Shown here: piece by piece, positions 1 through 64,000 of the stretch
Layout of the letters: each line of letters begins with the position of its first letter
Numbering within the stretch: position 1 is the stretch's first letter
DNA from: Promethearchaeota archaeon
GTDB lineage: Archaea; Asgardarchaeota; Lokiarchaeia; Sigyniarchaeales; SOKP01
Direction of reading: 5' to 3'
Assembly (NCBI GenBank): GCA_048940925.1
Contig: JBHLOC010000002.1
Span: 96,001-160,000 of the forward strand
DNA length: 64,000 nt
Notes under the pieces: model-generated
What the model was told of the DNA's origin: nothing
The model's database searches: none
Seen by the model: the letters and a program-made list of their open reading frames with translations, nothing else
Program-made: the position numbers and the translations under genes

Positions 1-2
1 TG

Positions 3-974
3 ATGTATGGTTTTGCGAGTTTATGGATAAGCATTGGCTTAACAAGACTTTTCTTTTATTTTAGCGACTATTGGTTAGTAGGAACCTATACTGGAGATGT
101 AGAAAGCATTTTTCAAGTAAATAATCTCCTACAAATAATAATTTATTACTTTTACATGTATCTTTACATCTATATTTATATAAATGTAATAATATTATGT
201 TTGATGTTTGTTTGGTTTTCCATTAAATTAAAAGTTGAATTTCAAGCAATTTCCTCGATGATGGCGCTTGGTTTTACTGTATTTTTAATTGGTTGGACAT
301 TTGAGGCAGTATCGATAAAAGCTTTAGGTTTTTTATTTTCTGGAATATCCTCTATACTTGTTTTAATCGGAGTTTTAATTGCAATTTCTCCCTTAGTGCT
401 TGAGTTCGAATTCTTTTCTAGAAGATTAGCAATTTGGTTAATTATATCAATTATTGGTTTTATAGGCGTTTTTCTTACTTCTACATTCATCTTTAATCTT
501 GAAACAATTGCCTTAATTTTAGTTATGATTGGATTTTTCTCAATATTATTAGGTTCAGTAATAGTATATATGATATTTTATGCAATTAGATCAACTAAAG
601 CACCGAAGGAACAGAAAGAAGAACTTCAAGAAACATTAAGATTCTTTACTAGACGCCAAAAGTTTACAGAAGAAGAGGTCGCATTTCATAGAGAAAGAAA
701 AATTTGTTTAGTGTGCAAAACTCATATTTCAAGATTAAGCTATATTTGCCCGGAGTGTGATGCTCTATATTGTGTTAAGTGCTCTGAGGCATTAAGTAAT
801 TTAGAAAATGCATGTTGGGTTTGTGAAACCCCATTCGATGAAACTAAAGCCGTTCATATTGTGAGAGAAGAAAAGGCACTTTTAGAAGTTGATGAGACAA
901 TCGTTTCTGAAATTGAAGATAAAAAAAGTAAAAAAGCACCTAAGAAAATTAAAAATGATATGAAAAAGAATTAA
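3..974 (+). CDS. Multi-pass membrane protein with C-terminal C4C4 RING-like zinc finger (probably 5'-truncated by the window edge)
   Basis: Several hydrophobic helices, then CLVC-x10-CPEC-x4-CVKC-x10-CWVC (nt 705-824) and a charged tail. Confidence 0.75.
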   Translation: MYGFASLWISIGLTRLFFYFSDYWLVGTYTGDVESIFQVNNLLQIIIYYFYMYLYIYIYINVIILCLMFVWFSIKLKVEFQAISSMMALGFTVFLIGWTFEAVSIKALGFLFSGISSILVLIGVLIAISPLVLEFEFFSRRLAIWLIISIIGFIGVFLTSTFIFNLETIALILVMIGFFSILLGSVIVYMIFYAIRSTKAPKEQKEELQETLRFFTRRQKFTEEEVAFHRERKICLVCKTHISRLSYICPECDALYCVKCSEALSNLENACWVCETPFDETKAVHIVREEKALLEVDETIVSEIEDKKSKKAPKKIKNDMKKN

Positions 975-1021
975 ATTGAGATTAATAGTAATTCAGAAAA
1001 AAAAAAGAGATGTTTTGATTT

Positions 1022-1264
1022 ATGTTTTATAATACCTTTTCTATATATAACGATCTCAATTCATTAGTGAATTTACTCCTCATAATATTCTTAATAATAC
1101 CTTATGTGGCTTTATCACTTGTAGCAGTCTGGGTGTATAGAGATGCGAAAAGAAAAGGTATTAACGCTGCCGCTTGGATGCTTATCGTGTGGATAATTCC
1201 ATTTTTCATCGGTTTTATTATATATTTATCTAAAAGAGATAAATTTTTAGAAAATATTTCTTAA
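1022..1264 (+). CDS. Small membrane protein (PLDc N-terminal-like)
   Basis: Two TM segments flanking a WVYRDAKRKG...W motif. Confidence 0.6.
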   Translation: MFYNTFSIYNDLNSLVNLLLIIFLIIPYVALSLVAVWVYRDAKRKGINAAAWMLIVWIIPFFIGFIIYLSKRDKFLENIS

Positions 1265-1283
1265 AACACGTTTACAGATTTAA

Positions 1284-2963
1284 ATGGTAGTAGAAAAACC
1301 TAAAACTAAGAAAAAAGTTTTGAAAAAGAAGAGGTTTATATCAGAACATAAACGATTAGTAGCAGGAGGAATAATAGTTGCTATTGCTATCGCAGGAGTT
1401 ATCAGTGGCATTGTTCTTTTTGTTGAAGAGCCGAAAGGAGGAATTTGTATAATAGGGATTATAGGAGAGATTGGAGACATTGACCCTATCATCCATGGAT
1501 AATCTGGATTCCACGATGAGATAGTAGTTAATCAAGTTGCCGAAACTTTATTTGATTTCGATCATAGTGGTAAACAACCTATACTTATATATACTTTAGC
1601 AAAAAATTATAAGTGGAATGATGAAGCAACAGAATTAACCTGTTACCTTAGAAAGGGGGTTAAATTCCATGATGAAACCCCATTTAATGCGACAGCAGTT
1701 AAATGGAACTTCGATAGAATCCATCGTTTGGTCACGTGTTGGGCTAAGTATTTATTCTTATTACCTGATGGACGCTGGATTGTGAATAAAACTCAAGTTA
1801 TAGATGAATATACTGTAAAATTTGTAATAAATGAACCTTTTGTTCCATTTTTACATTTGTTAACTCTTGCTACTACTGGCATTTTATCGCCAACATCCAC
1901 ACCTGCTAATAAAACCATTAACATAAATACTGATGATTTAGTTGGGACAGGACCTTTCACGTATGATGAGTATGAACCCCATGTTAATATAACAATGATT
2001 CCAAATTAACATTACTGGGGAAAGACACCTAGAATAGACAAATTGGTTTTTCAATTTTATGAATATCCCACTGAAGGTGAGGACTTATGGAATGCACTTT
2101 TAGCAAAAGAAATTAGCATTTTAGAGCCTTATTTCTATATACTATATCCGAATTGGTCAATCCAGACTCTCAAGAATGATCCAGGGATTACAGTTCGAGA
2201 AAAGCCACCTACTAATTATCGTTTTATTGGAATGAATAACAAACTCATTAATCTTACCATGCGAAAGGCAATCTCATATGCTATTAACTATACTTACATG
2301 GCTGAGGATATTTTGCCCAACAAGGCAGTAAATGCTCGTTCTTCTATTCCAGAAGGGATCATCTACTCCGATACGACTTCATTTGATGTTCCTTATTATA
2401 ACATTTCATTGGCACGACAAATATTAAAGGATGTGGGGTGGCCTGGAACCTCTGATTTAACAGCAAATGATGATATTAGTGCTGGTAACCCCTGGGAAAT
2501 GTTAGTTTCTAATGAAACACCTCTTGCGACATATACATTGGATTATATACCCGGGAATCCATTATCTACTGGTATGGCATTTCCCGTTCCAAATAATCTC
2601 AAACAAATTGGAGTCAAGGTAATAAATCAATTTAATTGGTCCTTTCCGTTGCAGCTTGTTGCATTGGGCTAGATATATGATTATAACGATCCACATAATG
2701 CTATGTTAGATTACTATAGTAAAACCAACTGGATACAAATGAATGATAGTTTGGTCGACCAATGGATAGAAGAAGGGTTAAGAGAGACTAATCCTGCTCT
2801 CAGAGAAGAGATATATTATAAGATTCAAGAACGCATTATGGAAGAACTATATCCTGTTATATTTACCTTCTCTAGTATAGAATTTAATATACAGGTAAAA
2901 AATTTGAGAGGTTGGCAACCTAATCCACTCAAAACCCAATTAAAAAACGTCTATTTTGTATAA
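1284..2963 (+). pseudogene. Family-5 ABC substrate-binding protein (DppA/OppA-like) interrupted by three in-frame stops
   Basis: ORFs starting at 1284, 1728, 2043 and 2703 are all in one frame. The gaps translate to family motifs (VAETLFDF, LRKGVKFHDETPFNATAVKWNFDR, N*HYWG, LG*IYDYNDP). Stops are TAA 1500, TAA 2007 and TAG 2670. Confidence 0.8.
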
Positions 2964-3020
2964 TACAAATCTATACGAAAATTTTATGTTTTTGTTTCAG
3001 TTGCGAATTTTAGTATATCT

Positions 3021-4175
3021 TCATTCGAGAACTAAGGGTACACTTGTAAGATCGGATTCAAAAGATCCCTGGATAATTTCAAATGTTATATTATATAAAT
3101 TTTTAACCATATTTGCTATTAAATCTTTTGATGTTAAGTATAAAATACCTGTATATACAGTTGTCGGAATTTTCCCATCCGAATATAAACCATTGACAGA
3201 ATTTTTCCATCCGTAATCAAATCCATGTATTAACGTACATGTGAGATTGTAGATACTTACTATGCACCCCGGAAGTCCATATTTATCCATAAAAGTATTC
3301 CCGAAGGGTATTTCAAGAATAGCTCCTATCTTTGGATCATTATCCTCATATTTGACAAATACATCTCCATTATTAATTTTTACTATACCCGTTATATTAG
3401 CTCCAAATACTTTATATTGGTCAATATATAAATCATAATCACCATTTTCTACTTCAAAAGTCCATACACAATTTTGAGTATAGTTCACGTTCCTTGTCGT
3501 AAATTCTACATTTCCAGTTTTAACAATTCCAGTAACATAACCTCTAACTGTGCAATGGTTAAAATTATAGATAATATTACCTATGTTGATTATACCTGTT
3601 ATATTACCTTCAATATTACAGTCAGTAAAGTTATAAATAATATTGCCATTGGTGATATTAGTAATTACATTGTTGACAGAAATCCCCCAAGGAACTGTGA
3701 TTACAACACCCCCCTCATCAATGTTTGATGTAATATCAAAGATTCTATCTTTTCTAATTAACACATCTATACTTACGTTTTTTATTATCAAATTTGAAGA
3801 ATCAAACCACCTATCTGAAATTAGTTCTAATGTAAAATTAACAGCAGAACTAGTATTCTGCCATAAAAAATTGAAATAATCTGTATATGAATCTCCTTCT
3901 AAATTATGACCTACTATATCTATATTTACTTCTATCTTCATATAATAGTCAACTGGAGGAGAAATATAATATATTTTGATATCCCCTACATCAACATTAA
4001 GATTTAGTTTTTCAGTAGATGTTGGAGATTTTGGGTAATATTTGAAAATAAGAGATTCATTAATCATTTCATAAGATAAGATATTAGTTGAAAGAATGGT
4101 GATAGGGGCGACGATAATAAGACTAAAGCCTATAATAATTATTGGTATTATTACAATAATACTTTTCTTCACCAT
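3021..4175 (-). CDS. Membrane-anchored/secreted beta-rich protein (DUF4097/adhesin-like repeats)
   Basis: N-terminal TM/signal; repeated GNIIYNF.C.I.G.ITG motifs. Confidence 0.55.
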   Translation of the reverse strand: MVKKSIIVIIPIIIIGFSLIIVAPITILSTNILSYEMINESLIFKYYPKSPTSTEKLNLNVDVGDIKIYYISPPVDYYMKIEVNIDIVGHNLEGDSYTDYFNFLWQNTSSAVNFTLELISDRWFDSSNLIIKNVSIDVLIRKDRIFDITSNIDEGGVVITVPWGISVNNVITNITNGNIIYNFTDCNIEGNITGIINIGNIIYNFNHCTVRGYVTGIVKTGNVEFTTRNVNYTQNCVWTFEVENGDYDLYIDQYKVFGANITGIVKINNGDVFVKYEDNDPKIGAILEIPFGNTFMDKYGLPGCIVSIYNLTCTLIHGFDYGWKNSVNGLYSDGKIPTTVYTGILYLTSKDLIANMVKNLYNITFEIIQGSFESDLTSVPLVLE

Positions 4176-4350
4176 CTTTTGTTACATCCGTGAGATTTAT
4201 TAATTTTACAATTAATTAGATAAGAGAGCCTTTTATTTAAATTAATCCATCAAATATCTTTGATAAAAATCAATTTATAAAAGATAAAAATTAAAAAACT
4301 ACTAAAATAATATTTACATTATATAAGTAAAATCGAATGGTGCGAAAAAA

Positions 4351-4608
4351 ATGAGAATTACTGTTGAGGATTCAAGAACGGGAAAAGTAATCAAATTAGA
4401 TGTAAAATCTCATCACCAAATAGAAAGAATAGTTGATATTATTATAAAGCATATGGGTATTATCAGCGCAGAACAACGTTCTTATTCTTTAGTACTTAAA
4501 GATCAAGAACTCCCAAATACCATTACAATTGAGGATGCTGTTCATAAATTTGGCTTACAAGAAAATGATAAATTAATCTTATGGGCAAAAGTTGTGGGTG
4601 GGTCTTAA
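4351..4608 (+). CDS. Ubiquitin-like protein with C-terminal VVGG-S
   Basis: 85 aa beta-grasp pattern (MRITVED...L.V...I..I...YSLVL...GLQENDKLIL), di-Gly plus one extra residue, adjacent to E2/E1/JAB. Confidence 0.85.
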   Translation: MRITVEDSRTGKVIKLDVKSHHQIERIVDIIIKHMGIISAEQRSYSLVLKDQELPNTITIEDAVHKFGLQENDKLILWAKVVGGS

Positions 4609-4634
4609 GTCTCAAGTTCAAGTTATTTTATATT

Positions 4635-5201
4635 TTAGTCATCGATGATTAAAATTTCATCATCTTCTTCTTCTTCCTCAAATAATTGATCTTCGATGCT
4701 ATATTCTTTTTTAAGTTCTTCAACCGATGTTTTATTAAAAAATTCCGCAGCTTCTAAACATATAGGATAATTTAATGGATCATCAGGATTAGGATGTTCT
4801 ACCAGAGTTCTAAGAGCTTTAATCGTCGTTTCTAAATCAGATAACCTTGACCATTTTTTTAAGACGTTCAAGCAAATATATCCTGTCCCTGTGCTCCTTG
4901 ATGGGTTTTTAACAGGATGGATATTTGGATGAAAAATGCTTGAAAACCAAGAAAAATCAATCCCACCAGGATAAGGAAATGATCTATTAATCTTCAAGAA
5001 AATTCTATGAGATGTTTGTGGTTTTAATTCACCGTCTAATTTAGTTACCCCAAAAGCATTGATTAATATTGTAAATTCAACACTATTATTACCTTTAATT
5101 ACAGAATTTTCTACTAACACTTTAAGCTTTTGAATATTTTTAAGTTCATTTTCGATCCTATCTTTCCATATTTCATACGGAAGTTCTGGCACTTTCTTCA
5201 A
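4635..5201 (-). CDS. Ubiquitin-conjugating enzyme E2 with acidic tail
   Basis: FPYP, IFHPNI, GYICLNVLKKWS (catalytic Cys), PNPDDPLN, tail EEEEEDDE. Confidence 0.92.
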   Translation of the reverse strand: MKKVPELPYEIWKDRIENELKNIQKLKVLVENSVIKGNNSVEFTILINAFGVTKLDGELKPQTSHRIFLKINRSFPYPGGIDFSWFSSIFHPNIHPVKNPSRSTGTGYICLNVLKKWSRLSDLETTIKALRTLVEHPNPDDPLNYPICLEAAEFFNKTSVEELKKEYSIEDQLFEEEEEDDEILIIDD

Positions 5202-5283
5202 CCCTTTAATTTCTTAATTTTTTATATAGAGTATTATATTGATATTTTTTTATACCTTACTTTTTTAATATTATCTTCTAAAT

Positions 5284-6168
5284 TCATTTTTTCTTTTTAT
5301 ATGAACATGTCCAGCATTCTGGGTTCTTTAATTTTTTTACAATCCTAAATTGATTTAATAAACCATTGTAATTAAGTTGTTTACCAATCAAAGGTTTTCC
5401 TATGTGAGGATGCCATTTACCATGTTCTTTAAAATAGTCTAAACCTAAAAGAAATTTCAATACTTGTTGAGATTGTAAACCACCTATAATAGATGTGGTG
5501 GTGATGATTGTTGCCATTTTTGCTATTGTCTCACCATTTTCACTTTCGATTTCTTGACCGGTACATGAAAATTTTTTCCACATGATATCTAAATCAGTAT
5601 TTGAAATACTACATTGCAAACATGCGGCATCTTCTTCTCCAGAATATACAGATTGTACACTACCATAAAATTCTTCAATTCCTGAATCTACAAAGGGAAC
5701 ATCGTTGTAATAAGCATAATTGTTTGCTTCAATTCTAGCCTCTACGTTATCTAAACATGAACATATTACATCTGATTTTGTATAGAGCTTTTTATTAATA
5801 TCTTTTAAATCCTTTTTTATTGCCATTATAGACGTGTCCGGATTTAGTTGCTCACATGCACTTTTTATAACATCGACTTTATATTCTTTATTTTGAGCGC
5901 TTTTTTCATTAAATAGTACACAACGATTTAGATTAGAAATATTAATAAAATCATAATCTATCAATATTAGTTTTCCTATACCGGTTAAAACTAAGTTTTT
6001 AACAACTTCATTGCCAGTAGCCCCTACACCGATAACCATCACTGTGGCATTAGAAATTTTACTTTGATCCCAGCCAAATATACGCTTTTGGCGATCAAAC
6101 TTATCTGAATCTATTGATTCAATCCCATAAACTTTATACTCATCTTGATTTTTTTTATTATTTTGCAT
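5284..6168 (-). CDS. Ubiquitin-activating enzyme E1 (ThiF/MoeB-size)
   Basis: FDRQ, VIGVGATG, DYDFINISNLNR, CLDNVEAR, CLQC/CWTC Zn pairs, FSCT catalytic Cys. Confidence 0.92.
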   Translation of the reverse strand: MQNNKKNQDEYKVYGIESIDSDKFDRQKRIFGWDQSKISNATVMVIGVGATGNEVVKNLVLTGIGKLILIDYDFINISNLNRCVLFNEKSAQNKEYKVDVIKSACEQLNPDTSIMAIKKDLKDINKKLYTKSDVICSCLDNVEARIEANNYAYYNDVPFVDSGIEEFYGSVQSVYSGEEDAACLQCSISNTDLDIMWKKFSCTGQEIESENGETIAKMATIITTTSIIGGLQSQQVLKFLLGLDYFKEHGKWHPHIGKPLIGKQLNYNGLLNQFRIVKKLKNPECWTCSYKKKK

Positions 6169-6181
6169 TTAGATTTTAAAT

Positions 6182-6685
6182 TTATGTTATGTTTGGTTTA
6201 TCAACTAAAACAGCATAGCTAATTGATTTATAACCTTTATCTGAAGAATTATCAAGAGTGAAGAATTCTAATTCATCTCTTACGGGATCTATAACTAAGG
6301 CCACCTGGAAACTTTCTGGGAAGAAATAATTTTGTGTTTTTATATCAGTTGTAGAGAGAAAGCATCCAAAATCAGGATGAGAATGCCACCATCCCAAAAT
6401 TCGAAGCGAAGGATTATTTCTTGCTTTTTTTAGTCTTTGAAACTTCTTTTCATATTTTCCTGCAGTTCCTTCTATTTGAGCTGTTGAATATTTTTCACTA
6501 TGCACTGCGCCCAAAAGAAAAAGTAGATCCTCAATAACAATATAAATATTATCTTTCCATTTTAATATATTTCCAATTAAATAGCCGAAAATTTCATTTT
6601 CAATGTTCTTACATAATTGAATAATCTTCCGAATTGTGTTATCATAAATATATACAGGAAATATATATTTTTTTTCGAATTTCAT
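6182..6685 (-). CDS. JAB/MPN+ metalloprotease (Rpn11-like deubiquitinase)
   Basis: EIFGYLIG...GWWHSHPDFGCFLSTTD JAMM motif, ALVIDPV. Confidence 0.93.
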   Translation of the reverse strand: MKFEKKYIFPVYIYDNTIRKIIQLCKNIENEIFGYLIGNILKWKDNIYIVIEDLLFLLGAVHSEKYSTAQIEGTAGKYEKKFQRLKKARNNPSLRILGWWHSHPDFGCFLSTTDIKTQNYFFPESFQVALVIDPVRDELEFFTLDNSSDKGYKSISYAVLVDKPNIT

Positions 6686-6721
6686 GATTTATAATGTTTC
6701 CAAAGTTCTATAAATATATTT

Positions 6722-7621
6722 TTATTGATACTTGGCTTTAAATCTTCCACTCTTTTCAATTATGGAATTTTGAATCATTTTGTTTATTATTTCATATATT
6801 TCTTCTTTCGCCTTTTTATCAATCGCAGAAAAACCAAAAGTTATTAATCCAAATGATTCAGTTATTTTTTCTGGTTCAAAAGATGATTTCGTCAAATCTT
6901 GAAAGTTAGCAATAATATAAAAATCTGCTTTAATTGCCCTTCTTTTTAAATGATCATAAATGTTCTTAGTCCTACCTAAATTGCCAGCACCTGAATTTGT
7001 AACGATACAAATAATATCAAATGAATCCAGTAGAGGCTTATATAAAGCAGAATTTTCATATATATCTTGTAAATTAACCTCTCTAATAATAACCTCATTT
7101 AATTTTTCAAAATTAGATAAAACAACCTTTTTTTCTAATATTTCATTAAAATCATCGTCCAATTCCAAGACAGTTTCTCCAGGAAATAAGTTTAAAATAG
7201 AAGTTTTGCCTACTCCTTCTTCTCCTATTAGCAATATCCTTGGAGGTATAAAAATATGTTTTTCGGTAAATTCATCTAATTCTTTAATAATTTTGATTTT
7301 TTTATCCCAACTAAACGATTTAAGTTTATATCGCCTAATAAATTCTCGTTTTAATAATTCTAATCGATTTCTTAATTCTAATTCTTGATCTCCCCCACCA
7401 CTTATTAGTATATACATGAAATTTTGCTCATCATAAGAATAGATAAATTTAAAGTTCGTAAAGTTCAAGGATCTTATTTTACCTCCTCCTAATTTTCTAC
7501 TGTAATCATTAAAAGTAGTGAGGTAATTTACTATATCATTATCAACAACATGGGGACTCATAAATGTTTTAGAATAACATAATTCTCCCTCTGCGGTGAT
7601 AATAAATATTTTTGAGATCAT
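6722..7621 (-). CDS. Longin domain-small GTPase-like fusion, paralogue 1
   Basis: N-terminal longin pattern (IFIITAEGELCYSKTF...IRSLNF), P-loop GEEGVGKTS, ANFQD, SAI. Confidence 0.8.
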   Translation of the reverse strand: MISKIFIITAEGELCYSKTFMSPHVVDNDIVNYLTTFNDYSRKLGGGKIRSLNFTNFKFIYSYDEQNFMYILISGGGDQELELRNRLELLKREFIRRYKLKSFSWDKKIKIIKELDEFTEKHIFIPPRILLIGEEGVGKTSILNLFPGETVLELDDDFNEILEKKVVLSNFEKLNEVIIREVNLQDIYENSALYKPLLDSFDIICIVTNSGAGNLGRTKNIYDHLKRRAIKADFYIIANFQDLTKSSFEPEKITESFGLITFGFSAIDKKAKEEIYEIINKMIQNSIIEKSGRFKAKYQ

Positions 7622-7667
7622 TCCAATTTTGTATTAATTTATTTTAATAATTTTTATTTTTTTCATT

Positions 7668-8564
7668 TTAAATTTGTTTTTTCATAATCTTTTCTACTAT
7701 TGAAGATTTTACCATCTCACTAATTATGTCATTTATTTTTCCTTTTGCCTCTTTTTTAATTGCCGAGAGCCCAAAAGTTTTAACTCCAAATATTTCCTCT
7801 ATTTTTTCGGGTTCAAAAGATGTGCTTTCTAAATCTTGAAAATTAGCAATAATGTAAAAATCAGCTTTCTTTACTCTTTCTTGTAACATAGAAAATAATC
7901 TTTTTGTTCTTCCCAAATTACTAGCTCCAGAGTTAGTGACAATACATATAATATCAATAGCATCTAAAAGTGTTCTATAGACTTTTGTATTGTCAATCAA
8001 TTCTTTTAGATCAAGTTCTCTTAAAATTAATTCGTTTATTCTATCGAAAACAGGTAAATGTATTGGCTTTTGAATTATTTCAATTAAATCATCATCTAAT
8101 TCTATTATAGTTTCTCCCGGAAATAAATTCATGATTGTACTCTTTCCCACTCCATCTTCGCCAACTAGTAAAACTTTAGGAGGAATAAAAATATTTTTTT
8201 CTGCAAACTCATCAAATTTTTCATATTTAGTTGTTTCACATGACCAGTTTTTTAAATCCTCATAATATCTCTTCATAAATTCCTCTTTAAGTAACTCAAG
8301 TTTCGCAGTGACTTCTTCCTCTGGGTCATTAATATCAGTTACTATAATAAACATTCCTAGTTTTTCATCATCATAAGTATAAACAAAATTGAAATTTCTG
8401 AAGTTTAATGACTTTATTTCTCCACCCCCTATTTCTTCAGCTATATTGCTAATCGCGGTTAGAAATCCACTTATCAAATCACCACTAATTTGATCATCAC
8501 CGATAAATGTCTTTGAATAGCAAAGCACGCCACCAGGACCAATAATAAGTATTTTTGAAATCAT
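7668..8564 (-). CDS. Longin domain-small GTPase-like fusion, paralogue 2
   Basis: ILIIGPGGVLCYSK, DLISGFLTAI, GEDGVGKST, ANFQD, SAI. Confidence 0.82.
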   Translation of the reverse strand: MISKILIIGPGGVLCYSKTFIGDDQISGDLISGFLTAISNIAEEIGGGEIKSLNFRNFNFVYTYDDEKLGMFIIVTDINDPEEEVTAKLELLKEEFMKRYYEDLKNWSCETTKYEKFDEFAEKNIFIPPKVLLVGEDGVGKSTIMNLFPGETIIELDDDLIEIIQKPIHLPVFDRINELILRELDLKELIDNTKVYRTLLDAIDIICIVTNSGASNLGRTKRLFSMLQERVKKADFYIIANFQDLESTSFEPEKIEEIFGVKTFGLSAIKKEAKGKINDIISEMVKSSIVEKIMKKQI

Positions 8565-8693
8565 TTTGGGGTTTATATTATATCCATTTATTAATTAATT
8601 TAATAATAGAAAGATTGATTATTTAAAATGATCATATGAAATTTCAACAATTATAAATATATTATTCTCATTTAAATACAATTGTGAAATATT

Positions 8694-8843
8694 TTGGATG
8701 AAAGAGACGAAGATACGCAACCCCATGATAAGGAACCAACAATTATAAGCTCCGAAGATCAAGAAATTAAAGAAAAGAAACCTCCAAATGATAAAATAAT
8801 TTATTGTAAAATAGTAGAAAATGATAAGAATTCAGATTTTTAA
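8694..8843 (+). CDS. Possible small charged protein (49 aa)
   Basis: Open frame from TTG 8694 to TAA 8841 in an intergenic gap (LDERDEDTQPHDKEP...); no recognisable motif. Confidence 0.25.
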   Translation: MDERDEDTQPHDKEPTIISSEDQEIKEKKPPNDKIIYCKIVENDKNSDF

Positions 8844-8907
8844 AATAAAGAAGCCTAACTTTAGTAAAACTAATTTAATTCACTTTTTTGAAAAAATATA
8901 GCCAAAA

Positions 8908-9858
8908 TTAATTTAAAATAATAGTAATATCGTCATCATTCTCTATTTTACTCCCATCTTGTTCTTTTTTAGAAGAAGAATATTTTTTAATAATTGAGTA
9001 TTCAACCATTTCTGTAATTATGTTATAAATTTTTTTATTTGCCTTTTTTGATATAGCTGAGATACCAAAAGTCTTTATTTTAAAATATTCTTCAATTTTT
9101 TCGGGCAGAAATGACATATCTTTTAAATCTTGGAAGTTAGCAATTATATAGAAATCGGCTTTTTTTACTTTTGGTTTCAAAAGAGTGAACAGTCTTTTTG
9201 TTTCTTTTAAATTCTTTGCCCCTGAATTGGTAACGATACAAAAAATTTCCACAGAGTCTAAGAATTGTTGATGAGTATTCAAATTATCAATTAAATCACG
9301 TAGATCAATTTCCCTGACAATAATTTCCCCTATCTCTTTTAGTTTTGGTAAATAAATTGTTTTTTGTATAATATCATTCATATATTCATCCAGTTTTATT
9401 ACTGTATCTCCTGGAAATAGATTCATAATAGTCGTTTTTCCCACACCAACTTCTCCAACTAACAATATTTTAGGAGGAATAAAAATCTGTTTCTCAGTAA
9501 ATTCATCAAAGCTTTTAAATTTTCTAATATCATAATCCCAGTTTTCTAAATCATGTCGATATCGTTTCATAAACTCCATTTTTAATAATTCTACTTTATA
9601 TCTTATTTCGTCTTCCAAGTCATCAACGTCAGTTATAATTATGAATATATAAGATTTTTCATAATTGAAGGAATAAAAAATATTAAAGTTCCTAAAACTT
9701 AGAGATTTTATTTCTCCTCCACCAATTTCCTTAGCAATGTCGCTAACAGCTGTAAAGAAACCACTTACAAAATCTTCATCTATTCTTTTTTCATCCATAA
9801 ATGATTTTGAATAACAAAGAACTCCATTAGACTTTATAATTAATATTTTCTTAATCAT
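8908..9858 (-). CDS. Longin domain-small GTPase-like fusion, paralogue 3
   Basis: ILIIKSNGVLCYSK, DFVSGFFTAV, GEVGVGKTT, ANFQD, SAI. Confidence 0.82.
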   Translation of the reverse strand: MIKKILIIKSNGVLCYSKSFMDEKRIDEDFVSGFFTAVSDIAKEIGGGEIKSLSFRNFNIFYSFNYEKSYIFIIITDVDDLEDEIRYKVELLKMEFMKRYRHDLENWDYDIRKFKSFDEFTEKQIFIPPKILLVGEVGVGKTTIMNLFPGDTVIKLDEYMNDIIQKTIYLPKLKEIGEIIVREIDLRDLIDNLNTHQQFLDSVEIFCIVTNSGAKNLKETKRLFTLLKPKVKKADFYIIANFQDLKDMSFLPEKIEEYFKIKTFGISAISKKANKKIYNIITEMVEYSIIKKYSSSKKEQDGSKIENDDDITIILN

Positions 9859-9917
9859 TAAAAATCTTTAATCTGTCAGTTTTCATTTAATGATAGATCT
9901 ATTGCTTATTTAAAACA

Positions 9918-11816
9918 TTATAATTCTTCAATCTCCGCAAGAAAAATATCTGCTATTTTATTCCACTTCTCTTTAATATCCGATTGAGTTGATGCTGAAT
10001 TTGTCATTTCTTTTCCCTTTTTCAAGTTTTTTACAGCTAGTTCATCACTTTTGAGTTCTTTATAACAGATACCTAGCTTAATATAAGTTTGATTAATATA
10101 CCATTCGTTATTGGCTATTTCTATTACCTTTTGAAACTGCTTTATGGCATTTTGATAGTCTTGAAAATACATTAATATTTCTCCGTATGTATCGTAATAA
10201 ATTCCAGTCTCTGGATTACGCTTAATGAGATCACGAATAACATCCAATGATTCTTCCTCCTTATTTAAATATTGTAACCAATAAGCTTTATACACTAGTA
10301 GTTCATTATCCTTTGGATATTTCTGAAGTAATTCATTAATTATTTCAAATCCATCTTTAACCTCCTTTATTCTTTTAAGTACAGAAGCTTTTTTCATTTT
10401 GATATCCTTTTCACTTTCAGGAAATATTTCTAGCATTTCATCTAATAAATTTATAATTTCGTCTATTTGGTCAAAATAGATTAAAATTTTGATTTTAGAA
10501 TAATATAATTCAAGATTTTTTGGAGTTTTTTCGATGTCTTGATTAATCTCTTCAAGTTCCTTTTTATATTGCTTTTCTAAATCTTCTGAATTCTGCGTTT
10601 GAAATACTTTTAGCATACCCTGCCAGATAATTCCCTCTAATTTATCATATTCCTCTTTTAACTCTACTTTTGCTTCAATCTTATATGCTAAATAGTTAAT
10701 GTAATTTGGTAAAAATTCCCTTAAGGATTCCTTTAATCTTTCATCAAATAGTAAATCGGTAATTTCCTCTAAAATACTATTTAATGTGGTATTAATATCT
10801 ATTGATCTTGAAAATAATTTATCTAGATAGGTAAATTCACTGATGGAATCTTCAGTAATTGCACGTATTATTGTTTCTAACTTTTCATTTTCCTGGAAGT
10901 AATAAAAATTGCCGGGAGGTACCTTTAATTTAAAAAATTTTATTGGATATATGTTATTCTCTACAATTTCATCAATATAATAAGTAAGCGTATTCTCCTT
11001 AATTCCATATTTTCGGGAGAATTCTTCAGATGAAATATATTCTGGATACCGAACAGGATGATTCAATGAAAGATATAACAATATTTTATGAAAATCATCC
11101 TCATTTTTTAACAAAGACTCAACTCTATTATAATCTAGTTTTAATACGTTGTTGAGAAACCTAAATTGTGTGCGTGTATCATTTATGTTAAACTCATCAA
11201 AAAAATTTAGTGTCTTGCGAGCAACTTCTTCAATTCTCTTACTTTCCTCTTCCAAAATCGTTTGTCTATCTAAATCATAATATTGCAACATTCGTGAATA
11301 CTCAGATTTACCTACTTGAGTAATTCTGTATTCTTTCTTATCATCATCTTTTCCTACATACCCATTCCTTATCATTAATTTCATTGTCTTGGATAATGAT
11401 GACTGATTAATAGAAAGCGGTTCTGCTAGAAAATCTGCCCACTTGCAGTAGTTATTATTATACAACATCCACAAAATCCAATGGTCATAATTCCTACTCT
11501 TTAACATTATTTCAGGAGGATAACTCAACGTTCTTTTTTTCTTCTTTACTTTAGATAAATCATGGAATCTTCTCTTGCCTTCAGACGTGATTTTATAATG
11601 TCCTTTTGAAATTTTATTTATATACTTTTCATTTATTAACGTTGTAAGGTATCTTGAAAGTGTAGATGTAGATATTTCAAGTGGTTCCTGAATAAAATCA
11701 GACCATTCACATTCTTTGTTATTATATAACATCCAGAGAATGATATGCTCGAAATTTTTCTTTTCTAAACTTGGAGGGTTAAAAATTTCTTGAGGTGGGT
11801 AATTTCGACTTGACAT
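9918..11816 (-). CDS. Tandem winged-helix + C-terminal TPR protein (putative transcription regulator), paralogue A
   Basis: Two repeats of H.ILWMLYNN..C.W.DF...P..I..S.LS....L.....Y.IT..GK; TPR repeats (YYDTYGEILM...YQNAIKQFQK). Confidence 0.75.
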   Translation of the reverse strand: MSSRNYPPQEIFNPPSLEKKNFEHIILWMLYNNKECEWSDFIQEPLEISTSTLSRYLTTLINEKYINKISKGHYKITSEGKRRFHDLSKVKKKKRTLSYPPEIMLKSRNYDHWILWMLYNNNYCKWADFLAEPLSINQSSLSKTMKLMIRNGYVGKDDDKKEYRITQVGKSEYSRMLQYYDLDRQTILEEESKRIEEVARKTLNFFDEFNINDTRTQFRFLNNVLKLDYNRVESLLKNEDDFHKILLYLSLNHPVRYPEYISSEEFSRKYGIKENTLTYYIDEIVENNIYPIKFFKLKVPPGNFYYFQENEKLETIIRAITEDSISEFTYLDKLFSRSIDINTTLNSILEEITDLLFDERLKESLREFLPNYINYLAYKIEAKVELKEEYDKLEGIIWQGMLKVFQTQNSEDLEKQYKKELEEINQDIEKTPKNLELYYSKIKILIYFDQIDEIINLLDEMLEIFPESEKDIKMKKASVLKRIKEVKDGFEIINELLQKYPKDNELLVYKAYWLQYLNKEEESLDVIRDLIKRNPETGIYYDTYGEILMYFQDYQNAIKQFQKVIEIANNEWYINQTYIKLGICYKELKSDELAVKNLKKGKEMTNSASTQSDIKEKWNKIADIFLAEIEEL

Positions 11817-11894
11817 TTAATATATAATTCTATTTTATGAATACTAAGTGAAGATGTGTATTGGTTCTATTTATATTTATCTTTCAATAACCCC

Positions 11895-11915
11895 ATGATA
11901 GTTCGGAACTATCAT
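11895..11915. promoter_or_regulatory. Perfect palindrome ATGATAGTTC-G-GAACTATCAT; putative operator
   Basis: 10-bp arms just upstream of a minus-strand TATAAATA (about 11867-11874) of the wHTH-TPR gene; related copies at 12024-12040 and 18338-18349. Confidence 0.65.
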
Positions 11916-12254
11916 AGGACTACGAAAATAAAAACTGATAATGAGACAAAATAATTGCTTTCTATCAAAAATTAATTGTCAAAAAACAGATTATTTTTTC
12001 CTAGTTTCCCCCTACTTCCAAAGTAGTTCGGAACTCTCATGAAACCGCTATATTCAAAACTATAAATGTAACTGAATGTATATTTATTATTGAAAATCTT
12101 TTGACCGATCTAAATTTAGAAAAAAAGGTTTGATGCATTAGGAATTCGTCAAACTGAGAATGACTTCGATACAATGAATCCATTTCCATATGAATTCACT
12201 AGATTCAAGGAAGGGAGAGACTTTAAACATGGGTTGTTTTTTTTTAATTAACTT

Positions 12255-12339
12255 ATAGAATTGGAAGAATATCTGTAGGATAGTAGATTGTCGATCTATT
12301 ATACCACCTAAACTAATATTCTTCCATTCTATTTTTTTT
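12255..12339 (+). ncRNA. Long hairpin followed by a T-tract (structured RNA or terminator)
   Basis: ATAGAA-T-TGGAAGAATAT pairs with ATATTCTTCCA-TTCTAT; inner ATAGTAGAT/ATCTATTAT stem; followed by a T run. Confidence 0.4.
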
Positions 12340-12452
12340 CTACTAAAAATTTAATAGTATTCGTAATAATCATTTTAGCGTTTTAAGAAAGCTTTATATA
12401 ATTATACATCTAGACTTACTTTAATTACAATCCTCTTCTATTATATCCTTCT

Positions 12453-12995
12453 ATGAATGAGTCTGGAAAAGAATTACGATTTAAGATTACAGTTATAGGA
12501 GATGGAAAAGTAGGAAAGACATCTCTTATTAAAAAATTCACTCAGGGTACATTTGATACTAACTATGTCGAGACGATTGGGGCTCAATTTTCCAAGTATG
12601 ATAAAAAAATAGATGGGGATAATATAAGATTATTATTTTGGGATATTGCAGGTCAAGATTCATTTCACTTTTTACGTCCTTCTTTCTTTAGAGAGAGTTC
12701 TGCTGCTATTATTGTATATAGTCTTGAAAAAAATGAGCTTGGAAGCCGAAGTTTTGAACATATAACTAATTGGTATGAGGATGTTAATCGTTTTTGTGGA
12801 CAAATCCCTATTGTTATATTTGCTAATAAGGTTGATCTAATTGAAGAAGATAAACTAGACCACTCACAAATTCAAAAAATTGTACAAAAACACAATTTTC
12901 TAGATTATTTTATTACTTCTGCGAAATCAGGACAAGGAGTTTATAAGGCATTTAATGCAATTATTAATAAATTGTATAATGATTTAATACGCTAA
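12453..12995 (+). CDS. Rab-like small GTPase
   Basis: GDGKVGKTS, TIG, WDIAGQ, NKVD, TSAK; no C-terminal Cys prenylation motif. Confidence 0.92.
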   Translation: MNESGKELRFKITVIGDGKVGKTSLIKKFTQGTFDTNYVETIGAQFSKYDKKIDGDNIRLLFWDIAGQDSFHFLRPSFFRESSAAIIVYSLEKNELGSRSFEHITNWYEDVNRFCGQIPIVIFANKVDLIEEDKLDHSQIQKIVQKHNFLDYFITSAKSGQGVYKAFNAIINKLYNDLIR

Positions 12996-13062
12996 TAACT
13001 AAAGTTGAAATTAAAAAGAAAAAATGTTAATCGAAATAGCTCCTGAAATTGATTAATTTTAT

Positions 13063-13308
13063 TTAGTAAGGAACACTTACAACTTCCTTAACATCTGGAA
13101 CAAACTGTTTAAGAGCCCTCTCGATACCTAGCTTTACCGTCTGTGAACTATAAGGGCATCCCGCGCAATGACCCATTAAACGAACCTTAACAGTTCCATC
13201 ATCAGCTATATCGACTAGCTCCACATCTCCACCATCCATCTGGAGTTGTGGTCGAATCTTATCTATTACTTGTTTTATTTTATCTTTATCCAAACTCGAT
13301 TCACTCAT
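13063..13308 (-). CDS. NifU C-terminal (Nfu) domain Fe-S carrier
   Basis: IRPQLQMDGGDVEL...GHCAGCPYS. Confidence 0.9.
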   Translation of the reverse strand: MSESSLDKDKIKQVIDKIRPQLQMDGGDVELVDIADDGTVKVRLMGHCAGCPYSSQTVKLGIERALKQFVPDVKEVVSVPY

Positions 13309-13515
13309 TAATATTATATTCTTTAATAAAAAAAAGGCAAATTAACTTTTAAAGGATTCTTTTTATATTTTATTAATATTTATTCATAATCGTTAATTTT
13401 ACCAAAGCATTTTGATATTTTTATTATAGAATAAAGTGAATTTTCTAAAACTGTTTAAAACAGCTAAATCTCTCCATTTGAAAATGATTATTTCAGGTAA
13501 TGATAGAGTTTTCTA

Positions 13516-14115
13516 CTACAATGCTTCGTATCCTAATCGTAAGGCTTTTAAATTAGCTTCAATAGCTTTCTTAGGTACTACTTTCGGAATGATATCTATC
13601 AGCTGTTCCAAACCTAATGGGAAACCGTTAATTTTAGCTAGAGAACCTAAAAGAGCAACATTTAAGGTAAGGGGGTTACCTGCTTTTTTAGCTATATCTA
13701 AAGCATCTATAATATGAATATTTTTTGTCACCTCTCGTAATTGTTCTACTATCCTTCCAATAGTAATGTATGGTATCTCAGGATTTTTCACTCGCTCAAA
13801 AGTACTTTGAATAGGATGCCATATATAGTTGTTTAAAATAATAATTCCATTCGGTTGTAAGTATTCTATATATCTCAATGTTTCTATCGCTTCTATTCCA
13901 AGTAAAACATGCGCTTCTCCGTAAGGAATTAAGGGAGAATACACTTCCTTTCCAATACGAATATGTGTATAGATTGAGCCTGAACGCTGAGCTAATCCAT
14001 GAGTTTCTGCAGTTCTAATTTTTAAACCGAATTCAGCACAAGCTAATCCTAAGATATTTGACATTAGCATTAACCCTTGACCTCCAACACCACATGTCAT
14101 TATGTTATAAGTCAT
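13516..14115 (-). CDS. iorB: Indolepyruvate:ferredoxin oxidoreductase beta subunit
   Basis: GVGGQG, ETHGLAQRSGS; overlaps iorA. Confidence 0.9.
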   Translation of the reverse strand: MTYNIMTCGVGGQGLMLMSNILGLACAEFGLKIRTAETHGLAQRSGSIYTHIRIGKEVYSPLIPYGEAHVLLGIEAIETLRYIEYLQPNGIIILNNYIWHPIQSTFERVKNPEIPYITIGRIVEQLREVTKNIHIIDALDIAKKAGNPLTLNVALLGSLAKINGFPLGLEQLIDIIPKVVPKKAIEANLKALRLGYEAL

Positions 14116-16102
14116 GACGAATCTCCCTGAGTATTTTATATGGTTTGATTACATTATGTTCGGAAGGGTGCTCTGGATCAGTATATGGACAAATTATGGA
14201 ACATACCCCACATCCATCGCATAACTCAGCAGAAATATGCGAAGAATAACCTTTCCACATCTTTCCATCTTTATCAGAGAAATCAGTGATGCTAGATTCC
14301 ATATGTATAGCAGGACAATAAAAATCTTGCATACAGGTATGACATTTTCGACATATTGTTTGATCCACATAATAGGGTTGAATCTTTTCTCCTCTTTTTC
14401 TCTTGTTTCTATCCTTCCAAAGTGCACAAGGTCCTCGGGATATAATAATCGAAGGACCTGGTCTCTCTAATGCCTTTTTAAATGCAGGGACGCAATTTTT
14501 AGTATCAAAACAATCATTGATGACAATATTGGTAAATCCAATCCCCTTAAGAACATTTTCAATCAGAATCCTATTTTTAGGAACATCACCAGCTCCGTAT
14601 CCTGTACCGGGATTTGGTTGCTGTCCTGTCATAGCGGTTACAGAATTGTCTAAGATTATGACAACTACATCTTCATTATTATTGCAGATATTTATTATTC
14701 CAGGTAAACCAGCATGGAAGAATGTGCTATCGCCAATCACTGAGATTACTTTTTCATTAGCGGCTAATGAAACACCACTCGCTGTTCCTAATGTAGCACC
14801 CATAGCTAAAAGTAAATCATCAGCATTCATCTTCGAATAAACATCTTTATTCAATAAAAGCATCGAATAACAACCAATATCATTCATGAAAGCAATTTTA
14901 TCAGATTTTCCTGTTAATGCTCTGTTTAATGCCCAAAAAGTAGATCGATGGGGGCATCCAGGGCAAAATACGGGAATTCTGGCAGGCAATATCGATTTCA
15001 GCTTATTAGATCTTTCTAAATATGCTTGGTATTCAATATCAGTCTTAACATTATAAATGTCCTTAAATGCTTTGAAGACAATTGGAACATTATATTCGAA
15101 TGCTTCTCTAAAATGATTAGATTCTTTCCCAAAAATCTTGAGATCCGGATTTACATCCTTAGCTAATGCTTTCACATTTTGTTCAAGATATGGAGATAAT
15201 TCTTCTACAATAATTACTCCTTTTAGTTTCTCTATGAAGTTATTAATTAAATTTTTAGGTAATGGATATGTCGTTCCTAATTTCAAAATCGGTGGGTTAA
15301 TTTGGAGTTTTTTGCAAGCTTCAAGTACGTAGTTGTATGATACTCCGGAAACTATTACGCCGTAGTTTGAAGTACCATTAATTAATGAATTGAATTGTGA
15401 GGTTTCAAAATCGTTTCTGATTTTGTCCCTTTTTTCAAGAAGTTTTAATTTCAACTCTCTAGCTTTGCTTCCTACAGTTGCATATTTTTTATTACCTTTT
15501 CTAAAACTCCCTGAGGTAAATTCAGTTCTCTTTATTGGTTCCAACGGTACAATTGTAGATTGATGATTTATTCTTGTTGTAGTTCTAATTAAAACAACGG
15601 TTTGATATTTTTCTGACAAATAAAATGCTGATTTAACCATTTCTTTAGCTTCTACAGGATCAGTAGGTTCTAACATAGGAATGTACGCATTTGAAGCAAA
15701 AAATCGTCCATCTTCTTCACTCTGTGAGGAATGACAGAAGGGATCATCTGCAAAAACTAATACACATCCTTTATTTATTCCCGTATAACCTAAACTAAAG
15801 AATGTATCTGAAGCTACGTTAAGGCCTACACTTTTCATTGCTGTAAATGATCTCTGGTCTCCCATAGATGCTCCGGCTACGATTTCAAGAGCTACTTTTT
15901 CATTAGAAGCAACTTCCATTTTTATATTAAATCTATCAGCAATTTGCAAAAATGTATCTAGTATTTCTGATACTGGAGATCCTGGATAAAATGCTACGAC
16001 CTTAACATCAGACTCAAGAGCAGCTCGAACAATAGCTTCATTACAAAACAGAAAAGCATTCGACTTTTTATTTGAAATAACATCTGAAATCATCGTTATC
16101 AT
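14105..16102 (-). CDS. iorA: Indolepyruvate:ferredoxin oxidoreductase alpha subunit
   Basis: NEAIVR, YPGSP, NEKVALE, MKSVGLNVA, FCPGCPHR, GDSTFFH TPP motif, C-terminal ferredoxin. Confidence 0.93.
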   Translation of the reverse strand: MITMISDVISNKKSNAFLFCNEAIVRAALESDVKVVAFYPGSPVSEILDTFLQIADRFNIKMEVASNEKVALEIVAGASMGDQRSFTAMKSVGLNVASDTFFSLGYTGINKGCVLVFADDPFCHSSQSEEDGRFFASNAYIPMLEPTDPVEAKEMVKSAFYLSEKYQTVVLIRTTTRINHQSTIVPLEPIKRTEFTSGSFRKGNKKYATVGSKARELKLKLLEKRDKIRNDFETSQFNSLINGTSNYGVIVSGVSYNYVLEACKKLQINPPILKLGTTYPLPKNLINNFIEKLKGVIIVEELSPYLEQNVKALAKDVNPDLKIFGKESNHFREAFEYNVPIVFKAFKDIYNVKTDIEYQAYLERSNKLKSILPARIPVFCPGCPHRSTFWALNRALTGKSDKIAFMNDIGCYSMLLLNKDVYSKMNADDLLLAMGATLGTASGVSLAANEKVISVIGDSTFFHAGLPGIINICNNNEDVVVIILDNSVTAMTGQQPNPGTGYGAGDVPKNRILIENVLKGIGFTNIVINDCFDTKNCVPAFKKALERPGPSIIISRGPCALWKDRNKRKRGEKIQPYYVDQTICRKCHTCMQDFYCPAIHMESSITDFSDKDGKMWKGYSSHISAELCDGCGVCSIICPYTDPEHPSEHNVIKPYKILREIRHDL

Positions 16103-16340
16103 AACACATATTAAAAGAAAATTGGTTAAGGATTACTAACCAAATATGATAGTTTAATATTATTTGAATATAACTCTAATTCTTATTTTTTATAATTTTA
16201 ATCTTCAATACTTACATAACATCTTGTTGAAATAGTATATAAGTCAACAATAGAAATCTATGAAATAAACTATAGCGCTGGTGATTCAGCTGAATTTCAA
16301 ATTATTAATTAAAGAGCAATTAAGATAAATCTTGAAATAA

Positions 16341-18254
16341 TTAATGTGAAGGTGATTCTTGTTTTTGTTCCCTTATTTCTGCAAGGAAAAGGTCTATAAT
16401 AGGTAACCATTTATTTTTTGAATCAAGATCACTTATAATTTTATTTGTCAATTCTTTTCCTTTCTTAAGATATCTTCTTGCTAACTCAAAATCTTCAAGT
16501 ACTGTATAACAGATTCCTAACTTTATATACGTCTGGTGTATATACCACGCAGTAGGCTCAAATTCTATGGCTTTTTGGAATTCTTTTATGGCTTTTTCAT
16601 ATTCTTTAAAGGATATCAAGATCTCTCCATAGGTATCATGATAAATTCCTTTTTTTGGTTCATTTTCGGTTAGATTCTGAAGAATATCCACAGCTTCTTG
16701 TTGTTTCCCCAGATATGATAACCAATATGCTTTATAATTAAATAAATTAGTATCATTTGGGTATTTTTCGAGTAACTGTTCAATAATTTCTAAGCCAGCT
16801 TCTAGACTTTTATCTCTTTTAAGAGTGTATGCTTTTTTTATCATGATATCCATTTCTTGTTCTGGGAATTCTTCAATCATTTTCTCTAATACCATCAATG
16901 CATCATTATATTGGTTAAAATAAAGGAGAGTTCTAAGTTTTGAATTATATAATTCATAGTTCTTAGGATTTAGGTCGATTTCTTTATCAATTTCTTTAAT
17001 TTTTTCTTCATATTGAGTTTCTAATGTTTCAGAATTCAGGGAATGCATAAGCTCTGTCATGTTCTGCCAGATTATTCCTTCTAGTTTATCATAAGTTTCT
17101 TTTAAATCTCTTTTCGTCTCAATTTTATAAGCTAAATATTTTATATATCCTGGTAAAAAATCTCTTAATGATTCCTTGAAATGTTTATGGAATGTGGTTT
17201 CACAAATTTCATCAAGAATATCATCTATAGTAGAATTTAAGTCACCAGTCCTTCCAAATTTTTCCAAATATTTGTTAGTTGCAATATGTTCTTCAGTAAT
17301 AGCTCGAAGTATCTTCTCTAGTTTTTCATCTGAATGAAAATAATAATATTTATCTGGAGAAAATTCTAACTTAAAGAACTTAAGGTCATATAAATCGCTT
17401 TCTACAATCTCATTTACCCAAAAATAAACGGTTCTCTTTTTAATTGTATAATATCTTGAAAAATCCTCAAAAGATAGATAATCGGGATAAAAATCAGGAT
17501 GGTTAATTGATATAAAGAGTAAAATTTTATGGAAATCCTCTTCATTTTTTAATACTCCTTTTACTTTTGAATAATCTAATTTTAACACATTATTAAGAAA
17601 TCTAAATTTGACATGGTCATCAGTTATTTTGAATTTATCAAAAAATTGGGATGTCTTTATAGTAATTTCATCAATCCTTTTCCTTTCCTCTTCTAAAATT
17701 GTTTGTCTGTCTAAATTATATTGTTGAAGAATCTTCGAATATTCTGCCTTTCCTGATTGAGTAATTAAATATCTTTTGTTTTCGTTGATGATAAATCTCT
17801 TTTTGATTAATGAACTTAGACTTTTTGATAAGGATGATTGATTTATAGAAAATGGTTCCTCAAGAAAATCAGACCTTTTACAAAAACCATTATTGTACAC
17901 CATCCATAGAATCCAATGGGAATAATTCCTCACACTTTTTAAAATGATTTTTGGTGGATAACTCAACTTTCGTTCCTTTCTTCTTTCTTTTGATAACTCA
18001 TTGAATTTCTTTTTCCCTTCTGCAGTTATTCTGTATTGTCCTCTCGCAAACTTTTCAATAAATCCTTTAAAGATTAATCTTGTGAAATGACGCGATAACG
18101 TAGAAATGGGAATTTCAATTGGTTTTTGCTCAAAATTAGACCATTCACAACTTTCATTATTTGCCAACATCCAAAGAATTATATGGTCATAATTCTTTCT
18201 TTGTAGTTTCGAGGGGTTAAGAATCTCGTCAGAGGGATAATTTAATTTTCCCAT
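16341..18254 (-). CDS. Tandem winged-helix + TPR protein, paralogue B
   Basis: Colinear with 9918..11816 over its full length. Confidence 0.75.
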   Translation of the reverse strand: MGKLNYPSDEILNPSKLQRKNYDHIILWMLANNESCEWSNFEQKPIEIPISTLSRHFTRLIFKGFIEKFARGQYRITAEGKKKFNELSKERRKERKLSYPPKIILKSVRNYSHWILWMVYNNGFCKRSDFLEEPFSINQSSLSKSLSSLIKKRFIINENKRYLITQSGKAEYSKILQQYNLDRQTILEEERKRIDEITIKTSQFFDKFKITDDHVKFRFLNNVLKLDYSKVKGVLKNEEDFHKILLFISINHPDFYPDYLSFEDFSRYYTIKKRTVYFWVNEIVESDLYDLKFFKLEFSPDKYYYFHSDEKLEKILRAITEEHIATNKYLEKFGRTGDLNSTIDDILDEICETTFHKHFKESLRDFLPGYIKYLAYKIETKRDLKETYDKLEGIIWQNMTELMHSLNSETLETQYEEKIKEIDKEIDLNPKNYELYNSKLRTLLYFNQYNDALMVLEKMIEEFPEQEMDIMIKKAYTLKRDKSLEAGLEIIEQLLEKYPNDTNLFNYKAYWLSYLGKQQEAVDILQNLTENEPKKGIYHDTYGEILISFKEYEKAIKEFQKAIEFEPTAWYIHQTYIKLGICYTVLEDFELARRYLKKGKELTNKIISDLDSKNKWLPIIDLFLAEIREQKQESPSH

Positions 18255-18477
18255 TTTCTAAAAAAATAAAACATTATTTTCGATAGATATAAATTGGGAA
18301 CATTTCTATTTATACCTATTTTTCAAAACTTCCACATAATTTCGGAATTTTCAAGGAATTATCGAAAGTGGAACTATAAATGGATAGAAATCTACACTTT
18401 TCATTGATCATCATCTTAATGATAAAACTTGGAATTAAAAATTTAAAAAAAGATTTGAATAAAAAAAAATATTTGAG

Positions 18478-19155
18478 GTGAAAATGGTAGTGAAAAAGAA
18501 ATTAAAAATGACTATACCACTGATCGCAACAACATTTTTAATAACGATCTTCGCACTTGTTTCATCAGTTAACGCTTGTCCCTCTAATCATATCTTAGTC
18601 ATAGCAAAAGGGGATGACTTAGATATCGATGCTACTAATCTTATTATAGGGAGGATTAAATTCGGTGAAGGCGATGAGCCTCCATCGGTGAAAGCAGTTT
18701 TCCATCAAAGAATCTATGATGAATCAGGTAAAAAACTGTATGAGATGAAGGGAATGCTTGAAGATGGATTACTTCTAACGACTCATTATTACTTTTATTG
18801 TCCAGTCTTTGAAGTCTATTTTATTAACATTTCGTGGGTCATGGGTGAGGGAATGGTTAAAACTACTGATACTGATTACACAGTATTTTTTCGAAATTTA
18901 TTTCCAATAACCATGCCAAATACTGAAGGCAAATACGTATCAGCACAGATTTTAATGTTTCTAAGCCCTACAGCTGAATATTGTGATAATGATCCCGGAG
19001 CAATTAAGCCAGGATCCCCTGGCAATCCAATCAAAATTTTAGAACTAGGAGCATGGGCACTTGCTGCGGTTATATGGGAAGTTGAAACACCGATGGGTCT
19101 AATGGAATTACCGGTCGGTCCATTATCTTCTTTGACAAAATACTTGGAAATATAG
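18478..19155 (+). CDS. Secreted hypothetical protein
   Basis: Basic N-terminus plus hydrophobic signal ending VNA-C; GAGGTG at the start. Confidence 0.55.
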   Translation: MKMVVKKKLKMTIPLIATTFLITIFALVSSVNACPSNHILVIAKGDDLDIDATNLIIGRIKFGEGDEPPSVKAVFHQRIYDESGKKLYEMKGMLEDGLLLTTHYYFYCPVFEVYFINISWVMGEGMVKTTDTDYTVFFRNLFPITMPNTEGKYVSAQILMFLSPTAEYCDNDPGAIKPGSPGNPIKILELGAWALAAVIWEVETPMGLMELPVGPLSSLTKYLEI

Positions 19156-19276
19156 GTTCCATAACGTCAAATCAATTGTAACAGATAAAAAATATTTTCT
19201 AAAATCTTTTTTTTTTTTGAAAAAAACTGATCGTCAATTTGATGATAAAATTAATACCAAAAAAAAATAAATTTAG

Positions 19277-19684
19277 TTGAAAAAAAAAATAACCGAAATT
19301 AAAAAACTTACAAAAATCGTACTTTTAGTGGATGTTATTCTTTGGTTCATATTTGGGATACTCCTTACATTTCTATATGATATTACCTTGAATCCTATGG
19401 GTTGGACTAATCCCTATCTCCCAAGATTATTTGGAGGAGTTAATTTAGTATCTGCTATTTTCGCAATTTTAATGCTTCGCAAAAAGGAATGGGAAGATAT
19501 TAAATTGACATTTGAGTATTTTATAGGGTTACTTATAACATCATTAATCATTGAAGTTGCCGTATATACTACATTATACTCCACTTTTGAAGCTTCATGG
19601 AGACTACAAGGTTTATTTACTATAACTGTAGAGGCTGTACTTTTTACGCTTGGAATTGTCTCTTTTATCAAACAGAGAAGCTAA
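19277..19684 (+). CDS. Four-TM hypothetical membrane protein
   Basis: Hydrophobic helices, PRLFGG motif. Confidence 0.6.
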   Translation: MKKKITEIKKLTKIVLLVDVILWFIFGILLTFLYDITLNPMGWTNPYLPRLFGGVNLVSAIFAILMLRKKEWEDIKLTFEYFIGLLITSLIIEVAVYTTLYSTFEASWRLQGLFTITVEAVLFTLGIVSFIKQRS

Positions 19685-19842
19685 ACGCCATATATTAAAA
19701 AATTTCTAATCAATTTTTTTTTTAACCCTTATTTATAGAAATAAAAAACACTCTGTCTTTTTTCAATGGAATTAAACATTATATTTAAAATACTATTTAG
19801 CTTAGTATTTTCATAAAGTTATAATCTAATTCTCACAAATTT

Positions 19843-21771
19843 ATGTCTCATCCAGAGCTAAATCAGCTTACATTGGCAGAAGAGCTTTTTGATAATGGCA
19901 AGCTTAATGAAGCTCTTGATATATTAAATGATGAGATCCATTTTGAGGGGCTTACTCTTCAGCAAAAAAGTCATTTTCAGTTTCTTAAGGGTCTAATACT
20001 TTTTTATCATAATAAATGCGATGATCTTATTAATTTAGGTGAGAAAATATATACTGAAGGTCAGAATCGTAATGATTCTCTCCAATCTTTTGATGGGTTG
20101 TGGTTTATTTCCACTGGATTGGGTTTATCGAATAAATATGATGAAGCATTCAAACTTATTAAAAAAACTGAAATCTTTATCAAAAATATTTCGAATGTAT
20201 CTAAAGATGTTTTAACTTTAAGAAAAGTTCGTCTAAGTGTAATAAAGGCTTATGTTGGATTGTTTGGTGGTAAAGTAGATTTGGTTGAGAAATCTTTAGA
20301 GTGGATCTTAGATTCACAAGAAAAATTTGATAAATCATTCGAAATCGTATGGGCTAATCTTTTAATGGGGTGGTTTGATCTTAGTAGGGAGCACTTCAAA
20401 AAAGCATTATCTCTTGCAAAGGAAATTAAATTTAATCACTTCTGGATTGGTTTGTGTCGAATCTTTTTTGGAATGTATTATTTATCTATTGGCGAAATGG
20501 ATAAAAGCTTGAAATATAACAAAAAGGGTTTAGAATTATTTAAAAAGATGAAGAATAATGCTCATATTGCATTTCTATTAAATAATATGGGGATTTTATA
20601 TGGTGAAATGGGTGAATATGAACTTGCTTTGGAACATTTAGAGGAGAGTATAAATCTTTACGAGCAGAATCCTCATAGTTTGTTTAATATAGAAACCACT
20701 ATTGATAGTTTAATAACCTTAGCCATTGAACATGGAGATAACGAACGTGCTCAAAAACATTTTCATCGTCTGGAAGATATTTATAACCAAAAAAGAAACG
20801 ATATAATTGAAATTATTTACAAATTTGATAAAGCCCTAATTTTAAAAACAAGTTCTCGAATCCGAGATAAAGCAAAAGCGGAAGAATTATTCAAAGAACT
20901 TGTAGAAACTGATTTTACAAATTCTGATCTTATTATAAAAGCTCATGTCCATCTTTGTGACTTACTTCTCACGGAATATCGTATAGAGAATAACATTGAG
21001 GTACTTAATGAACTTAATTATTATATTTCCAGGCTATTGGATATTGCTGAAAAGCAACATTCATATCTAGTTTTTTGTGAGGCGTTCATATTACGAGCCA
21101 AAATAGCTTTAATTAGTTTCAATATGAAAACAGCAAGGCGTTATTTAACTCAAGCTCAAAAAATAGCGGAATCTTATGGTATGAAACGATTAACAATGAA
21201 AATTTCATATGAACATGATGAATTACTTAAAAAAACTAAAATGTGGGAGAATTTGAAACCTTCTGAAGTGTCCTTATCTGAACGTTTGGAGCTTAGTGGG
21301 TTGAACGAGCAAATGGGAAATATGGTAAAAAGACGAATGATTGAAGTTCCAGAGATATCAAAAGAAGACCCTGTTATGTTACTAATCTTAACTGAGGGTG
21401 GGAATCTCTTATTCTCTAGAAAATTTATTGAGGAATTTCTTTTTGAAGATGATATCTTAGGGGGCTTTCTAACTTCGATAAATTATTTTATTAGTGAAGT
21501 ATTTTCTGAAGGGCTTGAAAGGGCCGTTTTTGGTCAATATACACTTCTTATGATGCCCCTTGAACCCTTTTTAATTTGTTATATCTTTAAGGGGCACTCT
21601 TATTTTGCTCAACTTAAGATAAAATCTTTTATTACTTCACTACAGAATGATAATTTTATTTGGCAATCTTTACAGAAATTTTTCCAAAAGAGTAAATCTA
21701 TTCAAACTAACGATATCCCATCGCTTGAATCATTGATAATAGAGATTTTTATCAGAAAAAATATTCAGTAG
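19843..21771 (+). CDS. TPR-repeat protein with C-terminal longin-like domain
   Basis: TPRs (LNNMGILYGEMGEYELALEHLEES); C-terminal PVMLLILTEGGNLLFSRKF...DILGGFLTSI, similar to the longin N-termini at 6.7-9.9 kb. Confidence 0.75.
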   Translation: MSHPELNQLTLAEELFDNGKLNEALDILNDEIHFEGLTLQQKSHFQFLKGLILFYHNKCDDLINLGEKIYTEGQNRNDSLQSFDGLWFISTGLGLSNKYDEAFKLIKKTEIFIKNISNVSKDVLTLRKVRLSVIKAYVGLFGGKVDLVEKSLEWILDSQEKFDKSFEIVWANLLMGWFDLSREHFKKALSLAKEIKFNHFWIGLCRIFFGMYYLSIGEMDKSLKYNKKGLELFKKMKNNAHIAFLLNNMGILYGEMGEYELALEHLEESINLYEQNPHSLFNIETTIDSLITLAIEHGDNERAQKHFHRLEDIYNQKRNDIIEIIYKFDKALILKTSSRIRDKAKAEELFKELVETDFTNSDLIIKAHVHLCDLLLTEYRIENNIEVLNELNYYISRLLDIAEKQHSYLVFCEAFILRAKIALISFNMKTARRYLTQAQKIAESYGMKRLTMKISYEHDELLKKTKMWENLKPSEVSLSERLELSGLNEQMGNMVKRRMIEVPEISKEDPVMLLILTEGGNLLFSRKFIEEFLFEDDILGGFLTSINYFISEVFSEGLERAVFGQYTLLMMPLEPFLICYIFKGHSYFAQLKIKSFITSLQNDNFIWQSLQKFFQKSKSIQTNDIPSLESLIIEIFIRKNIQ

Positions 21772-21874
21772 AATTGTAATATTCAATCACTCCAGCACAC
21801 CAAAATTTTATATTAAACTAAACCTAGTCTTACATTAAAAAAAAATTATATTTTCATTAAGAATTAGAAATCTG

Positions 21875-22417
21875 ATGAATATTTCTGAGGAATTTCGATT
21901 TAAGATAGTAGTTGTTGGAGATGGAGCTGTAGGTAAAACATCCTTAATTAAAAAATACACAAAAGGAACATTTGAAAAGGATTATGTAAAAACAATCGGG
22001 GCTCAGTTTTCAAAATATAATAAAGAAATTAATGGAGACATGATTAGGTTAATATTCTGGGATATAGCAGGTCAAGATGATTTCAATTTTCTGCATCATT
22101 TGTTTTATAAAGAGGCTAAAGCAGCAATTATAGTATATAGCCTTGAAGAAAATGAACTTGGGAAAAATAGCTTTACACATATAAAGAACTGGCATGAAGT
22201 AGTAGTAGAAAATTGTGGAAATATTCCAGTGGTATTATTTGCTAATAAAATAGATTTAGTGGACGAAAATAATCTAAATATCACAAAAATCCAAAATCTT
22301 GTTGATCAACTTAATTTTTTGAAATTTTTCTTCACATCCGCAAAAACTGGGCAAAGGGTTGTTGAAGCGTTTAACGCGATTATAGAACAACTATATTTTA
22401 AATTCAAATCGTTGTAA
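21875..22417 (+). CDS. Rab-like small GTPase (paralogue of 12453..12995)
   Basis: GDGAVGKTS, WDIAGQ, NKID, TSAK; no prenylation motif. Confidence 0.92.
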   Translation: MNISEEFRFKIVVVGDGAVGKTSLIKKYTKGTFEKDYVKTIGAQFSKYNKEINGDMIRLIFWDIAGQDDFNFLHHLFYKEAKAAIIVYSLEENELGKNSFTHIKNWHEVVVENCGNIPVVLFANKIDLVDENNLNITKIQNLVDQLNFLKFFFTSAKTGQRVVEAFNAIIEQLYFKFKSL

Positions 22418-22595
22418 AAAATAGTATGAATCCATGAAATTATATATTTTAATTTTTTAACATTTCTCTATTTTTAGTTTTATGATGATATATCAAGAAG
22501 TTAACATATTTGAAAAAAAATTGAAAATTACATTTTTTTAGCTACCTTCGATAAACACTTTAAAGGTTTAATACCTTCAATTATTAATTGAGATT

Positions 22596-22997
22596 ATGAT
22601 TATTATGAATGCTAAAGAATTTATGGATCAATTGAAAGAAGTTCAGAAATTAATGAATTTAGAAAAATATAAAGAAGCAATTATAATCCTTGACAAATTA
22701 AAAGAATTAGAAAAAAAGGGCGAATATAATTTTAATTACAGTTTAATCCACACTTTATATCAAATAGATTCTAATTGTCGGTCAAATTATAATCAAGCAA
22801 TCATATTAACTCATATTAAAAAGATTTCAAATAAACAAAAATTAATTTCTTTGCAAGAATTAAATAAAATCATTAAAAACGACGAAGAATTGGATATTAA
22901 CGAGGACATTTTAAGAAGAGAAGTGGAATTACTTATTCTAAGAAATTTAATAACTGGTGTCATAAAAAAAGACTCAATTATTTTAAAATCAAGTTAA
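22596..22997 (+). CDS. Helical hairpin + winged-helix protein (PCI-like)
   Basis: TPR-like N-terminal helices; ISLQEL...EVELLILRNLITGVI. Confidence 0.45.
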   Translation: MIIMNAKEFMDQLKEVQKLMNLEKYKEAIIILDKLKELEKKGEYNFNYSLIHTLYQIDSNCRSNYNQAIILTHIKKISNKQKLISLQELNKIIKNDEELDINEDILRREVELLILRNLITGVIKKDSIILKSS

Positions 22998-23214
22998 TTA
23001 GATTGGGGGCTATAGTAAATAAATTCTCAATTTTTTGAAAAACATAGTAAAGATATAATTAGATCAAATTTTTATTTAATCTACTATCTGAGAAATATTT
23101 TGCTTATACCTAAAGCATAGAATAACTTGTCTTTCAGGAAAATTTAATATAAATTTTCTAGCATTTTTTAAGTCTATTTTTTAATTCAGTATTAAAATTC
23201 TCCTAAGATAAATT

Positions 23215-23808
23215 ATGATAGTAGATCATCTTGATAAAACGATTAGCATAAAAATTGTATATTTTGGTCCAGCTTTATCAGGTAAGACGACTTCTATAAA
23301 ATCTCTATTTTCTCACTTTGGTAAAAAGGAAGACTTAAAATCGATTGAGAGCACTGTAAAAAGGACTTTATTTTTTGATTATGGTGTGGTGACATTCCAA
23401 AATGAGGAATGGTTGTTAAAAATTAACATTTATACTACAACTGGTCAAGATTTTTACATTATAACAAGACCAATTACTATACGGGCAGTTGATGGGATTA
23501 TTTTTGTTATCGATTCCCAAAAGAAAGTATATGAAAGGAATTTAATTTCTTGGAATGAATTAACATCATATTTTCAAGATGTTCTTAACAATATTCCAAT
23601 TATAATAGCCTTTAATAAACAAGATTTACCAGATAAATTCAATTCTATACAATTCCTAAAAAGAATCACCTTTCAAAAGTACAAAAGAATGGATTCACGA
23701 AATACTATAGCTATTAATGGAGAAGGTATTTTAGAATGTTTTGAAGAGATATTAAGATTAATTTTGAAAAAATATTTTGATTATAAAGAAATTTCAGCAG
23801 TTCATTAG
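23215..23808 (+). CDS. MglA-like small GTPase
   Basis: KIVYFGPALSGKTT, RTLFFD, YTTTGQ, VDGIIFVIDS, NKQD. Confidence 0.85.
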   Translation: MIVDHLDKTISIKIVYFGPALSGKTTSIKSLFSHFGKKEDLKSIESTVKRTLFFDYGVVTFQNEEWLLKINIYTTTGQDFYIITRPITIRAVDGIIFVIDSQKKVYERNLISWNELTSYFQDVLNNIPIIIAFNKQDLPDKFNSIQFLKRITFQKYKRMDSRNTIAINGEGILECFEEILRLILKKYFDYKEISAVH

Positions 23809-23828
23809 AGAATATAGTTCAAGTTTAC

Positions 23829-25049
23829 CTAAAAAAAACTTGCTTCCGCGACAGGTGTTTGTATCCTAATACTTTGTTGACTGTTATCTTCTAAAATAGT
23901 AATAAGAGCTGAAATATCCTGCTTAATTTCATAGATAATCTCTTTTTCTTCATCCTTTTTCCATATATTAAATCCAGTTAAATTTGGAGCAGTTTCAAAT
24001 AATCCTTCTTGTAACCCTAATACTTTAACAGTCACACCTTGAAGCTTTTCTTTTGAGATATTCTTTATTCTTAATTTATATCTATCGATATCAGAGTCAA
24101 TAGAAATGACCTTATAGACTTTTTGAAATTTAGAAGAGATTCCGTCGAATAAAGAAGAAGCTTCAGCAGCACCACCCGCGAATAAATCAACACCAGCTTT
24201 TTCTTCTGAAATAGGACTTCCTGTAATTGTAATAGGGACTTCTAATTTGATTGGTTCTTGCCCAAATTCAGGTTTCTTTTTTCCTATAATTAATAATGAC
24301 CATTTGGTATAAGCACCATAACGAAAACCAAAAAGTTCTTTTTCAGAAGGAGACCATAGATAATTATGAGTTGGTTCTGCGATTTCAGGGACTTTTAAAA
24401 GCAAAAATCCTTTATCAATATTTGTGGTTTTGCTATCACCTGCTATTGCGGGTGGGAGTTCTTCAACTTTACTGCAATTTTGCCCATATGCTTCACAGTA
24501 GCACACTATATTTGCATTTTGTAAAAGTCTTACTTCAATCTCTCTTAGAATATCAGAGGTGAAACTTATTTTAATTGTTTCACCAGGTTTATAAATGTCT
24601 TTAGTAAGTAAGACATTTAATCCTGAAATTGAAAATGAAATAGGATTTGGCATTTTAGTTTGAAGACCAGAGTCTTTTGCTTTTATCTCTATATCATGAG
24701 TTTTATTAATAATTAACTCATCTTCAGGATTGATTGGATTTGGTTGTCTTAATATTAATTTTAAAAAATATTTTAAATTTCGATTCTTAATGGTAGGAAC
24801 TACATTTGATTTTATTAAAAGGGATTTTTCTCTGATATATTCTCCTGCTTCAAAATGGCCTTTACTAAACACTTCCTCTTTAGAGACCTGAAGCTCTCTC
24901 AAACATGGAGGATTTGTAATTAATCGAATACCACTCCACAAAATATCAGAGTCTTTCTCAAAATTAAATTTAGTTCTAACAGTAAGCTTATCTCCAATGA
25001 ATACAGAACCTTCACCTAAGTCTCTTAATTCTAGTTTTACCAAGTCCAA
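23829..25049 (-). CDS. Arrestin/Vps26/Spo0M-like beta-sandwich protein with an extra C-terminal Ig-like domain
   Basis: GEY....L.....VPT......Y.LKL (arrestin-N-like) and LNVLLTKDIYKPGETIKI (arrestin-C-like). Confidence 0.55.
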   Translation of the reverse strand: MDLVKLELRDLGEGSVFIGDKLTVRTKFNFEKDSDILWSGIRLITNPPCLRELQVSKEEVFSKGHFEAGEYIREKSLLIKSNVVPTIKNRNLKYFLKLILRQPNPINPEDELIINKTHDIEIKAKDSGLQTKMPNPISFSISGLNVLLTKDIYKPGETIKISFTSDILREIEVRLLQNANIVCYCEAYGQNCSKVEELPPAIAGDSKTTNIDKGFLLLKVPEIAEPTHNYLWSPSEKELFGFRYGAYTKWSLLIIGKKKPEFGQEPIKLEVPITITGSPISEEKAGVDLFAGGAAEASSLFDGISSKFQKVYKVISIDSDIDRYKLRIKNISKEKLQGVTVKVLGLQEGLFETAPNLTGFNIWKKDEEKEIIYEIKQDISALITILEDNSQQSIRIQTPVAEASFF

Positions 25050-25300
25050 ACAGATTTAACGTTTATTATTATCTTAATTTTATTATTTAAAATATAGACT
25101 TTTATAAAAATTTTTTATTATTAATTGTTAAGACTTATGGATTTAAGTATTTTAGCTATACATTTAAGATTTTTTTCAAGAGTGTTAAAGTGTTAGTGAA
25201 TTTATAAGAATTATTCGTACGTATGAGTCAAAATTATTAAATTGTCGATAAGTAAATAATTTAACTCAATATTATTATTATAATAGAAAAAAGAAGTATT

Positions 25301-26032
25301 ATGATTAAGAAAATGTCAAAAAGATTAGGCTCTACTATTAAAGCAATTCTCTTCGATCTAGATAAAACACTTCTTGAAGTCGACCTAGATATGTTTGTCT
25401 CACAATACATAAAACTTTTAGCCCAAAGCGTAGCTTCTCTAAATATATCTCCTAAAAAGTTTATTTCAAAGTTAATGAAAGCTTCCAGAGCTGTTGAGAG
25501 AAATAATGGTCATATTACAAACGAAGAAGTGTATGCTAATGCTTTTTTTCCTTTAGAAGGGCATTCTAGAGAGGAAATCGAACCTTTTTTCGACAAGTTT
25601 TATAAAAATGATTTTCATAAATTAAAACAATGTACTAAAAGAAAACCTGAAGCAAGAGAAGTGGTTCAAACTGCTTTTGATAAGGGTTATGATGTAGTAA
25701 TAGCTACGATGCCAATCGTGCCAAGAATTGCTATTGAAAAACGTCTTGAATGGGCCGGTGTAGCGGATTTTCCTTATCGTTTAATCACCACCCTCGAAAA
25801 TAGTTGTGCTTCTAAATCTTTAATTCATCTAATATATTATGAGCAAATTTTAGATAGAATCGGTTATAGTGCGGAGAATTGTCTAATGGTTGGCGATGAG
25901 GATAGAGATATGGTTTGCAAACGACTCGGATTACAAACTTTTCTAATTGAAGGTAATCATAAGAAATGGGATAACAGTGTTCCAGAACCAACATATAGAG
26001 GTTCTTTGGAAGTTTTAAAATCTTTACTTTAA
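25301..26032 (+). CDS. HAD-family hydrolase
   Basis: FDLDKTLL motif I, IAT motif II, LMVGD..D motif IV. Confidence 0.85.
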   Translation: MIKKMSKRLGSTIKAILFDLDKTLLEVDLDMFVSQYIKLLAQSVASLNISPKKFISKLMKASRAVERNNGHITNEEVYANAFFPLEGHSREEIEPFFDKFYKNDFHKLKQCTKRKPEAREVVQTAFDKGYDVVIATMPIVPRIAIEKRLEWAGVADFPYRLITTLENSCASKSLIHLIYYEQILDRIGYSAENCLMVGDEDRDMVCKRLGLQTFLIEGNHKKWDNSVPEPTYRGSLEVLKSLL

Positions 26033-26041
26033 TATTTTACG

Positions 26042-26206
26042 CTAAGGCCATGTATATCCAATTTTTGTCATACTATAAATATGAGTGGGATCTTCTATTA
26101 GTAATTTAGCTAAACATTTAGAACAAAGATAAACTTCTTTAGTCTTACCACTAAAGAAGCACATAAATAACTTCTCTTTCTTTAAACAGCCCTCACATCT
26201 CATCAT
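26042..26206 (-). CDS. Small zinc-finger protein (54 aa), absent from the ORF track
   Basis: Manual translation MMRCEGCLKKEKLFMCFFSGKTKEVYLCSKCLAKLLIEDPTHIYSMTKIGYTWP; two CxxC pairs. Confidence 0.6.
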   Translation of the reverse strand: MMRCEGCLKKEKLFMCFFSGKTKEVYLCSKCLAKLLIEDPTHIYSMTKIGYTWP

Positions 26207-26384
26207 TCAACTTATAATCTTTTATGAAAAGATAAAAATATTTTTATTAAATTCTCAATAATTTTCGGATGAAATTTTCTTTTTATACTCTGAAGCTATA
26301 AGAGTTAAAGTTAAATACAAAATCTTTTATAATTTTTTTTAAAAAGAAAATACTTTACTTCCCATTATTATCCCATCACTTTGA

Positions 26385-27257
26385 ATGTTATTTTTAGAGC
26401 TTACAAAAATGAATGATCTCATATTGTTATGTTTGATTATGTTTATGTGTGTAAGGGCTATAGGATTAGGAGTTTCGATTGATTTCTTTTATGATTCAAA
26501 AGATCATAAATTCTTATATTTTATATTATGTTGGTGTTTTTGGATTGTCGCTAATATTTTTCCGATAATTGTTGATTTGACAGAAATTAATATTTTAATG
26601 GAGTTTTATCTCGTGTTAAATATATTGTTTGCTGTTCTCGGCTTTGTTTTTTATATTTGGGGATTTTTCAAATATTATCTAAAAGTGCCTTTTAGATTTA
26701 TGGTATTTTTAACAATAATTACCATAACAATTCCCCTTTTACTATATATTATAATTGATTATATAAGTGCAATTCTGTTTTCTATGTTCCTTCTTAATAT
26801 TTTACTTTTAGGTGGTTACATTATACCTCTAGTAAAAAAGAAAGACTTTATTAAATATATGGGAAAAAGTTTAAGATGGTATTTTGCGATAATATTAACA
26901 TTTATTATTTATTTCCCCGTTTCAGCTATAAGCATCTCATTGGGCTATAGTTATGGACTGTATAATGCTGAAAATACATTGATTATAATACTGTATTATG
27001 TTCCTACTATTAGCTCTACTTTTTTACTTATTATATTACTTGTTCATCTTGAATATACCATTTCTTCTCGGGAAAAATTTGGACTGAAAGATAAATATTC
27101 TCATAATCTAGGAAATATTATGCAAGTAATTTATAGTGCTTCTGACATTGTTAAGAGGACAACTAAAATAGAAAATGAAGAAGAAGAAAAATTAGACTTG
27201 ATTGAAAGAAAATGTAAGGAAGCTTCTAAATTAATAAAAGAGATTAGGAAACTTTAA
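26385..27257 (+). CDS. 7TM sensor with C-terminal HisKA/DHp-like helix pair and no HATPase domain (copy 1)
   Basis: About 7 TM helices, then DKYSHNLGNIMQVI H-box-like motif; protein ends about 50 aa later. Confidence 0.65.
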   Translation: MLFLELTKMNDLILLCLIMFMCVRAIGLGVSIDFFYDSKDHKFLYFILCWCFWIVANIFPIIVDLTEINILMEFYLVLNILFAVLGFVFYIWGFFKYYLKVPFRFMVFLTIITITIPLLLYIIIDYISAILFSMFLLNILLLGGYIIPLVKKKDFIKYMGKSLRWYFAIILTFIIYFPVSAISISLGYSYGLYNAENTLIIILYYVPTISSTFLLIILLVHLEYTISSREKFGLKDKYSHNLGNIMQVIYSASDIVKRTTKIENEEEEKLDLIERKCKEASKLIKEIRKL

Positions 27258-27280
27258 AACATCTTTTCGGAGGGATCAGT

Positions 27281-27436
27281 ATCGCCAATATATTTATAAT
27301 TTATAATAATCAAGACCTTGTTGCGCTTTTTAAACGATTCTTAGGATTAAAGGGACATCAATTATTTGCTAAAGTGTTTAATCTTGGTTTGATATATATT
27401 AAATATTTTTATATCTCAAATTTATCATATTGTTAA
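27281..27436 (+). pseudogene. Degenerate receiver-domain N-terminus (remnant of a tandem duplication)
   Basis: IANIFIIYNNQDLVALFKRFLGLKGHQLFAKVFN versus IANIFIIDDDKDIVLLFERLLGLEGHQVIAKAFN at 28347; acidic pocket lost, truncated. Confidence 0.7.
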
Positions 27437-27463
27437 GCATTAAAGAGAGAGGTTAGTTGTACT

Positions 27464-28312
27464 ATGCATGAACTTATATTTTTTAGTATGTTGTTATTAG
27501 TCTTCATAAGATTACTTGGAATTATTGTCTCGGTGAATTTTTACTATGAATCAAAAACTAATACATACATTTATCTCACTATTGGATGGTGTTTTTGGGT
27601 TATCGCTGGCATTGTTACTCTACTTTCTGCAATTGTTATTAATCAAACGCAAGAAAAATTATTTCTTTTAATGAATTATATTTTTGGACCATTAGCAATA
27701 TTTTTTATAACATCTGGACTATGCTCTTATTATATTAACATCTCTTCTAATAAAATTAGAGTTTTCTCTGTGGTCTTAATAATTTTACCCCTAACTATTT
27801 ATCTTTCTTTAGGTATAATTCTTGTCGCGTTTTATGCCCGGATTTTTCAGTTTTTGGGAATCATATTTATGATCTTAATACCTATTTTAAAGTACAACAC
27901 TTTTAAGAAAAAAATTGGGAAAAGCATTAGATGGTATTATCTAATGTGCTTTTCAATAGCTTTATATATACCGATAGCAGTTTTTAGTATGATTACTTCT
28001 ATATCCTCCGGTTTATTCCAAAGTGAAAATATTACTATAATCGTTGGAGCGTATTTATCTATCATAATAATGACTATTTTGCTTATAGCATTCATAATTC
28101 ATTTAGAATATACCATATCTAATAAACAACAATATCAATTGAAAGATAAATATTCTCATGAATTAGGAAATATTATGCAGGTAATTTATAGCGCTTCTGA
28201 CATTGTCAAGAGGATAACTAAATTAGAAAATGATGAAGAAGAAAAATTAAACTTAATTGAAAGAAAATGTAAGGAAGCTTCTAAATTAATAAATGAAATA
28301 AGAAACATCTAA
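27464..28312 (+). CDS. 7TM sensor with DHp-like tail and no HATPase domain (copy 2)
   Basis: DKYSHELGNIMQVI; 3' end nearly identical to copy 1. Confidence 0.65.
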   Translation: MHELIFFSMLLLVFIRLLGIIVSVNFYYESKTNTYIYLTIGWCFWVIAGIVTLLSAIVINQTQEKLFLLMNYIFGPLAIFFITSGLCSYYINISSNKIRVFSVVLIILPLTIYLSLGIILVAFYARIFQFLGIIFMILIPILKYNTFKKKIGKSIRWYYLMCFSIALYIPIAVFSMITSISSGLFQSENITIIVGAYLSIIIMTILLIAFIIHLEYTISNKQQYQLKDKYSHELGNIMQVIYSASDIVKRITKLENDEEEKLNLIERKCKEASKLINEIRNI

Positions 28313-28346
28313 TTATTTTTTAAAAAAGAATTTCTGAGGGATTAAA

Positions 28347-28724
28347 ATAGCTAACATCTTTATTATTGATGATGACAAAGATATAGTTCTATTATTTGAA
28401 CGACTTTTAGGATTAGAGGGACATCAAGTAATTGCAAAAGCTTTCAATGGGGAACAAGCTATAAAAATTTATAAAAATTTCCATAATTTTCCTGACATTA
28501 TTCTAATGGATCATAGAATGCCTCTTAAAAATGGTTTAGAGACTACTAAAGAATTATTGCGTATTGATCCTAATTGTAAGATAATTTTTATTAGTGCAGA
28601 TTATAGTGTTAAAAATGAAGCTTTAGAACAAGGTGCTATTGATTTCTTAGAGAAACCAATAGATTTCTCAACTCTTTTTAAATTAATTGAAAAATATAGA
28701 TTACCTGAAAGCAAAATTCACTAA
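28347..28724 (+). CDS. Stand-alone CheY-like response regulator, apparent non-canonical start (ATA 28347 or ATT 28341)
   Basis: IFIIDDD, PDIILMDHRMP, IIFISA, FLEKP; in-frame TGA at 28335 and no ATG/GTG/TTG before DDD; GAGGG upstream. Confidence 0.85.
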   Translation: MANIFIIDDDKDIVLLFERLLGLEGHQVIAKAFNGEQAIKIYKNFHNFPDIILMDHRMPLKNGLETTKELLRIDPNCKIIFISADYSVKNEALEQGAIDFLEKPIDFSTLFKLIEKYRLPESKIH

Positions 28725-28726
28725 AA

Positions 28727-29311
28727 TTAATGTTTCTTTTTTACTTTTTGATTAATTTCTTCATATCTAAAGCAATCAATTACATGGTCATTTACCATAC
28801 CAACAGCTTGCATAAACGCATAGCAAATTGTTGGACCTACAAATTTGAATCCTCTTTTTTTCAAATCTTTACTCATTTGCTCAGAGATTTCTGTTTTAGA
28901 AGGTAATTCTGAGAGATCTTTAAAATTATTTATTATTTGCTTATGACCTACAAATTTCCATATATATTTATCAAAAGAACCGTACTCTTTTTTAACTTTT
29001 AAAAATGCTTTAGCATTTGATATCACAGCTTCTATTTTTCGTCGATTTCTTATTATTCCTTCATTATTTAGTAATTCTTCTATTATCTTCTCATTATAAT
29101 TTACAATTTTCTGAGCATCAAAATCATTAAATGCTTTTCTATAATTCTCACGCTTTCGCAAGATCGTAGTCCAATTTAAACCTGCTTGAGCACCTTCTAA
29201 ATTTAAAAATTCAAAGAGGAGTCTATCATCATGAATAGGAGTTCCCCATTCTTTATCATGATATTCCCTCATCTGAGGATTGTCACCAACCCAGCTACAG
29301 CGATTAATCAT
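28727..29311 (-). CDS. tag: DNA-3-methyladenine glycosylase I
   Basis: RCSW, YHDKEWG, LEGAQAGLNW, FKFVGPTICYAFMQAVGMVNDH..C. Confidence 0.95.
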   Translation of the reverse strand: MINRCSWVGDNPQMREYHDKEWGTPIHDDRLLFEFLNLEGAQAGLNWTTILRKRENYRKAFNDFDAQKIVNYNEKIIEELLNNEGIIRNRRKIEAVISNAKAFLKVKKEYGSFDKYIWKFVGHKQIINNFKDLSELPSKTEISEQMSKDLKKRGFKFVGPTICYAFMQAVGMVNDHVIDCFRYEEINQKVKKKH

Positions 29312-29484
29312 TACTAATTCAACTAAATACTTTTAATAGATAGCATTAATGCAAATAATAAAATTTGATGCAAAAATTGCCATAAAAATATTATATATAA
29401 CTAGGTAAATTAAGATAAATAAAAAATAATCTTATATCAAATTACAATAAAAAGTGAATTCAATAAAAAATTTCTATTGAATTT

Positions 29485-29832
29485 ATGGGAATGATGGAAG
29501 AAAAAATCTCATTTTGCGGTTTAGATTGTCTTTCTTGTCCAGCTTATATAGCTACTCAACATGGTGATAGAAAAGCATTAGAACGAATTGCAATTGAATG
29601 GTCTAATAATGAACTTAAATTTGATTCAAAAAATATTGATTGTGTGGGGTGTACTGAAGATGGACGTCACTTTAGTTGGTGTGATATCTGTCCGATAAGA
29701 AAATGCGGAATGGGAAAAAAAATAAAAAATTGCGCACATTGCATATATTATCCCTGTGAAGAATTAAATCAATCTCTTAAAAATTCATTTAAGGCAAGAC
29801 AAAAACTAGATGACATTAGAAAAAATCTATAA
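29485..29832 (+). CDS. Cys-rich DUF3795-like protein
   Basis: CGLDCLSCPAY, CVGC, C.IRKC, NCAHC..YPC. Confidence 0.75.
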   Translation: MGMMEEKISFCGLDCLSCPAYIATQHGDRKALERIAIEWSNNELKFDSKNIDCVGCTEDGRHFSWCDICPIRKCGMGKKIKNCAHCIYYPCEELNQSLKNSFKARQKLDDIRKNL

Positions 29833-29902
29833 TATTATTATTCTCTATTAGATTTTTCAAAATTTTTACATTAGAATAAATAATATTCTAAAAACTCCAT
29901 TT

Positions 29903-30790
29903 TTAATTTTTAACTTTAGATGCGTTTTTAGAAATTCCATTTATTACTTGTGGCCACACTTCTGGTGGTAAACTATGCCCCATTCCTTCAATAATGAGTA
30001 GCTCTGCCTTAGGAATCGCCTCCACCGTATCTTTACCTCCTTCAAGCGGAATAAGAGGATCAGCACTTCCATGAATTACAAGGGTAGGAACATTTATAGA
30101 ACCTAAAGCTGATTTACGATTACCAGTAGCCATAATTGCTGCCATTTGACGTGTATAGCCAGGCTGATAATTTGAACGATCATATGAAGCAGAAACAAAT
30201 TTACGCGCCCTTTCTTCATCAAAAGGAATACCAGTACCATGAAAAATTCGCATACGATTTACACCATCTTCAATAATTGCTTCACGTCCATTAGGTGGGG
30301 GTTTTATTAATTCTTGCATAACTTCTGATTTTGGGCGGGGTAAATCAGGATTACCTGTACTACTCATAATAGAAATAAGAGATAAAACACGAGAAGGGTG
30401 CCTGTATGCAATCACTTGAACGATCATCCCTCCCATTGAAGCACCACAAATATGCGCTTTTTCAATATTAAGAATATCAAGAAGTCCAACAGCATCATCA
30501 GCCATATCTTCTAAAGTATATGGTGCTTCAACTTTCTCTCCTTTTTGTGCAGCCATGAATAATTTCATCAAATCTGGTTCGCCTACTTTTTCAAATTTGG
30601 TAGATAGTCCAACATCACGATTATCAAAGCGAATCACAAAGAAACTATATTCCACGAGTTTTTTGCAAAATTCTTCGTCCCAATGGATCATCTGGTCGCC
30701 AAGTCCGTTAATTAATAATAAAGGCTTTGAGCTAGGATCCCCAAATGTGTCATATTCTATTTCAATATTATTAAATTTTGCCCTTGGCAT
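29903..30790 (-). CDS. Alpha/beta hydrolase
   Basis: RFDNRDVGLS, GASMGG nucleophile, HGSADP, GMGH. Confidence 0.9.
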   Translation of the reverse strand: MPRAKFNNIEIEYDTFGDPSSKPLLLINGLGDQMIHWDEEFCKKLVEYSFFVIRFDNRDVGLSTKFEKVGEPDLMKLFMAAQKGEKVEAPYTLEDMADDAVGLLDILNIEKAHICGASMGGMIVQVIAYRHPSRVLSLISIMSSTGNPDLPRPKSEVMQELIKPPPNGREAIIEDGVNRMRIFHGTGIPFDEERARKFVSASYDRSNYQPGYTRQMAAIMATGNRKSALGSINVPTLVIHGSADPLIPLEGGKDTVEAIPKAELLIIEGMGHSLPPEVWPQVINGISKNASKVKN

Positions 30791-31011
30791 AGTTTTTTCC
30801 TGTTACTACAATCTTGAATTATTACTATTTAGGTATTATTGAATGAGTATTAATTTTAATTAATTTAAAATTATTTCAATTTCAAAAAATCTATTTTTTT
30901 GCTATATACTCTTCAAGAAAATATTATTATAGAATATTTTTAAAAAGTTTAGATAGTTAAAAAAAAGGAAGTTAATGAAATTAAATTTTCTATAATATAA
31001 GCTTTTTAGAA

Positions 31012-31389
31012 TTAACCCTTTTCCTTACGGAGTTCCCAGAATGTCCAAAATGCGAAAGCAAGATCAATAACACCAAATAAAATAATAAGAGGACTCACTA
31101 ATTCTAATATAACAAATATTATTAAGAAAATTATAACCGTAGCTCTTGTTTGTGCTGTCCACATAAAAAATTTTTTCATTCCCTCTTCGTCTATGGATGC
31201 CCGAATAAAGTAATAAGCTAAAAATAAAAAAATCATTCCTAAGACACGTGAAGCTACATCAGGGGGATTTGGTTCTGCTAGTATTGTAAACATGAGTCCA
31301 GGAAAAAACAAAAATGTTATCCCCAAAAATATTAGATATATACCGAAGATAAAAACAGATAAGGCAGCTCTACTCATATCTTTAAACAT
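31012..31389 (-). CDS. Four-TM hypothetical membrane protein
   Basis: Hydrophobic helices. Confidence 0.6.
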   Translation of the reverse strand: MFKDMSRAALSVFIFGIYLIFLGITFLFFPGLMFTILAEPNPPDVASRVLGMIFLFLAYYFIRASIDEEGMKKFFMWTAQTRATVIIFLIIFVILELVSPLIILFGVIDLAFAFWTFWELRKEKG

Positions 31390-31602
31390 TTAGAATTTCA
31401 CCATTTAATCCTTAAATATAAATTCAGTTTCAATTTATTACTGATTTAAATTAGGTGTAAGCATTCTTCATTTTTAATAACTCTATTTATTAATTAGAAA
31501 ATAAGTCAGAACTATTTAATTGAAAATATAATTTCTAAAATTTTGCCATTTTGAGTTAATTTCTATAATCTTAAAATGAAAAAAAGATATGAATAAAAAT
31601 AT

Positions 31603-32511
31603 TTATTCAGTATGAGCTGATATTATTAAATCAGCAAAAAGTTTCATGTCATTTAATAACATATTTAATTTATCTTGAGACTCTCTGTCCAAATCTCCGG
31701 ATTTCATTACAAGCACAGATATAATATACTTGAAAATATGAAGTTCAATTTCTTTACCATCACCATCTCTTCCACCAAATTTAGCAGAATCTGCCATAAA
31801 GATGTTTTCCCGAACTGTATTACATGCATTAATAAAATCTCTTAAATCCCCTCGTAGAGTTAAACCACTACTTACTCCTTGAACATTATGAACAATTACA
31901 TTCCCTGAAATATCGGCAATTATTACCTTCGCCTTAATCTCATCAAGTTGTTTTTCTGCCTTTTCAACATGAGTTTTTAGTTCTGCATAAGAAGATATTA
32001 GAATATCTCTAAATACTTTAGCTAATTTATCCTGTTCATAAATACTCGTAAGCATGAAGTCAAAATCATAATCCTTAAATAGGTCTACAAAAATTTCTTT
32101 GGCATTTTTCACATTTGTATCTAATAATTCCTTTTGGTAATTTTCGCTATCGTACTTATGAAAAAACAAGAATATCTTTGGTCTTTCATTATTCTTTCGA
32201 TAGAGATCTAATAAATTAATAAAATAGTTTTTTGCTTCTTCAAATGTCTTAGGGTCATGTAAATCAACAATAGGAATAAGAATATCGGTTCCTCGAAATA
32301 TCTCAGGTTTTTCCATATATTCTTTACGAAACTCTTCCTGACCCCCAAAATCAAAAATCCCAACTTGTAAACCTAAGAATGGATGTCTTCTCGTTTCATA
32401 GAGAATGGTCGGAGCCAAACTCTTGGTATCCTCAGGAGATTTCGCAGCAAAAGCAACTGAATATACGCTTGTCTTACCACATCCACTTAGTCCAACTAAA
32501 CTAATTTTCAT
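31603..32511 (-). CDS. Rag/Gtr-like GTPase with probable C-terminal roadblock-like domain
   Basis: GLSGCGKTS, LAPT, FDFGGQ, FHKYD (Rag-type HKxD), TSIYE; about 120 aa C-terminal alpha/beta domain. Confidence 0.75.
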   Translation of the reverse strand: MKISLVGLSGCGKTSVYSVAFAAKSPEDTKSLAPTILYETRRHPFLGLQVGIFDFGGQEEFRKEYMEKPEIFRGTDILIPIVDLHDPKTFEEAKNYFINLLDLYRKNNERPKIFLFFHKYDSENYQKELLDTNVKNAKEIFVDLFKDYDFDFMLTSIYEQDKLAKVFRDILISSYAELKTHVEKAEKQLDEIKAKVIIADISGNVIVHNVQGVSSGLTLRGDLRDFINACNTVRENIFMADSAKFGGRDGDGKEIELHIFKYIISVLVMKSGDLDRESQDKLNMLLNDMKLFADLIISAHTE

Positions 32512-32589
32512 TTTTGACTTTCCTTTTTTTAATGGTTTTTATAATACTTTATTTCATTTAACTTTTTTAATAAAATTTAATGTAGATTT

Positions 32590-34080
32590 TTATTCTTTTG
32601 GTGTTATTTTTAGTGTTCTGGAAAATATTTTTCCAAACGAATCAGTTGAAGCTTCAACTAATATATTTGCTTGCATAGGTTCACCATCCGGTATATCCAA
32701 AGGATAACCAATTTCAATTGTCTCAAACGGGAATAATTCTCTTATTGTTGTTATCCAAGGACTTTTTTCAAAAAGATCTTCAACAGCAACGATTCTAATT
32801 TTCAAGTCTTCCAATACATAACCTATTGTATTAGTTAATGATATATTCAGAATTCTATCCTCTTCATTTAACTCTTTTGAAACACTAAGAAATTTTCGCG
32901 TTCCTAGTGGAGGTGTAACTTCTGCCTGTTCCTCTTCTGGTTTTGTTTCAATTCTCGGTTCTTCCTTTACTTCAGAGTCCCGTACTATAAACACTTTCCT
33001 TTTTTGTATAGTGTATTGGGATACTTTTTTAAGTTTTGCTAAGTATAATACAGCATTCAGGTTAATAGCATTAAAAGGTTCTATTTTTATATAACCTTTC
33101 TTAGCAGCATCTTCTATAATTTCAGTACCAATCCCACTTCTCGCAAATACTGTATTTTTATTTGCTCCACTTCCAACTGAACCGACAGAAATATCCGCAT
33201 TTTCAGCAGTTAAATCTGTGCAAAAATTACAGCTTGAGGACTTAAATTTATCTAATTGTCTAATAGTGTAAGATTTCACTGGATCTACTTGTGGATCATA
33301 ATATAAATGGAATTTTCCCTTACTAATATCCATTTTTTGAACTTTTGATAAATCAATCCCTTCTTTGTCAAAGAATGGATAAATTGCTTCAGCTGAAAAT
33401 GAATCCATACAAAATAATCCAATTTTTAGCACATGACATCTCATAAAATATTTTAACATGCCAGTGGGGCTATCAAACATCTTTGCAACAGCATCAATAT
33501 TACATGGAGTACCTACAAATGCTATTGATCTAAAATCCTGTCTAACTGCATCCATGAGAGCTTCAACTGTTTGGGAGTGACTATAGATAGATCCTGAAGC
33601 TTTGATGGCATCATCTTTACTCGTAATAATCTGTGCTATTGGATACCATGGTTTGTTAGGGTCTTTCATTGTAACCACCGCTGCATCAATTAAATGTTCA
33701 TCAAACAAATAACACAAGAGACTTGTAACCGTGCCCCCATCCTGTCCGCCAATAACTTCTGGAATGTTAGTATTTGCAACATAGCCTGTTCTGAAATCTC
33801 CCATCAATTGGTATGGATCTGTTATTGTTCTTGGGCACTGATTATAACAAATTCCACATCCTGTACATTTGCCAATGAGTTTTGGTTGTCCTGCTAAATC
33901 ATCCCATTCTAATACTGGGCATACGGCAGCACATGTACCACACTGAGTACAGATTCCAGTTCTTATAATTTCTTTAGTAAGTAGACCAAAACTATCTTTA
34001 GCGCCTTCTAGCTTTTTTTGAATATATTCAAATGAATATTCATATGGAGATTCGGTTTTATCTGATTGATTTTCAGTCAT
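32590..34080 (-). CDS. FrhB/FdhB-family (F420-binding) Fe-S flavoprotein with extra C-terminal Ig-like domain
   Basis: 2x CxxCxxCxxxCP, GQDGGTVT, VGTPC, IGLFC, CNFCTD...ADISVGSVG. Confidence 0.85.
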   Translation of the reverse strand: MTENQSDKTESPYEYSFEYIQKKLEGAKDSFGLLTKEIIRTGICTQCGTCAAVCPVLEWDDLAGQPKLIGKCTGCGICYNQCPRTITDPYQLMGDFRTGYVANTNIPEVIGGQDGGTVTSLLCYLFDEHLIDAAVVTMKDPNKPWYPIAQIITSKDDAIKASGSIYSHSQTVEALMDAVRQDFRSIAFVGTPCNIDAVAKMFDSPTGMLKYFMRCHVLKIGLFCMDSFSAEAIYPFFDKEGIDLSKVQKMDISKGKFHLYYDPQVDPVKSYTIRQLDKFKSSSCNFCTDLTAENADISVGSVGSGANKNTVFARSGIGTEIIEDAAKKGYIKIEPFNAINLNAVLYLAKLKKVSQYTIQKRKVFIVRDSEVKEEPRIETKPEEEQAEVTPPLGTRKFLSVSKELNEEDRILNISLTNTIGYVLEDLKIRIVAVEDLFEKSPWITTIRELFPFETIEIGYPLDIPDGEPMQANILVEASTDSFGKIFSRTLKITPKE

Positions 34081-34434
34081 AATATTTATCTAAACGCTAA
34101 ATTGAAATTAAATAATTAAAAGTTCAATTAATTAAAGTAGCCTTTGTAAAAAAAATATTATTATTAGTAGAAAAAAGTAAGGAATTTTTGAAAAATAAGT
34201 CAAAAAGTAATAGAAAAAATCAAAATAAATTAGAATATCTAATTTTAATCTTTTAACTCAAAATTTCTAGTAGATTATATTGAAGTTGTAAAAAATTTTT
34301 TAAAAAAAAGAAGGGGGAGTAATTAGAATTCCCTATTAAATTTAATTGTAAATCGATTTAATTAAATAGGTCTTGATTTATCAATGTTCTCTATACGATT
34401 ATTTTTATTATCCTTTATAGTCCACATTTGACTT

Positions 34435-35064
34435 CTAATTTTTAAAATGTTTTTTAAATCCGATTATTATTATAGTTGAAATAACCGCAATTATTCCGAT
34501 AATGAATAATATGTTATATCCAAGAATTCTACCACCACCACCAGTAGAAGGTTCTTTTACATCTTCTGGAACTTCTGTAATTGACCATGAGATTACCCAA
34601 ACATGAATCTTAATTGGTATGCCAATAAAAGTGGTAGAAACATAAGTCTCTACTACTATTCCTGTTGCAGTGTCAATATAGGTATATCCAACTGGGTTTT
34701 TAACATAAATACATTCACAGGAAATGTCACCATAAGTTCTAGTTTTTGTAGTGTAATTTGCTTTCAATGCTTCTATGATAGTCTCATTCATTAAATATTG
34801 TTCATCTATAGTTTGATTGAATTCTGTTGCTGTACCGTTTATATATTTTGTACCAAGTGGTCGACCTGGAGGATCGGGCACAGAAGTTATTTCTATCCCT
34901 TCGGTGCCTCGAATTTTATCTTGTTCTTTTCTCGTGTAGGTCCATTCGTCACCAACATTCACTAAATAATCACATGTTGCATGTAATGGAAAAATGGAAA
35001 TAAACATAGTTACGCTAAACAAGATCATTAAAAAGATAGATATTTTTTTACTAAATTTTTTTAT
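34435..35064 (-). CDS. Secreted/surface protein with C-terminal sorting-like tail; start extended to ATA 35064
   Basis: GGTGAT SD upstream of ATA gives the signal peptide IKKFSKKISIFLMILF...; C-terminal ILGY-TM-basic tail. Confidence 0.6.
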   Translation of the reverse strand: MKKFSKKISIFLMILFSVTMFISIFPLHATCDYLVNVGDEWTYTRKEQDKIRGTEGIEITSVPDPPGRPLGTKYINGTATEFNQTIDEQYLMNETIIEALKANYTTKTRTYGDISCECIYVKNPVGYTYIDTATGIVVETYVSTTFIGIPIKIHVWVISWSITEVPEDVKEPSTGGGGRILGYNILFIIGIIAVISTIIIIGFKKHFKN

Positions 35065-35642
35065 ATTAAAATCACCTTTAGATTGGTTTTTAACATTAGA
35101 TTTTCTTTCACAATTTAATGATTATGTAAGTTAAAGTATCAATAATCAATAATCACATATAAACATTATAGCATTTTGAAATATTGAAGATTTACGCTCA
35201 CTTTCAGGATTATTAATAAAAAATAAGCATTTTTTGAAATCAAAGTTTAAAGATTCCACATTAGGGACAAAAATCAGTGAAAATTGTATTATTTTTCCAA
35301 TTCAATTCTTTTTTCTTTTTTTTGCGTTAAAGACGTAGATTCTTAGTGTATTGTGGTAACTATTTACTATTTTCACTAATATACTTAAAAATGGTTGATC
35401 ATCATGAATCTCCAATAATTAAATAATATTCTAAATCTTCATTTAAACCTTTTATACTTTTATTGAGTAATCTTTTAATTTTACTTAGAAGAACTTTTAA
35501 AGATTTTGGATAATTATCTAAACTTCAAAGAAAAGAAGATAAAAAAATTTCTTTATATTTGTATTTAAAATAAATTATTGCAATTTTTGCATCTTATTTT
35601 AAATATTTTAAAATATATTTATCTCTGACCATATTTATCAAA

Positions 35643-36461
35643 TTGATGAAAATGACTCTAACTACAGACCAAATTGAACGATATTCAAGACAAATTGTAT
35701 TAAAGGAAATTGGTGGGATTGGACAAGAAAAGCTACTTGATTCAAAAATAACATTGATTGGGTTAGGAGCTCTTGGATCTCCAGTAGCATATTACTTAGT
35801 TGCAGCAGGTATAGGCAATCTGAAAATAATTGATTTTGATAAGGTTGAGGTTTCCAACTTACATAGACAAATTCTCCATTTTACAAATGATCTGAATAAA
35901 CAGAAAACATATAGTGCTTTTCAGAAACTTAAACTCTTAAATCCAGATTGTGATATTGAATTAGTTAATGAAAGGTTTATTGCAAGTAATGCTAAAGATA
36001 TGTTAAGAGAATCAGATTTTGTAATTGATGGTTCTGATAATTTTCCGACTAAGATGCTAGTAAATGACACTTGTATCAGTTTAGGGATACCATTTACTAT
36101 TGCTGGTGTGTTACGATTTCATGGACAAATAATGACTGTAATACCAGAAGAAAAAACTGCATGTTATAGATGTATTTTTGGAGATTTAGCGGTGGGCGAA
36201 AATATTGGAATGTCGTGTTCTGAGGCAGGAGTAGTAGGATTTATCCCCGGGATATTAGGATCTTTAGAAGCCAATGAAGCCCTAAAATATATTCTAAATA
36301 TTGGAGAACTTATCATAAACAAAATTATGTATATTGATATTCTTAGAAATAGCTTTAACTTTGTGGATCTATATAGAACTCCAGATTGCATTGCATGTGG
36401 TGATAATGCTAAAGATATTGTTGAAGTTATGAATTATGGAAGTGATAATGCATGTCAATAA
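35643..36461 (+). CDS. MoeB/ThiF/UbaA-type E1-like adenylyltransferase
   Basis: RYSRQI, GLGALG, SNLHRQ, DGSDNF, CYRC, SCSEAG, CIAC. Confidence 0.9.
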   Translation: MMKMTLTTDQIERYSRQIVLKEIGGIGQEKLLDSKITLIGLGALGSPVAYYLVAAGIGNLKIIDFDKVEVSNLHRQILHFTNDLNKQKTYSAFQKLKLLNPDCDIELVNERFIASNAKDMLRESDFVIDGSDNFPTKMLVNDTCISLGIPFTIAGVLRFHGQIMTVIPEEKTACYRCIFGDLAVGENIGMSCSEAGVVGFIPGILGSLEANEALKYILNIGELIINKIMYIDILRNSFNFVDLYRTPDCIACGDNAKDIVEVMNYGSDNACQ

Positions 36462-36724
36462 ATAATATTAAAATAACCAACGGAAATATTATTAAAAAAA
36501 TTGATATCAGAGGAAAAGTATGTCCTATGACTTTCGTATATACAAAATTGGCTCTTGAGAAACTTAATACAGGAGATACTCTTGAAGTTTTACTAGATTT
36601 CCGCCCCGCTTTAAAAAGTATTCCTGAAAACTGTAAGCGGCAGGATTTAGCTAAATTTCTCAATATTGAAGAAATAGAGGATGAAGGGACTCTAAATTGG
36701 TTATTAAAACTAAGAAAAATCTAA
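36452..36724 (+). CDS. TusA/SirA-family sulfurtransferase
   Basis: DIRGKVCPMT, LEVLLD. Confidence 0.85.
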   Translation: MSINNIKITNGNIIKKIDIRGKVCPMTFVYTKLALEKLNTGDTLEVLLDFRPALKSIPENCKRQDLAKFLNIEEIEDEGTLNWLLKLRKI

Positions 36725-36812
36725 ACTAAAAAGGAAATTTATAGTTATAAGACAAGAGTATAATCTCATACATTTTTTTGTGTTACTGAGTTTTTATCTG
36801 TAATTCTCCATG

Positions 36813-37208
36813 TTAATAATTTAATCTAATCTTCATTTTCGATTGATAATTTCTAATTGCCTCGTGTAAACCTTCAGCAGCAAGATTAGAACAGTGCATC
36901 TTTATTGGAGGTAAACCATCTAAGGAATCAGCTACATCTTGTCTAGTTATTTTCATAGCCTCATTTAAAGTTTTTCCTTTAGCTAATTCTGTTATCATTG
37001 AAGATGTTGCAATCGCTGCAGCGCATCCAAATGTTTGAAAAGAAATATCATCAATTATTTCTCTACCATATTCGTTTTTCACTTTTATATATATAAACAT
37101 AAGATCACCACATACAGGATTTCCAACTTGTCCAATAGCATCAGCATCTTCCATCTCACCCATATTTCTCGGATTCTTAAAATGTTCTATAACTTTTTCA
37201 GAATACAT
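36813..37208 (-). CDS. iscU: Fe-S scaffold IscU/NifU-N
   Basis: YSEKVIEHF.NPRN, GNPVCGD, FGCAAAIA, LPPIKMHCS. Confidence 0.93.
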   Translation of the reverse strand: MYSEKVIEHFKNPRNMGEMEDADAIGQVGNPVCGDLMFIYIKVKNEYGREIIDDISFQTFGCAAAIATSSMITELAKGKTLNEAMKITRQDVADSLDGLPPIKMHCSNLAAEGLHEAIRNYQSKMKIRLNY

Positions 37209-37246
37209 AAGATCGCATTTCTAAAGTTCATTTAACAATATTTAAT

Positions 37247-38473
37247 TTAATAGGATTGATACTTTAATGCGTCATTTTTTAAAACATAATTTTTGCTCCC
37301 TTTTTTAAGTGGTGATATTTTCCTCAGACGAGAAATTACAGGGGGTAGTTTTTCTAAAAAATATTCTATATCATCTTCAGTTGTAAATCTTCCCAATGTG
37401 ATTCTTAATGAACCATGTGCCTCCTCTGGTTTTTGACCGATCGCCAGTAAAACATGAGATGGTTCCAACGATTTTGAAGAACAAGCTGAGCCTGTTGAAG
37501 TTGCGATTCCTTCTTCATTTAAACTTAAAACTATAGATTCACCTTCAATATACCTAAAACCTAAATTAATATTATTAGGGAGTCGTAGCGTAGGATGACC
37601 ATTCAAATAAACCTCGTCAATATTTTCAGTAATTTCTTTGATAATTCTATCTCTAAAACCTCTTAACTCTGTCTTTTCCTTATCCATCTTTAGTTTACAC
37701 AATTCTACTGCTTTTGCAAATCCTACAATTCCTGGGATATTTTCAGTACTTGATCTTAAACCATGTTCATGACCTCCCCCATGTAGTAGGGGTTCAATGT
37801 AATTTTTACTTCCCCATTTTTTATTTTTCTTTACATAAAGCATTCCTACTCCTTTAGGGCCATATAGTTTATGAGCACTGGTGGAAAGCAGATCAATGTT
37901 CATCTGTTCAACATCTATAGGTATTTTCCCAAATGCTTGAACTGCATCTGTATGAAAAATTATATTGTTATCTTTAGCAATTCTGCCAATTTCACTGATA
38001 GGTTCTATAGTTCCTATTTCATTATTGGCTAACATAATTGATATTAATATTGTATTATCTGTAATTGCTTCTTTTAGTTCATTTAAATTAACCAATCCAT
38101 ATTTATCCACATCCAAATAAGTTATATTAAATCCTAAGTTTTCCAAATATCTACATGGATTAAGAACTGCATGATGTTCAATTTTTGAAGTTATTATATG
38201 ATTACCTTGTTTTCTATTTTTCCATGCAACTCCTTTTATTGCTAAATTATCTGATTCCGTTCCAGATGAAGTGAAAAAAATATCATCTTTATTAGCATTT
38301 ATAAATGCAGCAATATTCACTCTTGATTGTTCTAAGACTTGATGTGCTTTTTGACCATGAGAATGCAAACTAGAAGCATTTCCATATGTGTCTTTTAAAT
38401 GTATTATCATTTCATTTAAAACCTCTGGATCTAAAGGTGTACTAGCTGCATTATCTAAATATACGTATCTCAT
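37247..38473 (-). CDS. iscS: Cysteine desulfurase IscS/NifS
   Basis: YLDNAAST, GNASSLH, HTDAVQ, SAHKLYGPKG, STGSACSS. Confidence 0.94.
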   Translation of the reverse strand: MRYVYLDNAASTPLDPEVLNEMIIHLKDTYGNASSLHSHGQKAHQVLEQSRVNIAAFINANKDDIFFTSSGTESDNLAIKGVAWKNRKQGNHIITSKIEHHAVLNPCRYLENLGFNITYLDVDKYGLVNLNELKEAITDNTILISIMLANNEIGTIEPISEIGRIAKDNNIIFHTDAVQAFGKIPIDVEQMNIDLLSTSAHKLYGPKGVGMLYVKKNKKWGSKNYIEPLLHGGGHEHGLRSSTENIPGIVGFAKAVELCKLKMDKEKTELRGFRDRIIKEITENIDEVYLNGHPTLRLPNNINLGFRYIEGESIVLSLNEEGIATSTGSACSSKSLEPSHVLLAIGQKPEEAHGSLRITLGRFTTEDDIEYFLEKLPPVISRLRKISPLKKGSKNYVLKNDALKYQSY

Positions 38474-38616
38474 AACAGTCGCAATTTTTTTTATTATTTC
38501 AACCTATAATTGGAACGCAGAAATTGATAATTTTAAATTTCAATGATATAAATTGTGAACATAAATAAAAAAATAGGTGCAATTTTGTCACATTTATTAA
38601 AAAAATAGCAGTAATA

Positions 38617-38937
38617 TTATCCTCCTGCAATTGCAGGAAGAAAATTAATCTCATCTCCATTTTGAAGTATTATATTAAAATAATCTGAAGAACGAATATC
38701 TTTTCCATTCAAAGCTAAAATTACGAATTTATTCAGAGTCTTTTGAGGAGTTAAAATGATATTTTCAAATTTTTTACCAAAGTCTTGTGATAACTTACCA
38801 AATAGATCCTTAACAGATGAATTATCATTAAGCGATATATCTAACTCACTTATTCCTAAAAAATCTATCAACAAGGAAAAAAATTTAATTTTAATTTGTA
38901 TCATAAGTATAAATATCCTGCAATATATTAATTCCAA
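38617..38937 (-). CDS. MoaD/ThiS/SAMP ubiquitin-like sulfur carrier
   Basis: IKFFS, LNGKDI, GDEINFLPAIAGG C-terminus; start probably at the second Met. Confidence 0.88.
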   Translation of the reverse strand: MELIYCRIFILMIQIKIKFFSLLIDFLGISELDISLNDNSSVKDLFGKLSQDFGKKFENIILTPQKTLNKFVILALNGKDIRSSDYFNIILQNGDEINFLPAIAGG

Positions 38938-39041
38938 ATTATTTAAAAATTCATTAATAACGAAGAATCCTAAGCATTAAATTATTAACATTATAAAATA
39001 AATATTTTAGTGTAATTTTTGCAAATAACAGAATAATGTAA

Positions 39042-39983
39042 GTGATAAAGATAAAAAAGCAAATATTAAAAATCGGGCATCTCTCAACGTCTTACCATAC
39101 TAATTTTATTCTAATGAACAATAAAGATATTTACAATGATCTAAATATGGAAATTTATTGGATTTTGTTTGGTACGGGACCAGAAATGGTTCAAGCTTTT
39201 AAGAATGAGGAGTTAGATATTGGATATATGGGATTGCCCCCAGCAATTATTGGTATTGAAAATGAGGTTCCTATTCAATGCGTAGCCGGTGGACATGTTG
39301 AGGGAACTATTATGATCGGGAAAAAAGAATATAAAAATATCTATCAACTTGATGAAAATATGGATGAAACTTTCGCCCAATTCAAAGGTAAAGCAATAGG
39401 AGTTCCAAGTAAAGGGTCTATCCATGATGTTATTCTTAATCATTATTTAGAAAAATATGATTTAGCGAATAAAATCATGGTAAAAAACTATAAACAAGCA
39501 GAATTTATAGCACTTGATATTGATAAAAACATTCTTGAAGCTGGTGTTGGAACCCCTTCCTTAGCTGCATTTGCATCAACAATTTTCAATTCTCAAATTA
39601 TTATTCCACCATCTTTTTTATGGCCTTATAATCCTAGTTACGGAATTTTTATACATAAAAATCTAGTTGAAAATCGTTCTGACATTGTATTGAAATTTTT
39701 AATTCATCATAAAAGGGCCTCATCTCTGCTTAGAAATTCACCGTCTAAAGCAGCAAAGCTAATTTCAAAAAATATTAACATTATAAGCAAAAATTATGTG
39801 AAATCAGTCCTTAAAATTTCTCCTAAGTATTGTATTTCTCTTTCGGAGGACTATGTTAATTCAACAATCAATTTTGTAAAAATCCTTTATTCACTTCATT
39901 ATATTAAAAGAATTTTGAAAATTGATGAAATATTTAACTTTAAATTTATAAATCAAGTTCACCCTGAACCTGAACATTATTAA
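39042..39983 (+). CDS. SsuA/NMT1-type substrate-binding-fold protein lacking a signal peptide
   Basis: IGHLST, FGTGPEMV, LDIGYMGLPP, GVPSKGSIHD. Confidence 0.7.
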   Translation: MIKIKKQILKIGHLSTSYHTNFILMNNKDIYNDLNMEIYWILFGTGPEMVQAFKNEELDIGYMGLPPAIIGIENEVPIQCVAGGHVEGTIMIGKKEYKNIYQLDENMDETFAQFKGKAIGVPSKGSIHDVILNHYLEKYDLANKIMVKNYKQAEFIALDIDKNILEAGVGTPSLAAFASTIFNSQIIIPPSFLWPYNPSYGIFIHKNLVENRSDIVLKFLIHHKRASSLLRNSPSKAAKLISKNINIISKNYVKSVLKISPKYCISLSEDYVNSTINFVKILYSLHYIKRILKIDEIFNFKFINQVHPEPEHY

Positions 39984-40330
39984 TATTGCATGACTTATTT
40001 ATTGTTTTTTCTTTTTTATAATCGAATAATGTTAATAAAACAATATACAAGACATAATAATAAGAAGTGAAGAAAAGGAAAAGTAAATTTCAATTTTAAT
40101 GAAGATCTCTAATTTAACTAAAAGAGTGGATTATTAAGGGTTGTATTTTTTAATTCAATTATTTTCTCCTTTTCTACTATAAACAAGTATTCTATTGGAT
40201 TTAAAAAGATAGATGTAATTTTGGCATTTTTTTGTATTAAGCATAGTATCTAGGAGTTTACTTAAGTTTTTTTTAGATTATAAATTCCTAACAATTTCTT
40301 TTTTATTTTTAAAATTTTATAGATATTAAT

Positions 40331-40894
40331 ATGCAGTTAGATAATATTGACAAACAAATACTAAGAGAATTATATAAGGATGGTCGTCAGAGTTTAATTA
40401 CAATCAGTAAAAATGTAGTTAAATCTGATAAGGAAATTATGAGTCATACTGGAATTAAAAAACGAATTGATAAATTACAGAATTCGAATGTCTTAAAAAT
40501 TCAGGGGAATGTTAATATTGAAAACCTTAACTATAAGGCTATGATTATACTTTTAGAAATGAAAAGCTATGAAGATAAAAAAAACATAATCAAAGCCTAT
40601 TCCAAATGCCCCAGAATTTTTTTATTGGCACAAATTACAGGTCAATATAATGTCATAATGGGAATTGTAGGACAAACTGTGGAGGTTCTTCATAGATATA
40701 TAAATTTTTGTGGTCCCACAAATAAAGAAGGTATACTTCATTCAGATATTTTATTTATCTCACAATTGGATACTCCAAAATATAATCCCATCAACCTTTT
40801 TAGTGAAAAAAGTCAAGAATGTAGTTGTGGTAATATGTGTAAGAATTGTGAAGCATTTTTAGAGGGAAAATGTGAAGGATGTGGTAATTTTTAA
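40331..40894 (+). CDS. Lrp/AsnC-family regulator with C-terminal Cys cluster
   Basis: LDNIDKQILRELYKDGR HTH, ITGQYN, tail CSCGNMCKNC...CEGC. Confidence 0.85.
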   Translation: MQLDNIDKQILRELYKDGRQSLITISKNVVKSDKEIMSHTGIKKRIDKLQNSNVLKIQGNVNIENLNYKAMIILLEMKSYEDKKNIIKAYSKCPRIFLLAQITGQYNVIMGIVGQTVEVLHRYINFCGPTNKEGILHSDILFISQLDTPKYNPINLFSEKSQECSCGNMCKNCEAFLEGKCEGCGNF

Positions 40895-41101
40895 CCAAAC
40901 TTATTTTAGAATCCCCAAAAACTAACAGTTTTTTATCAGTTTAAAATTTAAACTTTTCTTTCGAAATTGTTTTAGAATTACACCAAGTGCTAGAGAATCG
41001 TTTAAATTTACCTAGATAAAAGAAAATATAAAAAGATTAATAATTTTTTATAAAATAAAGAATTATATTATGCTTTTAACTATTTTAATATAGGTGATTA
41101 C

Positions 41102-41359
41102 TTGATCATTGCAGATAAATATTTTGTTTCGACTTATGAAGAAAAAAGTAAGTTATTTTCATTATCGCCATCAAGTAAATTTATTTTATATTTATTAAAA
41201 CAAAGAGGAGCTTTAACTCAAAAAGAAATTTTAGAAAAATCTCTTCTCCCTAAACGCACAGTTGCATACGCTTTAAAAAGTCTTCAAGAAAACAAATTTA
41301 TCTCAAAATCAAAAGATATGAAAGATAAGCGCCTGAGCATTTTCGAAGTGAATATTTAA
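41102..41359 (+). CDS. Small MarR-like HTH protein
   Basis: LSPSSKFILYLL...LTQKEI...LPKRTVAYAL..L; GGTGA SD. Confidence 0.75.
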   Translation: MIIADKYFVSTYEEKSKLFSLSPSSKFILYLLKQRGALTQKEILEKSLLPKRTVAYALKSLQENKFISKSKDMKDKRLSIFEVNI

Positions 41360-41411
41360 CACTTTTTAAAAATATAATTTCCAATTAATTGAAAATAGGA
41401 GTTGATGTTTA

Positions 41412-41777
41412 ATGAATGAAAAACAAAAATATATATTATATGTTCAAACTAGTGATGAACCCGAACGTCAATATTCCCCTTTAGTTTTGGCTCAAACAGC
41501 TAAGGCCATGAACCTTAAAGCAACAGTTTACTATTTAGGGCAGGGTTTAAGAATCTTAAAACCAGGAGAATCAGAAAGAATAAAATTGGGAAATTTTCCC
41601 ACAGTAAGAGAGATGATTGACAAAACTCTAGAAGCAGGTGTAGAAATTCTAGTTTGTGAAGCATCAAAAAGAATGTTAGGTTGGGAAAAGGTAGACTTAA
41701 TTCCAGGTGCGAAAATAGTTGGTGCTGCTACATTAAATGATTTAGTTCTAGAAGCAGATGCTACACAATGGTTTTGA
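41412..41777 (+). CDS. DsrE/DsrF-like protein
   Basis: A..AKAM, GVEILVCEAS, GAKIVGAATL. Confidence 0.8.
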   Translation: MNEKQKYILYVQTSDEPERQYSPLVLAQTAKAMNLKATVYYLGQGLRILKPGESERIKLGNFPTVREMIDKTLEAGVEILVCEASKRMLGWEKVDLIPGAKIVGAATLNDLVLEADATQWF

Positions 41778-41834
41778 TCGGAGAAATAAAATTATTTTAG
41801 AACAGGGATTTTAAATTTATTAGTTAAAGAATTA

Positions 41835-43427
41835 TTATCCTAACTCTAACCTCTCTTCTATTTTTTTTATTGCATTAGAAGCGTGGATTCTTACTGTTCT
41901 GTGGAAATCATTTACCCTCTTCATTAAAACAGTTAAAGCTGTTTTCTCACCATATGTTTCTAATAATTTAATCAAACTTAATTTTACTTTAAAATGTTCT
42001 TCATCATTGGATCCTAAATGTTCGTTTAAAATTGCCATATTTTTATTGATCAATCTTTTAGCATTACTTTGATCATCTTTTAGCCTATACCAATTGTTTT
42101 GAAATATATTATAAATTGCATCTACAGCTACTTTTTTTATAAGCCAATAAGTTTCATCATCACTTAATATTTTAAGTAAATGTTCCATAGGTTTTAATAT
42201 TCCTATTTTACCTAAAGCAATTATTGAATTCTTTTTTACATCCAAATTTCTTATTTGTAATAAATCAACTAATGGTTTAACAAATTCCTCATTTCCTATT
42301 TCACCTAAGATAAAGGCGATACTTTCTCTTATTGTGTTGTTATCTCTTTTTAAATACGAATATAGATGATCATAAGATGAGTTTCTATTGTTAAGATAAA
42401 TTTTCTTTATTGCATCTAAGATATAGAGTTTCATATCTAAATCCGTATACTCGAAACTGATATCTTCAATATCCAAAACATCTAAAAGTTCCGGAACTGC
42501 TGTTAAGTCTCCAATCTCTCCCAGAGCTTCTATAGCTGCTATGCTTACTTCATTATATATATTATCCAAATTTGTGATTAATGAATCAACAGCAGTTTTA
42601 TACTTTAATTTTCCACATAATATAACGGCATTTTTCTTTACAATGAAATCATCAATTAGCAATAATTTAGTTATGTCTTTCTCAATTTCATGTCCTAAAA
42701 TTTTTAAAATTGTTATTGCAGAATCCATTAAATCAGAATCTTCTTCTTTCAAAATTTGGGTTATTACTTCTAATAAAACGGATTTATATTCAATTAAATT
42801 GTTCAAAATTTCAGGATATTTTATTTTTAAAAAGCTAACTTCTTCAAAAGAAACATTAATACTTGATAATTCATATCCAATTAATTTTATTAGTTGGATT
42901 TTGTGATTATTTGAAATTTTTTTACTTTTTAAACTATTTAATAACAGATTTATTAGAATATCTGGATTTAGACTTAATAGTTGTATTGTGACAAAATCTT
43001 TAATTGAGGGATATTCACTATCTAATTCATTAATAAATAATTTAATTTCTGGCTCATCAAACTTGATGTTCTGGATAGCTTTTAATACAGATAACTTAAT
43101 TTGACTATTCACTGGTTTTTGATCCAACATCCAATTCAAGGGTTTTAAGCATTTTTCATATTGTAAACTCCCAAGAGCCTTAGCTGCTTCACATTTCATT
43201 TCAATATTTTCTTCAGTAACCAATAGAGTCTCAAGGGTTTTAAAACATTCATCTTTTAATGAAGTTGAATTAATACTAACTAAGGCAAAATATTTAACCG
43301 CTTTTCTTCGATTACTTGTATCTTTCTCCACATCTATGATCTCTTTTAGCATTTGCATTGAATTTTTGAATCCAAACTCTTCGCATCTCTGATAAATTTC
43401 TCGAGGAGTTATCTTTGTTTTTACCAT
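41835..43427 (-). CDS. HEAT-repeat protein
   Basis: Repeated A..ALGEIG...AVP.L units. Confidence 0.85.
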   Translation of the reverse strand: MVKTKITPREIYQRCEEFGFKNSMQMLKEIIDVEKDTSNRRKAVKYFALVSINSTSLKDECFKTLETLLVTEENIEMKCEAAKALGSLQYEKCLKPLNWMLDQKPVNSQIKLSVLKAIQNIKFDEPEIKLFINELDSEYPSIKDFVTIQLLSLNPDILINLLLNSLKSKKISNNHKIQLIKLIGYELSSINVSFEEVSFLKIKYPEILNNLIEYKSVLLEVITQILKEEDSDLMDSAITILKILGHEIEKDITKLLLIDDFIVKKNAVILCGKLKYKTAVDSLITNLDNIYNEVSIAAIEALGEIGDLTAVPELLDVLDIEDISFEYTDLDMKLYILDAIKKIYLNNRNSSYDHLYSYLKRDNNTIRESIAFILGEIGNEEFVKPLVDLLQIRNLDVKKNSIIALGKIGILKPMEHLLKILSDDETYWLIKKVAVDAIYNIFQNNWYRLKDDQSNAKRLINKNMAILNEHLGSNDEEHFKVKLSLIKLLETYGEKTALTVLMKRVNDFHRTVRIHASNAIKKIEERLELG

Positions 43428-43916
43428 GAATATTCCCTTTATTTCAGCTTTTATTAAAAAATTACTTAAAGTTTTGTTTAATTATCAATGTAGATCACTA
43501 ATTATAAAAATATTTCCCAAATCATCCATAATGAAGGTAATCACCTACCCAAATTAAAAAAAATAATTGATATTGATTAATCTTCAATAAGAAATTTTAT
43601 TTTAAGATTAAATTTATAATCATTATTTTTTAAAATTAAAAAAATGATTTATTATAATAAATAATATTTAAATTATTGAAAATAATGTCTTATCATAGGG
43701 GTTGGTATTTGTAGAAGTGTTAAGCTTCCAATAATTCCAGGATATTTCAGATTATTTTTTAGTTTAGGAATATCCGTAATTGTATTTCTTATTGCAATTC
43801 ATAGAAAAATGAGAGATAATACCATATAAAGTCATCAGCATTTTGCTTTGTATAATATAAAATTTTTTTTATTATTAATTTGTATTTAAATCAAATTCTA
43901 TATTTATTTTTTAATA

Positions 43917-44687
43917 TTGCTTTTGTGTTTTATTAAAATAAAAAAAGATATGAGCTTGATTATGTCTATTCGTCAATCAATAAATAATGTACGTGCAAAA
44001 TTTTTCAATACAGTGACTAAATATACTTTTGTGAAATATTGTGGCTTAATTGTTATAATAGGGTATATATCATTGCTTATTATAGGCGTTATCATAGCAA
44101 CATTACTTGATCCAGAAGGGTATACAATATTGCGAAACTGGATTTCGGATCTAGGAGGAATTAATAACACTCCCGCTCCATATTTATATGATATTGCCTG
44201 TATAATTGCGGGATCCATGACTATTCCCTTTACATTTTATATGGAAAACCTGCTTGCGCCCATACCAAAGAAGAACAAATTAAATGAGCATAATTACTCT
44301 CGATTTCGTTTTCGATTAAGTAGTTCAGCGTTTTTATTTAGCCTTATCGGCAATCTTGGCTATATTGGTGTAGGGATATTTAGTGCGGACCGTGATTATG
44401 AATTTTTATCTATTATGGGACAAGGTCCACATAGCATTATGTCATTTCTAGCTTTTGGGGGTTTTACTCTAGGTGCTTTCTTTATGGGGTGGATGATAGT
44501 ATTATATGATACAAAAATTCCCAAAATTTTAGGAATTTATGGAATATTTGGTCCATTGGTTTTTTCTATTATTAATTTAATAGAAAGTACTCCATTATTA
44601 GAATGGCTATTACTCTTCTCTATTCTTATCTGGATAATACCACTCTTTTTAATAGTATTACAAAAACCTGAATTAGTCCCACAATAG
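43917..44687 (+). CDS. DUF998-like membrane protein
   Basis: GY...NWISDLG, GVGIF, H, EW motifs. Confidence 0.7.
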   Translation: MLLCFIKIKKDMSLIMSIRQSINNVRAKFFNTVTKYTFVKYCGLIVIIGYISLLIIGVIIATLLDPEGYTILRNWISDLGGINNTPAPYLYDIACIIAGSMTIPFTFYMENLLAPIPKKNKLNEHNYSRFRFRLSSSAFLFSLIGNLGYIGVGIFSADRDYEFLSIMGQGPHSIMSFLAFGGFTLGAFFMGWMIVLYDTKIPKILGIYGIFGPLVFSIINLIESTPLLEWLLLFSILIWIIPLFLIVLQKPELVPQ

Positions 44688-44758
44688 TTAGCAAATAATT
44701 AAATATCAAAATAGTTGTATTATTAAATATAACTCATCATTTTTTTTATAAATCCAAA

Positions 44759-45679
44759 ATGTCTAAATTTTGCATTAATTGTGGAAAACCTATAACTAAA
44801 GATGCTAAATATTGTCTTAATTGTGGTCAATCTATAATAGCAGATTTATCTCAAAAAACAGATTCAGAAAAAGAAGCCCTCCTACAATCTAAAAAAGAAG
44901 TTAAATATGTTCTGAGTTCTTCTCAACGAGATATCTTTTTAAAAAAGATTCTACCAACAATGGCAATAGGTTCAATGATATGGTTGTTTAGCGAAATAAT
45001 ATTTAGTATGATATTTATAGAAATTGAATTTGAAGGGCTATTTATAGCTTTTTACTTTTCAATGGTAATTCTGGAATGTTTATTGTTTATATTTCTATTT
45101 TTTTCATCTCGCGCTGATAATGTTCAATTAGGGCTTATTCTTTTCTTTTCAATTTGTTTTATTGCAGGAATTCTTAGTCTTCCAATAATAATGATAACAG
45201 ACTTTTTACCCCAGGTTCATATGTTTGTCAGTTTATCGTTTGGATCTATATTAATAGTCTGCTTTATTGGAGTTATTTTAAAAGGAAATTATTTTGCTAA
45301 AGGATATTTGTGGACACATATTATTCTCTTTATCATTGGAACTATAATTTTAGAAATAATTTTTATTGTAATCTTCCAAATCCATAATTATTTATTAACA
45401 ATTCCCGTATCGTTAGCATATATATTGATTGTAGCACTAACAACAATGTTTTATGGTTCTAAGGTTGTCCAAAAAAATGAAAAAGATCCTTGGTTATATC
45501 TTTTTTTTAAAATAGAAGGTATATTATTATTATCCTTGATAATAGCAGTAGTTGTCGTTGCAGTAGTACTTATAATCATTATAATTGGTGTTACATTGGG
45601 AGGTACTGACCTTAATCTCTCAGGTTTTGGTGGTTGGGGTAAAAAATCCAAAAAAAAAGGAGTTAGGAAAAAAGAATAA
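44759..45679 (+). CDS. Zinc-ribbon + multi-TM membrane protein (Bax inhibitor-1-like topology)
   Basis: FCINCG...YCLNCG followed by about 7 TM helices. Confidence 0.6.
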   Translation: MSKFCINCGKPITKDAKYCLNCGQSIIADLSQKTDSEKEALLQSKKEVKYVLSSSQRDIFLKKILPTMAIGSMIWLFSEIIFSMIFIEIEFEGLFIAFYFSMVILECLLFIFLFFSSRADNVQLGLILFFSICFIAGILSLPIIMITDFLPQVHMFVSLSFGSILIVCFIGVILKGNYFAKGYLWTHIILFIIGTIILEIIFIVIFQIHNYLLTIPVSLAYILIVALTTMFYGSKVVQKNEKDPWLYLFFKIEGILLLSLIIAVVVVAVVLIIIIIGVTLGGTDLNLSGFGGWGKKSKKKGVRKKE

Positions 45680-45723
45680 TCCTTTATTTAGTAAGAAAAA
45701 GCACATATAATTAGTAAAAGCAG

Positions 45724-45870
45724 CTAATCAAGATTATAATTTTTAAAAAAAAACTTGTGTCTTCCATGCCATTCAAGAGTTCCTGGTGATAAATAAGCAA
45801 TTGGAGCTTCTGACAACCTTTCTTTAAATTCTTGTGGTGTCAATTCTGCATATATTACTTTATTAGACAG
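45724..45870 (-). pseudogene. Creatininase-family N-terminal fragment
   Basis: YAELTPQEFKERLSEAPIAYLSPGTLEWHGRH, then breaks in a T run and stops. Confidence 0.7.
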
Positions 45871-46064
45871 AATTATTCATATTTAAGGTTTAGAGTTTCT
45901 TCATTAAAGCATTAAAATCTCTTGTATAATTAAAAAATCCAAAATTTTATAATCATTATCTTTATTTTTTTGGTTAAAAGTTCTTCTAAAGATTAATAAT
46001 TATTACGAGACTAATTATATCTATACTACAAATTTCTACTTTCTTCATTTAAAAATAACTTAAA

Positions 46065-46661
46065 ATGAATAGTAAGGAAAACAACAGAAATATCAAAAAC
46101 ACGGAAAAAATAGATGAAATTGCCGACGCAATTGAACAATCTATGAAAAAAGGTCATATTAGTACATTAATATTATTATCATTAGAGAAAGAACCTTCAC
46201 ATGGATATAAATTAACTGAAGAAATTCAAAAAGGTACCTATGGAGTTTGGGCTCCAACAGCTTCAGCATTATACCCTCACTTATCTTCATTAACAGAGAA
46301 AGGATTAATTGAATATACTACAGAATTAGATGGCAAAAGAGAACGAAAAGTGTATAATATCACACTCAAGGGAAAAGAGGCATTGAAAACGATTATTGAA
46401 CGGCAACAAAATATGGTAAAATCATTTCTTTCAATGTTATTTTCTACAATAGGGATAACTGATTCAACTATTCCTAATGAATTAGAAGGATTATTTGGAC
46501 CCGATATTATAGAAGTAGATTTATTGAATAAATCTGACCAGGAAAAAATAAAACTTTTATCCAAACGAAAGGTTGTACTTTCAAGGGTAGTTGATAAATT
46601 AAGTAATGTAGTGAATGATATTAATATGAGAATCGAAGATTTGCGAAGAAGCAAAGAATAG
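46065..46661 (+). CDS. PadR-family transcription regulator
   Basis: HGYKL, ALYPHL..L...GLI, RKVYNIT.KG. Confidence 0.88.
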   Translation: MNSKENNRNIKNTEKIDEIADAIEQSMKKGHISTLILLSLEKEPSHGYKLTEEIQKGTYGVWAPTASALYPHLSSLTEKGLIEYTTELDGKRERKVYNITLKGKEALKTIIERQQNMVKSFLSMLFSTIGITDSTIPNELEGLFGPDIIEVDLLNKSDQEKIKLLSKRKVVLSRVVDKLSNVVNDINMRIEDLRRSKE

Positions 46662-46780
46662 TAATTTATTCTTTCACATATTCTATTAATTTGATATTTC
46701 AAGTTCGACATACAAAAATATATATATAAGAATCTTACATATCTTGAAGACATTTCTATCCATAACTATTTTAAGATTAG

Positions 46781-47779
46781 GTGTTATTATTATTGAAGGT
46801 TTTATTAACAGGACCTTTTGGAAATGTAGGGTTGAGTACATTACACGAATTAATTAAAAGAAATCATGACGTCAGAGTTTTAGATATAAAATCTAAAAGA
46901 AATCATAGAATTGCAAAAAAGTATAAAGATCAAATAGAAATATGCTGGGGAGATATACAGAACTATATGTAGAAAAAGCAGTATCGAGATATAATTATCC
47001 ATACAGCAGCAATTATACTTCCGCTTGCTGATAAGAAACCAAAGTTTGCTGAGTCTGTCAATGTTGGTGGAACTTCAAATATCATTGAATCAATGCATAA
47101 TCAACCGCAGAAACCTAAAATCATCTTTACATCCTCAGTAGCAATATATGGAGGCAGGTTAGAAAATCCTTTAATTAGACCAAAAGATCCTCCTAATCCC
47201 AATCCGGATGATGCGTATGCAAAACAAAAGATTAAGTGTGAGGAAATAGTTAGAAATTCAGGATTAAAGTGGTCTATATTTCGTTTAACTTATATTGTAT
47301 CAATAAATAAATTACAAATGGATCCTCTCATGTTTGAAATGCCACTTGATACATGTATTGAAATCTGTGATACTAAAGATGTAGGTCTTGCTCTAGCAAA
47401 TGCTGTAGAAAATGATAAGATTTGGGGTACAGTAATGCATATTGCTGGAGGAGAACGGTGCCGGATTTCATATCGAGATTACCTTAATGAAATGTTAGAT
47501 CTTTTTGGCATTGGTCATCAATTCTTACCTGACGAAGCTTTCAGACAGGATCATGGTTTCCATTGCGGATTTAAGACAACAGATCAAAGTCAAAACCTTC
47601 TAAAATACCAAAAACATACTCTTGATGATTATTTTAATGACGTAAGAAAAAAAGTCTTCTTTTTGCGACTCTTTACCAAAATGATTAGACCAATTGCACA
47701 AAAATTTCTGCTAAATAAATCAGTTTATTACAAAGAATATATAAATAACTATCATCCTAAATCTACGATTAAAAACTAG
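46781..47779 (+). pseudogene. NAD-dependent epimerase/dehydratase, disrupted
   Basis: VLLTGPFGNVG, IIHTAA, FTSS, YAKQK; TAG at 46970 in a short out-of-frame stretch whose alternate frame reads VEKAVS. Confidence 0.75.
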
Positions 47780-48119
47780 TTAAATTTCAATCTTTTTTCA
47801 ATCCTTCTAAAAGGGTAATTCTTTCTTTTTCATTTATGTGACAAATATGATTAAAAAACTGAATAAAAATGTATGAAAATGATCACATTTTAATTCAATG
47901 TTTTTTATTTTCTATCATATAATTTCCTAAAAGTTTCAATCAGAATAATAATGATATATCTCTACTATCATCAATCTATAAACTGGTTATGTTGATAAAT
48001 AGAAAGAAATAAAAATGTTAAAAAAGAATAAAATCTAAAAAAAGAATTATTAAATTCAGAGATATATCAAAAAAGTATACAATCGTGTATAAAAAAAAGA
48101 GGTGGATGTGTAAAAATAC

Positions 48120-50063
48120 ATGAAGAATAATCAAAATCATCGGATTGGATACTATGCATGTCAATGAGGTATAAATATAAGGAGTAAAGTAGATTGCGAT
48201 GAGTTAACTGAATATGTAGCTAAAAACTTTGACGATGTTGTAATTTCTAAGAAAAATTCATTTCTATGAACTGATAATGCTCAAAAAGAGATAATTGAAG
48301 ATATTAGAGAAAAGAATTTAAATAGAATTGTGGCATCAGCTTGAACTCCACGTACTCATGAAGTAATTTATAGGGGCACAATTGCTAAAACTGATTTGAA
48401 TCCTTATTATTTTCAGATGGTAAATGTGCGTGAACACTGCTCATGGTGTACAGATAGTAGAGAAGAAGCTACAGAAAAGGCTAAAATCCTAGTAAAAAGT
48501 GGTATTGAAAGGGTTAAAAGATTAGAACCAGTTCCTATTAAGACAGTTCCGGTCACTAAAGCTACTTTAGTGATTGGAGCTGGTATTGCAGGGATGAATG
48601 CGGCTCTGGATCTAGCGAATCAAGGTATCAAGGTTTACTTAGTTGACTGTAAAACTACGATAGGAGGGAGAATGGCACAATTAGACAGAACTTTCCCGAC
48701 AGATGACTGTGCAATATGAATATGTGGTCCAAAAATGTTAGAAGTTAATAGAAATGAGAATATTGAATTATTGACTTATAGTGAAGTAAAGAATGTAGAA
48801 GGATATGTCGGTAACTACAGAGTAACAATTGAGAGGAAACCAAGATTTACTACAGATGAATGTAATGGATGTGGAGCCTGCGCTGAGGTCTGTCCAGTTT
48901 ATACGACAAATTATTTCGATGAACATTTAGGGGCACGAAAAGCAATTGATATATCATTTGGCCAAGCAGTACCTTTTTTATATGATATCGATCGAAACAC
49001 CTGTGTAGAATGTTTCTCTTGTGTAGACGCCTGTGAATTAGATGCCATAGATTTTAGTCAAGAACCAAAAGAACTTAAAATTGATGTTGGTACGATTATT
49101 ATAGCGACTGGATGGGATATATATGAACCTTTTGGTGAATACGGATATGGAGAATTTGAAAACGTTATAACTCAACCTCAATTAGAACGAATGTTAGCTC
49201 CAAATGGACCTCTTGAAGGCCATGTACACAGAATATCAGATAATAAAGAACCTAAAGAAATTGTATTTATACAATGTGTTGGAAGTCGAGAAACTGAACG
49301 AACATACTGTAGTGGTGTCTGTTGTATGCTTGCTCTAAAAAATGGAAGATTACTCTTAGAGGAATTTCCAGATGCAAATATTACAGTTTGTTATATTGAT
49401 ATTAGAACACCTGAAAAAGGATTTGAAGAGTATTACGAACGATCAAAGGAAGCGGGAATTCGAATGATTAGAGGAAAAGTAGGAGAAATCTCAGAAGATC
49501 CTGATACTAAAAATATTAAAGTTCGAGTGTATTCATCGCTTACTGATGAAATAATAATAATTGATGCTGATTTAGTAGTATTATCCACAGCAGCACTCCC
49601 TTCAAAAGGATCCGAACAAATTGTTAAACTTTTAAATCTAGATACAAATACGTATGGATTCCTTACAGAATCACACTTTGGGTTAATGCCCCAAGAGACA
49701 AAAACAAAGGGAATTTTTATTGCTGGATTTGCTCAAGGACCAAAAAATATTTCTTATTCAGTTTCTCAAGCCAGAGCTGCTGCCAGTAAAGTAGCAGAGT
49801 TAACAGCACCAGGAGAAATCGATATAGAAATGATTACAGCTGAAGTTGATAGTGAATTTTGTATATCATGCAGACGATGTGAAAAAGAATGTCCGAAAGG
49901 TGCAATTAAAATTAAGGAGGATATCGGAGCATTTATTGATGAGATAAATTGTGATGGATGTGGTATTTGTGCTACATGTTGTCCTACACAAGCTATTGAT
50001 ATAAGATATTATCGAGATCATCAATTATTTGCTGAGATTGATGGTCTTTTAGGAGGTGCGTAG
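48120..50063 (+). CDS. hdrA: Heterodisulfide reductase subunit A, selenoprotein with four Sec (U16, U50, U75, U200); 647 aa
   Basis: Single frame from ATG 48120. TGA at 48165, 48267, 48342 and 48717 each align with Cys in the downstream paralogues (CQU/CHC, FLUT/YTCS, SAUTPRTHE/ASCTPRTHE, DCAIUI/DCAICI). Confidence 0.92.
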
Positions 50064-50066
50064 ACA

Positions 50067-50537
50067 ATGAGTAAGTATAATTATAAGGTGGTAGCATTTG
50101 CGTGTATAAAATGAGGATATAGTGCAGCTGATTTAGCAGGAGTTTCCCGATTGAAATATACATCAGCTATAAAAATCATCAAAGTGCGTTGTACCGGAAG
50201 AATCGATCTAAAACATATACTCTACAGTATAAAATCTGGAGCTGACGGTGTTATGATTGTAGGATGAAGACCAAATGAATGCCAATTTAAAAAGGGTAAT
50301 TTTACGGCTGAAAAGCATGTAGAATTAGCAAACAGGATATTAGAATTGAGAGGTTTTGGAAGTCAAAGAGTAAATATGTACTGGGTAAGTGGAGCAGAAG
50401 CAGAAAAATTTGTGCGAAGTGTAGAAGATATTTTTTCGAAAGTGGAGAAAGTAGGTCCAAATCCGATAAATTTAATGGATATTAAACCAGAAATAAATAA
50501 AAAAGAAAAAGAACTAATTACAGCCCCTGTTGAATGA
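50067..50537 (+). CDS. vhuD: MvhD/VhuD [2Fe-2S] subunit, selenoprotein with two Sec (U16, U67); 156 aa
   Basis: FACIKUGYSAADLAG versus FLCNWCSYAGADLAG; VGURPNEC versus LGCHPGDC; TGA at 50112 and 50265. Confidence 0.92.
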
Positions 50538-50588
50538 TTCTTGTAAAAAATGCTAGTTACAAGAGGACTAGCCTTGCAATGGAGGGGG
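50523..50588 (+). promoter_or_regulatory. Eukaryote-like SECIS element
   Basis: AUGAU (50534-38), 8-bp stem UCUUGUAA/UUACAAGA, loop starting AAAA, GGAC (tandem GA/AG quartet); lower helix CCCCUGUUG/CAAUGG(A)GGG. Confidence 0.8.
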
Positions 50589-50645
50589 ATTATTAAATAT
50601 TATAATAGATATAGATCAAAAATTTTTAAAAAAAAGGTTTAAAAT

Positions 50646-52142
50646 GTGGTTCAGATAGGCAAAGAGTATTCCTTTGATAAGATCAATCCACGGAATTTAA
50701 TGGAAGCAACATACAGGGCTATTGAAAATTTTCAGATAAGGGCTCTTTTTGAAGCAAAAGAGGAAATTTTACAAGCTGGAAAATATTCGGAAGAAGAATT
50801 TTATGAAATTTTAGACTCAATGATCGATGCTGAAACAGAACGCACATTGATTTTAGAAGAAATACGAGGTAACGAGCCCTTATTTTTAGAAGAACTAGTA
50901 AAGATTGTAAAGGACGTGCCTCCTGTAAATGTTATTAGAGATATATTTTATTTAAAGGAACAGGGTTATATTAAAAAAGAAATCGAAACTAAAATTAAAA
51001 AAGTTATCAAGAAAATTAAAGGAGAAGAAAAAGAGGTTGAAGAAAAAGAATTTTTCTATAGATATCAAGCTAAAGATCTTCCAAATGATTTTATAGAGCA
51101 CCATTTGGAACCTGTTTCTATTGTATTTAAAGCAGGAGTATGTTGTCATTGTGGATGGTGCTCCTCTATCTGTCCTGTAAATGCCATAACTGTAACTGCT
51201 GACACACTTGAAATACACGATGAAATTTGTATTAAATGTGGATTATGTTATACAGTTTGTCCTCGTTCCTTTTCAATTGAACAAGCTTTAATGGCTATTA
51301 AAAAACTTGATAAAACCTTTAAATTTTCAGAAAAAATTAATGGTTATATCGATACCTATTCTGCCACCACAACTAAAGATGAGATCAAAAAGGTACGACA
51401 AGATGGAGGAATCGTAACCTCATTATGTGAATATTTACTTACGAATAAATTAGTTGATGCGATTGTAGCTGTTCAGCATTCAAAAGACTTATGGAAACCG
51501 GAGCCAGTTATTGTAGATAATTTAAAAGATCTCTATAAGACAGGAGGGACGAAATATGCAAATGCATCAACATTAGCAATTATTGATAAAACAAAGATGT
51601 ATGAGAACATAGCAGTAGTAGGAACTCCCTGTATGATGAATGCTTTAGAAAAAGGTCAATTATTTCCAAGCGGTATAGTCTTTTTCAAGAATATAAAATA
51701 TAAAATTGGACTTTTTTGCATGGAATCTTTTCCCTATGAGGGTGTACTTGGATTAATTAAGGAGCAATTTAAACAGGATTTTACTAAAGTAACAAAGATG
51801 GATATCAGCGGTGGTAAATTTATTATCTATATGGATTCAGGAGAAGAATTAAAAGTACCACTTAACGATATTAAATCTTATGCACGCTCTAATTGTCATT
51901 ATTGTGAAGATTTAACAGCGGATTATGCTGATATTTCTGTAGGTTCAATTGGTTCAGGAAGTGGCTGGTCTTCTGTAATCACCCGAAATAAAAAGGGAGA
52001 AAAAATTTTTAAAGCTGCAGTTAAAGCTAAGTTAATCGAAGCTAAAAGTCTAAAAGAAGTTAAACCTGGTTTAGGTTTATTAGAAAGGATTGCTCTTAGT
52101 AAGAGGAAGAACTGTAAACCAATTAATCTAGAAGGAGAATAA
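50646..52142 (+). CDS. FrhB-family protein with N-terminal helical/wHTH domain and ferredoxin
   Basis: CCHCGWCSSICP, CIKCGLCYTVCP, QDGGIVT, VGTPC, IGLFC, ADISVGSIG. Confidence 0.87.
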   Translation: MVQIGKEYSFDKINPRNLMEATYRAIENFQIRALFEAKEEILQAGKYSEEEFYEILDSMIDAETERTLILEEIRGNEPLFLEELVKIVKDVPPVNVIRDIFYLKEQGYIKKEIETKIKKVIKKIKGEEKEVEEKEFFYRYQAKDLPNDFIEHHLEPVSIVFKAGVCCHCGWCSSICPVNAITVTADTLEIHDEICIKCGLCYTVCPRSFSIEQALMAIKKLDKTFKFSEKINGYIDTYSATTTKDEIKKVRQDGGIVTSLCEYLLTNKLVDAIVAVQHSKDLWKPEPVIVDNLKDLYKTGGTKYANASTLAIIDKTKMYENIAVVGTPCMMNALEKGQLFPSGIVFFKNIKYKIGLFCMESFPYEGVLGLIKEQFKQDFTKVTKMDISGGKFIIYMDSGEELKVPLNDIKSYARSNCHYCEDLTADYADISVGSIGSGSGWSSVITRNKKGEKIFKAAVKAKLIEAKSLKEVKPGLGLLERIALSKRKNCKPINLEGE

Positions 52143-52162
52143 CACATAAATATAATTTTATC

Positions 52163-53275
52163 ATGAGTTCAAAATCATTTAAGGATCTAATTAAAGAAGT
52201 TCATGAGAAAGGTATTTGTCAAGAATGTGGAGGCTGTGTAAGCTTTTGCAGTTCAGTTGATTATAATGTAATTGGATTTAAAGAACCCTTCTCACCTCCA
52301 GAATATATAAATAAAGATGCTTGTCTTGAATGTGGGATATGTTATTATCTCTGTCCTCAAACTCATATTTTGGATGATGATCTTAACAAAACATATAATT
52401 TTACTGATTTCAATTCAATGCCTTTAGGGTATTTCGAAGATATTCTATCTTGTCAAACAACTGATCCTGAATTTTTAAAACATGGAACTGATGGTGGAGT
52501 GGTAAATACAATCATAAACTACCTATTAGAAAAAAAATTAATTGATGGAGCGATTGTAGCAAAATATCAGGGTCCATTCTCTAGAGAATCCATGTTTGCT
52601 GAAGGAAAAGGTGATCTAATTAAGGCATCAGGTACAAAATTGGAAATATCTACCCAATTAGATGAAATTCAAAGATTTTGTACATATACACGCTCCATCC
52701 CTCAATTAAACCACTATAAATTTAAAAAATTAGCAATAGTGGGGACACCTTGCCAAATTTATACGGTTAGATGTATGCAAAATTTAGGTGTGACCCCTTC
52801 TGAGTATATTGAAATATGTTTAGGATTATTTTGCTATCATAATTTTCTTTTTGAGAAAACTCAGAGAGAAAAATTTGAAAAAACTTTTAATTTAAAATTT
52901 GAAAATATAAAAAAAATAAATATTAAGGAAGATTTGATTCTAAACTTGCAGTATAATAAATCTAAAGAGAAAACACTCCATATTCCTTTTGAACAGTTGA
53001 CAGATTACATCCGTCCTCCCTGTCATTCTTGTACCGATTTTACTAATATCTATGCTGATATTTCATTTGGAGGTCTTGGATCACCAAATAAATATACTAC
53101 AGTAATTCCTCGTACAGAAAAAGGTAAAAAATTGATTAACAAAATTCTTGATGATAAGATTATTAAATGTTTAGACATTGATGCTACAGCTGAAAATAAA
53201 ATGAAAGAGTTAATCACAAAATTTTCTCGATTAAAGATAAAGCGAGGAAAAGAATTTATAGAGAATTTAATGTGA
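52163..53275 (+). CDS. FrhB/FpoF-family protein
   Basis: CQECGGCVSFC, TDGGVV, VGTPCQ, LGLFC, CHSCTD..ADISFGG. Confidence 0.87.
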   Translation: MSSKSFKDLIKEVHEKGICQECGGCVSFCSSVDYNVIGFKEPFSPPEYINKDACLECGICYYLCPQTHILDDDLNKTYNFTDFNSMPLGYFEDILSCQTTDPEFLKHGTDGGVVNTIINYLLEKKLIDGAIVAKYQGPFSRESMFAEGKGDLIKASGTKLEISTQLDEIQRFCTYTRSIPQLNHYKFKKLAIVGTPCQIYTVRCMQNLGVTPSEYIEICLGLFCYHNFLFEKTQREKFEKTFNLKFENIKKINIKEDLILNLQYNKSKEKTLHIPFEQLTDYIRPPCHSCTDFTNIYADISFGGLGSPNKYTTVIPRTEKGKKLINKILDDKIIKCLDIDATAENKMKELITKFSRLKIKRGKEFIENLM

Positions 53276-53279
53276 GGAA

Positions 53280-54536
53280 GTGAAATTTATAACAGAAATA
53301 GAAAAAAAAGGGAAACCAAAGCAAGATATTGATGAAATAGATTTATTCTTAAAAAAAATATATGAACCTAATTTAATAAATTTATTAAGAAAATGTTATC
53401 AATGTGCTCGATGTTCAGGTGTATGTCAAGTTAGCAAAGTTCAGAAGTTCACACCAAGTAGAATAATTCAGATGATTTTAGAGGGTTTTGAGGATAAGAT
53501 TATCGAAAGTGGAGTTTTATGGGATTGTTTAACATGCAATGCTTGCCTCCAAAACTGTCCTAAAGATATAAACTTTGCGGACATTGTGCGAATAGCACGA
53601 TATAAAATGCAAAAAGAAGGTTTTCACAGTCTTGATCGGTTAATATCACATAAAGGCCTTTATCCGACAATAGGTGAACTAATGAGTCAAAACCATATTG
53701 ATATTACAAGACCCTTGGATTGGATTCCAAAAGGGTGTAAAGTTAAAGATAAAGGAAATATATTATATTTTGTTGGATGCATTCCTTTTTTTGGTTATGA
53801 TTTTGAGAATTTAGACAAAATAGCGTCTAGCACATTATCAATTATTTGTAAAATTGAAAATGAGCCTATTGTTGTCCTCAAGGAAGAAGTTTGCTGTGGA
53901 CATGATTTATATTGGGGGCAAGGTAAATTTGAAGTATATATAGAATTAGCAAAAAAAAATAAAAAATTATTTGAAAAAGCAGGGATTTCCACAATAATAA
54001 CAGCATGTGCGGAATGTTATAGAACATTTAAAGTGGATTATCCCAATTTATTTGAAGATTTCGACTCAAAATTTGAAGTTAAACATATTATTGAATATGT
54101 GTATGATAATTGGAAGCTAGGGAAAATAGCTTTTAAAAGTCCTAAAAAAGCTTATCAAAATATTAATTTTACTTTTCATGATCCTTGTAGATTAAGTAGA
54201 TTTTTACCAAAAAATATAAATCTAGTAGAAGAACTTCGAGAAATTTTTACACATCTAAACAGTCTTGGGTATAATTTCAAAGAAATGAAACATAATAAGC
54301 AGAATTCATTATGTTGTGGAGTCAGTTCTTGGTTGAATTGTAATGAGCGTTCAAAAGCATTGCGATATACTAGAATTTTAGAGGCAAAGGATGTCGGTTC
54401 TAAAGTATATACATCTTGTCCTAAATGCAATATCCATTTAAATTGTATAAAGAAAGATTATGAAGATATATCTTCAGTAGAAATTTCAGATCTTTCAGAA
54501 TTTCTAGTTGATATAATTTCTATTATAAAAAATTAA
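53280..54536 (+). CDS. HdrD/GlpC-like protein (2x[4Fe-4S] + two CCG domains)
   Basis: CYQCARCSGVC, CLTCNACLQNCP, EVCCG, TACAEC, HDPCRL, LCCG, SCPKC. Confidence 0.85.
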   Translation: MKFITEIEKKGKPKQDIDEIDLFLKKIYEPNLINLLRKCYQCARCSGVCQVSKVQKFTPSRIIQMILEGFEDKIIESGVLWDCLTCNACLQNCPKDINFADIVRIARYKMQKEGFHSLDRLISHKGLYPTIGELMSQNHIDITRPLDWIPKGCKVKDKGNILYFVGCIPFFGYDFENLDKIASSTLSIICKIENEPIVVLKEEVCCGHDLYWGQGKFEVYIELAKKNKKLFEKAGISTIITACAECYRTFKVDYPNLFEDFDSKFEVKHIIEYVYDNWKLGKIAFKSPKKAYQNINFTFHDPCRLSRFLPKNINLVEELREIFTHLNSLGYNFKEMKHNKQNSLCCGVSSWLNCNERSKALRYTRILEAKDVGSKVYTSCPKCNIHLNCIKKDYEDISSVEISDLSEFLVDIISIIKN

Positions 54537-54557
54537 AAAAGGGGAGATAAAAAGATA

Positions 54558-57500
54558 GTGGAAGGATCTGTATTAGTAATTGGAGGAGGTATTGCGGGAA
54601 TCCAAACATCTTTAGATTTAACTGAATTAGGATTCAAGGTGTATTTAGTAGAAAAAACACCCTCAATAGGAGGGAGAATGGCTCAACTTGATAAAACATT
54701 CCCTACATTAGACTGTAGTTTATGCATTTTGGCACCTAAAATGGTGGAAGTTTTAAGGAATCCTAACATTGAACTCATGACATATCATGAAGTGCAGAAA
54801 GTAACTGGAAAAACTGGAGATTTTAATGTAACAGTTCTTAAGAAACCTCGTTATATAGATGAATCAAAATGTAAAGGATGTGGAGATTGTGCCAGCAAAT
54901 GCCCTAAGATCGAAGCTCCTAATCTTTTTGACATGAATTTAGGTAAAAGGAAATCTATTTATATTCCTTTTCCTCAGGCTGTACCCCCTGTTTATTTAAT
55001 TGACTCTGAAATGTGCCTAAAACTCACTAGGGATGTATGTGGAGTATGTCAGAAAGTTTGTGAAGCGGATGCAATAGATTTCGAACAAAAGCCCCAAGAA
55101 ATTAAGTTAAAAGTAGGAGCAATTGTTGTAGCAACGGGATTTGATATGACCCAGGAAGGATTATCATCAAGGTGGGGTATATATCATGAAAATGTAATAA
55201 CTGCTTTAGAGTACGAACGAATCCTTTGTGCTAGTGGTCCGTTTGATGGTCATGTTCTACGCCCAAGTGATAAAAAAGAACCTGAAACAATAGCGTTTAT
55301 TCAGTGTGCAGGCTCCAGGGACTTACGTGAAAGAGTTCCTTATTGTTCAAGCGTATGCTGTATGTATTGTGCCAAAGAAGCCATAATCACACGGGAACAC
55401 TCTGAAAACTCAAAATGTTTTGTTTTTCGACATGATATTAGGGCATATGGAAAAAATTTCTATGAATTTACTCAAAGAGCTCAAGAAGAATATGGAGTAA
55501 CTTATTTTCATACAAAAATTAGTAAAATTAAAGAAGATCCTCAAACTAACGATTTAACTATTCTATATGAAGATTTACAAACGGGATTACTCAACGAGTT
55601 TAAAGCAAATTTAGTTATTTTAGCTACTCCGCTTATTCCATCGAAAGGTACTAGAGAATTGGCAAAAATTTTAGATATTAACTTAGATGATTATAATTTC
55701 TTTGAGGAAACATCTCACTTTTATAAATCTTTATCTTCAAGGGAGGGTGTTTTCTTAGCAGGATTTTGTCAAGGACCGATGGATATACCCGAAACCGTAG
55801 CAGATGCCAGTGGAGTGGCTTCACAGGTTGCAGCTTTACTTAACTCCGTTAAATTTACTCAAATCAAAGAAAAAGTTTTTGATGTACCAGAAAAAGAAGT
55901 TCTCTTAACTGATGATCCAAGAATTGGTGTGCTTATCTGCCACTGTGGTATTAATATAGGGAAATATATTGAAATACCAAAAGTTATAGATTATATTAAG
56001 GCATTACCGAATGTAGTTTTTTGTGAAGATAATTTATATTCATGTAGTTCTGATTCCCAGGAACTAATTAGAGAAGTCATCAAAGATTTTGATTTGAATA
56101 GGTTTATTGTTGCTTCATGTACTCCAAGAACTCATGAGGCTTTATTTCAAGAAACATGTCAAGAAGCTGGATTGAATAAGTATTTATTCGAGATGGTTAA
56201 CATACGGGACCAATGCTCTTGGGTTCATATGACTGAGAAAGAAGCAGCAACTGAAAAAGCTATTGATTTAATTGAAATGGCTATTGCTAAGTCTAGACTA
56301 TTACAACCACATACAGAACAAGAATTATCAGTGATACCTAATGCCTTAATAATTGGTGGTGGAGTATCTGGAATGACAGCTGCATTGAACATTGCAAATC
56401 AAGGATTTGATGTTTACCTCATAGAAAAGAAAAAGAAACTAGGAGGTCTTTTAAACGATTTATATCTTTTGTATCCAACTCAAGAAGATGCTTCGATATT
56501 CCTGAAGGAAATAACTCAGAAAGTTGAGAACCATAAAAATATTGAGGTTCATTTAGAGTCAAAAGTAAAAGATGTTAAAGGATATGTTGGAAATTATGAT
56601 GTATCCCTTATTAATACCAATAATGAGGTGAGCGAACTTAAAGTTGGTATTATTATTGTCGCTACTGGAGGTCAAGAATTAAAACCTGATCAATATTCGA
56701 TATATGATGATAAAAATCAAAATGTTATTACTCAATTAGAATTGGAGCAGAAATTAAAAAGTGAGGATAAGTCTTGGCTTGATAATATCAAACGAGTTAC
56801 TACAATTCTATGTGTAAATGCAAGACAAGATGAAGGGATTACATTTTGCTCAAATATATGCTGTGTAACGACTATCAAAAACATGAATATTCTAAAGGAA
56901 TTAAAACCAGACCTCGAAATCATTATCCTCTATAGAGATTTTCAAATGGCTAAAAAGGAATTTGAAGAATACTTTTTTGATAGGAGGAAAGATGCAATTC
57001 TTCTCAGATATGACATAAACAAACCACCAAAAATTACTAAAATAAAAAATAAACCTGAAAAATATGGTATAAAGGTATTTGATACTAATTTACAAGATTT
57101 CATTTCCTTTGATACAGATTTTGTAATCCTATCTCCTCCCATGATTCCATCAGATGATTCAAAAGAGTTAGGAAAAATGTTAAAAGTACCCTTAGATAGG
57201 CATGGCTTTTTCTTAGAAGCACATGCTAAATTAAGACCAGTAGATTTCGCTACTGATGGTGTTTTTCTATGTGGTTGTGCTCATTGGCCAAAACATATTC
57301 AAGAATCAATTACCCAAGCAAATGGAGCTGCTGGGAGAGCAAGCAGATTTTTAAGTTCAAAAGGCATTGTTGCATCAGGTTTAGTAGCAGAAGTAAATAG
57401 TGATATTTGTATAGGATGTGGTGTTTGTACGAAATTATGTCCTTATAATGCTATATCGAAAGATGAAGAAGGTATAGCGATTGTGAATAAACTTGTGTGT

Positions 57501-57608
57501 AAAGGCTGTGGGGTATGTGGTGCGAGTTGTCCCGAAAATGCTATAACTGTACATCACTTTACTACAGATCAGATCTTATCAGAAATCATTGTTTATGGGG
57601 GGGATTAA
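54558..57608 (+). CDS. hdrA: Large (duplicated-module) HdrA-like flavoprotein, Cys form
   Basis: Two GGGxxG FAD modules, FPTLDCSLC, CHCGINI, ASCTPRTHE, C-terminal ferredoxin. Confidence 0.88.
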   Translation: MEGSVLVIGGGIAGIQTSLDLTELGFKVYLVEKTPSIGGRMAQLDKTFPTLDCSLCILAPKMVEVLRNPNIELMTYHEVQKVTGKTGDFNVTVLKKPRYIDESKCKGCGDCASKCPKIEAPNLFDMNLGKRKSIYIPFPQAVPPVYLIDSEMCLKLTRDVCGVCQKVCEADAIDFEQKPQEIKLKVGAIVVATGFDMTQEGLSSRWGIYHENVITALEYERILCASGPFDGHVLRPSDKKEPETIAFIQCAGSRDLRERVPYCSSVCCMYCAKEAIITREHSENSKCFVFRHDIRAYGKNFYEFTQRAQEEYGVTYFHTKISKIKEDPQTNDLTILYEDLQTGLLNEFKANLVILATPLIPSKGTRELAKILDINLDDYNFFEETSHFYKSLSSREGVFLAGFCQGPMDIPETVADASGVASQVAALLNSVKFTQIKEKVFDVPEKEVLLTDDPRIGVLICHCGINIGKYIEIPKVIDYIKALPNVVFCEDNLYSCSSDSQELIREVIKDFDLNRFIVASCTPRTHEALFQETCQEAGLNKYLFEMVNIRDQCSWVHMTEKEAATEKAIDLIEMAIAKSRLLQPHTEQELSVIPNALIIGGGVSGMTAALNIANQGFDVYLIEKKKKLGGLLNDLYLLYPTQEDASIFLKEITQKVENHKNIEVHLESKVKDVKGYVGNYDVSLINTNNEVSELKVGIIIVATGGQELKPDQYSIYDDKNQNVITQLELEQKLKSEDKSWLDNIKRVTTILCVNARQDEGITFCSNICCVTTIKNMNILKELKPDLEIIILYRDFQMAKKEFEEYFFDRRKDAILLRYDINKPPKITKIKNKPEKYGIKVFDTNLQDFISFDTDFVILSPPMIPSDDSKELGKMLKVPLDRHGFFLEAHAKLRPVDFATDGVFLCGCAHWPKHIQESITQANGAAGRASRFLSSKGIVASGLVAEVNSDICIGCGVCTKLCPYNAISKDEEGIAIVNKLVCKGCGVCGASCPENAITVHHFTTDQILSEIIVYGGD

Positions 57609-58386
57609 CTTAATGGAATTCAAACCAAAAATTTTAGGATTTTTATGTAATTGGTGTTCTTATGCTGGGGCTGATCTTGCAGGTGTAAGTCGAATTCAGT
57701 ATTCTCCAAATATTAGAATTATAAGAGTTATGTGTAGCGGTAGAGTTGATCCTATCTTCATTGCTGAAGCGTTTTCTAATAATATTGATGGTGTATTAGT
57801 TTTAGGATGTCATCCTGGAGATTGCCATTATATAAGTGGCAACTATGAAGCAGAAATAAAAATGAAGATGTTGAATAAATTATTAGAATTAATAGGGTAT
57901 TCTAAACGTTTACGATTAGATTGGGTTTCTGCTGCTGAAGGTAATAGATTTGCTCAGCTAGTTGATGAATTTAATGAACATATTAAGAAATTAGGTCCTA
58001 ACCCAATAAAAAACAAAAAACTAAAAGCTAAATTATCTGACGATTTTGCTGCAATAAAATCTGTTTTGATGGATTCTAGACTTAGAATTTTAGTGGGTAG
58101 AGAAAGAAAAATCACTACAGAAGGAAATGCATATAATGAGATAATCCCTATAGAGGAATTTGACCAAAAAATTGACGATGCAATTAATAATGAATTTTCA
58201 CGATATAAAATATTGCAAAAAATCTCTCACCATAGTAAATCTGTCCCAGAAATCTCTAAAGAGGTTCAAATTGCGCCAAATGAAGTATTAAATCACATTG
58301 TTACTTTAAGACAAAGAGGGCTTGTTGATTTAGATGAGGTTAATGAAGAAATACCAACATTTATTTCAATTAAGGAGGGTAAATAA
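57589..58386 (+). CDS. mvhD: MvhD (Cys form) with C-terminal helical/wHTH extension
   Basis: CNWCSYAGAD, RVMCSGRVD, GCHPGDCHY; tail SVPEISKEVQIAPNEVLNHIVTLRQRGLV; start probably ATG 57613. Confidence 0.88.
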   Translation: MFMGGINLMEFKPKILGFLCNWCSYAGADLAGVSRIQYSPNIRIIRVMCSGRVDPIFIAEAFSNNIDGVLVLGCHPGDCHYISGNYEAEIKMKMLNKLLELIGYSKRLRLDWVSAAEGNRFAQLVDEFNEHIKKLGPNPIKNKKLKAKLSDDFAAIKSVLMDSRLRILVGRERKITTEGNAYNEIIPIEEFDQKIDDAINNEFSRYKILQKISHHSKSVPEISKEVQIAPNEVLNHIVTLRQRGLVDLDEVNEEIPTFISIKEGK

Positions 58387-61300
58387 TGGAGAAAATAGGC
58401 GCTGTATTAGTGATAGGGGCAGGAATAGCAGGTATTCAAGCATCTATTGATTTAGCAGATTCTGGTTATAAAGTATATCTAGCGGAATCGACGATGAGTA
58501 TCGGTGGAGTTATGTCACAGCTAGATAAAACATTTCCTACAAATGATTGTGCTATATGTATACTCGCTCCAAAATTAGTACTTACTGGTCGTCATGAGAA
58601 TATAGATATTCTAATAAATTCCTCTATCGAAAAAATTGAAGGAAAACCTGGGAATTTTAAGGTTGAATTAAAACAGAAATCATTATATTTAGATCAAAAT
58701 AAATGCACAGGTTGCGGTGTCTGTGCTCAAAAATGTCCTATTGAAGCTATTGATTTTTTCAATGAAGGTCTTTCGAAAAAATCTGCGATATCTGTAAAAT
58801 TTCCCCAAGCAGTTCCTTTAGTGTTTTCAATAGATAAAGAAAAATGTATAGGTTGCGAAGTTTGTAAAGAAATTTGTAAAGCTGATGCAATAGATTATAA
58901 GTTAAAAGAAAAAAAAATTAATCTTAATGTAGGAGCAGTAATTTTAGCGGTTGGATTTGATGAATTTGAACCTGCTCCTTTAACAAATCTAGGATATGGT
59001 AAATTTTTAAATGTAATAACGAGTATTCAATTTGAGCGCATATTAAGCGCTAGTGGACCACACTCTGGTTTAATACTTCGTCCTTCGGATGGGATTATAC
59101 CCAGAAAAATAGCATTCCTACAATGTGTTGGATCAAGGGATAAAAGACATAATGTTGAATATTGTTCCTCAGTATGTTGTATGTATACTACAAAAGAAGC
59201 CGTAATTGCAAAAGAACATGTTAATATTATAGAACCAACTATTTTTACAATGGATATACGTGCATATGGTAAAGATTTTGATAAGTATATTGAACGAGCA
59301 AAACATGAACATGGGATACGATATATTAGAAGTAGAATTTCGAAAGTTAGTGAAATTCAAGACTCTAAAGATTTAAAGATTCGATATGAAACAGAAGATG
59401 GAAAAATCATCGAAGAGACCTTTAATTTAGTTGTTTTAGCTGTCGGAGCCCAACCTAATCATAGTGCTAAAGAATTGGCTGAAAAACTAGACGTTGAGTT
59501 AAATGAATACGGTTTTTGTAAGACTAATAGGTTTAATCCGGTAGAAACATCACAACCAGGGATTTATGTATGTGGGATGTTTGCTTCGCCTAAAGATATT
59601 CCAGAAACTGTTATCGAAGCAAGTGCTGCTGCTGGATGTGTGAATGTTCTTCTCTCTGAAACAAGAAATACATTAATCTCAAAGAAAGAAATGCCTGAAG
59701 AAATTGATGTGTCTGATGAACCCCCCCGAATAGGTGTTTTTATTTGTCATTGCGGGATAAATATTGGTGGTGTTGTTAATGTTCCTGAAGTAGTTGAATA
59801 TGCTAAATCTCTTCCAAGCGTAGTTTACGCTGAACATAATCTCTATACATGTTCTGCTGATACTCAAACTAATATTAAAGAAAAAATTCAAGAATATCAG
59901 CTTAATAGAGTTATAGTTGCCTCATGTACTCCGCGAACACATGAGCCATTGTTTCAAGCAACAATTCAGGAGGTAGGATTAAATAAATATCTGTTTGAGA
60001 TGGTCAATATTCGAGATCAGTGTTCTTGGGTTCACATGCATGAAGCTGAAAATGCTACCTTTAAAGCAAAAGACTTAATAAGAATGTCAGTAGCTAAAGC
60101 TAAGCAATTAGTACCATTGCAAGAACAAGAAATTGATGTGGTTGATAAAGGATTAATTATAGGCGGAGGTGTATCTGGAATGTCAGCAGCACTAAACCTA
60201 GCATCTCAAGGTTTTGAAGTATACTTACTTGAGAAGGAGGATTCTCTAGGCGGATTTGCTAAAAATATATTTCAAAGCCTTGAAAATGATAATATACAGG
60301 AATTTCTTGAAAATCTAATAAAAGCAGTTAAAGATAATCAATTGATTCATGCATATACAAATGCTCAAATCAATTCAATTTCAGGATACATTGGGAATTT
60401 TACCACCAATATAAATTATGGAAAAAATAATAAAAATGTGGATCTTGAGCATGGAATAATAATTGTAGCTACTGGAGCTAGAGAATATCAGCCAACAGAA
60501 TATAGCTTTGGAAAAGATAAAAGAATTATATCTCAAACTGAATTTGAAAAAATTCTTTTTACCACTGATAATATAAAGAATTTAAAATCAATTGTGATGA
60601 TTCAATGTGTTGGTTCTAGAAATGAAGAACATCCATATTGTAGTCGAATATGTTGCTCTGAAGCTATTAAAAATGCATTAAAAGCAAAAGAAATTGATCC
60701 TAATATTGAAATAGTAATTTTATATCGCGATATAAGAACCTACGGTTTTAAAGAGAAGTATTATAACCAAGCAAGAGAAAATAAAGTGATTTTTGTTAGA
60801 TTTGATGAAAATAATCCTCCAGAATTAAATATAAAAAACAAAAAATTAAGTATTTCTCTTAATAGACCTACCTTAGGAGATTTGGAAATTAATCCAGATT
60901 TGTTAGTATTAAGCACTGGGCTGGTAGCACCTCAAAAAGAAAATGAAGATTTAGCTAAAATGCTCAAAGTGCCGCTTAATGAAGATAAATTCTTTCTGGA
61001 AGCTCATGTTAAGTTAAGACCTATTGATTTCGCAACGGATGGGATATTCTTATGTGGATGTGCTCATTCACCTAAAAATATCAGAGAATCAATTGCTCAA
61101 GCAAATGGTGCCGCTGCCCAAGCAGTTAAAATTTTAAGTGCTGAAAATATTGTTACATCCGGTCTAGTTGCTACTGTAGTAGAAGAAAATTGTATTGGTT
61201 GTGGAACATGCGTTGAAGTTTGTCAATTTAATGCAATTGATTTAATTGAAAAAGAAAAAGTGTTTGAAGATTGTATAATTAAAATAAAAAAATCTCATAT

Positions 61301-61427
61301 TAATCCTGCCCTTTGTAAAGGTTGTGGCACATGTGGAGCGCAATGTCCAAATTCCGCAATTATTGTTAAGCATTTTGGTTTTGAGCAAATAACCGCTATG
61401 ATTTCAGCACTTTTAATTCAAAGTTAA
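58386..61427 (+). CDS. hdrA: Large HdrA-like flavoprotein, Cys form
   Basis: Same architecture as 54558..57608; FPTNDCAIC. Confidence 0.88.
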   Translation: MEKIGAVLVIGAGIAGIQASIDLADSGYKVYLAESTMSIGGVMSQLDKTFPTNDCAICILAPKLVLTGRHENIDILINSSIEKIEGKPGNFKVELKQKSLYLDQNKCTGCGVCAQKCPIEAIDFFNEGLSKKSAISVKFPQAVPLVFSIDKEKCIGCEVCKEICKADAIDYKLKEKKINLNVGAVILAVGFDEFEPAPLTNLGYGKFLNVITSIQFERILSASGPHSGLILRPSDGIIPRKIAFLQCVGSRDKRHNVEYCSSVCCMYTTKEAVIAKEHVNIIEPTIFTMDIRAYGKDFDKYIERAKHEHGIRYIRSRISKVSEIQDSKDLKIRYETEDGKIIEETFNLVVLAVGAQPNHSAKELAEKLDVELNEYGFCKTNRFNPVETSQPGIYVCGMFASPKDIPETVIEASAAAGCVNVLLSETRNTLISKKEMPEEIDVSDEPPRIGVFICHCGINIGGVVNVPEVVEYAKSLPSVVYAEHNLYTCSADTQTNIKEKIQEYQLNRVIVASCTPRTHEPLFQATIQEVGLNKYLFEMVNIRDQCSWVHMHEAENATFKAKDLIRMSVAKAKQLVPLQEQEIDVVDKGLIIGGGVSGMSAALNLASQGFEVYLLEKEDSLGGFAKNIFQSLENDNIQEFLENLIKAVKDNQLIHAYTNAQINSISGYIGNFTTNINYGKNNKNVDLEHGIIIVATGAREYQPTEYSFGKDKRIISQTEFEKILFTTDNIKNLKSIVMIQCVGSRNEEHPYCSRICCSEAIKNALKAKEIDPNIEIVILYRDIRTYGFKEKYYNQARENKVIFVRFDENNPPELNIKNKKLSISLNRPTLGDLEINPDLLVLSTGLVAPQKENEDLAKMLKVPLNEDKFFLEAHVKLRPIDFATDGIFLCGCAHSPKNIRESIAQANGAAAQAVKILSAENIVTSGLVATVVEENCIGCGTCVEVCQFNAIDLIEKEKVFEDCIIKIKKSHINPALCKGCGTCGAQCPNSAIIVKHFGFEQITAMISALLIQS

Positions 61428-61453
61428 ATTAAAATTAAAAGAAATGATTACCA

Positions 61454-61885
61454 GTGATAAGTAAAGAAAAAAAAATAAAAAATAAGGAATTTCATCCAAA
61501 TATTTTGTGTTTCTGTTGTAATTGGTGTAGTTATGCTGGAGCAGATTTAGCTGGAGTCTCACGATTTCAATATCCCTCTACTATTAGAATAGTACGTGTA
61601 ATGTGTTCTGGTAGAGTAGACCCCGCTTTTATTTTAGAAGCATTTAAAGATGGTATTGATGGAGTCATTGTAACAGGATGTCATATTGGTGATTGTCACT
61701 ATTTGAAGGGAAATGAATTTGCGAGAGATAGATTTGAACGTTTTCAAGAAGTTCTGAAAATATTTAATCTTGATAAAAGATTTAGACTTGAATGGGTAAG
61801 TGCCTCTGAAGGAAAACGATTTGCTGAAGTCATCACTGAATTTACTAATCAAATTAAAGAATTAGGTCCATTGCAAACTATTTAA
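61454..61885 (+). CDS. mvhD: MvhD (Cys form)
   Basis: CCNWCSYAGAD, RVMCSGRVD, GCHIGDCHY. Confidence 0.9.
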   Translation: MISKEKKIKNKEFHPNILCFCCNWCSYAGADLAGVSRFQYPSTIRIVRVMCSGRVDPAFILEAFKDGIDGVIVTGCHIGDCHYLKGNEFARDRFERFQEVLKIFNLDKRFRLEWVSASEGKRFAEVITEFTNQIKELGPLQTI

Positions 61886-61983
61886 AATAACTATTTTCTA
61901 AATGAGTAAAAAATTCATATTTCAGTTTCCTATTAACTTTAGAATATTTTATTTTCATCCTTCTTTATGGATAGGTATAAAAT

Positions 61984-62415
61984 GGTAAATTCAGCATCTC
62001 TTTTCAATGAAAATTCAGTGAAAATTACAGTATTGAACTTATGTCAATTTATCAAAAATGAGGAATTTGAACCTACTTGATATTTTCACGGGTGTTACAA
62101 TAGTAAACAGTCAAGAAACAGTTGAAAGGATAAGAAAAGAAAGGAATATCCTAAAAGCTAATATGAAATATCTATTTATGGGAACTCCTGAAGAGATTAA
62201 AGAAAAAATAAAAGAAGCTGAAAATTTAGGTATCAACAAAATGGTTATAGCAATAGTAAGTCCTGACATTGAAGATCCTATTGACATCTTTAGCAGAGAA
62301 ATAATGTGATAAATTTTAATCTGATGTTAATGAGATTGATTTTAAATCTTTTAAATCTCGATTTTTATTTATTTTTCATGAAAGGTAAATTCAGCGTCTG
62401 ATTTCTATGAAAATT
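61984..62415 (+). repeat. 32-bp imperfect direct repeat (61984-62015 and 62384-62415)
   Basis: GGTAAATTCAGC[A/G]TCT[CT/GA]TTTC[A/T]ATGAAAATT, 4 mismatches, 400 bp apart. Confidence 0.65.
62058..62309 (+). pseudogene. C-terminal fragment of an LLM-class (luciferase-like) oxidoreductase
   Basis: LFMGTPEEIKEKIKEAENLGI...FSREIM; N-terminal barrel absent. Confidence 0.5.
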
Positions 62416-63031
62416 TATTTTGAAGGATAGATAAAAAAAACCGATTGAATTTAATTCTGTAATTTCGCCTTGGACCTTAATAGAGAATATAATATTTAAT
62501 TACTAATCTACCATTTTCAAGTAACAAATTAGACTTAATTTTGAAATAAGAAATTAATAATAGAATTAGAATCAAATTTTAAACTTGAATGTATACTCTT
62601 TTTCCATTACCTACATGAATAACATGAATTTTGATCAATTCCATTATTTTTTATGAATATTGAGTGGGAAATAGATCACCAAATCTTAATTTATTATCAT
62701 TAATAAACAGAATGCAGATAATGAATAATTATTAGAAATAATATTGCCCAGATCAATTATTCTTTTGAGAAAAAGTTCTGATTTTGATCTCCTCTCCTGA
62801 GATTCTTAATAAAAATTAACAAAATATCCATAAAGGCAAAGAAAGCAAAGTACTTATGACCAGTTAGAAAAACATTGCGTTGAAAAATGTTTGGACTTGA
62901 TCATTTACAAAGTGAAGAATGATCGAAATCTAGCATTCTTCATAAAAATATTTATATAATTTCATTTCTTTATTTTTAAATCAACGGTGAGATAACAAAT
63001 TTTTATTTAAAAAATTAAGAAGTGTTAAGTT

Positions 63032-64000
63032 ATGGAGGGATCTGTATTAGTAATTGGAGGAGGTATTGCGGGAATCCAAACATCTTTAGATTTAACTGAA
63101 TTAGGATTTAAAGTGTATTTAGTAGAAAAAACACCCTCAATTGGAGGGAGAATGGCTCAACTTGATAAAACATTCCCTACAAATGATTGTAGTTTATGTA
63201 TTCTTGCCCCGAAAATGGTGGAAGTATTTAGAAATCCTAATATTGAATTAATGACTTATCATGAAGTTCAAAAGATTTCTGGAAAAGCTGGAAATTTTAA
63301 TGTTACTGTTCTTAAGAAACCACGTTATATAGATGAGACAAAATGTAAAGGATGTGGGGATTGCGCGACCAAATGTCCAAAGATTGAAACCCCTAATATT
63401 TTTGATATGAATTTAGGCAAAAGAAAATCTGTTTACATACCGTTTCCTCAGGCAGTACCTCCTATATATTTAATTGACTCTGAATTATGTTTAAAACTCA
63501 CAAAAGGAGTATGCGGAGTCTGTGAAAAAGTTTGCAAGGCAGAAGCAATAGATTATGAACAACAACCCCAAGAAATCAAATTAAATGTTGGTGCTATCGT
63601 TGTTGCCACAGGATTTGATGTATTAGGGAAGGAATTATCCTCAAGATGGGGATATAGTTATAAGAATGTAGTTAATGCGTTAGAATATGAACGAATGTTA
63701 TCTGCTTCTGGACCTTTTGAAGGTCATATTCTACGTCCAAGCGATGAAAAAGAGCCAGAAATAATTGCATTTATTCAATGTGCTGGATCAAGGGATTTAC
63801 GTGAAGGAATTCCATATTGTTCAAGTGTATGTTGTATGTACACTGCTAAAGAAGCAATCATAACCCGGGAACACTCTGAAAATTCAAAATGCTTTGTGTT
63901 TAGGCATGATGTTAGAGCTTTCGGTAAAAATTTCTATGAGTATACCCAGAGAGCTCAAGAGGAATATGGGGTAAAATATTTTCAGACTAAAATTAGTAGA
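63032..64000 (+). CDS. hdrA: HdrA-like flavoprotein, Cys form (runs off the window end)
   Basis: ATG 63032, MEGSVLVIGGGIAGIQTSLDL..., FPTNDCSLC; very similar to the 54558 copy. Confidence 0.88.
   Translation, partial: MEGSVLVIGGGIAGIQTSLDLTELGFKVYLVEKTPSIGGRMAQLDKTFPTNDCSLCILAPKMVEVFRNPNIELMTYHEVQKISGKAGNFNVTVLKKPRYIDETKCKGCGDCATKCPKIETPNIFDMNLGKRKSVYIPFPQAVPPIYLIDSELCLKLTKGVCGVCEKVCKAEAIDYEQQPQEIKLNVGAIVVATGFDVLGKELSSRWGYSYKNVVNALEYERMLSASGPFEGHILRPSDEKEPEIIAFIQCAGSRDLREGIPYCSSVCCMYTAKEAIITREHSENSKCFVFRHDVRAFGKNFYEYTQRAQEEYGVKYFQTKISR

Follow-up and report, generated by a model that had tools for sequence, protein, structure and literature searches.

Within the window, i.e. the 64,000-nucleotide stretch of archaeal DNA analysed here, a compact group of genes encodes a divergent ubiquitin-like modifier in its pro-form (Ubl; 4351-4608, plus strand, 85 aa) and, all on the minus strand, an E2 of the UBC fold (4635-5201), a compact ThiF-type E1 of 294 aa (5284-6168), a JAMM/MPN+ metalloprotease (6182-6685) and three proteins that combine a longin domain with a degenerate GTPase domain. 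The latter are paralogue 1, adjoining the JAMM gene (6722-7621), paralogue 2 (7668-8564) and paralogue 3 (8908-9858). An open reading frame check of the window confirmed the positions and strands of all these genes as initially annotated, and with them the same-strand run of two longin-GTPase genes, JAB, E1 and E2 with spacings of 13-82 nt (82, 13, 36 and 46 nt from the E2 gene upwards) as well as the Ubl gene converging on the E2 gene across 26 nt. Paralogue 3 is set apart by a gap of 343 nt and therefore probably has its own promoter.

For the Ubl, Pfam Rad60-SLD stays below threshold (E 0.005), and a genome search with PF00240 at E <= 0.001 did not detect the protein. A profile built from 10 orthologues matches nothing but ubiquitin in the PDB, in an end-to-end alignment that places its GG onto G75-G76 of ubiquitin; single ubiquitin chains reach only 13-15 bits. 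The C-terminus reads VVGG-S and in the orthologues GG is followed by 0-9 variable residues, which fits obligatory processing. The probable enzyme for this step, as well as for deconjugation, is the JAMM protein (JAB 46 bits, Prok-JAB 33 bits), in whose translation the protease motif HSH-x7-S-x2-D is intact. The E2 (Pfam UQ_con 41 bits at a cut-off of 27 bits) has the HPN motif and a catalytic Cys (GYICLN), separated by an insertion of ~8 aa. Its C-terminal tail is acidic-hydrophobic, and an alignment of 9 orthologues shows no variation in HPN or Cys110. The E1 (ThiF 168 bits) is closest to ThiF/MoeB among NCBIfam models, with every score below cut-off. It contains two CxxC pairs and, in the crossover-loop region, a Cys202 that is nearly invariant in an alignment including the genome's other E1. 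That second E1 (411 aa) carries an extra tail of ~100 aa, whereas the compact E1 has no C-terminal UFD-like extension.

The three longin-GTPases are 53-61% identical to each other. Their label proved correct for both domains. The N-terminal 125 aa give profile matches to AP-2 sigma (E 3e-6), AP-3 sigma, MON1, TRAPP and SRX, and in an AF2 model of paralogue 2 (pLDDT 85, pTM 0.79) residues 1-129 superpose on the longin domains of Fuzzy/CPLANE (Z 14.9, rmsd 2.6, 125 aligned residues) and VAMP7 (Z 14.3), and residues 125-296 on Arf1, Sec4 and Arf6 (Z 16-17). As modelled, the N-terminal domain is thus a true longin fold and the G domain is Arf/Rab-like. The initial annotation had also regarded these proteins as switches, which is doubtful in the classical GTP/GDP sense, as neither the switch-I Thr nor DxxG is present; in addition, NKxD reads NFQD. 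The close family retains GxxGVGK[ST], N-x-Q-D and SA and is likewise devoid of the switch-I Thr and DxxG. With the P-loop, the N/D of G4 and the SA of G5 retained, the longin-GTPases probably bind nucleotide. In distant relatives, the WDxAGQ and NKQD motifs are canonical, and one of these relatives, P0144, is a single protein with a longin domain, an Arf-like GTPase and zf-RING_2, which echoes the RING-Arf fusion TRIM23. Genomes contain 1 to 5 paralogues, and the order of the tandem orthologues is preserved in further genomes of the genus.

That the operon lacks both a RING E3 and ESCRT genes was another part of the initial annotation. No ESCRT gene is indeed linked to the locus, as the genome's two Snf7 matches lie on other contigs. 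A candidate E3, however, is encoded on the plus strand at 3..974, with 3.4 kb between it and the downstream Ubl gene. It is a conserved, polytopic membrane protein for which hydropathy indicates about 5-6 hydrophobic segments within residues 1-190, and it carries a cytosolic RING-fold domain of the C4C4 type at its C-terminus. The spacing is all-Cys (C-x2-C-x10-C-x2-C-x4-C-x2-C-x10-C-x2-C), with all 8 Cys invariant in 37 homologues. Profile matches are to the RING of TRIM37 (E 8e-4) and also to p44, RNF4 and MGRN1, and the top 50 Foldseek matches are all RING E3 domains (prob <=0.99), with weak E-values no better than 9e-3, which is normal for a domain of only 50 residues. Structure prediction suggests that this domain binds the E2 on the canonical RING surface. 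The modelled complex reaches an ipSAE of 0.71 versus 0.00 for the best control, contacts agree between runs to at least 96%, partner pLDDT is at least 81, and helix 1 and the loops at 77 and 119-122 of the E2 face the zinc loops and central helix of the RING. It passes a calibration mark that 58 out of 80 solved complexes cleared, as did 2 out of 110 mismatched pairs. This pass may stem from solved RING-E2 complexes that the model had memorised.

In relatives, the membrane RING gene immediately precedes the Ubl gene; in the window, the two are separated by an insertion. This includes two consecutive plus-strand ORFs (1728..2672) that cover positions 65-134 and 176-319 of the SBP_bac_5 profile and apparently represent a disrupted gene for a family-5 solute-binding protein, as well as a minus-strand gene (3021..4175) for a beta-rich protein that has a single N-terminal anchor in the membrane and no match in Pfam or NCBIfam. 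Homologues of the latter (29-36% identical) adjoin the RING gene in the related loci L013, L015, L027, L028 and L029. In the same five loci, orthologues (54-57% identical) of a small protein with two transmembrane segments predicted by hydropathy (1022..1264, plus strand), whose gene always lies 3' of the membrane RING gene, sit between RING and Ubl or between RING and GTPase genes. On the other flank, a 632-aa protein with a double winged helix and TPRs (9918..11816, minus strand; Pfam HTH_34, MarR, TPR) is a candidate regulator or scaffold: in L013, L015 and L027 the genes of its orthologues (65-68% identical) immediately precede that of the longin-GTPase, and L028 and L029 have a homologue with 44-45% identity. 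A canonical Ras/Rab-like small GTPase of 180 aa (12453..12995, plus strand; Ras 142 bits) has orthologues (60-77% identical) within ~7 kb of the locus in L013, L015, L020, L022, L024, L025 and L027.

An important question is whether this arrangement is conserved. In a survey of 121 genomes from the GTDB family of the window, 59 have an E1 orthologue, 59 have the longin-GTPase family and 57 have both, such that only two genomes contain the E1 without the longin-GTPase and two the reverse; since related genomes are not independent, these counts overstate the statistical support. The two genes are at most 4 kb apart in 51 of the 57 genomes; the median distance of 608 nt corresponds to the JAMM gene. 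The order longin-GTPase, JAMM, E1, E2 with a convergent Ubl is common to L015, L020, L022 and L024-L027 (at L021 the contig stops ahead of any possible Ubl gene). As it recurs in independent assemblies and in 51 of the 57 relatives with both genes, this order goes far beyond chance, and the initially proposed genetic coupling of a ubiquitin-type module to longin-GTPases stands. Among 33 RING orthologues, 26 have a degenerate-GTPase gene no more than 7 kb away and only 11 have the E1 gene at such a distance, and a search at E <= 1e-30 gave no RING orthologue in at least 11 genomes with E1 and longin-GTPase, so that an E3 may be dispensable or replaceable. The orthologous family was found in 12 of 25 sampled genomes of the window's GTDB family and in none of 126 sampled genomes from 26 other Asgard families. 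Such a distribution points to a lineage-specific origin, and the locus looks like an invention of this lineage and not an ancestral feature, which speaks against its being a precursor of ubiquitin-trafficking links, as had been suggested.

On balance, we favour, with some reservation, the view that the locus represents a second, lineage-specific and membrane-sited Ubl conjugation system found in a single family of the Loki type (Promethearchaeia), with the longin-GTPases as dedicated subunits; a separate, more canonical Ub/E1/E2/JAB cluster is located on another contig of the same genome. We infer an order of events in which the JAMM protease would cut the pro-Ubl behind GG, and the compact ThiF-type E1 would adenylate the Ubl and allow its transfer to the UBC-type E2. 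E2~Ubl would then dock onto the cytosolic C4C4 RING of the polytopic membrane protein with its small two-TM partner, and this candidate E3 may steer modification toward membrane-proximal targets. The longin-GTPases would be dedicated non-enzymatic subunits, most likely a regulator or adaptor tying the RING/E2 or the JAMM protein to a partner, for instance the neighbouring Ras-like GTPase or a target protein. At the level of genes, protein tagging is linked to trafficking-type modules in this Asgard archaeon, as the Ubl system is nearly always accompanied by longin-GTPases and in most cases by a membrane RING; we found no description in the literature of a Ubl system linked with longin-degenerate GTPases and a membrane RING.

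Alternatively, though with a clearly smaller probability, the longin-GTPases could be the main substrates, Ubl-tagged and then untagged by the JAMM protease, with consequences for their stability or membrane association, for example. In eukaryotes, Rag, Rab and Arf GTPases are under such control by ubiquitylation, and a degenerate G domain can be a target without cycling. The tight gene order and co-occurrence of the two families and the variable copy number of the longin-GTPases agree with such a role, as does the finding that a co-encoded protein, UEV-Vps23, is the substrate in a reconstituted Asgard cascade (bioRxiv 10.1101/2023.07.25.550441). However, linkage of the degenerate GTPase to the RING gene persists in L013, L028 and L029, where the JAMM, E1 and E2 genes are not adjacent, a pattern that suits a ligase partner at least equally well; the two roles are not mutually exclusive.

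A role in antiviral defence or biological conflict, as for the Bil or CBASS Cap2/Cap3 systems that comprise Ubl, E2, E1 and JAB but no classical E3, with the GTPase-like protein as sensor or effector, is improbable, even if the co-encoded Ubl, E1, E2 and JAB protease resemble these bacterial operons. The distribution is patchy inside genera as well (31/40, 14/41 and 2/7 genomes), neighbourhoods and copy numbers vary, and there are weak PADLOC matches of the E1 to 'E1-E2' (63 bits) and of the JAB protein to 'JAB' (30 bits). The E1 score for ThiF is far above these, though, and the E2, Ubl, longin-GTPases and RING protein match no PADLOC model, which is weak evidence because the 2023 release used covers mainly bacterial systems. 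Moreover, the E2 is a eukaryote-type UBC protein unfused to the E1, a RING and longin-GTPases are present, and the conserved neighbours are membrane, solute-binding and Ras-like proteins, with no nucleases or other defence genes seen nearby. Very little speaks for a MoaD/ThiS-type sulfur carrier or a functionally meaningless adjacency: the short E1 with its sub-cut-off ThiF/MoeB affinity and the divergence of the Ubl would suit the former, yet the UBC E2 with HPN and catalytic Cys, JAMM protease, tailed pro-Ubl and RING are hallmarks of protein conjugation, and conservation of the linkage in related genomes, with 57 of 59 for co-occurrence and 51 of 57 for adjacency being inexplicable by chance, led us to reject the latter.

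The membrane-sited conjugation system that we prefer can be compared with several known ones. The operon of Caldiarchaeum subterraneum, reconstituted in vitro, comprises Ub, E1-like and E2-like proteins, a small RING E3 and an Rpn11-like JAMM protease (PMC5654768, PMC6043591). The same five functional classes occur here, with a JAMM-processed pro-Ub, a UBC-type E2 and a RING E3, which in our case is a candidate. In contrast, the RING domain here forms the cytosolic tail of a polytopic membrane protein whose gene is on the opposite strand, the E1 is compact and one to five longin-GTPase genes belong to the unit, none of which has been reported for Caldiarchaeum. The ESCRT-linked ubiquitin clusters of Asgard archaea include an E1/E2/RING cascade of Helarchaeia that modifies UEV-Vps23 and a cluster of Hodarchaeia with Yip1 and a Rab-like GTPase (bioRxiv 10.1101/2023.07.25.550441; Liu et al., bioRxiv 10.1101/2020.10.19.343400). 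These share with our locus an Asgard Ub cascade, a pro-Ub and co-encoded trafficking-type proteins as presumed clients, but here ESCRT genes are unlinked, the more canonical cluster is separate and the partner joins longin and GTPase domains, with switch motifs that are degenerate.

Among eukaryotic ligases, Hrd1/gp78 and the MARCH/Doa10 RING-CH proteins similarly have a membrane domain of several spans and, on the cytosolic side, a RING to which a UBC E2 is recruited—a recruitment that is predicted here—and the best fold matches of our RING domain include the Hrd1 zinc finger. No sequence homology to eukaryotic membrane RING E3 ligases was detected for the membrane part, however, and here the RING is all-Cys and the ligase role putative. 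Fusions of longin and GTPase domains have been noted in the Asgard archaeon MK-D1, in a study that leaves ubiquitin unmentioned (Tran et al. 2024, PMC10933270). Finally, a longin fold together with a Ras-superfamily fold is familiar from Rag-roadblock, Mon1-Ccz1, TRAPP, Fuzzy-Inturned/CPLANE, FLCN-FNIP, GATOR1 and the SRX domain of SR-alpha with SR-beta. In contrast to these partnerships, the proteins described here unite both folds in one chain, longin first and GTPase second, have lost the G2 and G3 motifs in addition to carrying the altered NKxD, and are encoded in a ubiquitin-type operon.

ORF map, Pfam scan and translations locate the ubiquitin genes and all three longin-GTPases where the initial annotation had placed them, on contig C41 (96001-160000) of a 4.8-Mb Asgard MAG, our genome G000. 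The gene for the ubiquitin-like modifier (Ubl; 4351-4608, + strand) encodes 85 aa with the C terminus VVGG-S and converges, at a distance of 26 nt, on the E2 gene (4635-5201, - strand), whose product matches UQ_con with 41 bits (27-bit cut-off) and has an HPN motif and a GYICLN cysteine. Also on the - strand lie the genes for the E1 (5284-6168; ThiF 168 bits), the JAMM protease (6182-6685; JAB 46 bits, HSH-x7-S-x2-D) and three longin-GTPase paralogues of about 300 aa each (6722-7621, 7668-8564 and 8908-9858). The intergenic gaps from E2 to the second paralogue are 82, 13, 36 and 46 nt, followed by 343 nt to the third. The 16 sequencing runs known for window 1-9900 are all DNA (sediment or mangrove metagenomes), with no RNA among them.

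The Gly-Gly of the Ubl is invariant in 10 orthologues, where it is followed by 0-9 variable residues. A profile alignment runs end to end with ubiquitin and puts this pair on G75-G76, at 13-15 bits per single ubiquitin, and by this alignment the protein appears to be a beta-grasp modifier ending in Gly-Gly. The E2 has a UBC fold with an invariant HPN motif and an invariant active-site Cys110, and the JAMM protease, as read off its translation, has the motif E...HxH-x7-S-x2-D. In the E1, the nearly invariant Cys202 between CxxC pairs is the candidate catalytic cysteine, and alignment with the other E1 of this genome reveals no UFD-like tail. At the C terminus of the E2 (window 4635-4700), conserved acidic residues come first, then hydrophobic ones and then acidic ones again (...EEDDEILIIDD), with the orthologues in alignment A7 ending in ...DDDIIIIDD; such a tail is similar to the beta-strand of a SUMO-interaction motif and could bind the Ubl or some other partner non-covalently.

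That ubiquitin genes and longin-GTPases belong together is borne out by the gene neighbourhoods in 121 genomes from the GTDB family to which the window belongs (E1 orthologues at E <= 1e-60, longin-GTPase family at E <= 1e-35). Each of the two was found in 59 genomes and both together in 57, leaving two genomes with the E1 only and two with the GTPase only. In 51 of the 57, the two genes are at most 4 kb apart, with a median gap of 608 nt, i.e. the JAMM gene, and contig edges account for several of the other six. Within genera the distribution is patchy (31/40, 14/41, 6/10, 4/6 and 2/7), which means that the unit is gained and lost together; since related genomes are not independent, all these counts describe the pattern rather than test it. 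A search for related loci with a narrower alignment yielded at least 13. The same unit is seen on contigs of other assemblies. In L015 and L027, the order is wHTH-TPR protein, longin-GTPase, JAMM, E1 and E2, followed by the convergent Ubl, the small TM protein and a membrane protein of 300 aa. The core unit is common also to L020, L022 and L024-L026, as well as to L021, whose sequence stops a short way beyond E2. In L017, longin-GTPase, JAMM and E1 remain together, but a block of inserted genes has pushed E2 away. Several genomes of the genus (e.g. G202 and G222) repeat the window's tandem arrangement of paralogue types, so the paralogues are old and maintained.

In phylogenetic terms, this unit is narrowly confined. 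In a phylum-wide sample of 151 genomes (orthologue cut-off E <= 1e-40), orthologues occurred in 12 of the 25 genomes of the window's own GTDB family and in none of 126 genomes from 26 other Asgard families. A spread across Asgard phyla, as suggested by NCBI depositor labels (Hod-, Hermod- and Thorarchaeota), was considered and discarded; with all orthologues in a single GTDB family, these labels are no sign of broad distribution. Likewise, this distribution does not support the initial idea of a precursor of ubiquitin-trafficking links. A system restricted to one lineage gives no backing to an ancestral, eukaryote-like pathway; rather, it has the look of an invention made in parallel within a single Loki-type family. 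More generally, homologues of the longin-GTPases amount to 324 matches in a set of 5.8 billion proteins, nearly all of them unnamed or 'hypothetical' Asgard proteins, and among representatives at 50% identity there are 310 at E <= 1e-3 and just 17 at E <= 1e-30.

The longin-GTPases themselves combine two recognizable folds. The profile of the N-terminal 125 residues matches AP-2 sigma (E 3e-6), AP-3 sigma, MON1, TRAPP subunits, SRX and VAMP7, and 10 of 25 members match the Fuzzy/MON1 longin Pfam model (best E 3.5e-9). An AF2 model of paralogue 2 (pLDDT 85, pTM 0.79) shows a beta-beta-alpha-beta-beta-beta-alpha-alpha longin followed by a G domain. Foldseek with the whole model returned G-domain matches only (E ~1e-8), and the longin match comes solely from an exhaustive VIA structural search, in which residues 1-129 align with the CPLANE (Fuzzy/Inturned) longin (Z 14.9, rmsd 2.6 A, 125 aligned) and with that of VAMP7 (Z 14.3), and residues 125-296 with Arf1, Sec4 and Arf6 (Z 16-17). 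The N-terminal domain thus has both the beta2-alpha-beta3-alpha2 topology and the similarity to known longins that define this fold. In the ubiquitin-linked clade, the P-loop GExGVGK[ST] (G1) is invariant, as are N241, Q243 and D244, with Phe in place of the Lys of NKxD (NFQD), and the SA of G5 is kept. The switch-I Thr (G2) and DxxG(Q) (G3) are lost, with ELDDD... and (E/V)xDLxE at the aligned positions. More distant relatives (22-30% identity) have the canonical PT, WDxAGQ and NKQD. Going by these motifs, binding of guanine is plausible, and because P-loop, N-x-Q-D and SA are kept but the switch-I Thr and DxxG(Q) are lost, we regard these as Ras-fold proteins that probably bind a nucleotide but are unlikely to operate as classical switches. 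They represent a natural case of a Ras fold that is strongly conserved despite the loss of its switch motifs.

A RING E3 was initially thought to be absent from the operon, but a RING-bearing membrane protein is encoded at window 3-974 (+ strand), and in L015 and L027 its orthologue immediately precedes the Ubl gene. It has about five to six hydrophobic segments and, towards the C terminus (residues about 220-290), a zinc finger spaced C-x2-C-x10-C-x2-C-x4-C-x2-C-x10-C-x2-C; none of its eight cysteines varies among 37 homologues. Between ligands 4 and 5, classical RINGs have x2-3 rather than the x4 seen here, and Pfam gave a sub-threshold RING match only. The profile of the tail matches the TRIM37 RING (E 8e-4), TFIIH p44, RNF4, MGRN1 and Mdm2. 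The best 50 Foldseek matches to an AF2 model (pLDDT 74) are all RING E3 domains—including TRIM37, HRD1, RNF213, Rad18, Ring1B/Bmi1 and MDM2—with probabilities up to 0.99 and E values of 9e-3 or higher, such weak E values being expected for a domain of about 50 residues; core rmsd over roughly this length is 2-3.3 A for RNF24, RNF213 and MDM2. Eight zinc ligands, cross-brace spacing and RING fold are thus all present. Moreover, prediction of a complex between the E2 core and this domain gave an ipSAE of 0.71 versus 0.00 for the best control, with contact agreement between runs of at least 96% and partner pLDDT of at least 81. Of 80 solved complexes, 58 attain the calibration mark, as do 2 of 110 mismatched pairs; these counts are only rough here because we used our own alignments. 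On the E2, the predicted interface would comprise helix 1, at residues 5-22, plus loops at residues 77 and 119-122; on the finger, it would take in zinc loop 1, the central helix and the Trp that follows Cys7. This is the textbook RING-E2 surface. As solved RING-E2 complexes exist, such a result attests to likeness and is no proof of binding.

In L015 and L027, the RING orthologues before the Ubl gene (51-55% identical) are each followed by a small two-TM protein (54-57% identical), and in L013 such a pair adjoins a longin-GTPase. In the window, a disrupted SBP_bac_5 gene and the gene for a beta-rich anchored protein are inserted between the pair and the Ubl gene. A degenerate-GTPase gene is found within 7 kb of 26 of 33 RING orthologues, mostly within 550 nt or about 2.7 kb, and an E1 gene within 7 kb of only 11 of 33, which makes the tie between GTPase and RING at least as tight as that between GTPase and E1. 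At E <= 1e-30, at least 11 genomes with E1 and longin-GTPase have no RING orthologue, and weaker paralogues of the RING tail flank the operon, for example, in L024 and L025.

Variants of this arrangement also exist. Just upstream of the operon, many genomes have a longer open frame (868-890 aa; P0128 type; L024:4388-7010, L025:10001-12620) that encodes a same-clade longin-GTPase, a linker of roughly 350 aa and, at the C terminus, a CN_hydrolase domain, i.e. a nitrilase-superfamily amidase. In some genomes, this fusion, with a length of 874-890 aa, replaces or supplements the 300-aa longin-GTPase. P0128 was also considered as a fusion with the neighbouring wHTH-TPR protein, but there is no similarity, its tail being the CN_hydrolase domain. 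A longin-less degenerate GTPase with a C-terminal extension follows the RING and small-TM genes in L028, L029, G109, G197 and G198; in the cassettes L028:8640-11305 and L029:2331-5110, the Ubl gene is convergent, a shorter wHTH-TPR gene lies beyond, and JAMM, E1 and E2 genes are not adjacent. The extension (P0134:175-351) gave only sub-threshold TPR/SNAP-like leads (Atlas score 0.82). Finally, the metagenomic protein P0144 (465 aa), a distant relative, joins a longin and a canonical Arf-like GTPase to a C-terminal zf-RING_2 (27.4 bits), an analogue of the eukaryotic TRIM23 in reverse order. Such RING fusions are rare (1 of 69 longer distant longin-GTPase relatives scanned), so that P0144 is a weak 'Rosetta stone'.

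Recurrent neighbours of the unit are a double-wHTH + TPR protein, a canonical Ras/Rab-like GTPase, the beta-rich anchored protein and family-5 solute-binding proteins. The first of these is encoded directly upstream of the longin-GTPase; its make-up of helical repeats and winged helices next to an MPN protease recalls PCI-MPN pairings, although the domain order differs. The window holds two such paralogues (9918-11816 and 16341-18254), one of which is the conserved neighbour, and between them a NifU-like gene and genes for a 2-oxoacid:ferredoxin oxidoreductase (13063-16102; POR gamma, TPP and ferredoxin domains) that appear to have no relation to the ubiquitin unit. Two adjoining ORFs (1728-2009 and 2043-2672) match consecutive parts of the SBP_bac_5 profile, so this split gene could be a pseudogene or reflect an assembly error; intact pairs of solute-binding and beta-rich proteins are found upstream in L019.

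A second cluster of the same genome, on contig C30 (G000:C30:39900-46300; L033:3905-10453), contains more canonical ubiquitin genes: three PF00240-type Ubl genes, two of which are extended at the N terminus, an E1 of 411 aa that carries an additional tail at its C terminus, an E2 matching UQ_con with 91 bits, a 277-aa JAB protein and a 392-aa protein. A third E2 is on C87. The initial annotation was right that no ESCRT gene is linked to the operon, since neither of the genome's two Snf7 matches falls on C41 (their contigs are C54 and C62), and no ESCRT family—neither ESCRT-I, -II nor -III—turned up among the window proteins scanned. The system described here is therefore a second, divergent module that is not ESCRT-linked.

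How could these components work together? In the scheme that we consider moderately probable, the JAMM protease would mature the pro-Ubl and reverse conjugation, and the E1 would activate the Ubl and load the E2. The charged E2 would then be recruited to the membrane by the RING protein, in line with the predicted docking, and longin plus pseudo-GTPase would serve as a dedicated regulatory or adaptor subunit, with the longin domain perhaps reading the neighbouring Ras-like GTPase. Observed underneath this scheme are the identities of the components, their intact catalytic motifs, the variable tails after Gly-Gly in Ubl orthologues and the conserved linkage. Alternatively, the longin-GTPases may be substrates of their own operon's tagging, but this seems rather unlikely to us, and for these proteins we lean towards the role of adaptor or regulator. 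Still less probable is a defence system of the Bil/CBASS kind: PADLOC does match E1 (63 bits) and JAB (30 bits), but only generically, and E2, Ubl, GTPase and RING match nothing in its 2023 library of mainly bacterial systems; PADLOC and NCBIfam gave no specific match for Ubl, E2, longin-GTPase, RING, small-TM or beta-rich proteins. Sulfur transfer, or an adjacency of genes without meaning, is highly improbable.

In a more far-reaching, though improbable, reading, the product of the locus would be a prokaryotic membrane ubiquitin ligase that responds to nutrients or cargo. Longin and pseudo-GTPase, possibly reading a Ras-like GTPase, would gate the RING E3 for the tagging of surface and transport proteins; candidates would be the co-located family-5 solute-binding and beta-rich anchored proteins, removed or remodelled without ESCRT. 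If true, this would be an independent archaeal counterpart of eukaryotic longin/Rag/RING (GATOR-SEA-like) logic or of ubiquitin-dependent membrane-protein sorting.

Parts of this picture have precedents. The cascades of Caldiarchaeum (PMC5654768, PMC6043591) and of an ESCRT-linked cluster of Helarchaeia are archaeal ubiquitin systems that have been reconstituted, and in Hodarchaeia a ubiquitin cluster contains Yip1 together with a Rab-like GTPase (bioRxiv 10.1101/2023.07.25.550441). Liu et al. (bioRxiv 10.1101/2020.10.19.343400) described conserved Asgard ESP neighbourhoods that combine ESCRT with ubiquitin or LAMTOR1-like with Rab-like and DENN proteins, as well as Rag-type GTPase-longin fusions in Asgard, and Tran et al. 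2024 (PMC10933270) reported longin-GTPase architectures in MK-D1, without ubiquitin context. In the full-text literature within our reach, which excludes most subscription-journal papers, we found no account of a unit of longin-GTPase, JAMM, E1, E2, Ubl and membrane RING. Overall, the locus is a real, conserved variant of a known ubiquitin-type system, which implies physical coupling of ubiquitin-type tagging, a membrane RING and trafficking-type modules, and its roughly eight small proteins offer an experimentally tractable way of studying how such tagging couples to GTPase/longin modules and membranes. Archaeal ubiquitin cascades and Asgard longin and GTPase proteins are already known; what appears to be new is their conserved union at the level of an operon, together with a membrane-embedded RING partner.

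Follow-up and report, generated by a model that had tools for sequence, protein, structure and literature searches.

A C-terminal Ig-like domain shared by proteins encoded with a Rag-like GTPase in Asgard archaea

Results

Genes at the locus

The window is a stretch of 64,000 nucleotides from a Promethearchaeota archaeon (GenBank assembly GCA_048940925.1, contig JBHLOC010000002.1, positions 96,001 to 160,000). It encodes an FrhB-like oxidoreductase subunit, a Rag-like GTPase, and an arrestin-like protein. The first and the last of these end in a tail domain of about 95 to 105 residues (Table 1). The FrhB-like gene lies upstream of the Rag-like gene and in the same orientation, as the earlier note had stated. 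Both are on the minus strand, and the gap between them is exactly 78 nt. There is a TATAAAAA-like stretch inside this gap, so the Rag gene may be transcribed separately.

Table 1. Positions of genes and features in the window
Feature	Position	Strand	Description and evidence
Arf/MglA-like small GTPase	23215..23808	+	Pfam; convergent with the arrestin-like gene
Arrestin/Vps26-like protein with C-terminal tail	23829..25049	-	406 aa; weak Arrestin_C, Atlas features, homologues
Tail domain of arrestin-like protein	23832..24137	-	Residues about 305-406; hhalign, reciprocal HMM, AF2
C-x-C-x6-C motif (C183/C185/C192) in arrestin-like body	24474..24503	-	Invariant columns, alignment A8
Lineage-specific block, seven ORFs of >= 100 aa	25301..31389	.	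ORF list; comparison with L004-L008, L030-L036, L044
Rag/Gtr1-like GTPase	31603..32511	-	302 aa; Gtr1_RagA Pfam, motifs, conserved adjacency
FrhB/FpoF-like flavin/Fe-S oxidoreductase subunit	32590..34080	-	496 aa; Pfam
Tail domain of FrhB-like protein	32593..32907	-	Residues 392-496; AF2, alignments A1/A3, fold matches

From its N-terminus, the FrhB-like protein consists of a 2x[4Fe-4S] region, the FrhB_N and FrhB_C domains (ending near residue 337), a charged linker, and the tail. Both Pfam domains score above their gathering scores (FrhB_FdhB_N, PF04422, 1.3e-19 and 70.5 bits; FrhB_FdhB_C, PF04432, 1.9e-39 and 135.4 bits). In NCBIfam, the protein falls short of equivalog status both for FrhB (TIGR03289, 160.8 bits against a cut-off of 331.5) and for FpoF (NF040616, 119.4 bits against a cut-off of 475). 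The genes cofE and cofH are present in this genome above cut-offs, so F420 should be available.

The GTPase matches Gtr1_RagA in Pfam at 5.7e-25 (88.5 bits; gathering score, 22). Its motifs are GLSGCGKTS (G1), DFGGQ (G3), and HKYD (G4), and HKxD is the Rag-type form of G4. Across 23 orthologues, the elements GxxxxGKT, DFGGQ, and HKYD show little or no variation. The protein continues into a C-terminal extension of about 110 aa.

The arrestin-like gene is single-copy, and the protein shows 75 to 92% identity among the 120 closest relatives listed. The Pfam Arrestin_C match is weak on the window protein (E = 0.074; 13.8 bits against a cut-off of 27.7). The same family was found at E <= 0.1 in 5 of 12 orthologues, the best at 0.0022. 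Atlas language-model features of residues 1 to 295 score 0.90 to 0.91 to arrestin and Vps26 clusters. The family profile matched nothing among PDB sequences at E <= 10. Four cysteines, C49 (24903-24905), C183, C185, and C192, are invariant in 12 diverse orthologues and could be a candidate metal or Fe-S site.

Homology of the two tails

Compared directly, the FrhB tail and the arrestin-like tail gave no BLASTP alignment. Their Smith-Waterman score was 42, against 28 +/- 4.6 for shuffles, and 10 of 1,000 shuffles reached it. With two shallow family profiles, hhalign returned an E value of 0.045 and a probability of 1.2%. It recovered the register that had earlier been aligned by eye, but the two window tails alone are only marginal. 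This shallow value was superseded once the profiles included divergent members.

We used an alignment of FrhB tails and tails of a third, ~350-aa family, without arrestin sequences (A3), and an alignment of arrestin tails from several families (A4). By hhalign, A3 and A4 match with 97.9% probability and an E value of 5.4e-13 over 91 columns, which is the whole domain. The A1-A4 comparison gave 91.4% and 9e-7. In a column-shuffle null for the shallower comparison of A3 with A2, the shuffles scored 11.4 +/- 2.2 with a maximum of 19, and the observed score was 35.3.

Reciprocal profile searches of whole genomes found the other family each way, with best E values of 1e-9 to 1e-11. The A3 HMM matched the tails of arrestin orthologues at 1.7e-10 to 9e-3. 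Arrestin-only profiles matched FrhB tails at 1.7e-9 and, in a second search, at 7.5e-9 to 2e-5. To judge by these profile comparisons, the FrhB-type and arrestin-type tails are one homologous domain. Significant profile-profile similarity thus bears out the homology that the earlier note had proposed by eye.

The combined tail profile also produced a likely false positive. A 404-aa ORF on contig C40, an apparent fourth member in this genome, matched at E = 7.5e-5, and it was rejected because the match lies inside the catalytic domain of an M28 peptidase. Borderline E values are untrustworthy in this A+T-rich genome; the key values given above are far stronger.

Fold and range of the tail domain

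The AF2 model of the FrhB tail is a seven-stranded Ig-like beta-sandwich with a pLDDT of 84. The model of the arrestin tail is poor (pLDDT 59), and its strand spacing and order are the same as in the FrhB tail. The two models have 34 of their top 50 PDB matches in common. The domain carries the signature N ... (L/F)FE ... W ... P.E, in which the N, FE, and P.E positions are invariant across host proteins. FrhB tails of orthologues are 63 to 86% identical. In every case, the domain stands at the C-terminus; across 94 tail-bearing ORFs, the median number of residues beyond its end is 2.

There are four types of host protein, whose bodies are unrelated to one another: FrhB/FpoF-like flavin/Fe-S proteins, NfnB/GltD-like proteins (in one lineage), arrestin-like proteins, and unannotated proteins of ~350 aa. 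A copy of the last type is encoded in this genome, 14 kb outside the window. It has no Pfam or NCBIfam family, and its listed relatives are all "hypothetical." The profile of the ~350-aa family matched nothing among PDB sequences at E <= 10. Atlas gives a longin/NPRL2 lead only (0.86, with NPR2 on 19% of one cluster).

On the tail domain, no Pfam family reaches its gathering score, and neither tail has an NCBIfam family. Run exhaustively over 1.84 billion representatives, a profile search gave only 18 matches, and the nine inspected were FrhB-type proteins, tail fragments, or proteins of the ~350-aa type. Two long proteins among the 18 were set aside, since they match over partial stretches only; one is a repeat protein that matches a short strand motif. 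Apart from fragments and these two partial matches, the domain was found only in Asgard archaea, to which it would be restricted. Searches of the literature on Asgard arrestin, Rag, FrhB, or F420 yielded no description of the operon or of the tail domain. As far as sequence can tell, the tail is a new domain family, at present blank in annotation pipelines.

In an Atlas fold search, the nearest non-self neighbour is the ~350-aa family (TM 0.74-0.78). The best small-domain matches in Foldseek include the lipid-binding sandwiches NPC2, MD-1, RhoGDI, and UNC119, with E values of about 1e-3 and TM of 0.5 to 0.6. Ig domains of glycosidases and transglutaminase barrels match at Z of about 10. The modelled Ig-like sandwich is a generic fold and points to no particular functional relative.

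Gene order across the Asgard archaea

The FrhB-Rag adjacency is widespread and is not unique to this genome. Among FrhB-plus-tail loci from other genomes, the Rag-like gene is next and on the same strand in 26 of 38, with gaps of 9 to 131 nt. It is adjacent but convergent in three further loci. An arrestin-plus-tail gene comes next after Rag in 12 of the 26. At least four families in the phylum sample have this arrangement. To judge by gene spacing, the module may also be present in other families of the window's class, where the gene between FrhB and arrestin is known by position alone. Conserved gene order thus links the domain to Rag in several Asgard families and in more than one class.

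The older arrangement runs [~350-aa protein+tail] - [FrhB-like+tail] - [Rag-like GTPase] - [arrestin-like+tail]. At the head of the module, there is often a CBS-domain gene. In two families, a C25 peptidase gene (673-871 aa) lies between the ~350-aa and FrhB-like genes in 10 of 10 module loci. In the window's own family and in two other module-bearing families, the module regions examined showed no C25 peptidase gene.

Four other families have the arrestin-like gene directly beside the Rag gene with nothing between. In the window, it has drifted from the FrhB-Rag pair, and other genes fill the roughly 6.5 kb between them. Here the arrestin-like gene abuts the MglA-like GTPase gene, as previously noted; the two genes are convergent and 20 nt apart. 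This adjacency is real, but it recurs only in the window's own family and does not belong to the older arrangement. The pairing was seen in five loci in which the arrestin gene no longer lies with Rag. The two genes are adjacent in L016-L018 and one gene apart in L009, L011, and L028.

In one family, an NfnB/GltD-like subunit with a tail replaces FrhB in the same gene context, which argues that the tail, and not the FrhB body, is needed by the module. In a family represented by three genomes, FrhB with its tail stands apart from any Rag gene, and a search of these genomes at E <= 1e-8 detected no arrestin-like gene. The tail can thus be kept even where those partners are missing.

In a midpoint-rooted FastTree phylogeny, the tails group by host protein, with local support of 0.997 for the arrestin tails and 0.907 for the third family. 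Therefore, the arrangement is old and inherited and is not a recent shuffle.

Discussion

A proposed role for the tail

Rab-, Arf-, and Rag-like GTPases number in the dozens in Asgard genomes. In the cultured strain MK-D1, GTPase genes generally lie outside operons with candidate regulators, so that their partners are hard to predict (Tran et al., structural survey, PMC10933270). Rag-like GTPases and NPRL2-like longin proteins of Asgard archaea are already on record (Liu et al. preprint; Tran et al., PMC10933270). The preprint of Liu et al. also covers other Asgard GTPase neighbourhoods, and the words arrestin and F420 are absent from its main text. One Rag-like GTPase with a conserved operon offers a testable context for a eukaryote-type GTPase in archaea. 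Its operon neighbours are marked by a common domain that appears restricted to Asgard archaea, and one of them is a redox enzyme subunit.

We suggest, with a probability of roughly 0.45, that the tail docks its carrier proteins into one Rag-centred complex. In such a complex, the tail would be a common docking or assembly module, through which the redox subunit, the arrestin-like adaptor, and the third protein meet on one partner or dock to one another. The Rag-like switch and a flavin/Fe-S electron-input module linked to F420H2 or NAD(P)H could then be read out or controlled jointly. The whole would be a GTPase module that senses energy or redox state. A complex prediction from Rag-like GTPase and FrhB-tail alignments scored 0.06 against a mark of 0.32, and we used it neither for nor against this reading. 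Gene order, for its part, is linkage and not binding.

Several other explanations have to be weighed. There is almost no likelihood that the two tails, as segments of amphipathic beta-strands, are alike by chance. Compared directly, the pair indeed shows no significant similarity, but the enriched profiles match over 91 columns at 5.4e-13, the genome-wide matches are reciprocal and stand beside a shuffle control, and position in the protein and strand order are common to both tails. Homologous tails might also have no common function now. They would then be stabilizing caps left by old domain duplications, and the gene order would reflect co-regulation of independent proteins. Ig-like caps are common as passive additions, and function cannot be shown by sequence alone. 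However, we think this unlikely in view of the very strong conservation of the FrhB tails and of the N, FE, and P.E positions across hosts. A passive cap also sits poorly with the presence of this tail on the redox enzyme that replaces FrhB in an unchanged gene context, and with its retention, from class to class, by three or four proteins of a single module.

Alternatively, the tail may be an independent targeting domain that acts, for example, by binding membrane or lipid as other E-set sandwiches do. Its carriers would then reach the same cell site with no contact to Rag or to other tail proteins. In eukaryotes, arrestin/Vps26, longin-type, and Rag proteins act at membranes (see Tran et al., PMC10933270). 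Lipid-binding sandwiches are among the best Foldseek small-domain matches, and one family keeps FrhB with its tail and no Rag nearby. We doubt this reading, because the lipid-sandwich matches are no better than those to glycosidase Ig domains or transglutaminase barrels, and because it leaves the persistence of one operon with a GTPase unexplained. Very unlikely, in our judgment, is a tail that labels the proteins bearing it for a single system of processing or turnover. The candidate would be the C25 (gingipain/caspase-fold) peptidase, whose gene is inside the module in all 10 loci of two families, and the GTPase would be a regulator and not a docking partner. However, the tails are conserved in three module-bearing families where no C25 gene was seen in the module regions.

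Docking on a Rag-centred complex, the reading that we prefer, can be extended. The FrhB- or NfnB-type input, a CBS nucleotide sensor, the four-cysteine arrestin-like adaptor, and a longin-like regulator might all be assembled on the Rag-like GTPase through the shared docking domain. This archaeal pathway for energy or redox sensing would be a forerunner, among prokaryotes, of the Rag/GATOR-type nutrient sensing of eukaryotes, with redox carriers in the place that amino acids have there. We regard this full scheme as speculative and rather improbable. The operon suggests that a eukaryote-type GTPase switch may first have been tied to core anaerobic energy metabolism, and it narrows joint testing to three to five defined proteins.

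Comparison with known systems

The earlier note had proposed an undescribed, GTPase-associated appendage domain. Its Ig-like fold, its scores below the Pfam gathering scores, and its tie to the Rag-like gene by conserved order hold up, but the adaptin-type match is generic. The gamma-adaptin ear, BBS1 GAE, and E-set sandwiches have size and an all-beta sandwich architecture in common with the tail. By structure, BBS1 GAE (6vbu_1) matches at Z 9.1, as one of 69 chains at Z >= 8, and in a second search at Z 7.5. By sequence, GAE_BBS1 matched one member (E = 0.0031; 18.2 bits against a cut-off of 27). Appendage domains are no nearer to the tail than dozens of unrelated Ig-like domains, and the N, FE, and P.E residues are peculiar to the tail family.

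FpoF/FqoF and FrhB share with the window protein the FrhB_N/FrhB_C core after 2x[4Fe-4S], and the NCBIfam FpoF model aligns with residues 37 to 354. Unlike FpoF and FrhB, the window protein carries a linker and a beta-sandwich in addition, together about 155 aa. Its gene adjoins no hydrogenase or Fpo genes in the window, and its conserved neighbour is a GTPase gene. The arrestin-like protein resembles the arrestin clan (arrestins, Vps26, Spo0M, and Rgp1) by weak but repeated Arrestin_C matches, below the Pfam cut-off, and by language-model similarity. It differs from that clan in its four invariant cysteines and its additional C-terminal tail domain.

Close parallels are also found in the eukaryotic nutrient-sensing Rag modules, namely, Rag-Ragulator, GATOR1 with Nprl2/Nprl3, and FLCN-FNIP. 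Eukaryotic Rags form a heterodimer pair through a C-terminal roadblock domain, whereas the Asgard operon has one Rag-like gene and no second, and an mTOR-type kinase is not implied. The Asgard partners are a flavin/Fe-S subunit, an arrestin-like protein, and the ~350-aa protein, unlike those of eukaryotic Rag, and their common tail has no counterpart in eukaryotic Rag complexes. Common to both systems is a GTPase of the Gtr1/RagA family that has HKxD as its G4 motif, bears a C-terminal extension, and is encoded or assembled with non-catalytic, adaptor-type proteins.

Genes of the window

The window is A+T-rich (G+C about 30%) and spans bases 96001 to 160000 of contig C41 in a genome of 4.8 Mb; homologues of its proteins carry the source labels Promethearchaeota or Lokiarchaeota. 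The coordinates and distances that the earlier note had given were all correct.

Tail-bearing genes and their neighbors (positions are in the window unless a contig or fetched locus, L0xx, is named)
Feature	Position	Strand	Remarks
FrhB-like protein, 496 aa	32590-34080	-	N-terminal 2x[4Fe-4S], then FrhB_FdhB_N and FrhB_FdhB_C
Rag-like GTPase	31603-32511	-	Gtr1_RagA, 88.5 bits; 78 nt downstream of FrhB-like ORF, co-oriented
Arrestin-like protein, 406 aa	23829-25049	-	Arrestin_C weak only, E 0.074
Arrestin-like cysteines	24474-24503 (C183, C185, C192), 24903-24905 (C49)	-	Invariant columns
Arf/MglA-like GTPase	23215-23808	+	3' end facing arrestin-like 3' end (convergent)
P0245, 352 aa (source annotation 347 aa)	Contig C41:173548-174606 = L002:769-1827	+	About 14 kb past window's end
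NfnB/GltD-like protein with tail, 577 aa	L012:1737-3467	+	Also L013, L049-L051

The FrhB-like protein has an FpoF-like architecture, but it scores far under the equivalog cutoffs of both FpoF and FrhB. Because cofE and cofH are both present in the genome above their cutoffs, F420 is a plausible substrate. In the Rag-like GTPase, the motifs GLSGCGKTS, DFGGQ, and HKYD are invariant or almost so among 23 orthologues; an HKxD form of G4 is characteristic of Rag/Gtr proteins. The spacer between the FrhB-like and Rag-like genes (32512-32589, minus strand) has no T-run of five or more. Some 30 nt ahead of the Rag start it contains a stretch resembling TATAAAAA, which makes an internal promoter for the Rag-like gene conceivable.

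In language-model features, the clusters closest to the body of the arrestin-like protein are those of arrestin and Vps26 (0.90 to 0.91). The family is single copy; it was found in 33 of the 40 genomes sampled from the window's family and in every genome sampled from three other families. Four cysteines (C49 and C183-x-C185-x6-C192) are invariant in 12 orthologues, some only 28% identical, and could bind Zn or an Fe-S cluster within a fold of the arrestin type, beside redox genes.

The two tails are homologous

The earlier note had aligned the C-terminal tails of the FrhB-like and arrestin-like proteins by eye. The two window sequences by themselves do not prove homology: BLASTP found no match between them, and their Smith-Waterman score of 42 was equalled by 10 of 1,000 shuffles. 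An hhalign comparison of two shallow alignments of close orthologues gave an E of 0.045, with exactly the register proposed by eye.

A search of the window's own genome with the FrhB-tail profile led to a third protein with the same C-terminal motif, P0245. Across 1.84 billion representatives, an exhaustive search with a profile yielded no more than 18 proteins, including divergent FrhB-type proteins and a 349-aa P0245 relative. From the divergent members found, we built a broader alignment of FrhB and P0245-type tails that contained no arrestin-type sequences. It matched the arrestin-tail alignment with a probability of 85% (E 5.8e-6), and the observed score of 35.3 compares with 11.4 ± 2.2 (maximum 19) for a column-shuffle null. 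When the arrestin-tail alignment was enriched with orthologues of other families, the probability was 97.9% (E 5.4e-13 over 91 columns).

Profile searches agreed in both directions. The HMM of the broader alignment matched tails of arrestin orthologues at E-values of 1.7e-10 to 9e-3 in a genome-sized search space. Conversely, the arrestin-family profile found an FrhB tail (1.7e-9) and a P0245-type tail (7.4e-9), and a profile built from arrestin tails only reached FrhB tails with E-values between 7.5e-9 and 2e-5 and tails of the P0245 type with values of about 1e-12. One further candidate, a membrane M28-type peptidase (contig C40:231000-232214, minus strand), reached 7.5e-5 with the combined tail profile, but the match lies inside the catalytic domain and is likely a false positive. 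Borderline E-values are therefore unreliable in this A+T-rich composition; the key tail E-values are many orders of magnitude stronger. The similarity seen by eye is real and robust.

A new sequence family with a common fold

The tail is about 95 to 105 residues long and follows a linker. It is C terminal without exception, with a median of 2 residues behind it in 94 ORFs. N, FE, and P.E are invariant, and W is nearly so. The FrhB tail is predicted to form a seven-strand sandwich (pLDDT 84). The arrestin-tail model, although of poor quality (pLDDT 59), spaces its strands in the same way, and 34 of the 50 best PDB matches are common to both models. These matches are generic Ig-like or E-set folds (transglutaminase barrels, GH2 Ig domains, BBS1 GAE, RhoGDI, NPC2, and MD-1), none prominent; BBS1 GAE stands no closer than the other sandwiches. 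No Pfam family matched the tails at gathering score, and sub-threshold matches of single members were to assorted sandwiches (WxLIP_HBD, GAE_BBS1, CBM49, and Arrestin_C). An ESM Atlas fold search with the FrhB tail returned its own cluster and then three clusters of hypothetical Promethearchaeota proteins of about 345 aa, which by size and taxon look like the P0245 family. The tail is a new sequence family with a common fold.

The P0245 family is wholly without annotation among its listed relatives. The N-terminal part of P0245 matched nothing in Pfam or PDB, and the sole hint is a weak NPR2/longin lead.

In a midpoint-rooted FastTree of 93 tails, the tails group by host protein (local support, 0.997 for arrestin and 0.907 for P0245-type), and NfnB tails are nested among FrhB tails. 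The tail fusions are therefore old.

Tail-bearing genes surround a Rag-like gene

From other genomes of the phylum we retrieved 48 loci, whose ORFs were labelled with BLASTP and the tail HMM. The Rag-like gene lies directly downstream on the same strand in 26 of 38 loci with a tailed FrhB, with gaps of 9 to 131 nt, so the adjacency recurs beyond this genome. Immediately next comes the tailed arrestin-like gene in 12 of these 26, in one case overlapping the Rag end by 20 nt. In three more loci Rag is adjacent but convergent, and one locus has the arrestin and Rag genes adjacent on the opposite strand. In one family (three genomes), the tailed FrhB has no Rag nearby, and an arrestin-like gene was not found at E <= 1e-8.

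In other families, a P0245-type gene heads the FrhB-Rag-arrestin operon. The full order in two families is CBS-domain protein, tailed P0245-type protein, C25 peptidase, tailed FrhB, Rag, and tailed arrestin. The C25 (gingipain family) protein looks cytoplasmic and has a CarboxypepD_reg sandwich (L004:8138-10750 and L006:7059-9080, both minus strand); its gene lies inside the module in eight further loci of these families, with a CBS-pair protein gene at the module head. In other families of the window's class, tail matches place the tailed P0245-type, FrhB, and arrestin genes in this order on a common strand, spanning about 5 kb at most, and the FrhB-to-arrestin gap has the size of one Rag-like gene. 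Another family has a tailed paralogue of about 320 aa, a tailed P0245-type protein, and CBS, then a tailed FrhB facing a convergent Rag. Five loci of this family have an NfnB/GltD-like subunit (Fer4_20 and Pyr_redox_2) that bears the tail instead of FrhB. An NfnA-like gene stands ahead of its gene and, in the examined locus L049, so do NuoF- and NuoG-like genes.

Genes for HdrA-, MvhD-, and tail-less FrhB-type proteins, a putative electron-bifurcating set, often flank the module (L007:3576-10982, L008:3637-7248, L015, and L028-L032).

Within the window's own family, a distance of 2 to 28 kb usually separates the arrestin-like gene from FrhB-Rag on the same contig. The earlier note had it abutting the MglA-like GTPase. 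Such a gene is beside or near it in several loci of this family (MglA/Arf-like pairs are adjacent in L016-L018 and one gene apart in L009, L011, and L028). The convergent pairing was not seen in the four families that keep the arrestin-like gene beside Rag. The stretch upstream of the MglA-like gene (19843-22997, plus strand as well) holds a second GTPase-centered cluster; its products are a 642-aa protein rich in TPR, a Ras/Rab-like GTPase (Ras family, 1.3e-41), and a protein of 133 aa without family.

A possible docking module

Three or four unrelated proteins share a homologous tail, and in several families and classes their genes stay grouped around one Rag-like gene. We suggest, with a probability of about 0.45, that the tail serves these proteins in common as a docking or assembly module. 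In this scenario, the Rag-like switch would work jointly with an electron-input subunit of the flavin/Fe-S type, an arrestin-like adaptor, and a protein that may be a regulator. That what the module requires is some redox enzyme bearing the tail is argued best by the loci in which FrhB gives way to another tail-bearing redox subunit in the same context. The tail might instead serve independent targeting, such as membrane binding, which we consider rather unlikely, and it is equally doubtful that the tails, for all their homology, have no shared function. A link to the C25 peptidase, encoded inside the module in the L004 and L006 families, is very improbable, and other readings share the small remainder. 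Of the earlier proposal, an undescribed, GTPase-associated domain is supported by the new family and the conserved Rag gene order; GTPase binding and redox coupling are hypothetical.

Asgard RagA-like GTPases, NPRL2-like longin proteins, and a LAMTOR1-like/Rab-like/DENN operon have been described, and most such genes lie outside conserved neighborhoods (Liu et al., preprint 10.1101/2020.10.19.343400). The main text of that preprint mentions neither "arrestin" nor "F420." Tran et al. (PMC10933270) regard what Rab and Rag proteins do in Asgard archaea as unknown and note that GTPase genes of MK-D1 generally do not share operons with candidate regulators. Our literature search found no paper connecting Asgard arrestin, Rag, and FrhB. 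We regard the tail as a new domain family and its neighborhood as a conserved and likewise new variant of a GTPase-centered module.

Follow-up and report, generated by a model that had tools for sequence, protein, structure and literature searches.

Within the window, i.e., the whole stretch of 64,000 nucleotides analyzed here, a gene for an HdrA-family protein is followed on the same strand by vhuD, a putative SECIS element, and an FrhB-like gene. The features of this locus are as follows:

48120..50063, +: hdrA coding sequence, 647 codons, four UGA codons read as selenocysteine (Sec), TAG stop (translation; phmmer against the PDB)
48120..48524, +: N-terminal alpha/beta domain, codons 1-135, carrying the [4Fe-4S] cluster HA3/A3 in solved HdrA (AlphaFold2, Foldseek)
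48165..48167, +: UGA, predicted Sec16, in the N-terminal domain where strand 1 ends, at the second position of the CxC motif; TGA in 17/17 close orthologs, Cys in 150/150 representatives
48267..48269, +: UGA, predicted Sec50, in the N-terminal domain, following strand 2; TGA in 44/72 and TGT (Cys) in 28/72 orthologs, Cys in 150/150 representatives
48342..48344, +: UGA, predicted Sec75, in the N-terminal domain, following strand 3 (SAUTPRTHE); TGA in 72/72 orthologs, Cys in 150/150 representatives
48717..48719, +: UGA, predicted Sec200, canonical Sec position of HdrA, located in the FAD domain as the second member of the DCxxC/U pair (alignment to 9sfi_A and 5odc_A)
50067..50537, +: vhuD/mvhD (FlpD family), 156 codons, predicted Sec16 (50112) and Sec67 (50265) (translation; Pfam FlpD, 1.6e-42)
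50534..50567, +: putative Loki-type SECIS, composed of AUGA, a stem of 9 bp (50538-50546 paired to 50557-50565), a loop of sequence AAAAUGCUAG, and GA (sequence; comparison of loci)
50646..52142, +: FrhB-like gene after the SECIS (Pfam FrhB_FdhB_N, FrhB_FdhB_C, and Fer4)

Re-translation reproduced the frame that had originally been predicted. No TAA or TAG occurs within 48120-50063 (+), and the translation with TGA read as U comprises 647 residues followed by a TAG stop, the in-frame TGA codons being codons 16, 50, 75, and 200 (48165, 48267, 48342, and 48717). Given the base composition of the window, 647 codons devoid of TAA and TAG are expected by chance with a probability of about 7.5e-19, and the chance of all four TGA codons falling on the 26 invariant Cys columns is about 2.6e-6. 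An SD-like GAGGTG motif is located 15 nt upstream of the ATG, and the start Met is the same in the orthologs. Standard annotation had been predicted to split the gene and to lose its first 92 codons, and exactly this was seen in the table-11 ORF listing, where hdrA is represented by the fragments 48396-48719 (107 aa, starting from codon 93) and 48735-50063 (442 aa). Neither of the two was found by exact look-up in the protein collection.

Comparison of the translation with the PDB (phmmer, residues 6-646) yielded matches to five solved HdrA chains with E-values between 4e-199 and 7e-159, the best being 9sfi_A (4e-199) and 5odc_A (1.1e-194), followed by 8rvu, 8rvv, and 7bkb. The domain order is that of structurally characterized HdrA over the full length, the FAD dinucleotide-binding motif is present, Pfam matches to Pyr_redox_2 and Fer4 were obtained, and the Cys sets for six [4Fe-4S] clusters were recovered in the N-terminal domain, in C386/C397/C401/C402, and in two ferredoxin domains. 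The columns of these cofactor Cys are occupied by C or U in the hdrA product as well as in nine other full-length paralogs of the genome. Judged from its sequence, the product is hence confirmed as HdrA, the FAD and Fe-S subunit of soluble heterodisulfide reductase-type bifurcating complexes, as had been proposed. The NCBIfam cut-offs for the methanogen equivalogs were missed (HdrA2, 769.8 bits vs. 1100; HdrA, 602.4 vs. 1400). The protein is an HdrA-family member of a non-methanogen, and its equivalence to the methanogen CoB-CoM HdrA is not supported by these scores.

The spacer between the TAG of hdrA and vhuD is only 3 nt long, and the TGA stop of vhuD (50535-50537) provides the UGA of the SECIS AUGA core at 50534. 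The NCBIfam VhuD match of 50067..50537 reached 158.9 bits and thus remained below the cut-off of 215. The FrhB-like gene after the SECIS was kept in 75 of 80 orthologous loci and probably encodes an electron-input subunit. Farther along, the window contains another FrhB-like gene, followed by an HdrD-like gene (53280-54536) and the fused HdrA genes; no hydrogenase was found in the window, and neither a hydrogenase subunit nor a separate HdrB/C was seen beside hdrA-vhuD.

Conservation and decoding of the UGA codons

Orthologs of hdrA were searched for in 400 genomes of the phylum. An ortholog with three or four TGA codons was present in 99 of the 134 genomes of the same family, covering 11 genera, and outside the family none was detected among the 400 genomes at an E-value of 1e-85 or better. 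The pattern C14-U16-U50-U75-C197-U200 was observed in 44 of 72 orthologs, and the remaining 28 differ solely by TGT at position 50; consequently, all four sites are kept as TGA or Cys throughout this set. The TGA at position 200 occurs in all orthologs and in every Sec-type paralog, and the one at position 16 in all five Sec-type HdrA paralogs of the genome. In the phmmer alignment to the solved structures, U200 faces the X (Sec) of 9sfi_A and Cys197 of 5odc_A; it is thus the known Sec site of methanococcal HdrA, in agreement with the background on which the original prediction drew. U16, U50, and U75 face Cys13, Cys46, and Cys71 of 5odc_A.

The prediction that each TGA stands where two paralogs of the window have Cys was borne out, with the sites divided between the two halves of these proteins. 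The paralogs at 54558-57608 and 58386-61427 are fused double-HdrA genes. Their first halves feature the DCxxC pair, with Cys opposite U200, and are devoid of the N-terminal domain, whereas their second halves possess this domain, with Cys opposite U16, U50, and U75, and have no Cys at 197/200.

Across 17 orthologs, synonymous change (pS) amounted to 0.62 with the TGA codons unchanged, and pN/pS was 0.12 ahead of the last TGA (codons 2-199) and 0.11 past it (codons 201-646). In all loci read, the stop codon of hdrA is TAA or TAG. A pseudogene or TGA codons introduced by assembly errors would account for the fragments returned by standard ORF calling, but the same TGA codons recur in 72 independently assembled genomes amid near-saturated synonymous change, and purifying selection is equal before and after them, so that the probability of this explanation is negligible. 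Ortholog TGA conservation, pN/pS, and TGA stop usage (see below) together rule out pseudogene, assembly error, and code reassignment for practical purposes.

Two sequence variants were noticed among the orthologs. One ortholog (L037/L124, genome G011) features a fifth TGA at column 614, which corresponds to a Cys of the CxxCxxC motif of the C-terminal ferredoxin. In two loci from SRP239594 MAGs (L121:663-2642 and L122:1501-3483), codon 101 of hdrA is followed by 39 inserted nt that contain stop codons as well as an internal hairpin (AAGAGTA...ACTCTT); this insertion is absent from the window and may represent a mini-intron.

The genome, featuring a GC content of 29.6%, uses TGA to end 13% of all frames of at least 300 codons, about as often as TAG. 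TGA is therefore an ordinary stop, and the code is not reassigned. A tRNA-Sec (63.7 bits, anticodon TCA) and SepSecS (484.6 bits) were identified, together with an EFSec-like factor whose best solved relative is the SelB of M. maripaludis (4ac9, E 7.5e-90) and whose score of 240.3 lies just below the NCBIfam cut-off of 242.25. A PSTK-like gene scored 139 bits, below the cut-off of 290.5, and two adjacent selD genes contain one TGA each (C72:3553-6078). The EFSec-like gene, tRNA-Sec, and SepSecS are all located within 6.5 kb (G000:C3:45426-51927), the tRNA-Sec adjoining SepSecS and the EFSec-like gene being about 4 kb away. Accordingly, the machinery that was to be looked for in the genome was encountered, and the Sec pathway (tRNA-Sec, PSTK-like, SepSecS, SelD, and EFSec-like) appears to be complete.

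The second element of Sec decoding is the hairpin overlapping the end of vhuD. It was found 432-480 nt past the hdrA stop in 74 of the 75 orthologous loci with enough sequence. Among 67 aligned elements, the AUGA, the AAA of the loop, and the 3' A are invariant; two-sided changes were recorded at all 9 stem pairs, and the observed covariation was reached by none of 500 shuffles. The figure of 94% paired positions is partly circular, as the loci were chosen by a pattern that demands pairing. The minimum-free-energy fold of the single sequence was no more stable than shuffles (z -0.83), and support for the element thus comes from the comparison of loci and not from the single-sequence fold. No Rfam family reached its gathering score in the window. 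With a lower helix included, the element may span about 50523-50589. By its features, 50534-50567 is a lokiSECIS, the eukaryote-like SECIS that Mariotti et al. (2016) described from Asgard archaea.

A SECIS-like hairpin is located downstream of each of the five Sec-type hdrA genes in the genome. The six UGA codons of hdrA and vhuD are located between 269 and 2369 nt upstream of the SECIS core. Because of the 3-nt spacer and the lack of another candidate element between hdrA and vhuD, we infer that one SECIS serves both cistrons. The two genes would then probably be present on one mRNA, and through the single eukaryote-like SECIS past vhuD, Sec-tRNA(Sec) and its specific elongation factor would be brought to all six UGA codons, 0.27 to 2.4 kb upstream.

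Further hairpins of the lokiSECIS type (AUGA, 9-bp stem, AAAAA loop, GA) were observed away from hdrA, namely at C7:42985(-), C41:223006(-), and C63:88551(+) of G000, and represent candidates for other selenoprotein genes. Many weaker matches to the SECIS pattern in this AT-rich genome are probably due to chance.

Under selenium shortage, Cys is inserted at UGA in other systems, and on this basis near-cognate or reassigned decoding might place Cys, Trp, or Gly at the hdrA codons. Such a scenario is very improbable, since TGA is a normal stop in this genome, in-frame TGA is restricted to Cys columns of known selenoprotein families, and a full Sec pathway and a SECIS are present. The four hdrA UGA codons almost certainly encode selenocysteine, and the proposed four-Sec HdrA is upheld by the position of the TGA codons on Cys columns, the 72 orthologs, and the Sec machinery together with the SECIS.

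The N-terminal domain and cluster HA3

U200 would correspond to the Sec already known from the CxxC/U pair next to the bifurcating FAD. The other three sites are located in the N-terminal domain, which is not covered by any Pfam family. The AlphaFold2 model of residues 5-135 (pLDDT 95) was matched by Foldseek to the HdrA N-terminal domains of 8rvu, 5odc, and 7bkb with TM scores of 0.89-0.92 and rmsd values of 1.2-1.8 Å. In the model, positions 14, 16, 50, and 75 are located at or just past the C-terminal ends of strands 1-3. Together with His80, they are the sole invariant Cys/His positions of the domain, as seen in ten full-length paralogs of the genome, in a 29-sequence alignment, and in 150/150 diverse representatives drawn from a family with 4151 hits. 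Cys107 is replaced by V, D, N, A, or S in 25% of these representatives and is also replaced in some orthologs and in the M. maripaludis chain 9sfi_A.

Despite a Cys-to-Cys register, homology between the HdrA N-terminal domain and VhuD/MvhD is not supported, given an hhalign probability of 2% (P 0.023). Likewise, the Foldseek search with the N-domain model returned only HdrA chains as significant and no MvhD.

In the HdrA structure of 2017, a [4Fe-4S] cluster (HA3 or A3) is reportedly located in the N-terminal domain. The domain bearing this mobile 'shuttle' cluster swings by 20 Å or more (PMC13580544, PMC12350162). The literature disagrees on the HA3 ligand set. From a crystal structure, three N-domain Cys and Cys197 of the partner protomer were read as ligands (PMC9012536), this being the only explicit ligand statement in the literature searched. 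In the cryo-EM papers, the Cys/Sec pair is treated as a separate redox or ligand-binding site that binds a ligand or forms an Se-S bridge (PMC13580544, PMC13518236).

U16, U50, and U75 thus occupy three of the four invariant Cys positions in the HA3 domain. As three or four ligands are needed from the swinging domain and only four invariant Cys are available, at least two of the three predicted Sec residues should be ligands, and most simply all three are. HA3 is most likely held mainly by selenolates, and it is rather probable that it represents a natural [4Fe-4S] cluster with three Sec ligands. Under the reading of PMC9012536, docked HA3 would have three or four Se ligands, the number being four if Sec200 of the partner protomer bound in addition to all three N-domain Sec. 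The largely Se-ligated Fe-S site of the original prediction therefore stands with respect to the position of U16, U50, and U75, and direct Fe-Se ligation is to be regarded as plausible.

The most serious alternative accepts a real four-Sec HdrA and proposes that the N-domain Sec residues are redox-active selenols instead of Fe ligands, forming a selenol/thiol relay that links HA3 with the CxxU pair and with FAD, comparable to the 'multiple catalytic Cys' of Mariotti et al. In the same work, a role as cluster ligands was denied for the extra HdrA Sec sites (PMC4989117). That statement dates from 2016, before any HdrA structure, and is thus older than the 2017 structure with its cluster in the N-terminal domain. 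An Se-S bridge at Sec197 would also be compatible with a relay, the 2026 structure paper calling the role of Sec in HdrA unresolved (PMC13518236), and so would the 'additional' conserved Cys described for HdrA and MvhD between clusters and FAD (PMC13580544). Each Asgard Sec-type HdrA gene read has U16 and U200 in combination, which would fit a functional pair. The number of invariant Cys argues against selenols at all three sites: with only four such positions and three or four ligands needed, at most one Sec can be a non-ligand, and the only other ligand candidate is the frequently replaced Cys107. A relay of redox-active selenols is consequently considered unlikely, although considerably less so than decoding of UGA as another amino acid.

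Taken as a whole, the explanation that is very likely to hold comprises an intact four-Sec hdrA of a Loki-type Asgard archaeon, a SECIS probably shared with vhuD, and an HA3 cluster most likely held mainly by selenolates. It builds on what was observed in this study, namely the gene identity, UGA codons that are conserved within a frame under purifying selection, the SECIS, and the genes for Sec synthesis and insertion. Selenium would be incorporated at all four sites, would ligate Fe directly in HA3, and could act through redox potential or ligand exchange.

Stepwise spread of Sec among HdrA paralogs

The Sec sites in the Asgard HdrA genes read are nested: 200 alone, 16+200, 16+75+200, and 16+50+75+200. 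The combination 16+200 is the common Sec form and was found in all five Sec-type paralogs of the genome. This order of gain fits selection on one functional site that takes in the shuttle-cluster domain along with the FAD-side pair. The nesting does not discriminate between redox potential, ligand exchange, and oxidation resistance as the advantage.

Two paralogs deviate in other respects. The Sec-type HdrA at G000:C85:64836-66755 (L017) features a third TGA at the Cys402 column, in the adjacent CC pair of C386/C397/C401/C402, and its SECIS-like hairpin (AUGA...AA) is located about 100 nt past its own stop and not past a vhuD. The Cys-type HdrA at G000:C55:60825-62768 (L021) possesses a C-terminal extension with two TGA codons opposite Cys of the longer forms L022 and L023, and possibly represents HdrA fused to MvhD, with Sec confined to the MvhD portion.

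With Sec having spread from the CxxU pair on the FAD side into the domain of the shuttle cluster, the hand-over between HA3 and FAD is indicated as the selenium-relevant step. If HA3 indeed has three Sec ligands, the stepwise spread (200, +16, +75, +50) would mark selection on one electron-transfer site, and the Asgard enzymes would provide a natural series for the role of Sec in HdrA. Natural Cys/Sec variants are available in the Cys50 and Sec50 orthologs and in the two-, three-, and four-Sec paralogs. Furthermore, gene callers cut hdrA and vhuD into fragments, so that the redox metabolism of Asgard archaea is captured incompletely when UGA recoding is left out of account.

Comparison with known systems

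The fused double-HdrA genes of the window show the same complementary pattern as ANME HdrA (PMC9012536), with the halves in opposite order. The Cys-type HdrA of Methanothermococcus thermolithotrophicus (5ODC) and Methanothermobacter marburgensis (8RVU) match the hdrA product over its full length at E 1e-190 or better, and their N-terminal domains superpose on the model at 1.2-1.4 Å; both have Cys at all four positions where the window gene has UGA. The VhuD-associated HdrA of Methanococcales (9sfi, PMC13518236) shares the domain order, the cofactor motifs, the Sec at the second position of DCxxC, and a two-Sec vhuD. It differs in having one Sec, at the canonical site, and Cys at the three N-domain sites, whereas four Sec are predicted for the window HdrA. 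In addition, the methanococcal genes rely on an archaeal-type SECIS and belong to a CoM-S-S-CoB reductase complex with a [NiFeSe] hydrogenase, while the neighbors of the window hdrA are FrhB-like and HdrD-like genes, with no hydrogenase in the window.

The closest counterparts are the HdrA-VhuD tandems of Lokiarchaeota with one shared SECIS after vhuD, described by Mariotti et al. in 2016 (PMC4989117). The original prediction had referred to multi-Sec selenoproteins reported for Lokiarchaeota, which is true and understated, because that study reported multi-Sec HdrA itself, with up to four Sec, as well as pairs with up to six UGA codons over about 2 kb and the avoidance of UGA as hdrA stop. 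Later, 1439 Asgard selenoproteins with the same arrangement were catalogued (2024, PMC11227280); the supplementary tables of PMC4989117 and PMC11227280 contain no list of HdrA sites as text. The window shares with these pairs a multi-Sec HdrA including the canonical site and a two-Sec VhuD directly downstream, and its SECIS shares with lokiSECIS the single copy after vhuD, the AUGA...GA core, the 9-bp stem, and the A-rich loop of about 11 nt. Nothing essential differs between the window and the Lokiarchaeota pairs, and the gene type, the vhuD partner, and the recoding signal are already published. Unlike the reading in PMC4989117, the three extra sites map, on the later structures, to invariant Cys of the HA3 domain, and the interpretation of HA3 as a selenium-ligated cluster is plausible and modestly new.

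Follow-up and report, generated by a model that had tools for sequence, protein, structure and literature searches.

How can a single RNA element direct the reading of six UGA codons as selenocysteine (Sec) in two genes, when the UGA in the core of that same element ends the second gene? This question is raised by the hdrA-vhuD locus of a window of 64,000 nucleotides (contig 41:96001-160000) taken from a genome of 4.8 Mb (29.6% G+C, 90 contigs), which has its nearest relatives among public genomes in MAGs of Promethearchaeota (Lokiarchaeia). The comparison of sequences described below supports the following reading: very probably, hdrA and vhuD are carried by one bicistronic mRNA, at whose 3′ end a Loki-type SECIS, eukaryote-like and putatively of the kink-turn type, serves all six UGAs, while vhuD would terminate at the UGA of the SECIS core.

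We first consider whether the six internal UGAs are Sec codons. There are four in hdrA and two in vhuD, as counted in the first-pass annotation of this DNA (Table 1). HdrA of the window matches a solved HdrA (4e-199), in which U16, U50 and U75 align to Cys, and U200 aligns to the Sec residue (X) of the solved chain 9sfi_A. In VhuD, each of the two U positions has its counterpart in a Sec (X) residue of the solved 9sfi_K. The four Sec positions of hdrA are UGA in most orthologs too. Moreover, tRNA-Sec, SepSecS and a SelB-like gene were all detected in the genome. Because the UGAs align to solved Sec or Cys positions and the genome holds this machinery, the assignment of all six as Sec codons is credible. 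If the contig carrying tRNA-Sec were contig 3 (G000:C3:45426-51927), the SelB-like gene, SepSecS and tRNA-Sec would be clustered.

Table 1. Positions of the genes, codons and RNA motifs of the hdrA-vhuD locus (window numbering) and of the Sec machinery genes (contig numbering).
Feature	Position	Strand	Remark
hdrA, 647 aa	48120-50063	+	ORF and translation with TGA read as Sec; Pfam Fer4/FAD domains
hdrA in-frame UGA (Sec) codons 16, 50, 75, 200	48165-67, 48267-69, 48342-44, 48717-19	+	
Shine-Dalgarno GGAGGUG for vhuD	50052-50058	+	within the last hdrA codons, 8 nt upstream of the vhuD AUG
hdrA stop UAG	50061-63	+	followed by ACA, then the vhuD ATG at 50067
vhuD/mvhD, FlpD family, 156 aa	50067-50537	+	Pfam PF02662 (FlpD) 1.6e-42
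vhuD Sec codons 16 and 67	50112-14, 50265-67	+	
vhuD stop GAA-UGA	50535-37	+	UGA inside the SECIS core
Helix I, 5′ strand CCCCU	50524-50528	+	from the A-P codons of the vhuD tail (T-P in orthologs)
SECIS AUGA	50534-50537	+	U-G-A doubles as vhuD stop
Helix II, 9 bp	50538-46 with 50557-65	+	8 Watson-Crick pairs and a closing U.G, no mismatch
In-frame UAA	50544-46	+	top of the helix II stem
Apical loop AAAAUGCUAG, 10 nt	50547-56	+	AAAA...UAG
Core 3′ GA(C)	50566-50568	+	directly 3′ of the stem; presumed sheared partners of G50536 and A50537
3′ mini-hairpin CCUUGCAAUGG	50572-50582	+	between the core and the helix I 3′ strand; consensus CCYUGCRARGG
Helix I, 3′ strand GGGGG	50584-50588	+	pairs with 50524-28; from covariance-model alignments
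T5 run	50623-50627	+	possible archaeal termination signal
SelB-like gene	contig 3:45426-46322		about 4 kb from SepSecS
SepSecS	contig 3:50626-51927		
tRNA-Sec, one copy	50049-50141 of a contig not named in the output		Aragorn

The first-pass annotation proposed that the vhuD stop codon forms the AUGA of a kink-turn-type SECIS, and the AUGA, a stem of 9 bp, the AAAA loop and the GAC are indeed in place. The loop starts A-rich and ends in G, as the features of lokiSECIS require, and the 3′ mini-hairpin of the window carries one U.U mismatch. The first UGA of hdrA lies 2369 nt upstream of the AUGA, in agreement with the proposed reach of up to about 2.4 kb, and the six UGAs span 269 to 2369 nt upstream of it. 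Read-through of the core UGA would add only U-F-L before the next in-frame stop, a UAA, which had also been foreseen. The apical loop of the window is one A shorter than that of nearly all of about 60 relatives (11 nt); loops of 10 nt are also found in L057, L063, L065, L067 and L080.

The specificity of these motifs was evaluated by pattern and covariance-model searches. A strict pattern (AUGA, nine perfect pairs, a loop starting with AAA, GA) gave four matches on both strands of the 4.8-Mb genome and none in each of five shuffles; the other three matches likewise have a loop ending in UAG and a GAC tail. With a covariance model of the ortholog group (R1), seven elements were detected genome-wide. 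For a second model, R2, 71 elements were used and the window's own was left out; it scores the element of the window at 71.1 bits (E = 3.6e-18), and nothing else above 14 bits was obtained with it on both strands of the 64-kb window with the filters off. By contrast with these searches, the minimum free energy (MFE) fold of the single sequence was not significant against shuffles (z = -1.28): it prefers a competing pairing between the loop and the 3′ flank, which the orthologs do not keep. Of the folding and covariance checks put forward in the first-pass annotation, the covariance-model search of related loci thus supports the element and the single-sequence fold does not, so that the support comes from the comparison with other loci and not from folding energy. 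No member of the Rfam SECIS family was found at the gathering threshold on the window, nor at E<=10 on the 3.1-kb locus; a search of the 106-nt element at E<=10 returned no SECIS_1 (RF00031), and the Rfam scans gave only snoRNA and miRNA noise.

A scan of the genome collection for Sec-containing VhuD yielded 80 loci. All 34 orthologous loci (66-75% protein identity) end in ...P-x-E-UGA, with the UGA within GAAUGA, and this hexamer is invariant in the 35 aligned elements formed by these loci and the window. The 3′ part of the core is GA in 33 of the 35 elements of the ortholog group and AA in the other two; AA is common in other paralog groups. The hairpin and the GA quartet, on whose conservation the first-pass annotation had made its proposal depend, are therefore conserved, and loss of the hairpin with retention of the UGAs in many orthologs was not observed. 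In the 35-sequence alignment, double-sided changes occur at 8 of the 19 proposed pairs. In an alignment of 71 sequences 18 of the 19 pairs covary (all nine of helix II, all six of helix I and three of the four in the mini-hairpin), and 93.8% of the cells are paired, compared with 74.1% after shuffling, the observed values being reached in 0 of 500 shuffles; this alignment was fitted to the model and is hence biased towards the structure, although slide controls remained far lower. Within helix I, synonymous third-position changes (ACC to ACU, CCU to CCC) are matched in the 3′ partner. The mini-hairpin is also found in the SECIS of a PrxL gene, of an HdrA-like gene and of small ORFs of the same genome. 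These data support an element of three helices, namely helix I, helix II and the mini-hairpin.

They also bear on whether the hairpin, rather than being a SECIS, could terminate transcription, affect mRNA stability or be due to chance. Such a role would agree with the unremarkable single-sequence fold and with the T-run that follows helix I directly in the orthologs, most of which have T4-5 immediately 3′ of helix I and, some 30 nt further, another run. The T5 run of the window is itself weak evidence for a terminator, since the genome is 70% A+T, and a scan for sigma-70 promoters and intrinsic terminators, whose models are uninformative for an archaeon, returned no terminator. However, the motifs AUGA, GA and A-rich loop show no variation, save for the two AA cores of the ortholog group, and the element stands only beside UGA-containing genes of several unrelated families (VhuD, HdrA-like, PrxL and small ORFs). 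Furthermore, the two Cys-type mvhD paralogs of the window, which lie downstream on the same strand (57616-58035 and 61490-61873), have no match to R2. A role other than that of a SECIS is thus hardly conceivable.

Since hdrA ends 3 nt before the start of vhuD, as annotated earlier, we analyzed whether the element downstream of vhuD could be the only one available to hdrA. Exactly one element was found at 66 of the 71 related loci searched, always just 3′ of vhuD and never upstream. The alternative is that the UGAs of hdrA are served by a second cis element, by Sec-redefinition structures local to the individual UGAs, or by a SECIS acting in trans; the distance, which is unusual (as much as 2.37 kb, with a cistron boundary in between), would make this attractive. 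The scan of the leader and of the two coding sequences advised in the first-pass annotation did not disclose any such element. No second Loki-type element was found on either strand of the window, the best score inside hdrA being 10.5 bits (E about 4). A search for euryarchaeal SECIS of the GAA_A type with at least three G-C pairs in the upper stem gave 0 matches on the plus strand between 47780 and 50660 (shuffle mean 0.015). An alifold scan of the leader, hdrA and vhuD in 125 windows and 25 species gave near-zero consensus energies except at the SECIS, where the energy was -11.5 kcal/mol versus -1.1 kcal/mol for column shuffles; energies alone were used here, because z-scores from zero-variance shuffles are artefacts. 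Besides, the stop codon of hdrA among related loci is UAA in 40 cases, UAG in 19 and never UGA, as expected if the downstream SECIS acts on hdrA too. Separate recoding signals for hdrA are accordingly very improbable.

The arrangement of the two genes is conserved as well: the GGAGG and a gap of 3 to 6 nt between hdrA and vhuD are kept in 29 of the 30 orthologous loci examined. Taken together, the single element, the lack of an alternative one, the short gap with its GGAGG and the non-UGA stops of hdrA speak for a bicistronic transcript with one SECIS at its 3′ end for all six UGAs of the two cistrons, as had been proposed for this locus; co-transcription of hdrA and vhuD is what we infer from this arrangement. 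One exception to the sharing of an element between the two genes was seen elsewhere in the genome (L097; G000:C85:66853-66917, plus strand), where an HdrA-like ORF with two in-frame UGAs is followed, 7 nt past its stop and with no vhuD in between, by a SECIS of its own (AUGA...AA).

The transcript may extend further. An FrhB-like gene (50646-52142) begins 58 nt past helix I, and because of this proximity the SECIS may be intercistronic in a longer operon rather than located in a true 3′ UTR. An FrhB-like gene also follows the Sec-vhuD paralog of contig 19. The reading frame that the gene at 50646 shares with vhuD was considered and set aside as a coincidence; the frame is different in L022, the only ortholog matched by an over-strict motif search. 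A second FrhB-like ORF (52163-53275) was rejected as a selenoprotein, its four in-frame TGAs all lying beyond the true UGA stop (codon 371).

If one SECIS acts on six UGAs, the seventh, in its own core, has to be explained. By analogy with the eukaryotic and euryarchaeal systems, the folded SECIS would recruit the archaeal Sec elongation factor with Sec-tRNASec, either directly or via a K-turn-binding protein, and the recruited factor would insert Sec at the four hdrA and two vhuD UGAs at which ribosomes are stalled. When the core UGA enters the A site, the ribosome would cover the 5′ strand of helix I (7 to 11 nt upstream), the AUGA and the 5′ strand of helix II (3 to 11 nt downstream). The element would be unfolded at precisely that moment, the release factor would win, and vhuD would terminate. 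Since the footprint would leave the SECIS unfolded exactly then, established ribosome footprints lead us to expect termination, and not Sec insertion, at the core UGA. This agrees with the minimum-distance argument already published in the part of Mariotti et al. 2016 (PMC4989117) on which we draw.

Alternatively, the core UGA might be decoded as Sec, at least partly, the true terminator being the UAA two codons further on and the protein carrying a C-terminal U-F-L tail. UAA occupies this position in 32 of the 34 orthologous loci; among the loci with the overlap, an in-frame stop is found two codons on in 34 of 36 (UAA in 33, UGA in one, L035), and the two intervening codons always specify hydrophobic residues. 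However, this UAA is merely the top of helix II, and it is also present in relatives whose stop precedes the element (L045, L047 and the group with a TAA 22 nt before the AUGA). Conversely, CAA stands at this place in L024, L066 and L074, which do have the overlap and whose next stop is 7 to 21 codons away, and the PrxL element of contig 62 has the same overlap without a nearby in-frame stop. The codon variation preserves base pairs and not residues, and a ribosome sitting on the core UGA must have unwound the SECIS. In addition, the solved VhuD ends about 21 residues short of the C-terminus of the window VhuD, which leaves the tail without a known structural role. Decoding of the core UGA as Sec is therefore unlikely. 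The related idea that the UAA is a selected back-up stop was dismissed as unsupported, the codon being part of the stem and also occurring in relatives without the overlap.

The overlap of the stop with the core appears to be recurrent. Of the 67 Sec-vhuD loci in which an element was detected (the window and 66 related ones), 36 have the core UGA as their stop codon; in the remaining loci the stop is located 2 to 22 nt upstream of the AUGA. The overlap is also found in L066 and L074, which belong to a different paralog group, and in the PrxL gene of this genome; on these grounds it probably arose more than once. The conserved T-P-x-E tail is limited to the overlap group. As the solved VhuD is shorter and the tail is restricted in this way, the end of the VhuD protein is probably dictated by the RNA.

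We then compared the locus with known systems. The passages of Mariotti et al. (PMC4989117) considered here state that all HdrA-VhuD pairs have a single lokiSECIS, downstream of vhuD, that one lokiSECIS may suffice for as many as six UGAs spread across about 2 kb, that many stops are UGA, and that the AUGA of VhuU.1 doubles as stop codon. Huang, Xiao and Zhang 2024 (PMC11227280) describe a frequent overlap between UGA stops and the AUGA, and state that hdrA and frhD (vhuD) have one element in common almost without exception. Of the two points that the first-pass annotation had singled out as meriting testing, the overlap is present at this locus and the shared use is supported by comparison, but both are already known from these two papers as computational inferences. 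Our increments are the conservation of the stop within the core in 35 of 35 elements of vhuD orthologs, its recurrence in other genes, and the combination of a helix I lying in the coding sequence with a mini-hairpin.

As far as the description of lokiSECIS in those passages goes, the window has in common with it the gene order, the very short gap, the single element after vhuD, the AUGA, the 9-bp stem, the A-rich loop ending in G, the GA, and the restriction of hdrA stops to UAA and UAG. It differs in that the gene whose stop coincides with the AUGA is vhuD here and VhuU.1 there, and in the loop of 10 nt instead of 11 nt. The element also fits the type I Asgard eSECIS-like model of PMC11227280, which comprises a GA_[G/A]A core, a stem of 7 to 15 bp with at most two mismatches and a loop of 8 to 20 nt. 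That model consists of the core, the upper stem and the loop only, to which the present comparison adds helix I, the mini-hairpin and counts for each ortholog; neither an outer helix in the coding sequence nor a 3′ mini-hairpin is mentioned in the sections of the main texts of PMC4989117 and PMC11227280 that we cite.

Similarities with eukaryotic SECIS (RF00031) are the AUGA...GA quartet, the unpaired apical adenines, a long-range action from the mRNA 3′ end and, presumably, a minimum-distance rule. In contrast to them, the element has no Rfam match and a shorter stem, extends into the coding sequence and seems to act on two cistrons; SBP2, furthermore, is reported in the cited part of PMC11227280 to be absent from all Asgard genomes. 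The element resembles the VhuD SECIS of Methanococcales in its location in the 3′ region of vhuD and in that, there, one element serves the two Sec codons of VhuD; AUGA and GAC/AAC motifs are reported for these methanococcal elements in the part of PMC4989117 used here. Unlike euryarchaeal SECIS, the hdrA-vhuD locus has no GAA_A internal loop. As for the kink-turn, the sequence permits the pairs G50536.A50567 and A50537.G50566 next to helix II, together with the covarying helix I, and the junction of the window has an extra hairpin on the 3′ strand. The element of the window is a member of the Loki/Asgard family and not of RF00031, despite its eukaryote-like motifs and presumed action.

Support for lokiarchaeal SECIS is computational, and we found no experimental demonstration of one in the literature; in the only functional test reported, a lokiarchaeal SECIS was not functional in Methanococcus maripaludis (Peiter et al. 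2025, PMC11881835). Loki-type SECIS are a proposed link between archaeal and eukaryotic Sec decoding, and no more extreme action of a SECIS at a distance has been proposed than that of one element on six UGAs in two cistrons. The present locus offers a clean and strongly conserved example and no new principle.

The three helices allow a more speculative proposal, namely that the element is a three-helix junction made of the outer helix, the K-turn main stem and the CCYUGCRARGG mini-hairpin, with its whole 5′ half in the vhuD ORF of this lineage, and that the overlap with the stop is a recurrently evolved self-masking device. Whereas the helices themselves are supported by covariation, their novelty and the gating function are conjecture, and we hold the proposal as a whole to be possible but doubtful. 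If it were true, each ribosome finishing vhuD would dismantle the SECIS, and Sec decoding of the six UGAs would depend on the traffic over the last 4 codons.

Other Loki-type elements of the genome accompany genes and ORFs outside the hdrA-vhuD family. The PrxL (AhpC/TSA-type) selenoprotein gene (L094:1434-2105, minus strand; G000:C62) ends in ...P-K-E-E-UGA, with its stop UGA within the AUGA of its own Loki-type SECIS (C62:28230-28304, minus strand); helix I is long (AAUCCCAAA/UUUUGGGAUU). On contig 63, an ORF of 114 codons (L095:1247-1591, plus strand; G000:C63) has a hydrophobic N-terminal segment, a CKRU motif and no significant Pfam match. It runs in frame across helix II of a perfect Loki-type SECIS (C63:88531-88609), its first stop being the UGA of the 3′ ‘AUGAC’ side of the core; it may encode a small selenoprotein not yet filed, nearly all of whose SECIS would lie in the ORF. 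Beyond the window on its own contig, a 78-aa ORF with a hydrophobic segment, one UGA (GGTSUSSPC) and no Pfam match (L092:1585-1818, minus strand; region of G000:C41:222946-223020) has a Loki-type SECIS (65-73 bits) 9 nt downstream and is a candidate small selenoprotein. Finally, a 179-codon ORF without Pfam match (L099:1435-1971, minus strand; G000:C7 near 42985) contains a UGA-UGA pair (HADUUADVM) and ends in GAA-UGA-UUU-GAA-UGA, the second UGA forming the AUGA core of a perfect-pattern SECIS that both R1 and R2 missed in the whole-genome search.
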